This document shows, one piece after another, positions 1 to 47,852 of a stretch of 47,852 bases of DNA. Numbering within the stretch: the first letter of the stretch is position 1; each line of letters opens with the position of its first letter. Origin of the DNA: Elsinoe ampelina (lineage: Eukaryota); contig ML992503.1 in NCBI GenBank assembly GCA_010093995.1, positions 1,813,356 to 1,861,207 on the forward strand. The letters are read 5' to 3'. Below the pieces are notes generated by a model. It saw nothing but the letters and a program-made list of their open reading frames with translations, was not told the origin of the DNA and searched no databases. The position numbers and the translations under genes were made by a program.

Positions 1-28
1 TCGATAGTCTGGACATTGACGTCAAGTT

Positions 29-721
29 ATGCTCGCAAGACGATTCCGATACCGAGCGTTCGCGCAGCACCCCAGTCGTTTACGCAGGCACGTTGCAACC
101 AAATCGGCGTTCGCATCATCATCTCTGGTGACCGCCAAATTCGTCATAGCACTGGCTCTCGGCATACATATGTTTAACGAGTATTGCTACTCATTCGACA
201 ATACATGGGGCATCAGCATGGTCCCGAATCTGGCCGCAGACGGCGATCCCGTCATTATCTCCAAATACTACCGGCATGGGAGAGGGGTCATGGTTGGAGA
301 CCTCGTCACTTTCGTCCACCCTGTAGACGAAACTGCCAGGGCCCTCAAGCGTGTCATGGGCATGCCAGGGGACTTTGTGATGCGAGACTCGCCCCACGTA
401 GGACGGCAGGTTATGATACAGGTGGGTCCACTCGTGGGTGCTTTCCGGATTAAAATAAATGCTATGCAAGCACGGTACGAGTGTTCTGCAAGGCCTGGGC
501 TAACGTGGGGATGGCAGGTTCCTGCAGGTCATTGTTACGTCGTTGGAGATAACCTGGACCATTCAAGGGACTCGAGGACGTTTGGACCTCTCCCTTTGGC
601 ACTGATCAAGGGTAAGGCGCTCTGCAAGATCACCGCCGACGGAGGCTGGTTCCCATGGCCGAGACGGATTGGTGGGGGGCTCGAGGAACCCCAGGAGCTT
701 CTAGAGGATTTTGTGGATTGA
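29..721 (+). CDS. IMP1: Mitochondrial inner membrane peptidase subunit (S26 family, Imp1-like); exons 29-421 and 518-721, about 198 aa after splicing
   Basis: Ser-Lys dyad motifs GISMVP and ALKRV; C-terminal box VPAGHCYVVGDNLDHSRDSRTFGPLPLALIKGK. Intron 422-517 has GTGGGT donor, GCTAAC branch (499-504) and CAG acceptor; removing it joins MIQ to VPAGH as expected for the family. Confidence 0.88.
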   Translation: MLARRFRYRAFAQHPSRLRRHVATKSAFASSSLVTAKFVIALALGIHMFNEYCYSFDNTWGISMVPNLAADGDPVIISKYYRHGRGVMVGDLVTFVHPVDETARALKRVMGMPGDFVMRDSPHVGRQVMIQVGPLVGAFRIKINAMQARYECSARPGLTWGWQVPAGHCYVVGDNLDHSRDSRTFGPLPLALIKGKALCKITADGGWFPWPRRIGGGLEEPQELLEDFVD

Positions 722-2791
722 GCATGCCTGCAGCGCGCAGGGTCAGAGCCACCACTAGAGTGAACGATGGACATTTAGCGGGACATGCCAAGTTCTACTG
801 ATTAACGTTGGGGATGCAGTTCTGGCCATGGTGCAGTTCTGGCCACCCCTAAGGATAGAAAGCGGTGAGACATCGCCGGAGATACACCGACCTGCCAGAA
901 TTGGTGAAAGATGTACATCTTGGCATACCTTTAAGCTTTTTAAGCTATTGAACTTGTGCATTAATCCATGTCGATAGTATAGAGGCTTTTAAGCCTAAGG
1001 CTTAGAGTTAGTGTTTTTAGCTTATAATTAAGACTTTAGAAAGCGCTAAATAATCTATTATATAGTGTAGAATTACTTCCTTATGTCCTTTAGTTATATA
1101 GGACTATATACTAAGTACTCTAGCTATCTCTAACCTCTTAAGGCATTAGATTTATAATAATCTACTAAAATTAAGTATTATAAAAGGTGTTACTCTTAGC
1201 TTAGCGCTACTACTTCTCTATTACTTTCTCTACTACCTTCTTCTTTACCTCTAGTAGTAGTTCTAGTAGTAACTCTAGTAGTAGCTTATTAAGCTATATA
1301 GTAGTATTAGCCTTATTAATCTCTAAGCTATTATACTTAAGTATAAGAGGTCTCTTACTCTTACTACCCTTAACTCTATTATAGTACTACTATAATTCTA
1401 AGTGTCTCTTTTTAGTAGTATTATAATCTAGCTTAGATTACTTATACTTCTCTTTAAGCTTAGTAAGGTAGAGGCGCTCTAGATACTTATTTAGAAGGCG
1501 CTTTAAAGACTTCTTAAGAGCTTAAACTTACTTACTAAGGTTAACTCTATACTTATAAGTATCTATCTTAAGAGAGTTAGTCTTATTTACCTTCTTATTA
1601 GTATCTCTCTACTCTAATATCTTCTTATAGCTTATTAAAGTACTACTAGATAGATAGCTAGTACTAGAGGTATTACGCTTATACTTACTCTCCTTCTTAG
1701 TACGCTTAGTAATACTAGATAGCCTTCTCTTTAGTAACCTTACCTTACCTTTATAGATATTAGTCTTCTCTTTTATAATCTTAATAGTCTTCTCTATTAC
1801 CTTTATAGCCTTAAATAAGAATTAAGTAAGCCTTTAATAACTCTCTAGACTATACTCTATACGCTACTAGTTACTAAGGAGCCTTCTAAGCCTACGCTAG
1901 AAGTACTTAGCTAATTTAATAAGAGTAGACTTATTAGAAGAGGTATTTAACTAACGTAAAGAAGTAGTTAGAAGGGAGCTAGAGACAGTAGAGAAGAAGG
2001 CTAAAATTGCTAAATTTTTAGTAGATTAAGAGGTTAATATTTTAGTAGATTAAGAGGTTATAATCTCTATAGATTAAAGGCTTAAAATCTCTATAGATTA
2101 AGAGGTACTTAACGAGAGTAATTTATACTAAATTTAATAGAGAACTAGTATTAGATTAACTAGTAAGATACTAGTTACCTTAAAGGCTCTTATTTAATAG
2201 TTACTACTAAAGACCTTATTATAACTATTAATATAAGTCTTAATAAAGTAGTACTTACTAATTCGAATAACACTCTTATAGATAATTCTTCTTACTTCTT
2301 ATTAATAGAGATACTTTAAATTAGTAAAAATAGTAATATCTAGAGGTTATAGAAAGTATAATATATAAGCTAGTAGCTTTAGTAGAGTAATCTTATTCCT
2401 CTAAGTCTCCTTTATAAACTCTAGTATAAGGTGTAAGTAATAACTATTAAATAAGAGTAGTTACTAGTATTAATTAAGGTCTTTTACCTTAACTCTAGCC
2501 TTATCTACTAGCTATATAAAGTAGTTAAAGTACTCTTTTAACTACTTTAAAGCTACCTTATTATTTATCTAGCTAGTTAGAGTTACTTTAATTATAGTAT
2601 TTATAGAAGTTAAGTTCTCTAAAAGGAGTACTAATTTATTAAACTAGCTATCTTAGATAGTTTAACTCTTTAGAATAAAGAGAGGTAGTATAACTTAGCT
2701 AACTATACTAGTAGTTTTAATAGTAGTTACCTACTTATAATTACTAGATTAATAGTAATAGGCCTTCTACTTGTTATTACTTCTAATTTAG

Positions 2792-3254
2792 TGTTATAAA
2801 CTGTCTAAATATAGTCTATACTAGTAGTCTAAGCTAAGCTAAGAACGAGGTAGTTCTACTTCTATAGTAGTATAGTACTAAGGTAAGAGTTAGAGAAGGT
2901 ATATCTTATAGATAATAAAGTACAATTAGATAGTATTATAAAGGCTAGCCTTAGTAATACTAGTGTTTACTATCTAGATAAGATTAACTATAGTACTTAT
3001 ATAAGGTAAGGACTATTCCTATATATATATATTCTATATTATATACTCTATATACTTCGTATACTCCGTAGTAAGAGTCGAGAGCAATATAAAGTATATA
3101 TCTACTAGTAACCTATACGCTCTATAGTCTCTAGAGTAGAGCTACTAGAGAAGATAGAGAACTAGGTAAATATCGAGCTAAGTTATATAATAACCTTAGT
3201 AGTTTAATAAGTTCTAACGTCTCTATACTCTAGCTGTCCTACTAGTTTATAATA
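2792..3254 (-). repeat. 3' LTR of element A
   Basis: Colinear with 9332-9794 at offset 6540; the visible differences are transitions. Confidence 0.95.
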
Positions 3255-3328
3255 TTACTTTTCTCCTTTAATCGAGTTATTCTAATAAGTAAGTATTCTT
3301 TCTTATTTTTATATACTATGTACTAAAT

Positions 3329-3880
3329 ATGCCTCCTAGTTATTAAAGGCATAGTAAATCTAGTATATCTATACGAAAGAATCTCTTAGAGTTTATTAAA
3401 TTATTTAGAACTAATATGCTATAAGCTTACTCTTATTATAAGTCGAAAGAGCTAGACTATAAAGTCTATATTCGGTTAGGTATTTATAGCTAGTATATTA
3501 TAAGTAACTATCCGAGTTATAACATTTAAGTAATAAAATTAAAATAGTAACATCTCTAGTCTAAGTATATTCGTTTACGAAAGGAATTAGTTATAGCTAA
3601 GACTACTAGAATAGAAGCTAAAGAAGCTTATAAAAAGGTAAAAGAGGCTCGTTAAAGAGCTATAGGTAATAAGCTTTACCTATGTAAAGAGATATAGAAA
3701 TTAAAGAATAAAGTAGAGAAAGTAATCTCCTTAGAGAAAACCTATATTTAAGTTCTAGAGTAAGAGAAAATACTATCGTTAGTAAATCCTGTCCTACTAT
3801 AGAATTAGTAATTATTTATACCTAACTCTAATTAGAGTTCCTTATTTAGTAATAATTAGAGTACTTCTATTAGCTAAGTA
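3329..3880 (+). pseudogene. Antisense ORF of element A: Zn(II)2Cys6-like cluster followed by a coiled coil (RIP-degraded; 3' end approximate)
   Basis: ATG at 3329. TAC/TAT codons at 3428, 3437, 3458, 3485, 3494 and 3518 give C-x2-C-x6-C-x8-C-x2-C-x7-C if read as RIPped TGY. An E/K/R/A-rich helical segment follows (RLRKEL...EAKEA...KEAR). Confidence 0.7.
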
Positions 3881-6800
3881 GTCTTTCTTAGGCATTCTTG
3901 TTTTTGTTTAGTGTTAGTAGCGTCGGGCCTGCCTAGTTAGTTTACTTAGGATAGGTTTTCGGTCTAGTAATCTAGAATTACTTATAAGGTAAAGTGTTCC
4001 TTTAGTTCCTATATTACCTTACTATACTAATGTCCTTTCTAGTAGATAAGATAGTAACGCTTTCCCCTTATAGATTTATAACATAAAACTCTTTTAATCT
4101 TATACTATAGCTTCTATGTCTCTTTATCTAGTTTAATAGGTCTAGGTACTACGTCTTATAGTGCTTTTTCTAATAGTAATATATAAAAGACTAGGTAGAT
4201 CCTTATATATCTAGGTAGTTCTAGTTTATATACGTTTTTATTTTTCTTTTCTAGGATCTTAAAGGGTTCTAGTTTAGTATAGTTAAGCTTCTTACTTAGT
4301 TATTTCGTTTTAATGTTTTTACTAAGGAGGTAAACTTTCTCTCTCTCCTATAGAATTAGTCCTATAATTCTCTTCTAGTTAGTAAACTCTACTATTCTTT
4401 ATAATATAAATACTATATCTTAGTATAGCTAGTTATATAACTTCTTAATGTTAGCTACTAGTATATTTATATTCTTAGATATTAGCTTAATTCTAAGTAT
4501 ATTATAGTATAGATCTAGGTGTATTCTATAGTTTATATAGAATAGTAAAACTCTATTTACTAACTTTCTATTATTAATAGCAAGCTCCGTAAGTAGTAAT
4601 AGTATTACCTATAAGTCTTACTTATAGTTTAGGTAGTAGCGTAGGTACTACTCTAGTACTTAATTTGCCTATTTAGTTTATCTATCTATTTATAAGTAAA
4701 AGAAGGTTAATAGCTTATATTTAACTCCTAGTAGATCTATAAATAATTACTAGAATTATAATATAAATAGCTTATCTCTATTAGTTATTAGGTCTTATAG
4801 TACTCCGTGCTATAAAATAATTATATAGAGAAAGGTAAAGGCTATATTCTCGATAGTTACTATTATCTTATATAGTATAAAGTAGTAATACTTCGTAAAT
4901 CTATCTACTAGAACTAGAATACTATTGTACTTTACACCTATAAGAAGCTCTTCTAATAGTAGTAGAGGTCCTATAAAGTCTATTATAACTAATTACTATA
5001 GTTTATCTAGTAGTAGTAAGAGTTATAGTAAGCTATATAGCTTATATCGTAAGTACTTAGACTTATAGCATATATTATATATAGTAATATATGTCTTAAT
5101 ATCGTTTTAGAGTTCTTTCTATAGATAGTTCTATATAATAAGTTTAATAGTCTTATTAATTCTACTATGTTCTACTATTAGGTTATTATAGTATATTTAA
5201 ATAACTTTCTATTTTTGTTCTCTTATAAGCTTCTAGGTAAGGCTATATAACTACTCTACCTTTAGGTGCTTATAGACTAGAGTACTATCTTACTACTTTA
5301 GTATAGAGGCCTCTATTATTGTTATATTTTTTAAGTAATCTAGCTAGCGGCTAAGAGCGTCTACTTCGCCGTTTTCTAATTCCTTAATATAATAGATCTA
5401 GAAGTTATAGCTTATAAGTGTCTCTAACTATTATACTTATTATCTATTAAGAACCTTAGTAGTTGTCTAATATAGAAGGTTCTTATAGTTAGTATAGACT
5501 TATATAGGTAAGGTTATTTCTTCTAGGTATACTCTCTACTTATAGAATACTTTTATAATTATAAGTAGTTCCTTGTTATATATGTCGTAGTTAAGTTTAG
5601 GTCTAGTTATTTTTCATAAGTAGTATATAATTAAGTAGTATTATTCTTCCGCGTCTTTCTATACTAGATATACTTCTATTATAAAGTCTAATATATTTGT
5701 TTCTAGTAGTACTTATCGGTCTAGGTTAAAGAGTACTAGGATAGGTACTATCGTAAGCTTAAGCTTTAGCTCCTTAAAGGCCTACTTATATCTTTTATTA
5801 AAGATAAAGCTAGTTTTCTTTTTCGTAAGGTTAGATATTAGCGTAGCTATCTTAGAGAATCCTTTAATAAACTTATAGTAGTAGTTAAAGAATTCTAGTA
5901 GTACTTAAACCTCCTTAACTATTATAAGTTCTAGCTAGTTATTTACTAACTTAATCTTCTTTAGATTAGGTCCGATACTATTAGTAGATATAATATAGCT
6001 TAGAAATTGTATCTTATATTTATAAAACTTATACTTAGAGAGCTTTACTAGTAGGTCTTTTTCTTTTAGTTTCTATAGCACCTTATAAATATGTCTTATA
6101 TGTTTATTATATATCTTTAAGAAGATAATAATATTATCTAAATATACTAAGACAAAGTTATTAAGGTATTCTTATAGAGTATTATTAATTAACTCTTAGA
6201 AGGTTATAGGAGCGTTAGTTAATCTAAAGGGTATAACGAGGTACTTATATAGACTCTATTACGTTCTAAAAGCTATTTTCTACTCTTTACTCTCCTCTAT
6301 TTATACTTAATAATAGACATCTCTAATATTAATTATAGTAAACTATTTAGCTCTAAGTAGTTAGTCTTAAAGTTTATTAATCCTTAGTAGAGAATAGTAA
6401 TTCTTCCTAGTAAGTATATATATTTATAATATTCTATTCTTTTTAGGTATAAAAAGCACTCTATATATAATAGGTAATTTTAATAGTTGTATAAATCCTT
6501 TAAGTAGGTACTTATTAATATAGTTCTTAAGAACGTTCTTCTCTTATCTCGATAGTAGTATAAGACCTTAATAGTATATTAGGGATTTACTCTCTTTAAA
6601 GGGTATTTCGTAATTCTATAGTTTATATTAGAGTAAGGCTACAATGCCTTTTCTTTCTTTAAATAAGTCCTTAAAGTCTTTATATTCTAGCGGAAGTACT
6701 TAATTACTTACGCTAGTAATAGCTCTAACTATTAGTTATACCTATACTGTTCTTATAGTTAGTATCTATAGAGCTAATTATACTTCCTACATTCTATAAT

Positions 6801-9331
6801 TACACTTAGAGAATTCGAGTGTTTCTTTAATCTAGTCTATGTCTAGATTGTGTTATTAAAGCTAGTCTATACTAAGTACTATATTATACTATATATCTAC
6901 TATATCGATTAATTGTTTTTCTATATATGTTTTAATTTTAATTATAACATTTCGTAGTTCCTAAGTAACTTTCCTATTCTTCCCTATAGAGGTTCTATCT
7001 ACTATAGTAAGTAGGTAAGGTAACTTCTTCTAATATTAATAAGGTTTAAGCTAGTTAGTAACTATTATAGAAACGTAGCTATAGTTAGCTTCTAAATCTA
7101 TTATTGCTCTTACCTTATTCCTTTGTATTTTAACTTCTAGTATAAAGTAGTTTAATATATAGATCTTTATTATGTTAAGGCTTTAGCTAGTGTTATTGTC
7201 TTACCTTATTAGGCAATAACTAGCTAGTTTTTTGTTATTATAGCTCCTTAGATACGTAGCTAATCCTCTCCCGCACGTATCTACTATTAGTACTATACCT
7301 ATTAGGCTAGTTATATCTTGTTACTATTTAATATAGTAAGGTAGACTTCTAGCGCTTAAGTTCCTTAATAACTATAAAGTCTAATAATTCTCTACTAATT
7401 ACACCGAGTAGTATTATACACCTATATTAGTATAACTATTCTCTCTAGATAGAGCTATATATTAGTGTCGAAGATAAATACGAGTTAAGTAGATTTATCT
7501 TATTGTGTCCTACTCTAGTAGTAGGTGTATATTATTATATAATTTCTCTATATTTCTATAAGGTATATCTTAAGTCGTCTACCTAGTAGTAGTACGTTGT
7601 TATTATTGTTATTATTAAATAAATTCTTATTTATATTATTATATCGTAGTTATTTAGTGTATTCTTTATTGTATTTCTCTTTATTACTACTGTCTCTAGT
7701 ATAGTTATAATTAGTAAGGCTACACTAAGTATATTTCCTTACTTAGCTATAGGGGATAGTACTATCTATTTTAATTACTAAGAAGTCTATAGTATATTTA
7801 AGACTAATAGCGTCTTCTTTAAGTATATTATATAAGTAGGTAGTATAGTACTATTTACAATTTAGATTTATATATTTCTAGAGTAATATATAATATACCT
7901 TTTCTTATAGTTTACTATAAGAGCTAAAGGTAAGGCTACTATATTATTACATGGCACTTATATCCTAGTACTTCGTTTCGATAATTATATATTAGTAATT
8001 GTCGCTAACTACCTTCTAAGGTTAGTTAATGCCGCTACTAATTATAAGGAGCCTCTCTAAGTTAAGCCCCTAGTCTAGCTATTTCGTTAGTTACCTACGC
8101 TTAGATAGCTTATATAGGAACTAACTAGATCTCTACTTATCTAATAAGTAAATATAATAAGAGTTATTATAATATACTATTTATAATAGCGTTACGTAAT
8201 AGCTTTATTATTTATTATTAGTTATAGAGATATTAAGTGTAATATCTAGAGAGAGTTCTATTATCTCTCGAGTTATTATAGACTTCTTCTATGTTTCTCT
8301 ATCTATACTAAAGGTCGTTAGGTCTTCTATAGTAGTGTTAGTCTTTTTTTCTACTAGCCTAGCAACTATTATATATAATCTATTAGCTAGCGCCTCTTAT
8401 TAGTAGTCTCTAGCTCGATGTCTAGGTCTTTTATATTTAAAATATAAATTGTCTTATTTATACTTCTCTCTCTCTTTTTCGCTAAGGAACTTTCCTCTAT
8501 AGCTACGACCTTATACCTATAAGAGGCAACTCTCGCGTATAGTGTTAAGTTCTATAGAGTCTCTATAACTCTAGGAGAAATATATATATCTAGTGTTTAC
8601 CTTATATCCTCTATAACGTTCTATATGTCGTTTATAGAGTTAGTTATTAATAGCAATTATAGTGTCTACTAGTTTCTAAAGGCTATTTAGCAGCTCGAGT
8701 ATTATTTAATCTTTAACTAAGTCGCTTAGCCCTTAATAGAATATAGAGTGTTTAGTACTATTATCCTAGTCTAGGTACATTACGAGTTACTAGAACTAGG
8801 AATAGTACTAGGCTATAGACCTATATTATTATAGTTATTAGATCTTTGTTATAGTAATATATTTCTTATTAGATATATTAAAGACTTACTTAATCTTTGC
8901 CTAAAAGATACTAAAGCTCTTAAAGATAGCCTTTATATCTAGGCTTAGTTATCTATCTAGGTAGCTACTTATATAAGGCTTAAACTACCTAAAGGTAGCG
9001 CCTTTAAGGTGTATCCTAGTATAGAGAATCTTTACTATATTATTAGTATACTTGTCTTTCTCTAGAGTAAAGAAGACTTTAAGCTAGATAAGAAAGCGCC
9101 TTAAGTAGGCGTAGTCTCTATAGAAGAGTTCTACCTCTAGCTTAGGTCTACTCTGTCCTTTCCCTATACTAAGAGACCTTCTATATTTGCTTAAGGTTAA
9201 ACTAGTAGTTAATATATTATTAATAGTAAGCTTTCCTAGCTTACTAGCGATTAAAGATACTAATAGTAACTTAGAGCAAGAGTTACTTATTAACCTTATA
9301 GCGTGCTATACTATAGTAAGAGTAGTTAAAA

Positions 9332-9794
9332 TATTACGAACTGTCTAAATATAGTCTATACTAGTAGTCTAAGCTAAGCTAAGAACGAGGTAGTTCTACT
9401 TCTATAGTAGTATAGTACTAAGGTAAGAGTTAAAGAAGGTACACCTTATAGATAATAAAGTATAATTAGATAGTATTATAAAGGCTAGTCTTAGTAATAC
9501 TAGTGTTCGCTATCTAGACAAGATTAACTATAGTACTTATATAAGGTAAGGACTATTCCTATATATATATATTCTATATTATATACTCTATATACTCTAT
9601 ATACTCTATAGTAAGAGTTAGAGGCAATATAGAGTATACGTTCGCTAGTAACCTATATACTCTATAGTCTCCGAAGTAGAGCTACTAGAGAAGATAGAGA
9701 ACTAGGTAAATATTAGACTAGGTTACGTAATAACCTTAGTAGTTTAATTAGTTCTAATGTCTCTATACTCTAGCTATTCTACTAGTTTATAACA
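9332..9794 (-). repeat. 5' LTR of element A
   Basis: Direct repeat of 2792-3254, followed by TSD TTTAG. Confidence 0.95.
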
Positions 9795-10830
9795 TTTAGA
9801 TCTACTTATAAAGTAATTAGCTAAGTATATAGCTAATTTTATCTATGTTATAAACGTTATAAGGCTTAATATTATAGACTTTAAATATGTAAGATATAAG
9901 GTTAAACTATACTTTAATTTTTATAGTATTACTAAGCTCTTCTAACCTATTACTATCTATAGCTAGTTATCGACGGAGATTAATCTCTAGATAGTGTCCT
10001 TTAAAGTACTTATACTAGCACTATCTAATAGGGGTAGGTTATATATACTAAGGTTAATTAGTTATAGTTTCTAGAAGGTAGCTAGTATAGAGATTAAGCT
10101 ACTAGTTATTTAAATTAAAGCTATTATATAATAGAAAGTATATAAAGTTAACTAGAGTACTCTCTTAAGCACTTATTAGGCGCTACTAGATAGAATATAC
10201 TATTACCTATAGCTTATATATACTCTTAAGTTAATAATAGAGAGTTTATCTAGTAATAAAAGAAAAGTGTCTAGTAAGCTCTTTTTTCTTTAGCTTGCCT
10301 TTTAACTAATAATATTTATATATAGTAGCTTATAACTACTTTTTATATTTAATTAACTATAGTAGAACTATTAGATAAGGTAGTATTTAGAAGGAGAGTA
10401 AGATAGAAGAAAGAAGAAATTCTAGAGCACTAATTAAGCCTAGTATTAGTATAGATTTAAATATTCTTATTAGCTCTAGCTAGAGTTAACCCTAAAGTAG
10501 CTAGAACTATACTATAGCTAGAACTATATCTCTAATATTAGTAACTTAAAACAGCGTAGCTCTTAATAGATAAATAGCTATAGATCTATACTAATAAGAA
10601 TAAGCTAAAGATTAAAATAGATAGATAGATAAAAGGTTATATAAGATTATAGCCTCTAAGTTTTTAAATCTTTTTACGCTAAGCATAGCTAGGAAAGAAG
10701 TGCCTATAGAGCCTAGCTACTAGATGCTTAAGGGAATTATTATTTAGTAGTCTAATTTTTCTTATCTAGTAGCCTTACTAAGGTAGCTTTCTAGGTTTAG
10801 GTATGCTATCTAGAGTCTAAACTAGCGCTT

Positions 10831-10908
10831 CGAAAAGGTGTCTTAAAGGGCATAGAGAGCGCTATCTCGAGACGTATAAAGAGGTGTCTTAAAGAGCATA
10901 AAAAGCAC
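10831..10908. repeat. Left part of a 22-24-bp tandem array that was split by the hAT insertion
   Basis: Units such as AAAAGGTGTCTTAAAGGGCAT and AGAGAGCGCTATCTCGAGACGTAT; the array resumes at 18617. Confidence 0.8.
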
Positions 10909-13329
10909 TAGTGTAACTATTAGGGCAGAGTTAGCCCCTTTAGGTTTAGTACTATACTAGGGTTTAGGTCGGCCTCTAGCTAGCGTAGTGCTACTAAGGG
11001 CTTAGTAGCACTAGTACTAGCTCCGCACCGTAGCTATAATAGCACTATACTAGCACTAGATATAGGTTAGGTTATGTATATTCTAGACGTAGTATAGTAC
11101 TAGGTTAGGTTAGTAGATAAGTAGTATAGTGCTATTAAGTCCTTAGCGTACCCTTACTAGCACTACACTAGAGTTACTATTCTTATAGTAAATTCTTATA
11201 GTAACTACTATATCCTATAACTCTTGTTACTTTTCTACTCTAAACGCTTAAAGTTATAGTAGGTAAAGGATACTAGAGAGAAGTAAAAGTTATTAATTAT
11301 TAACTCTTATATATAATTACGACCTAATAGTAATTTATAGAAGATTAACCTAATTAATATTATCTATATAACCTTTATAAGCCTATTTTACATACTTAGC
11401 TAGTAAGCTATATACTACCTAGAACTAATACTTTATTATCTTATTATCTACTTTATCTAGAGAATATTCTATCCTTAGTAAGTTTACCCTTATATAAATT
11501 ATAACTCTTAACTAGTAAACTAGAGTACTAAAGCTATTAGGTAGAGTCTAAGACTAGAATAATTAGTTCTAGGTAGTTTAGCCTTCTTACTAACTTATAG
11601 TATAGTTACGGATTGCCTTAATGCTATTAGATTACTAGTTAATAGTAAGTGTAAGGCTGTCTAGAGCCTTAATCTCTACCTAAAGGTTATTAATAAATTT
11701 ATAGTAAGTAATATTAGCCTAACAAATAATAGAGAGGCGAGTAGTAGACATAGTAGTAGATTTGCTTAAATTCTAGTAACTATTAGTATAAGTTATACTA
11801 TAGTAACGTAAAGGTATACTAGATAGTTGTTTAAATGTTTCTAAGGAGAGAAAGAAGTAACTTAGCTAATAATCTACTTATATCCCTTAGTATAATAATA
11901 GCTATTGTTCGATAATAGCTATTGTTAGTATTGTTGTTTTTTTATAATAGATAATAGCTATTGTCTATATTATTGTTCTTATAATAGGTAATGCTAGATA
12001 TATATACCTTTTAGTTACTATTTCTCCTTCTTCCTCTTAAACCTCTCTTTCTTATCGTTTAATACTTCCTTCTATAATGTCTCCTTCTTACGCTTAACTC
12101 TACCTCGACCTAGTAGATCTAATTCCCTTTTAGCCTTATAAGATAACTCCTAGCGACTATGCTAGGCCCTTATACCTACGTTAGTGTAAAGCCTATATCT
12201 ACCGTATAACTCTTATATATCTCGACTTTAATAACAACTACGAAATCTAAGCTAAATATATCTATAATAACTATAGAGGTTTAGTACTTTACTATAAAGC
12301 CTACCGCACTTACGATACCTCTTATAACTTTATAGGTGTTTCTAATCTAATCTTTCTCTATAATCTAACAAATATTAGTATAATATCTTATAGACTAATA
12401 ACATCTTTAACCTAATTAACATATAGCGCGCTATTAATTGTCTTATTCTCGATAGAAGAGTAGATCTACTCTTGCTCTTTACTATATGCTATAATATTAA
12501 ACGTAAGTAGAAGGAGTTAAATTACATTAACGATAGTAACAATAGTGTTTCTTCCGATAACTAATCTAATTAAGGTAGCATAGTCGAAGCGTTAGCGGGC
12601 TAATAGCTTTAGATAGTTATTAATAATATAGACTTACACTTTATAAAGACTTAATTACGTTGCTTCTTCCTGTAAGTAACTAAAATTAACTATAATAATA
12701 GCATATATAAGCTCTTAAAGTAGAAGTATTTATATTACCTCCGGCTACACTAGTAGTTATATTACTACCCTAAGTAGCACTATCGGTACTAGTAGTAGAA
12801 GCACCTCCCTCGTTGTTCTCTTTACTATTAGTGTTATTCTAGAAAGTAACCTAACTATTATTAGGCTTAAACTTAGTAAGAAAGTCGAGAGTATAATAAG
12901 GTAGATATTAGTAATAGTATAGAGAGTAGCGTTAGTAATAAGTTAGCTAAGGTCGTAGGTGCCGTAGTAGAGGTAGTTATTAAGGTTAATAATAAGAGAA
13001 GTAGCGCGGAGATTAGTTATAGCTTTAGCCTTTATATTATAGTTAATCTATACGATTTTCTTATTAACGTTTTTATAAGTAAATCCGGCACGACTAACGT
13101 AGATATAAATATAGTTATATTAAAGATACTAGCGGGCAAGGAAACGAGCTTCCTTAGGGCAGCTAACGAAGGGAGACTATTAGCATTAGTAGGTGGAATT
13201 ATATATAGTAATAGGGAAGATATACGCGAAAGTACTTTAGAGTAGGTATTAGTATAGATACTATAAGAGCGTTATTACTCGGAGGCTATTAACTAGATAC
13301 ACTTAGAATACTAGCCTCTAACCTTAGTA

Positions 13330-15850
13330 ACGTTATATAGTAGATCTTTGTCCTTATTATGCCCTTCTTCCTTATTAACCTCTTTGTTACTTAAACTATA
13401 GGTAGTAATATCTCTAAAGTTATTACTTATACTATCTATTCCGCTATTAGTATTATTATTAGCAGTAGTAAAATTATTTATCTTAGCCGATTAGATGTTT
13501 TAAAGATTGTTTTCTACTAGCTTAGAGACTATAATTTATTAGATTGTCTATAGAAGTAGTCTATGTCTTTAATTACTAATAATATTCTTTACTATATTAA
13601 AAATATATTTAATACCTACGCTAGTAATTAGTATTATAAGAACATTACGAGTAACATAAGCTAGTTATAGAAATAAGTACTTATTTTCTTTCTATTAAGA
13701 AAGAATATTAAATTCTAATATTTCTTATATAGGCGAAGTTCTAAGGTAATTCTTCCCTTCTATTCTTATTATATAGATGTCGCTCTACTCTTACGAAAGT
13801 ATATTATCTTAGCTAGATACTAGAGGTATAAAGCTACTCTCTATGTTTAATAAGGAAGGCTTCTTAAACTAGTAAGTAATAGACGAGGCTAGTAGAGGAG
13901 ATAGAAGAGTAGTTTAAAGAGAGTAGTTATTATTATAGTAATCGAGGTAGTCGAGGAACTATTTATAGTAAAGCAATTTAAAATATAGTTTCTACGAAGT
14001 ATACTTATATACACTAAGTTTCTAAGTTAGATTTAAGATTATACTACAATTAAATAGGAAACCTTAACCTTTACTTATTTACTTATAATACTTAGAAAGC
14101 TTAGTATAACTAGCTTTTACTACATTTTACATAACTAATAGCTAGTCTAAGTTGTTGTTCTTTTCCTAAGTAGACTTAACTACGTTAAGAAAGTCAAAAA
14201 GAGTATTATATATAAGCTATATATATTGTACTAATAGCGTATAAGACTAACTTAGCTAGTTAGTTACATTCTTAAAATTCTCTAGTATTTGAATAATAAT
14301 CTTTAGATATGCCTATTTAGCGTAGCTAAGGTAAAGGCATTTTATGTCTATATAATTAATAGATGCTATATCTTAATTAGCTAGCGCTTTATTAGTTTAG
14401 GGCTTATATACAATTATAATCTCCGCGTTAAGCTATTTATTAATAATTAGTTAAAGTTTAATAGCTTACTTATATATATTATATATTAAGTTCTAATAGG
14501 TATAAACGTCCTAAACAACTAAAAGTTATTTATAAGGAGGTAGATATACTTAAAGGGATTTAAAGTGTTAGTAGCGTTAAGGGGATTAGTTAATTATAAT
14601 ATAAATTATATAGAGCTTTAAAATTAGTTAAAAAACTATAAGAAAGAACTATAAGAAATATAACTTACTTTATAGAGAGAATTTAAAACTAATAGAGTTA
14701 TTTAAATATTATAGAGATACTACTTCTCGAGCTTATTAGCTTTCTTATTGTCCTCGGTAGTTTCTAGCTATAGGGCTTAAATAATATCTTATATAACAAG
14801 ATTAATTATATAGGCTAGATATAGAATTATATTCTCGATAGAGGACTAGTATATACTCTTCTTCTTAAGACCTTATTATACTTTAGATCGTAGAGTATTA
14901 TTGTTACTTATATTATTCGCTATAATAGTAAGAAGGTATATATTAATCTTTTTTTTTATTTAGAACTCTTAGTAGTTCCGTGCCGAGCGTAACTCTAGTA
15001 TACTATCTACTAATTAGTATAAAATCTAGTAGGTACTTACGTACTTACTAGTTGTTATTAATATAGTATATCTTTATAGCTACAAAACTTAGATAGTTAT
15101 TCGTAGACTAGCTATCTAGTATAATTGAAACTTTTGTCTAACTACTAAGATTAGTAAGAAGATTAGACTAAATGTCCTTATAGTGCTCTTTTAATAGCCT
15201 TAAGGCCTGTATCTAACCTAGAATATTAGTATATAGTTAGAGGAAATATATAAATTAGAGAAAGAAGAAATTATTAACTATTTAAAATAACTAATTACAA
15301 TTAATAAGGACCTTAATAAGCTCTTTTTTAAATTGTTCTAGGGAGAATTATAGTATATAGAATATAGTGCTAGTAGCGTTTACTTTTAATTACGTTAGAG
15401 CTATCTAAGCTACTAATTATTTATAGCTAGAAGATTTTATATTCTAGTAGCTTTAGTATCTAAGATGTTTTATTAGGTGTTTATTACTAATTAAGTTTAT
15501 TATTAAGTATTATAAAGCTCTACTATAGTAGAGATAATATATAAGAGGTATTCTATTAGTAAGCTTAGTACCTTTATTAAAGTTGGCCTAAATAACTCTA
15601 TAGCGGGTTATAGAATTCTAGTTTAGTAGGTTTCGTGTTCCGCTAACTCTTAATTTGCTACCTATTAATATTATAGGCTACTATATTTTCTAGGCTTATA
15701 TAGCTAGCTATTCTTCGAGTAGCATATCTAGTTAGTAGAGTAGACAGCTAACAATTTTAATAGTTTTATAGAATTAAGTAGAGAATAGATTGTTCTAGCA
15801 ATTAATATAGAACTCTTTAAGCTCATAGAGGAGAGATAGTAGTAGCATAA
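13330..15850 (-). pseudogene. hAT transposase (BED-type Zn finger, DDE core, hATC dimerisation domain); ends approximate
   Basis: De-RIPped motifs: CLHC...HLMKHL (~15460-15545), KVSITLDGWST (~15102-15135), LLTITADNASNN (~14897-14934), IPCLAHVINLVVQDII (~14780-14830), ILSWWKENE.SFPQLARVARDVLAIPITSVGVERVF (~13598-13710). Confidence 0.92.
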
Positions 15851-16100
15851 CAACTTCTAAGAGTATTCATAGTTAAGAATCAACTAAGTCTTTATTAAAT
15901 ACTAACATTTTAAGAGTAGAGATATAGAATATTACTAGCTATATAACAAGGAGTAGAAGACTATAAGAATACTCTATAAGAATCTATTAGCTACTCTTAA
16001 TTTATAGATTAAAAAATTTTTAATAGTATAGAACTAGAAAGCTACTAAAACTATAGTTTAATTTTCCTAACTTAAGGTTAATCTATTTATTCTTATCTAT

Positions 16101-16340
16101 NNNNNNNNNNNNNNNNNNNNNNNNNNNNNNNNNNNNNNNNNNNNNNNNNNNNNNNNNNNNNNNNNNNNNNNNNNNNNNNNNNNNNNNNNNNNNNNNNNNN
16201 NNNNNNNNNNNNNNNNNNNNNNNNNNNNNNNNNNNNNNNNNNNNNNNNNNNNNNNNNNNNNNNNNNNNNNNNNNNNNNNNNNNNNNNNNNNNNNNNNNNN
16301 NNNNNNNNNNNNNNNNNNNNNNNNNNNNNNNNNNNNNNNN
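16101..16340. other. Assembly gap (240 N)
   Basis: Run of N. Confidence 1.
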
Positions 16341-17588
16341 TACTTAGAGTTTAGTAGGTGTTATATTCTTAATAAACTTCTTAAACTTAGCTTAGTTACT
16401 ATTGTTATAGTTACTAGTATTATATAGTAAGTTAACGCTATTATAGTAGATCTTATAGGTCTATTTCTTAAGAATTCTACTAGTGCCGAGAAGATGTTTT
16501 ACTTAGCAATTTAGGAATATATTTATCTTGTTATAGAGCGCCTTCTTTATATAATTAGCAAGGAGTTACTTATAGTAAAGAAGAGTATTAGCTTTATAAA
16601 TACTACTCTATTTTTAGTAGATAGATATAAACTTATTCTTTAACTATTCCCTTATATAGAATTAGTAGATATACTATAAGAATGTACTATAAGAAACATA
16701 CTACTCTACTAGGTATAATAGTAAGTCTCTGCTATCTTCTTATATACTATATCGAAGGTAGCTTCTTTCTCCTTATTAGATATTACTTAGAATTTCTTAG
16801 AGTTCTTAAGTTTTATCTTAAGTATACGTTTTATAGAGTAATTAGTATTACTAGTAGTAGTAAGAGCTTTCTCCTCTATACTAGCTTATATAGCATAATC
16901 TCTTTACTAAATAGCTCGCTAGGTATTACTAAGCTATACTTTCTACTATAGAATTCTAAGGGGGTAGCTATAGTAAGGAGTTCTAGTATTCTAAGAGCGA
17001 TTTTTAATCTAGTATTTAATCTTATTAGCCTCGGAATTAAAACTCTATAGTCTAGTTAGTATTTAACTATAAGAAGTATCTATAAGAATTACTCCTATTA
17101 TAGCGAGGATTACTTTCTCTTCCTTAGTTATTTCTTTAGTCTTAATTACTAGAGCATTAGTTATCTTTTTCTCTTTACTAAAGGTTTACTAATCTATAGG
17201 ATTAGTAGACATTATAGATCGAGAATTAGTAGTAATTTATAAGAGAAGGTAGAATATTAAGTATAATAGGGAGCGAGATATAAGATATAAGTTTTATAAG
17301 AAGAAGATAAGAAGAGAAGGATTTAGTATTCCTTATATATATAGTAAATAGAGTAGCTAGAAATATAAGTAATAATAGGTATTAATTCTATTGTTATACT
17401 AATATAAAGTTGTTAATATTGTTAATATAAAGTCGTTATAGTAGAGAATAATAATACAAAATTTATATTCTATATACTATTATAAATTCCTTAATAAGGC
17501 TTAATATCTCGCTCTTAGTATTTTTGCCTTACTCTTCTTTACCTTTATAAATAAATTTTAATAATTAATTTAATAAATTTATATAGCT

Positions 17589-18170
17589 ATAGCTCGTAAG
17601 AAGTAAGTAACACCTCTAAAAAGAGTAAAGCTAAGAAAGTAAAGCGCTAAGAAAACCGCTACTAAAAAGCCTACTATAGATAGTTACGTAATAAAATTTA
17701 AACTAGTATTAACTAGACAAATTTGCTAGGCGAAGAGCTATAGGTTTAAGCTAGGTAGTTAGTTTCTTATAGTAAATTCTTATAGTCTTATATCTAATAT
17801 AGTATAGCTATTACTCTCCGAGAGATTTATTACTACTAGAAGATAACTAAACTTCTTATATATAAGCTTCTCTTCTTCTTTATTATTTATAACATTACGT
17901 AAGATATTAAGTTAACACTTATAAGTAGAGATTTACGCTTTATGCTAGATGCTATTAAGTGTCTCTAGAAAGTAAGTAAGGTAATACTAGTAGAATATTT
18001 TAAAAGTATATTAACTATATATTTAGAATATATAATACCTTATACTAATAACTATAGTAGACTATAATCTTAACGCTATCTATACTAAGTGTTGTACTAT
18101 TATATAGAAAGACTCTTAGCTTACTAGAAAATATTATAATAAGTACTACCTACTTACTTTCTCTAATTAG
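17589..18170 (+). pseudogene. Histone H3-like gene carried inside the hAT element, RIP-inactivated; introns 17758-17807 and 18006-18060
   Basis: De-RIPped: MARKKQ...PRKQ...HRFKPGT/VALREIxxYQKTTELLIxKLxF...QDIKSTLxSxDLRFMxDAIECLQEASEAMLVEYFE/DCNLNAIHAKxxTIMQKDSQLAR. Both introns have a GT donor, a CTAAT branch and a TAG acceptor, and restore the H3 frame. Confidence 0.92.
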
Positions 18171-18616
18171 TAAGATCTCTTCTCTATAATGCTATAAGAA
18201 TAGACTATAAGAAATAGACAGGTGTATTTTTATATAGACTAGACTATTAAATTTCCTTTTTATAGACTTATTATAATGCTAAAGTATAGTATAGTAACTA
18301 TAGTTGCCTTAAAGCCTAACTAAGCTATAGTACTATAACATAGTATAATACTAGGATTTAACCCTAGTACTAATTTAGTATAGTACTATTATAGTGTAGT
18401 ATAGCGCTATTATAGTATAGTGCTATTCTTGCTTAACTACAGTGCGGTGCTAGTGCTAGTGTAGCTCGGCGTAGTGCTAGTGCTAGTGCTAATATAGTAG
18501 AGTATAGAGCTAGTGCTATTTAGTTTAGTACCGGGTGCTAACCTGCTAAGAATAGCTCTATACTAGCACCGGGGTTGGCCTTCGGCCGCCCTAACCCCGC
18601 CCTAACAGTCACACTA

Positions 18617-18708
18617 AAAAGCACTATCTTAAAGGGCATAAAAAGCGCTATCTTAAAGAGTATAAAAAGCGCTGTCTCGAAGGGCATAAAAAGCACTATC
18701 TCGAAGGA
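18617..18708. repeat. Right part of the 24-bp tandem array (about 4 units, AAAAAGCGCTATCTYRAAGGGCAT)
   Basis: Units are directly visible after the hAT right TIR, the first overlapping the TSD. Confidence 0.85.
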
Positions 18709-20550
18709 CAAGAAAGCTAGGTATATTAGCTTATAACTAGACCTTGACTATATTCTAGAGTTGAAAAGGGATGCGAAGCGGGCGTCTCCATAGGCTAGAG
18801 ACTAAAAAGGACTAACACGGCCACCGGATAAGAAAAATCGGGCCACCGAATAACAATTCCCGATGCTCGACGTCGCGTATACCCGGGGAGGGGCGGCGAC
18901 CGGCATTGTGCATGGGTGGAAGATCCACTGATGCGGTCCCCAAGATGAGGGATTTTCTTCTTGAAGAGACGAGATGCTCTGTCCAAGGTTCAGCTTCACT
19001 GTATGTGAGCAAGGGGAGCGTGAATAAGTGGAGCATGAACATGTGGAGGCGGGTGATGCGGCTCGACGTGAGTGCACCATTCAAGCAGGTCCACAGGTTC
19101 ACGAGGCAAGAAACAAAGAGACGGGCACTTCGCTCGGGTAGACAGAAAGGGGAAAGCAAAGCTAAAATGCAAACGTGGCGAAAACTATGCTTGACGAATG
19201 ACATTCTGCAAAGGTGCATCATGCCGCGTTCAGGGAGTGATCGACCAAAGGGGGGCAGCCTCAGCTCACCGCGAGGCTAGCGAATCAATATCGATGAGCG
19301 TGAGCGGTGATACCGCCGCAACGTGACAGTGCGCAAAACCTCTGATGGACAGCGGTGAATAGACCGATGGGTAATAATGTAGAATTTGGTTGTCTCACAG
19401 CATCGCCAGCGCATGTTGTAGGACTCGGCCAGGAATATGACGCACCGGTGTTTTGTTCCTGCCGCATCGGGACGGCATGAGGCATGTCGATCTCGGATCG
19501 CGGCAGAGAAAACAAAATTCTAATTTCCACACCAAGCATCATTCAGTTGCTCAGGTGAACTTTTAACCTTGAATGCTCGCGCAATCGCCAAAGAAGTTTT
19601 CCCGAACGCAAAAAAGGCAATGGTAGAGCATATTGGAACCGGCGGTGGACCGTCTGAGGGACAAACATGGGTAGTAGGCCGTGACATGACTCTCTGCCAA
19701 ACGAGCAGGCTACTGGTAAAAAGCATCGGAAATAACAGACTAGTGGCACCATGTCATGCTCGTGGACGCAGCAGATCTTGCGATATTGTCGTGTATCCCA
19801 CAGTCGAACATGTTCTCTAGCTGCCTGATGGGAAACATTATCATGTACTACCGCCCGCCGTTCGGATTGACTACCGCTCCAAAATAATCAGGATCTCAAT
19901 CAGATCGGGTCGCCACGACGTCGGAACAAGGCCTGTGCGGAGGAAAAAAGGTGTTGCGGCCGGCTCCCCGTGTGTTCCCATCGTCGATTGAACAGCTTAG
20001 CGTCGTTTGGCTTCACAGCGACTCGCTCATTCCATCGATCTTCTCCCATCTCCACACTGGTCTCACTGGCACGACTGGATCCATCGAAGGCCCGCTGGTG
20101 TCCACTCACACATCCTGCCGCATTCTGCCCATGACCGGTTTCTTGTCTCCCCTGTCACATTCACCAATTCGCCACATCTCCGGGCGAGCCACATGAACTG
20201 CCCACCCAGGTGCCCATTTTTTTTTTCTCCCACGCTGCTAGCCCGTCGAGCTTATTAGAGGTGCTGCATCGCGGACCAATTCTGCCCCTTCACCGTTCAG
20301 TCCAACAAAGAATCGCAACTTCATTGACCCAAAGTATTCACACAAAAGACACAACTTCTGTCCACGCCCGCGCCTCGCGCCACCCAGCTTTGCATCTCGC
20401 GTGCAATGACCCCGCTCCTCCCGCAACTAGCTCCGATCCAACTGAAACTCTGATCGCAAAGCACAAGCAAACTCGCAACGCCAGCCGGCAGGGCAGCTCA
20501 GCGTCGAACAGGCCGAACCCAAGCAGCAGCCTCATTGTTCCGCCTTCGTC

Positions 20551-21300
20551 ATGCCACGCAGGTCCGCTCAGAATCTCTCTCCACAATCCCTCCACCACCA
20601 TCAGCACCAATATACGTCCCTACACCAGCAACCTCAAGCCATTCACGACTTTACCTCGTCCATTGACACATCCATCCTCGGCTACCCGACAACCACGAGC
20701 TTCGACCTCGTCCTCCCGCAGCCCGGCGTCAAACAGCCGATTATGATGACCGACTCGGTCCACTCCAAATACGGCCAGATCACACCTCCTGAAGACCACT
20801 GGAAGCAGCCTTGGGAAGCCATCAACCCATCAATGAACCCAGAACAGTTTATGACCGGTCGCGACCGCAGTCAGAGCCGAGACTCGTCGTCAAGCCTTCC
20901 CGCCACCTCGTCAGGCAGGGTTGACAAGAAGGACAAATACCGAGAGAAGAATCGTGTCGCGGCGGCAAAGTGTAGGGCAAAGAAGAAAGAGCACGTCGAC
21001 GGCCTGGAGGAGAACCACCGGACACAGAGCATGCTCAATGCTCTGCTCAAGCAGACCGAGCAGAACCTGCGGGACGAGCTGTCCTTCTGGCGGACGCAGG
21101 CGCTACAACACGCCTTCTGCGACTGCTCAGCCGTGCAGGACTACAACCTCAAAAAGGCTCGCGCCCTCGCCGCTGACAAGAACTTTGGCGACCAAGATGG
21201 TCTTCGTCGAGATTCGATGAACCAGTCGCCGTCGTCCAAGGTGGGCGCCATGTCCTTCTACCCACAACCGCATCCAGAGTTTGACGCCCAAGCCCCGTGA
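20551..21300 (+). CDS. bZIP transcription factor, ATF/CREB (Atf21/AtfB-like) type, 249 aa, intronless
   Basis: Basic region KYREKNRVAAAKCRAKKK; zipper LEENHRTQSMLNALLKQTEQNLRDEL; downstream HAFCDC motif typical of fungal Atf-like bZIPs; ITPPED motif upstream. Confidence 0.9.
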   Translation: MPRRSAQNLSPQSLHHHQHQYTSLHQQPQAIHDFTSSIDTSILGYPTTTSFDLVLPQPGVKQPIMMTDSVHSKYGQITPPEDHWKQPWEAINPSMNPEQFMTGRDRSQSRDSSSSLPATSSGRVDKKDKYREKNRVAAAKCRAKKKEHVDGLEENHRTQSMLNALLKQTEQNLRDELSFWRTQALQHAFCDCSAVQDYNLKKARALAADKNFGDQDGLRRDSMNQSPSSKVGAMSFYPQPHPEFDAQAP

Positions 21301-21799
21301 CGGCCGCCACATCACCTCCACGACAGTACCTGCTCCAGACAGACCCCCTCTTCGCATGGTTCGATGATTGATTCATCGTTCGCATACACGGCGCAATCTG
21401 CTTCTTGATTTTAAATCCGGACAAACTCCAACCCGGCTGCGACCCTCTTGTTAGCCACCTGGACAGGTTCCTTTTATGCAAAGTCTTACCTCGCCACCAT
21501 CAACCATCTCGCACCGCACCGATCTCTCCGTCTATCCAGCTCGACCATGCTGGAAATTTTTACTATCATCGTCGACTGTAATAACGAATATTTGTTTATC
21601 CTCTCCTAGTTTCTCCGGAGGTTCCGCAGCGGAATGTCGGATCCATGCGACTGATGCAAGCAATAGCGGGCGGCGTTGGTTGGCTTTTGTTTTTTCTCTC
21701 GTTTTGATAACGGCCGAAGACTCTTATGGCGAGGCGACGATGAACCTCGGGTCGGTGACAAAATCCCAAAAAGCCTATGAAGGAGGAGGCGTCAAATGA

Positions 21800-21813
21800 G
21801 TGTGTGTGTGTGT
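21800..21813. repeat. (GT)7 microsatellite
   Basis: GTGTGTGTGTGTGT. Confidence 0.8.
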
Positions 21814-23349
21814 CGTGTCGCTTCTCTTTGCTGTTCCCATGGTCATGGCAAAAGGTGTTACCGAAGGCAACATGTATATAAGATACCCAAGGATCGTATC
21901 CGCAGGGAGAACCTAGCAAAGCAACGAGTAATAGAATCGAAGCGCACGAGATCCTTTGACCTGCTTGATGAGATTGACAGAAGTGAACGCTCAACTTACT
22001 GGTAGTGACCACTCACCTTGCCCTGCCGTCACGCAAATTTTCCCATGCCAGTGGTATTCCAGTCGACGGCAAGGAACATCAATCCAACAACTCTGCCGTC
22101 CGGCATGTATCGATGTCGTCTCCCATCGTCAGACCACCCGTCCGAACCACCCTGTTCGCACAACCACGGCTCCCCGTCCGCGGCAGGAAAGCCAGTTATG
22201 TTCAACCCTGCTTCTCGAACCCGTTCGTGACCAGTGGGAGAAATCCAACACAGACGACCTCCGTCTCGCGATGATAACATCTCCACCAAACCAAATGGGA
22301 ATAAAAACAACCTCCTCATGTACGATGCGAAAACCCGAACGATACCAAGTTGGGCCCCGAGGATTATATACGCAAACCTCCTTGGATTTCTCTGCCTGCT
22401 CCTGGGCAGCCCGCCGCGGACGCACGAATGAGAAGACGCAGATTTGAGTGGGAAGACAAGCGAGCCAATAGGGTGCCGGAATCATGATTCGCGCTTCTTA
22501 GGGCTGTGAAGTTTTGGCGTTGGATCGAGATGTCGGGCGAGGAGGCCGGCTCCGGGAGAGAGAGGGGCGGCTCTGCGATGAGGCTCTGGGCCGAAGAGTG
22601 CCCGAGGGATCTCATCGCGGGAAGGGGGGAGGCTGAAGCCGCTGAACTTTGGACGGAGGTTGGTCCGAACGGGTGTTCGCATTTCGCATTCTTCTGGTGG
22701 AGGGGGGGATCTTGCATGGCTTTTTGATTAGGGCGGGTGGCTGCAGTGGGCAGGTGTTCGTGGCGGTACCTGAGATGGGGAGGGTGCTGGTGAGGGCATG
22801 TTGGCGTCACGATGAGGGAACAGTGGATGGTAGGGTTTGGGTTTCGATTTCAAGATCTTTGGTTGAGCTCGCACTTCTCTTACCACGATACGTTTTGTTC
22901 TCCTGCATTGAAGAAGTAGAGACGTCGCTCGATCAGTCGCTCCGTCTCTGATTTCTGGCAATCCAAGTCCTTTCTTCACCGGGCGTAGGACGTAGCCTTC
23001 CAGATTGCCTACTTTCATGGATCCTCTACGGGCTAATTTTGAACTAGCTGAACACCCCCAAACTACACGTTGCCAGCGAAATTCGAAATAGCACGATCCG
23101 TCAATCACCAAACCCGAATCCTGCCCAGGTCATTGGAGCCACCACCATCGAACCTGTCACAGATATATCATGGAACATGCTGTGCCGCACACATACACCT
23201 CAGCTAGGTGCTGGGGGATCGCGGACTTCACTTTCTGGAATGGATTGGCTCCAATAGAGGTCCGATGTTAATACGTTGTCATGATCTGCTTCGTCAACGG
23301 TACTGGAGCACCATGCCTTCTATGCCTTGTGTTTCCCATTCTTGCTTGA

Positions 23350-23355
23350 TATAAG
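23350..23355 (+). promoter_or_regulatory. Possible TATA box of the 23525 gene
   Basis: TATAAG about 170 bp upstream of an ATG in a good CACCATG context. Confidence 0.4.
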
Positions 23356-23524
23356 CTACAAGGTGAGCCTCCTCGAGAGGACGATATCATACAACAGTTC
23401 TTTTTACTTCGATCAAGTCATATTTTGTACTAGACACTGATCAGTCTACGGCTGAACACATTCCCCTTCGCTCCAGATCACACACCCAGCTGCTGTCAGC
23501 TTTTGCTTAGCTGCTCTAGTCACC

Positions 23525-47852: not shown

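Follow-up and report, generated by a model that had tools for sequence, protein, structure and literature searches.

A histone H3-like gene in a RIP-inactivated hAT transposon of Elsinoe ampelina

Results

The element and its insertion site

We analysed a stretch of 47,852 nucleotides of Elsinoe ampelina DNA, below called the window. It contains a RIP-degraded hAT transposon lying inside a small MITE-like host element. The boundaries and the surrounding repeats are the following.

10909..18616, no strand: hAT transposon, RIP-degraded, 7708 bp including a run of N, delimited by TIRs and TSD
10901..10908, no strand: left TSD copy, 8 bp, AAAAGCAC, 8/8 identical to 18617-18624
18617..18624, no strand: right TSD copy, 8 bp, AAAAGCAC, 8/8 identical to 10901-10908
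10909..10934, plus: left TIR, 26 nt, begins TAGTGT, compared with the reverse complement of 18591-18616
18591..18616, minus: right TIR, 26 nt, compared with 10909..10934
16101..16340, no strand: run of 240 N (gap or masked) inside the hAT element
10732..10774, plus: left 43-bp TIR of the small MITE-like host element (arm-to-arm comparison)
18819..18861, minus: right 43-bp TIR of the MITE-like host element (arm-to-arm comparison)

The TIR arms are identical at 22 of 26 positions, and the remaining four are G<->A transitions. The short TIRs, the C-terminal dimerisation domain of the transposase (see below) and the 8-bp TSD place the element among the hATs, for which this TSD length is typical (Dhillon 2019, PMC6710886). 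The initial annotation had described a complete hAT with its own transposase, TIRs and 8-bp TSD; all three were found, and the left end was corrected to 10909. In two public sequencing runs of the same organism, X1 and X2, unique contigs end at 10938/10956 and resume at 18547, and depth jumps in between. All differences between the arms of the MITE-like element are C>T or G>A, and contigs of the sequencing runs contain a further copy of its right TIR region from elsewhere in the genome. The hAT copy was inserted by cut-and-paste into a 24-bp tandem array within the MITE-like element, making the 8-bp duplication. No similarity between the left 2.6 kb of the element and related loci was observed by tblastx or blastn. 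No second copy of the element, its histone gene or its transposase was found in the window (blastn; tblastn).

RIP damage and copy number

The RIP indices in the element are TpA/ApT 1.84 and (CpA+TpG)/(ApC+GpT) 0.23; the GC block next to it has 0.56 and 1.28. In X1, 3594 contig pieces fall on the element. Their summed depth is about 5400-9500 versus 103-156 on the flanks, a ratio of ~40-60x, which is a rough guide to copy number only, because all sequencing runs used were contigs. The differing places in X1 comprise 396 transitions and 4 transversions. The element family is multicopy and has diverged almost solely by transitions; indices, depth and the type of difference between copies all agree with the earlier view that the gene is RIPped and the element multicopy. 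The window copy also has a private frameshifting insertion in the transposase, at a position where one base is missing in nine X1 contigs and nine X2 contigs (14949). It is a RIP-inactivated yet structurally complete hAT copy.

Transposase and central ORF

Two genes of the element are on the minus strand.

13521..15638, minus: transposase coding region, homology-detectable part (tblastn of proteins P0023 and P0019-P0022; N-terminal ~75 residues outside the mapped part)
13527..13757, minus: Dimer_Tnp_hAT, C-terminal dimerisation domain PF05699 (E 7.8e-6, 26 bits, cut-off 21.4)
14616..14668, minus: transposase intron, 53 nt, GTAAGT..AG, with motif pair (gap between frame -2 and frame -1 HSPs)
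14949..14950, minus: private 1-nt insertion, frameshift in the transposase (frame change between tblastn HSPs)
15960..15982, minus: motif pair upstream of the mapped transposase region (motif scan)
16347..17212, minus: central ORF, exons A-C (end lost in or beyond the N run; putative ATG at 17212-17210)
16651..16701, minus: central-ORF intron, GTATGT..AG, with motif pair (motif scan and tblastn exon bounds)
17044..17091, minus: central-ORF intron with motif pair (exon B HSP begins just downstream)
17213..17588, no strand: intergenic region between the divergent central ORF and H3-like gene, presumed from gene positions to be a shared promoter

P0023 is encoded by the published H3-hAT consensus of Pyrenophora tritici-repentis (Ptr); its C-terminal residues can be read on the reverse strand of Ptr_cons. 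In tblastn against the window it aligns over residues 26-612 with E 4.8e-57, while Aspergillus and Penicillium hATs reach only 8e-5 to 6e-3. The region of the RNase-H-like catalytic core aligns to hAT transposases over the P0023 span, and the RIPped window yields no Pfam core-domain call; the N-terminal part, where a BED zinc finger would lie, is outside the mapped span. DUF659 was not matched in any frame scanned against Pfam. The intron at 14616-14668 coincides with the splice place after SLRK in the Ptr protein, a place at which an intron with the motif is found in 9 of 10 related loci. A second transposase intron, after AYE, is absent in the window family and present in all ten relatives (10/10).

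Central-ORF exons of the related loci L001, L003 and L011 match the window in tblastn at 17035-16718 (exon B, best E 1.6e-7) and 16499-16347 (exon C, E 0.009). The central ORF has no Pfam family match. Its AlphaFold model is all-helical and poor (pTM 0.28).

The histone H3-like gene

The third gene, H3L, is divergent to the other two.

17589-18170, plus: H3L coding region (H3 homology; two introns)
17589..17757, plus: exon 1, N-terminal tail; ATG now ATA; 3 stops
17758..17807, plus: intron A, 50 nt, phase 1, Thr45-equivalent codon; motif pair at 17764-17786
17808..18005, plus: exon 2, alphaN to alpha2 of the histone fold
18006..18060, plus: intron B, 55 nt, phase 1, Asp106-equivalent codon; without motif
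18061..18170, plus: exon 3, end of alpha2, alpha3, H3L-type C-terminal tail, stop TAG

The place and strand proposed earlier for this gene, 17589-18170 on the plus strand, were borne out. Its stop codon is 446 bp from the right end of the element, in keeping with the previous figure of about 450 bp inside the right TIR. In addition to the destroyed start codon, the spliced model has seven internal stops introduced by RIP, TAA or TAG, each aligned with Gln or Pro codons.

None of the four raw RIPped pieces of H3L reaches the threshold of Pfam Histone (PF00125), and whole-frame translations of the plus strand have no Pfam match. A weak Crassvirus match of the raw pieces (E 0.063) was taken as chance. 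In phmmer searches against PDB sequences, the segment 17810-17971 has 149 matches at E<=10, and all 60 matches listed are H3; the best (E 0.0048) covers H3 residues 46-92. The segment 18027-18167 corresponds to H3 residues 99-131 with E ~0.3. Against 1.84 billion representatives, 17810-18004 has 15 phmmer matches at E<=1e-3, and the seven inspected all contain H3. In a RIP-aware codon test over 85 histone-fold codons, 38 are identical in the raw sequence and 65 after reverting C>T/G>A. The null distribution, obtained by shifting the comparison to 74,118 other positions within the AT-rich portions of the window, has mean 13.7, standard deviation 3.3 and maximum 28, so that 65/85 corresponds to z ~15. 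The homology to H3 is well beyond chance. The intact relative P0102 has a Pfam Histone match with E 5e-36, and the window illustrates how RIP conceals such genes from Pfam-based screens.

The pieces of H3L are collinear with H3 over the histone fold (residues 46-131 of canonical H3), across the two introns, and after RIP reversal the N-terminus resembles an H3 start, M-A-R-.-K-Q. Identity in the fold region after RIP reversal is 69/90 to canonical H3 and 55-68 of 93-95 to the H3L of relatives; since overall identity to canonical H3 is equally high, it is the C-terminal signature, together with introns and synteny, that places the gene in the H3L group. Where canonical H3 has DTNLC, H3L has DCNxN; where canonical H3 ends in LARRIRGERA, H3L has LA..YY.K, its C-terminal helix and tail being replaced. 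Signature DCN.NAIH together with tail LA..YY.K occurs in one of 119 H3-family proteins, namely P0102, and the window carries both after reverting G>A. These 119 came from a protein search dominated by canonical H3, among whose results the Ptr H3L protein was missing. Unlike canonical H3 and CenH3, H3L is encoded within a transposon. The H3L group resembles CenH3 only in its variable tail and variable-length loop 1. The window and S. musiva copy 1 share a 5-residue loop-1 insertion, which was not retained as a marker since the length of this loop differs from one H3L gene to another.

Introns of H3L

The gene had been annotated with introns, and two of them, 17758-17807 and 18006-18060, are real. 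A possible 42-nt first intron, 17688-17729, did not stand: it is in frame, and the tails of relatives are unbroken. We also rejected a candidate last intron at 17972-18026. Its 'GTAAGT' is coding (KVSK, corresponding to EASE in H3), and relatives have the intron at the Asp106 codon.

Intron A has the same place, phase and motif in L001, L003, L005 and the Ptr consensus, and is also present in the consensi of C. zeae-maydis (Czm), S. musiva (Smu) copy 2 and P. fijiensis (Pfi) copy 2. Place and phase of intron B are shared by L001, L003, L005, L011 and the consensi of Ptr, Czm and Pfi copy 2; this intron is present in every copy-2-type H3L examined except Smu copy 2. Presence varies: the H3L genes of L011 and L012 have no intron A, and copy 1 of Smu and of Pfi has neither intron. 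The build of intron A, that is, 5' splice site, motif pair, CTAAY branch site and YAG acceptor, is common to the introns of the central ORF and the transposase.

By our own column count in Fig. S3/Table S3 of Yun & Nishida 2011, a set holding no Dothideomycete, neither intron is at a canonical Pezizomycotina H3 site. Intron A falls within 1-2 codons of site 18 (Pro43), and no canonical Pezizomycotina H3 of the survey has an intron at Asp106. Because the sites are shared, intron A contains the element motif and no canonical Pezizomycotina site is matched, we regard the introns, on comparative grounds, as a trait of the H3L gene of the transposon, uninformative about the original acquisition of H3.

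The motif pair

A short motif occurs in pairs throughout the element. Two pairs are subterminal and point inwards.

11180..11202, plus: TTCTTATAGT N3 TTCTTATAGT
18191..18213, minus: motif pair at the other end

At the position equivalent to the first of these, intact relatives carry TATCACAG N5 TATCACAG. Besides the ends, pairs were found in H3L intron A, the central-ORF introns and the transposase intron, and in L005 and L003 pairs lie immediately upstream of the transposase. Across elements whose transposases are only 47-58% identical to the query (best segment), 19 of 20 transposase introns retain the pair. In the majority of introns, and in each of the three genes, a pair sits 1-13 nt past the GT; its orientation is sense at every intron examined. 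This conservation suggests a strongly conserved cis signal. We found neither the motif pair as a cis signal in hAT elements nor motif-bearing introns of H3-hAT elements described in print.

The introner-like elements of Dothideomycetes are likewise introns of shared sequence in different genes. Collemare 2013 (PMC3609843) describes them as present in host genes in hundreds of copies, exceeding regular introns in length and folding stably. In contrast, the introns considered here are ~48-55 nt long and confined to the genes of one transposon, and the shared part is the subterminal motif. Membership in the introner-like class is disfavoured by these lengths of 48-55 nt.

Related elements

In all five related metagenome contigs with at least 2.7 kb of upstream sequence (5/5), H3L is found on the upstream side of the transposase, in divergent orientation; the other five long related contigs (at least 4 kb) are too short on that side to show the layout. 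The metagenome relatives are un-RIPped, with GC 43-45%, and their spliced H3L ORFs are intact and encode 141-156 aa.

The hAT of Ptr (Manning 2013, PMC3538342; consensus from Dhillon 2019, whose supplementary file 2 was also the source of the Ptr H3L gene) shares the transposase clade with the window, as judged by P0023. It has the same three genes, transposase, central ORF and divergent H3L, in the same order and orientation, and its H3L is interrupted by the two phase-1 introns seen in the window. Intron A of Ptr contains a motif pair of the TATCACAG type, of which the window has a RIPped form, and both H3L genes share the signature DCNxNAIHAKRVTIQ.KD. Motif pairs occur near both ends of both elements. 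On the other hand, the Ptr copies are ~5.6 kb long, nearly identical and intact in the published account, whereas the window copy is 7.7 kb long and destroyed by RIP, with ~1.2 kb of additional unmatched DNA at its transposase-distal end, and the terminal sequences differ.

H3-carrying hATs are also known from the Mycosphaerellaceae P. fijiensis, P. musae, P. eumusae, C. zeae-maydis, S. musiva and S. populicola (Dhillon 2019, PMC6710886). According to that source, these elements, like the window copy, are killed by RIP, multicopy and located in AT-rich blocks; they have 8-bp TSDs, termini beginning with TAG and an H3-like gene close to one end. The Czm copy and the second copies of Pfi and Smu share intron position(s) with the window, and their intron A is filled with the short repeat of the element itself. 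The differences are in length (~9.5 kb), in the number of H3-like copies (often two, against one in the window), in the repeated motif, which is of the TAGTCGGCA / TAGCCGGCA type, and in the transposase, described there with DUF659 and no dimerisation domain, whereas in the window the dimerisation domain is matched and DUF659 is not. The window TIR is unlike every published consensus end examined (Czm, Peu, Pfi, Pmu, Smu, Ptr), and an exact search for its end motifs in the Dhillon 2019 consensus file found none.

H3-carrying hATs as a kind are already published, as the initial annotation stated for P. fijiensis and P. tritici-repentis (Manning 2013; Dhillon 2019). That annotation left it open whether the present case was the same capture or an independent one. 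The H3L layout, transposase clade, central ORF, and signature with two phase-1 introns of the Ptr type are all found in the window, and they assign its copy to the lineage of the Ptr element. We found no statement in print that the H3-like genes of Ptr and of the Mycosphaerellaceae share an origin.

Discussion

Origin of H3L

The locus is very probably a three-gene hAT inactivated by RIP, with a divergent H3L, that belongs to the Ptr lineage and is related to the Mycosphaerellaceae H3-hATs, H3L being a long-standing gene of the lineage. H3L would then not have been captured from the H3 of the present host genome. A sequence signature of its own, a variable N-terminal tail and two phase-1 introns characterise it, and it is probably a selected component of the transposon lineage. 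We infer that it is an old, conserved gene rather than a fresh capture.

How the lineage acquired H3L is a separate matter. It is possible, though we consider it doubtful, that H3L began as a retrocopy of a host H3 and gained its two introns later, within the transposon, intron A being copied from an element-type intron. The motif pair and build that intron A shares with the central-ORF and transposase introns fit such an origin. So does the varying presence of introns (L011 and L012 without A, copy 1 of Smu and Pfi without both), although intron loss explains it equally well. Dhillon 2019 (PMC6710886) argued for this origin in P. fijiensis, reading the copies as intronless retrocopies, reporting native introns as absent and noting a '16 AA insertion' at the place where we read intron B. 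However, the published consensi hold canonical GT..AG introns at conserved places, and the '16 AA insertion' matches intron B, which has 49 nt in the Pfi consensus. Intron B is free of the motif and present in all copy-2-type H3L genes examined but that of Smu. Moreover, copy 1 of Pfi and Smu, which has no introns, ends in a canonical-like C-terminus and may have been acquired separately and later; in that case the published argument may be about another gene copy. The retrocopy account may need revisiting.

Far less probable is independent DNA-level capture of the host's own H3, native introns included, by a local hAT. This had been the earlier inference from the retained introns, which does not hold. 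The two GT..AG interruptions of 50 and 55 nt, not multiples of three, the high overall similarity to canonical H3 and the closeness of intron A to site 18 (Pro43, within 1-2 codons by our own column count) could be reconciled with capture. They are outweighed by what the Ptr consensus and un-RIPped elements of unrelated metagenome samples have in common with the window: both introns with their phases, the C-terminal signature and the order of the genes. The same sites and phases recur in the Czm and Pfi copy-2 consensi. Intron A carries the motif pair of the transposon, also seen in introns of the central ORF and the transposase; it matches no canonical H3 site, and an intron at Asp106 is absent from the canonical Pezizomycotina H3 of the 2011 survey (own column count).

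It is all but excluded that the H3-like stretch is a chance likeness in RIPped DNA of low complexity or a separate piece that happens to be located within the element. The failure of raw pieces and whole-frame translations to match Pfam Histone is the one point in favour of this; against it, none of the 74,118 other placements comes near the observed z ~15, H3 accounts for 60/60 listed PDB matches, the order of the pieces follows H3 across both introns, and the position and orientation of H3L are kept in 5/5 informative relatives.

Possible role of H3L and the motif pair

We return to H3L as a long-standing gene of the lineage. Its likeliest role in live elements would be that of a putative H3 variant altering chromatin on or around the element. 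A wider reading, to which we give an even chance, is that the H3-like genes of the Ptr and Mycosphaerellaceae hATs, rather than being captured independently, all derive from one H3 variant gene carried along by a single three-gene hAT lineage, with the ORF intact and the two introns conserved in live elements. The motif pair (TATCACAG N5 TATCACAG or its local variant) would be an element-wide signal near the termini, in intergenic promoters and in most introns, read as coordinated control by one element-encoded binding protein. If so, the placement of the pairs points to coordinated control of the genes or the chromatin of the element by such a protein; in the boldest form, the putative binding protein would mark the sites at which the element deposits its own H3 variant.

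The H3 variant appears to be a conserved gene of the transposon lineage and not an accidental passenger. With intact copies in Ptr and in metagenomes, the role of a transposon's own histone becomes a testable question.

Results

An H3-like gene in a RIP-degraded hAT element

The window consists of alternating GC-rich (52-56% GC) and AT-rich (20-38% GC) blocks, and the H3-like gene H3L and the hAT element containing it are located in an AT-rich block.

Features of the element
10909, TAGTGT..., and 18616, ...ACACTA: inverted repeats at the element ends
13527-13757, minus strand: hAT dimerisation domain (E 7.8e-6)
16347-17212, minus strand: central ORF, conserved across the lineage
16499-16347, minus strand: central-ORF exon (E 0.009)
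17035-16718, minus strand: central-ORF exon (E 1.6e-7)
17758-17807, plus strand: H3L intron A, GTTAGT...TAG, codon phase as in relatives
18006-18060, plus strand: H3L intron B, GTATAT...TAG, codon phase as in relatives

The H3 homology of 17589-18170 is real. Translation of 17589-18200, with stops read as X, yields H3-like strings in two frames, and the raw pieces do not reach the Pfam Histone threshold. When 17810-17971 was compared to PDB chains by phmmer, the best 60 of 149 matches (E<=10) were all histone H3, the top one covering H3 residues 46-92 (E 0.0048); the next piece corresponds to residues 99-131 (E about 0.3). Among 1.84 billion representative proteins, phmmer found 15 matches to 17810-18004 at E<=1e-3, and H3 repeats were seen in all seven of those that were fetched. 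RIP converts C to T and G to A, and therefore codons were also scored against possible pre-RIP codons, a codon being counted if any of these encodes the H3 residue. Of the 85 codons of the histone fold that were scored, 38 match H3 unaltered and 65 do so once RIP is reverted; the 74,118 alternative placements within the window's AT-rich DNA score 13.7 on average (s.d. 3.3, maximum 28). All seven internal stops are TAA or TAG, each aligned to an H3 Gln or Pro codon.

The first 26 nucleotides of the element are identical to their inverted partner in 22 positions, the remaining four being G<->A transitions, and identical AAAAGCAC sequences flank the element. The RIP indices are 1.84 and 0.23, as against 0.56 and 1.28 in the adjoining GC block. 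Two public sequencing runs of the same organism, X1 and X2, contain 64-70% of the sampled words; their contigs, placed at 80% likeness, give 3594 and 2888 pieces on the window. The summed X1 depth is about 5400-9500 over the element versus 103 and 156 on the flanks, a ratio that is only a rough copy number because the runs consist of contigs. Unique contigs stop at 10938 and 10956 and resume at 18547. The listed X1 differences comprise 396 transition places versus 4 transversion places. This shows that the family is multicopy and has diverged by RIP-type changes. No second copy of the element, H3L or the transposase was found in the window. The initial annotation had placed an H3-like gene within a hAT, and the RIP-aware score, PDB matches, terminal repeats, flanking sequences and dimerisation domain all agree with this; the indices, stops, depth and transitions likewise bear out its description of the gene as RIPped and show that the element is multicopy.

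In a run of a related organism, X4, the flank is about 91% identical to the window and 12,430 pieces fall on the element; therefore the family is common to at least two species. One X4 contig links 12055 to 13383, omitting 1327 bp, which suggests a nested insertion in the window or a deletion in the related organism. Without these 1327 bp, the transposase-distal part would have about the same length as in intact relatives.

Relatives of the element

The RIPped 258-residue transposase stretch retrieved one relative, the protein P0019, which in turn retrieved a compact group whose members share 46-60% identity with P0019, among them multicopy 'Dimer-Tnp-hAT' proteins of Pyrenophora tritici-repentis (Ptr). 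Other fungal hATs are at most 34% identical to P0019. In tblastn searches, the Ptr transposase P0023 (residues 26-612) matches 15323-13521 with E 4.8e-57, as compared to only 8e-5 to 6e-3 for Aspergillus and Penicillium hATs. The published Ptr H3-hAT encodes P0023 as its transposase: the C-terminal residues of P0023 are legible on the reverse strand where the Ptr consensus begins (supplementary file 2 of Dhillon et al. 2019, PMC6710886).

The alignment of the P0019 group was scanned over metagenome contigs, producing 80 loci, 12 of them close. In five of the ten long close contigs (at least 4 kb), the DNA upstream of the transposase amounts to 2.7 kb or more; the other five end sooner on that side. 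The five with this much upstream DNA, L001, L003, L005, L011 and L012, are exactly those in which tblastn detected H3. In all five of these informative relatives H3L and the transposase are divergently oriented and lie about 2 kb apart. They are not RIPped (43-45% GC).

Between H3L and the transposase the relatives contain a conserved multi-exon ORF (L001 1580-2617, L003 1779-2822, L005 1300-2325, L011 1767-2903). It has no Pfam family; the predicted structure is all-helical (pTM 0.28), and the C-terminal end is a long acidic (D/E-rich) tail. A role in histone binding or DNA targeting is conceivable. Read from right to left, the window element contains H3L (plus strand), about 376 bp of intergenic DNA, the central ORF and the transposase (both minus strand), and then 2.6 kb in which no similarity to the related loci was detected. 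H3L, the central-ORF exons and the transposase occur in order, and thus the element has the Ptr-type three-gene layout. By these comparisons, the window and Ptr elements belong to one lineage.

Introns of H3L

Splicing out two phase-1 introns yields intact ORFs of 144, 156 and 141 amino acids in L001, L003 and L005, respectively. Intron A (48-49 nt) is at the Thr45-equivalent codon and intron B (47-49 nt) at the Asp106-equivalent codon; L011 and L012 have only intron B, and the database protein P0102 is the spliced product of this type (Pfam Histone E 5e-36). The window model with both introns removed has 159 codons. Both introns occur at identical places in the Ptr and C. zeae-maydis consensi. 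The 'second copy' has both in P. fijiensis and only the first in S. musiva; the Mycosphaerellaceae second copies thus have the H3L introns in common with the lineage. The P. fijiensis intron B is 49 nt long, which fits the '16 AA insertion' that Dhillon et al. report for the second copy. The second copies of P. fijiensis and S. musiva have a divergent C-terminus, whereas the 'first copies' have no introns and a canonical-like C-terminus, and may be a separate acquisition.

H3L genes differ in the lengths of the N-terminal tail and loop 1, and have the signature DCN.NAIH plus the tail LA..YY.K. Among 119 H3-family proteins returned by the protein search, either motif occurs only in P0102. The window gene reads NYNLNAIY...YYNKYY, giving DCNLNAIH after G>A reversion. 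At 17805, the 3' end of intron A, four contigs each of X1 and X2 diverge from the window upstream; therefore there is a same-genome subfamily with another intron-A body.

Canonical Pezizomycotina H3 introns are at Ala7, His39/Pro43 and Leu61 (Yun & Nishida 2011, positions by our column count). Intron A is one or two codons from the nearest of these sites, and no Asp106 intron is present in that set (11 species, none of them a Dothideomycete). The architecture of intron A is that of the other introns of the element, and thus the introns are a conserved property of the gene that the transposon carries. The initial annotation had taken the retained introns for a sign of DNA-level capture; this reading is not supported, as intron A is of the element type and the same introns occur in the Ptr consensus and relatives.

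A motif pair throughout the element

The window contains 18 occurrences of the motif TTCTTATAGT (1.27 expected), 11 of them within the element. Pairs with 3-nt spacing and at most three mismatches number seven (0.19 expected), all within the element.

Motif pairs in the window
11180, plus strand, and 18191, minus strand: element ends, pointing inward
14668-14616, minus strand: pair in a transposase intron
15960, minus strand: upstream of the mapped transposase
16701-16651 and 17091-17044, minus strand: two pairs in central-ORF introns
17764, plus strand: inside H3L intron A

The transposase intron falls exactly between HSPs of different frames; at this site the Ptr protein is spliced, and the sequences of P0019 and P0020 continue through it. 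The form of the motif in the relatives that are not RIPped is TATCACAG N5 TATCACAG, and CpA>TpA changes convert it to the TTATAG core of the window. L003 contains 15 pairs with at most two mismatches (0.01 expected). In the relatives, pairs are situated close to either end of the element, between the genes, and in introns of each of the three genes; the intronic ones begin 1-13 nt past GT, and a CTAAY branch site and YAG come after them. The pair is present in the transposase intron after SLRK in nine of ten related loci, and after AYE in all ten, always in the sense orientation. By tblastn comparison with the relatives, the AYE intron is absent from the window family. The Ptr consensus has the same arrangement as the un-RIPped relatives. 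In the Mycosphaerellaceae consensi intron A is filled by a repeat belonging to those elements themselves, of the TAGTCGGCA or TAGCCGGCA type. A conserved motif pair is common to the introns and ends of the lineage.

The intronic motif is conserved although the transposases of the elements compared reach only 47-58% identity to the query (best segment), which speaks for a function. The simplest proposal is that the pair is bound by a protein of the element itself, either the BED-finger transposase or the product of the central ORF, and that such sites are tolerated within genes only in introns. On the other hand, the uniform sense orientation suggests a putative RNA-level role in splicing control. 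Judging by abstracts, introner-like elements, known in this fungal class, differ from the motif-bearing introns in length and copy number. Our literature search found no published description of such a pair.

Surroundings of the element

The hAT insertion divided a 24-bp tandem array enclosed in a MITE-like element; the two parts of the array are at 10836-10905 and 18615-18701.

Features of the MITE-like element
10723-10913 and 18617-18870: arms of the element (about 430 bp), split by the hAT
10732-10774 and 18819-18861: 43-bp terminal inverted repeats, starting with GGGAATT

RIP-type transitions are the sole differences between the arms, the left one being RIPped and the right one not. A possible 9-bp target site duplication is GATGCTTAA versus GATGCTCGA. 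A further copy exists elsewhere in the genome (7-kb contig of X1).

At approximately 1100-10700, the minus strand contains reverse-transcriptase, RNase H and integrase-like strings (e.g. YLDNIIIF and a chromo-less integrase region), and a stretch repeated near 2800 and 9400 resembles LTRs. Together these translated strings and repeats suggest a RIPped Gypsy-type LTR retrotransposon. On its other side the hAT adjoins a GC-rich, non-RIPped island (18870-24800) with a bZIP-like open frame at 20446-21300 and a 417-codon frame from 23525 with a signal-peptide-like start; RIP ends at most about 250 bp from the hAT end. RIP is strong again (TpA/ApT 2.17) in the AT-rich block that follows (25000-47852), at the start of which lies a second run of N (505 N, 25645-26149).

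Discussion

Manning et al. 2013 (PMC3538342) describe a Ptr hAT of about 5.6 kb that encodes a transposase, a central ORF and an H3-like gene; its 26 copies are nearly identical. The hATs of P. fijiensis and five relatives described by Dhillon et al. 2019 (PMC6710886) are about 9.5 kb long and contain hundreds of H3-like copies killed by RIP. These authors conclude that the captured H3 is a retrocopy without introns, regard the Ptr case as 'recent and independent', and report that the Ptr element has no nucleotide similarity to the other elements. The phenomenon is therefore known, as the initial annotation stated for P. fijiensis and Ptr; its observation stands as a whole and its interpretation in part. 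The published retrocopy argument may apply to the intronless first copies.

The window element belongs to the known lineage of H3L-carrying hATs and has been inactivated by RIP. The new points come from comparison, for which the window alone would not suffice: the Ptr and window elements form one lineage, the Mycosphaerellaceae second copies have the H3L introns, and a conserved motif pair recurs in the introns and ends of the lineage.

Follow-up and report, generated by a model that had tools for sequence, protein, structure and literature searches.

A transposon-borne histone H3-like gene with an altered N-terminal tail, probably killed by RIP

The gene and its carrier element

The window, i.e., the whole stretch of 47,852 nucleotides that was analysed, contains a single H3-like gene of three exons (Table 1). 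The gene is borne by a transposon. Positions 17589-18170 lie inside 10732-18861, an interval with inverted ends, a target duplication and a hAT domain; the initial annotation, which had called the gene transposon-borne, was right on this point. The start codon at 17589-17591 is now ATA and was formerly ATG. The first exon ends exactly at 17757, and GTTAGT opens the intron at 17758. An open reading frame is absent: in addition to the ATA start there are seven internal TAA/TAG stops, six of which fall on Gln of reference H3.

Table 1. Features of the H3-like gene and of the transposon around it (positions within the window).
Feature	Position	Strand	Remarks
H3-like gene	17589 to ~18170	+	three exons; ~700 bp in from the right end of the transposon
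Exon 1, N-terminal tail	17589..17757	+	169 nt; phase 1 end within the T45 codon
Segment without H3 likeness	17688..17729	+	42 nt; candidate extra intron or 14-codon in-frame tail insertion
Intron 1	17758..17807	+	50 nt, GTTAGT...CTAAT...TAG; frame 1 to 3
Exon 2, H3 residues 45-105 (alpha-N to alpha-2, histone fold)	17808..18005	+	
5-codon insertion in loop 1, after K79-T80	17915..17929	+	exact placement ambiguous; five-residue HMMER gap in H3 chains
Intron 2	18006..18060	+	55 nt, GTATAT...CTAAT...TAG; frame 3 to 1; alternative 3' end 18057
Exon 3, H3 residues 106-134 and short extension to TAG TAA	18061..18170	+	
DNA transposon	10732-18861		8,130 bp; 43-nt inverted ends, 9-bp target duplication, hAT-type transposase remnant
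Left target-site duplication	10723..10731		GATGCTTAA; differs from the right flank GATGCTCGA by one C>T and one G>A
Left terminal inverted repeat	10732..10774	+	43 nt, RIP-mutated
Left sub-terminal repeat units	10829..10918		related to the 24-nt units at 18615-18706; 58/72 bases identical
Remnant of hAT transposase C-terminal dimerisation domain	13527..13757	-	Pfam PF05699 match
Run of N inside the element	16101..16340		gap or withheld stretch
24-nt tandem sub-terminal repeats	18615..18706		many copies of the family diverge from the window at 18616/18617
Right terminal inverted repeat	18819..18861	-	little RIP
Right target-site duplication	18862..18870		GATGCTCGA

The left and the reverse-complemented right inverted end match at 33 of 43 bases. 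All ten mismatches are transitions in the RIP direction, with A/T at the left and G/C at the right. Additional inverted blocks are present besides the 43-nt ends. Behind 18861 the contigs of other copies are immediately unlike the window (agreement 0.51). The sole transposase domain detected in the element is PF05699 (Dimer_Tnp_hAT), recognized in a read-through translation with an E of 4.5e-05 and 23.6 bits against a cut-off of 21.4; its coordinates were derived from residues 1748-1824 of the sixth frame. The hAT elements generate an 8-bp duplication, and 9 bp together with 43-nt ends are atypical. The hAT domain could come from a nested fragment within the element. When the transposase region was used in a word-based protein search, not one of 7,225 candidates had an E of 0.001 or lower. 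Metagenome scans with two stretches of the right inverted end gave no match and one match, respectively. The single match shares a 20-mer only and was rejected as chance.

Residues kept and lost in tail and fold

The tail begins with gct cgt aag aag taa, i.e., A-R-K-K-(Q), and continues with gta aca cct cta aaa. Around K27 the codons are aag aaa acc gct act aaa aag cct, which give K-K-T-A-T-K-K-P. At the place of K36 stands gcg (Ala), followed by aag agc tat agg ttt aag cta ggt (K-S-Y(H)-R-F-K-L(P)-G). The residues R2, K4, Q5, R17-K18-Q19, K23, K27 and K37 are kept. The R8-K9 pair is gone, the S10-T11-G12 context is changed, R26 and S28 are lost and K36 has become Ala. A canonical tail, with A-R-K-S at K9 and at K27 plus K36, is not what this exon encodes. 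All these letters are as the initial annotation had given them, i.e., the start ARKKQ with K4, the absence of ARKS at K9, the K27 region and the Ala at the K36 place. It had also noted that K56 and K79 are kept, and both codon sets, Y-Q-K (tac tag aag) and D-I-K (gat att aag), are indeed found in exon 2.

The tail was aligned codon by codon to canonical H3, allowing each T to derive from C and each A from G. It scores 46. Shuffled tails score 11.5 on average (sd 5.6, maximum 33), and none of 1,000 reaches 46. The tail exon is a genuine derivative of an H3 tail. On its own it found no match among solved chains at E up to 10. Enumeration identifies 17 of 45 reference positions which no reversal of C>T/G>A can produce: T3, T6, R8, K9, S10, T11, K14, A15, L20, T22, R26, S28, A29, V35, K36, P38 and Y41. 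The losses of R8-K9, R26, S28 and K36 are not products of RIP, and the earlier statement that RIP alone is insufficient is borne out by this count.

An extra intron or a tail extension had been suspected at about 17680-17729. The best placement of such an intron is 17688-17729, which reads GTAATA...TTAACT...TAG. Without this segment the tail score is 46 instead of 33, and the codons cct act ata gat agt then align with P30-A31-T32-G33-G34, all five being identical or RIP-reachable. When the segment alone is compared with H3, its score is equalled by 901 of 1,000 shuffles. It is a candidate intron, and the in-frame insertion remains the alternative.

Within the exons the length differences from H3 amount to -2, -1, +14 and +5 codons, all four of them multiples of three. 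With indels of random length four multiples of three would arise by chance in about 1 of 81 cases, and this speaks for a gene that continued to be translated during its divergence. If 17688-17729 is an intron, three events are left, the chance is about 1 in 27 and the argument from frame is weaker. It also loses weight if the small gaps in the tail were produced by the alignment itself.

The identity of the fold is that of H3. Exon 2 matches 149 distinct sequences of solved chains at E up to 10 (best E 0.0061); among the best 60 of these all are named histone H3 and none is a CenH3 chain. Exon 3 gave 114 matches to solved H3 chains at residues 100-131, with a best E of 0.24. Against 1.84 billion representative proteins exon 2 produced 15 matches at E up to 0.001. 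Ten of the 15 were compared; they consist of canonical H3 units in fused or repeated form, plus one further H3-like protein that is itself divergent. With 38-46% identity, none of these ten is more similar to the exon than canonical H3 is. The initial annotation had recommended a search for intact homologues, and none was found among the 1.84 billion representatives with exon 2 as a query. In a word-based protein search for an intact relative with the frame that holds exons 1 and 3, all 29 candidates had an E above 10. In the read-through frame the gathering score of Pfam PF00125 is not reached (12.3 bits vs a cut-off of 26.4); the score is depressed by RIP damage and by the division of the gene over frames. 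A second H3-like copy was not found in the window: self-blastn gave AT-rich noise only, and tblastn of the window with the three exons gave only self matches at E under 0.01. The best other self-blastn match, 11172-11634 with 62% identity, is without H3 features and was discarded.

In the fold a reversal of RIP fails to produce 20 of 91 positions, in addition to the 5-codon insertion in loop 1; the reference is an animal-type H3 unit, and a few of these differences may be lineage differences. With RIP allowed for, the divergence of the tail (17/45) does not differ significantly from that of the fold (20/91; Fisher p = 0.066). This is compatible with general drift and equally with a remodelling specific to the tail.

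RIP, the copy family and its relatives

Within the H3-like gene TpA/ApT is 1.98 and (CpA+TpG)/(ApC+GpT) is 0.16, compared with 0.60 and 1.27 in the GC block next to it. The element is highly repeated in the genome and heavily RIP-mutated, and this holds for every copy seen. Contig pieces at least 80% alike on 16341-18900 number 1,103 in run X1 and 827 in run X2, which suggests dozens of copies in the full assembly. The variable places among copies comprise 99 transitions vs 3 transversions in X1, over 2,560 bases, and 105 transitions vs 4 transversions in X2. None of the ten indels listed among copies is located in the tail. The tails of other copies are viewed here through the totals by kind of change, with letters for 40 of 115 differing places. 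Because the copies differ almost only by transitions, the founder copy should have had this tail before it was amplified. Further, with three transversions in X1 and no listed tail indel, a consensus of the family could not bring back ARKS at K9. Two presumed-RNA runs gave no piece and one piece, respectively, the latter limited to 18673-18861 with 15 differing letters; this is evidence neither way.

Taken together, 17589-17757 is probably the tail-coding first exon of an H3-like gene which was killed by RIP and resides on a many-copy DNA transposon. The present copy does nothing. The founder gene would have been a diverged H3 variant, carried by the transposon and still translated, of the same kind as H3L and the Mycosphaerellaceae sequences described below. 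The tail changes would have come first, in the founder; amplification would have followed, and finally RIP would have killed the entire element.

Transposon-borne H3-like genes are already known from Pyrenophora and Mycosphaerellaceae. H3L of Pyrenophora tritici-repentis is a histone H3-like family transduplicated by a hAT transposon (Manning 2013, PMC3538342). As described, H3L shares with the window gene a position between the inverted ends of a DNA transposon with a hAT dimerisation domain, insertions in the tail, a fold which matches neither H3 nor CenH3 fully, and many copies. In contrast, the 26 H3L copies are reported to be expressed and intact, with almost the same sequence and very little RIP, whereas all copies seen here are RIP-mutated. 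The H3L elements are given as 5.6 and 2.3 kb, vs 8.1 kb here.

RIP-inactivated, hAT-borne H3-like sequences have been described in the Mycosphaerellaceae Pseudocercospora, Cercospora and Sphaerulina (Dhillon 2019, PMC6710886). There, the H3-like gene is likewise placed near one end of a hAT element, of ~9.5 kb, and hundreds of copies are located in AT-rich blocks with RIP biased towards CpA>TpA. Compared by eye, the Cercospora zeae-maydis consensus has intron-like interruptions at the two intron codons of the window gene (the second at D106), and both have a T-P pair at the S10-T11 place. The Sphaerulina musiva consensus and the window share, again by eye, an A-x-K-x-P at K27 which is shorter by one residue. 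The ends differ: those of Dhillon 2019 measure 18-20 bp, start with TAG and are flanked by 8-bp duplications, vs 43 nt, GGGAATT and 9 bp in the window. The P. fijiensis copies are termed intronless retrocopies in the same work. Five terminal and four coding motifs of the window are absent from the consensus file that accompanies it, as far as this file is available; short window motifs do occur there and are uninformative. The published screen is without Myriangiales, and in the text of the paper the terms tail, lysine, H3K9 and heterochromatin each have zero occurrences. A search of the literature for transposon-encoded histones or Elsinoe H3-like genes led only to Manning 2013 and Dhillon 2019.

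Possible readings of the altered tail

We lean towards a founder gene which encoded a functional protein. Alternatively, the element would have captured an H3 that then drifted while constraint was relaxed. A host H3 gene would have been captured together with its introns, would have had no role, would have drifted and finally been destroyed by RIP, and the missing sites would be random losses. This is possible, though we do not consider it likely. Changes which RIP cannot explain are found in the tail and in the fold alike, and the tails differ between families when compared by eye with the published consensus sequences. The introns are kept, which indicates that the captured piece was genomic DNA. 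Both Dhillon 2019 and Manning 2013 interpret genes of this kind as captured copies, which 'may have undergone drift'. Against a passenger stand the length changes within exons, all four of them multiples of three, and the splice-like signals, which are kept. Further to this point, H3-like genes recur on hAT-type elements in apparently three orders of Dothideomycetes, and the 26 H3L copies of P. tritici-repentis are reported to carry 13 silent vs 3 missense changes (Manning 2013, PMC3538342).

The initial annotation had proposed, as a possibility, a selected histone variant that is refractory to silencing marks. Such a tail would refuse H3K9me and H3K27me, the variant, made from many copies, would enter nucleosomes, and heterochromatin and DNA methylation would be weakened on the element or genome-wide, favouring transposition. 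We consider this unlikely. What stands of the proposal is that the altered tail is a trait of the founder and that the frame was kept: the changes, i.e., loss of the R8-K9 pair, alteration of S10-G12, loss of R26 and S28 and Ala at the K36 place, are older than the amplification. Whether altered chromatin drove repeat amplification was asked in general terms for Pyrenophora (Manning 2013, PMC3538342). What does not stand is a special remodelling of the tail, whose excess of changes over the fold falls short of significance (p = 0.066), and a complete loss of sites, as K27 and K4 are kept. Moreover, the loop-1 insertion and about 20% changes in the fold may hinder assembly into nucleosomes, and we know of no way to target a free histone to the element's own chromatin. 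RIP still mutated every copy seen here; thus any evasion failed in this genome. Finally, the consensus tails of Sphaerulina musiva and Cercospora zeae-maydis appear, by eye, to keep A-R-K-T-like and R-K-A-P-like contexts (Dhillon 2019, PMC6710886), which suggests that a K9-less tail is lineage-specific and not a conserved design.

The closest experimental parallel is found in Neurospora crassa. There, ectopic hH3 alleles K9L and K9R act dominantly on DNA methylation, and DIM-5 needs only R8-G12 in vitro (Adhvaryu 2011, PMC3248561). The likeness consists in an extra H3, unmethylatable at K9, beside normal H3. Yet hH3 K9L and K9R are engineered point mutants and otherwise canonical, whereas the window gene is natural, far more diverged and dead. 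By this analogy the founder tail might have been a non-substrate for the H3K9 methyltransferase and might have diluted heterochromatin dominantly, to which we assign the same low probability as to silencing evasion at large. Lower still we rate the full scenario, in which hAT-type transposons of Dothideomycetes would long have carried their own selected H3 variant. Here the tail would have lost the R8-G12 and R26-S28 contexts and K36. Protein made in a burst would have entered nucleosomes unmarkable and weakened H3K9me/H3K27me silencing dominantly, as K9L/K9R do in Neurospora, up to the point where RIP put an end to the family.

VANC of Arabidopsis VANDAL elements is a transposon-encoded anti-silencing factor. 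TET/JBP dioxygenases are carried by fungal DNA transposons (PMC12730594). For both systems the likeness is in concept only, i.e., a transposon gene acting on host silencing marks; they are enzymes or DNA-binding proteins, not histones.

It is improbable that the captured gene was an already diverged host variant, centromeric or other, whose odd tail was inherited from the host. Centromeric H3 (CenH3, CENP-A, Cse4) has an extended loop 1, and its tail is divergent and free of ARKS motifs. The window gene resembles it by a loop 1 five residues longer than that of H3 and by a divergent tail. CenH3 is, however, a single-copy essential host gene, and the window exons match H3 chains, with the best 60 chains for exon 2 all named H3 and none CENP-A or Cse4; in addition, the tail is collinear with canonical H3 (M-A-R-K-K-Q, R-K-Q, K-x-H-R-F-K-P-G). 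Filamentous fungi have two or three H3-family genes each, as cited in Manning 2013 (PMC3538342), which speaks for a host variant; against it, the H3L protein described there matches neither H3 nor CenH3 fully. That the tail differences are private damage or a chance H3 likeness, uninformative on the family, is very improbable, since window-only changes do exist (at position 17880 most copies have A and the window T) but no shuffle in 1,000 reached the tail score, transversion places among copies number at most 3-4 per 2,560 bases and no tail indel is listed.

Compared with the cases known from Pyrenophora and Mycosphaerellaceae, the locus is a new, dead member of the group, apparently in Elsinoe. 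It adds a likely third fungal order, a site-by-site account of the marks that could not be placed, and the observation that no length change disrupted the reading frame. Manning 2013 and Dhillon 2019 treat the H3-like genes as captured passengers, without an analysis of modification sites. A dead repeat alone cannot settle the question of function, and the Pyrenophora copies described as intact make it testable. Histones are the substrate of transposon-silencing marks. A transposon bringing its own unmarkable histone would, if true, be a new kind of counter-defence.

A histone H3-like gene in a RIP-mutated transposon

The H3-like gene is today dead, repeated and transposon-borne. The window consists of AT-rich blocks (GC 0.19-0.38) and a single GC-rich block between them (18.9-25 kb, GC ~0.5). 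The tail-coding exon, within an AT-rich block, begins ATA GCT CGT AAG AAG TAA GTA ACA CCT CTA AAA and, with stops read through, frame 1 gives I-A-R-K-K-x-V-T-P-L-K-R-V-K-L-R-K-x-S-A-K-K-T-A-T-K-K-P-T-I-D-S-Y ... A-K-S-Y-R-F-K-L-G. The reading frame of the gene changes from 1 to 3 and back to 1. Splice phases were set by eye against the hAT consensus of Cercospora zeae-maydis (supplement 2 of Dhillon et al., 2019; PMC6710886), in which the H3-like gene carries, again by eye, GTAAGT...CTAAC...TAG interruptions at T45 and D106, i.e., at the intron codons of the window gene. The tail end in the initial annotation was exactly the last base ahead of the first donor.

Features of the H3-like gene, its transposon and the rest of the window
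Feature	Position	Strand	Remarks
Former start codon	17589	+	ATG now ATA
Exon 1, N-terminal tail	17589-17757	+	last base directly before GTTAGT donor
42-nt segment	17688-17729	+	GTAATA...TTAACT...TAG; no better than chance vs H3
Intron 1, 50 nt	17758-17807	+	GTTAGT...CTAAT...TAG; phase 1 within T45 codon
Exon 2	17808-18005	+	matches solved H3 chains
Intron 2, 55 nt	18006-18060	+	alternative end 18057; phase 1 at D106
Exon 3	18061 to TAG TAA at 18168-18173	+	
hAT dimerisation domain PF05699	13527-13757	-	E 4.5e-05, above Pfam cut-off
ATF-type bZIP gene	20551-21297	+	97% identical to Elsinoe batatas protein, 82% to E. fawcettii protein
417-codon open frame	23456-24709	+	signal-peptide-like start, Ser/Pro-rich
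Direct repeat pair, 93% alike	2794-3093 / 9334-9633		~6.5 kb apart
Direct repeat pair, 88% alike	38001-38187 / 44401-44587		~6.5 kb apart

Exon 2 has 149 distinct matches among solved sequences at E up to 10; all of the 60 matches listed are named histone H3 (best E 0.0061, H3 residues 46-92), and HMMER opens a gap of five residues in the aligned H3 chains following K79-T80. Exon 3 matched 114 solved chains (best E 0.24, residues 100-131), exon 1 by itself none at E up to 10. The Pfam histone model stays below its cut-off (12.3 vs 26.4 bits), as expected from RIP and a gene spread over frames. A search of 1.84 billion representative proteins with exon 2 gave 15 matches at E up to 0.001. The 10 examined comprise gene models that hold two or three units of canonical H3, the scores of which add up, and one other divergent H3-like protein. 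None of the matches examined is nearer to the window's gene than canonical H3; thus the intact homologue which the initial annotation had suggested seeking was not found among these 10 of the 15 matches.

TpA/ApT and (CpA+TpG)/(ApC+GpT) are 1.98 and 0.16 in the H3-like gene, 1.84 and 0.24 in the whole element, and 0.60 and 1.27 in the GC-rich block. The seven internal stops are TAA or TAG only, six of them at reference Gln codons. Four exonic length differences from H3 exist: minus two codons near R8-K9, minus one near S28-A29, plus 14 (the 42-nt segment) and plus five in loop 1. Since homology continues in one frame on either side of each, all four are multiples of three. With random lengths the chance of this is about 1 in 81, or about 1 in 27 should the 42-nt segment be intronic. 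We take such frame preservation as evidence that the gene was probably still translated during its divergence from H3.

The N-terminal tail

Window codons were aligned to a canonical H3 unit from protein P0008, counting as matches residues reachable by T->C or A->G, i.e., by reversing RIP. Omission of 17688-17729 gives a tail score of 46, attained by none of 1000 shuffled reference tails (mean 11.5, sd 5.6, maximum 33); read through, the tail scores 33, attained by 2/1000. As the first score exceeds all shuffles, the tail genuinely derives from that of H3. The segment alone reaches a score attained by 901/1000 shuffles. When it is omitted, cct act ata gat agt corresponds to reference P30-A31-T32-G33-G34, 5/5 identical or RIP-reachable. 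The initial annotation had suggested that ~17680-17729 may be an extra intron or in-frame extension; a stretch lacking H3 likeness is confirmed, either a putative third intron, with a poor donor, or a 14-codon insertion.

The tail reference has 45 positions (Met and 1-44), of which 13 are matched identically and 15 by reversing RIP; 14 are unreachable and three deleted. Kept or reachable are R2, K4, Q5, A7, G12, G13, P16-R17-K18-Q19, A21, K23-A24-A25, K27, P30-G34, K37, H39, R40 and R42-T45. Unreachable or deleted are T3, T6, R8, K9, S10, T11, K14, A15, L20, T22, R26, S28, A29, V35, K36 (GCG), P38 and Y41. From Q5 to the G12-G13 place no lysine is present for any gap placement. The earlier codon statements, read directly in the sequence, are all correct, and so is the claim that the tail differences (14/45 unreachable, 3/45 deleted) go beyond RIP.

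The fold comprises 91 reference positions: 39 show the same residue, 32 can be reached by reversing RIP, 19 cannot and one is deleted, besides a five-codon insertion; the reference is animal-type and a few of these differences may be lineage differences. Codon 69 is TAT in most other copies, and reversing RIP can turn TAT into the reference Arg. Unreachable or deleted positions amount to 17/45 in the tail vs 20/91 in the fold (odds ratio 2.2, Fisher p = 0.066): the tail is somewhat more changed, without a clear difference.

The element, its copies and its published relatives

The inverted repeats 10732-10774 / 18819-18861 match at 33/43 bases; at each of the ten mismatches the left repeat has A/T and the right one G/C. 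Further collinear inverted blocks extend to ~500 bp. The nine-base outer flanks GATGCTTAA and GATGCTCGA are the same apart from a single C>T and a single G>A. PF05699 is the sole family detected in six read-through frames of 10001-19000, and on this single domain the element is provisionally assigned to the hAT superfamily; unlike in typical hAT elements, there is a 9-bp duplication and the ends are long. A metagenome contig (L001, 2001-2020) has a 20-mer in common with the right inverted end and nothing else, a chance match.

Sub-terminal units of ~24 nt (10829-10918, 18615-18706) lie in direct orientation at both ends, whereas the element ends are inverted. The 23-nt string TTCTTATAGTAAATTCTTATAGT is present in identical form in the left sub-terminal region (11180-11202) and in intron 1 (17764-17786), with a near copy on the opposite strand at 18192-18213, either a low-complexity chance or a sub-terminal motif. 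The last ~460 bp (18400-18861: GC 0.44, (CpA+TpG)/(ApC+GpT) 0.68) are far less RIP-mutated than the element overall (GC 0.28, 0.24), a gradient towards the GC-rich block. N runs occupy 16101-16340 (240 bases), between transposase remnant and H3-like gene, and 25645-26149 (505 bases). Outside the element, each direct repeat pair looks like the long terminal repeats of a RIP-mutated retroelement.

One sample supplied two DNA runs, X1 and X2, which were aligned to 16341-18900 at a likeness of at least 80% and yielded 1,103 and 827 contig pieces, with similar coverage of the H3-like part and its flanks. Summed depth, which is no copy number, is in the thousands vs ~166-186 for a single contig identical to the window. 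The other copies depart from the window directly after 18861, which confirms the element end. From 18577 onward summed contig depth is ~8-fold lower, and several copies leave the window sequence at 18616/18617, where the tandem units begin; most copies may lack the terminal 250 bp or may vary more there. Variable places (share at least 5%) comprise 99 transitions and three transversions in X1, 105 and four in X2. None of the 10 indels listed falls in 17589-17757, and none of the 40 differing-letter places listed of 115 is in the tail. A canonical R8-K9 would take a two-codon insertion and several transversions. Thus a canonical family consensus is ruled out, and the H3 tail seen in the window was that of the founder, which already lacked the K9 context, R26, S28 and K36.

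Comparable genes are known. H3L of Pyrenophora tritici-repentis exists in 26 nearly identical expressed copies in 5.6- and 2.3-kb hAT elements, differing by 13 silent and three missense changes and two frameshifts; its tail has insertions, and it matched neither H3 nor CenH3 (Manning et al., 2013; PMC3538342). Hundreds of RIP-killed H3-like copies in ~9.5-kb hAT elements were reported from six Mycosphaerellaceae, with capture of a spliced transcript argued from P. fijiensis; in its text tail, lysine, H3K9 and heterochromatin are not mentioned, and the screen described there contains no Myriangiales genome (Dhillon et al., 2019; PMC6710886). We read its RIP-mutated consensus tails by eye, without tool alignment, as ~M-A-(R)-K-(T/I)-P-V-G-K-A-P-R-K with G-V-K-K-P retained in C. 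zeae-maydis, and as G-R-T-K-K-V-V-(Q, reachable from R)-K-T-Y-P, later V-R-K-A-P, in Sphaerulina musiva. By this reading, A-R-K contexts seem retained in both, with a loss confined to the window's family. The T-P pair at the S10-T11 place, common to the window and C. zeae-maydis, and the one-residue-shorter A-x-K-x-P at K27, common to the window and S. musiva, hint at common descent.

The founder and silencing

More probably than not, the founder gene was translated into an H3 variant. The initial annotation suggested that it may have been a selected variant evading silencing. Of this, differences not due to RIP, their origin in the founder and a kept frame hold. In the proposed mechanism the variant would escape methylation at K9 and act dominantly. 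There is a precedent in Neurospora: ectopic K9L or K9R H3 beside wild-type H3 abolishes DNA methylation, and DIM-5 in vitro requires R8-G12 only (Adhvaryu et al., 2011; PMC3248561). Yet the fold has likewise diverged, the K9-less design is not common to related families, a free histone is not targetable to its own element, and the entire family was RIP-mutated regardless. That the founder protein was both unmethylatable at K9 and dominant appears unlikely, and adaptive evasion is a hypothesis. The bZIP protein identities make Elsinoe the probable genus of origin of the window, and a literature search found no report of a transposon-borne H3-like gene in Elsinoe. The gene is a new case of the transposon-borne H3-like genes already described, and its significance is modest.
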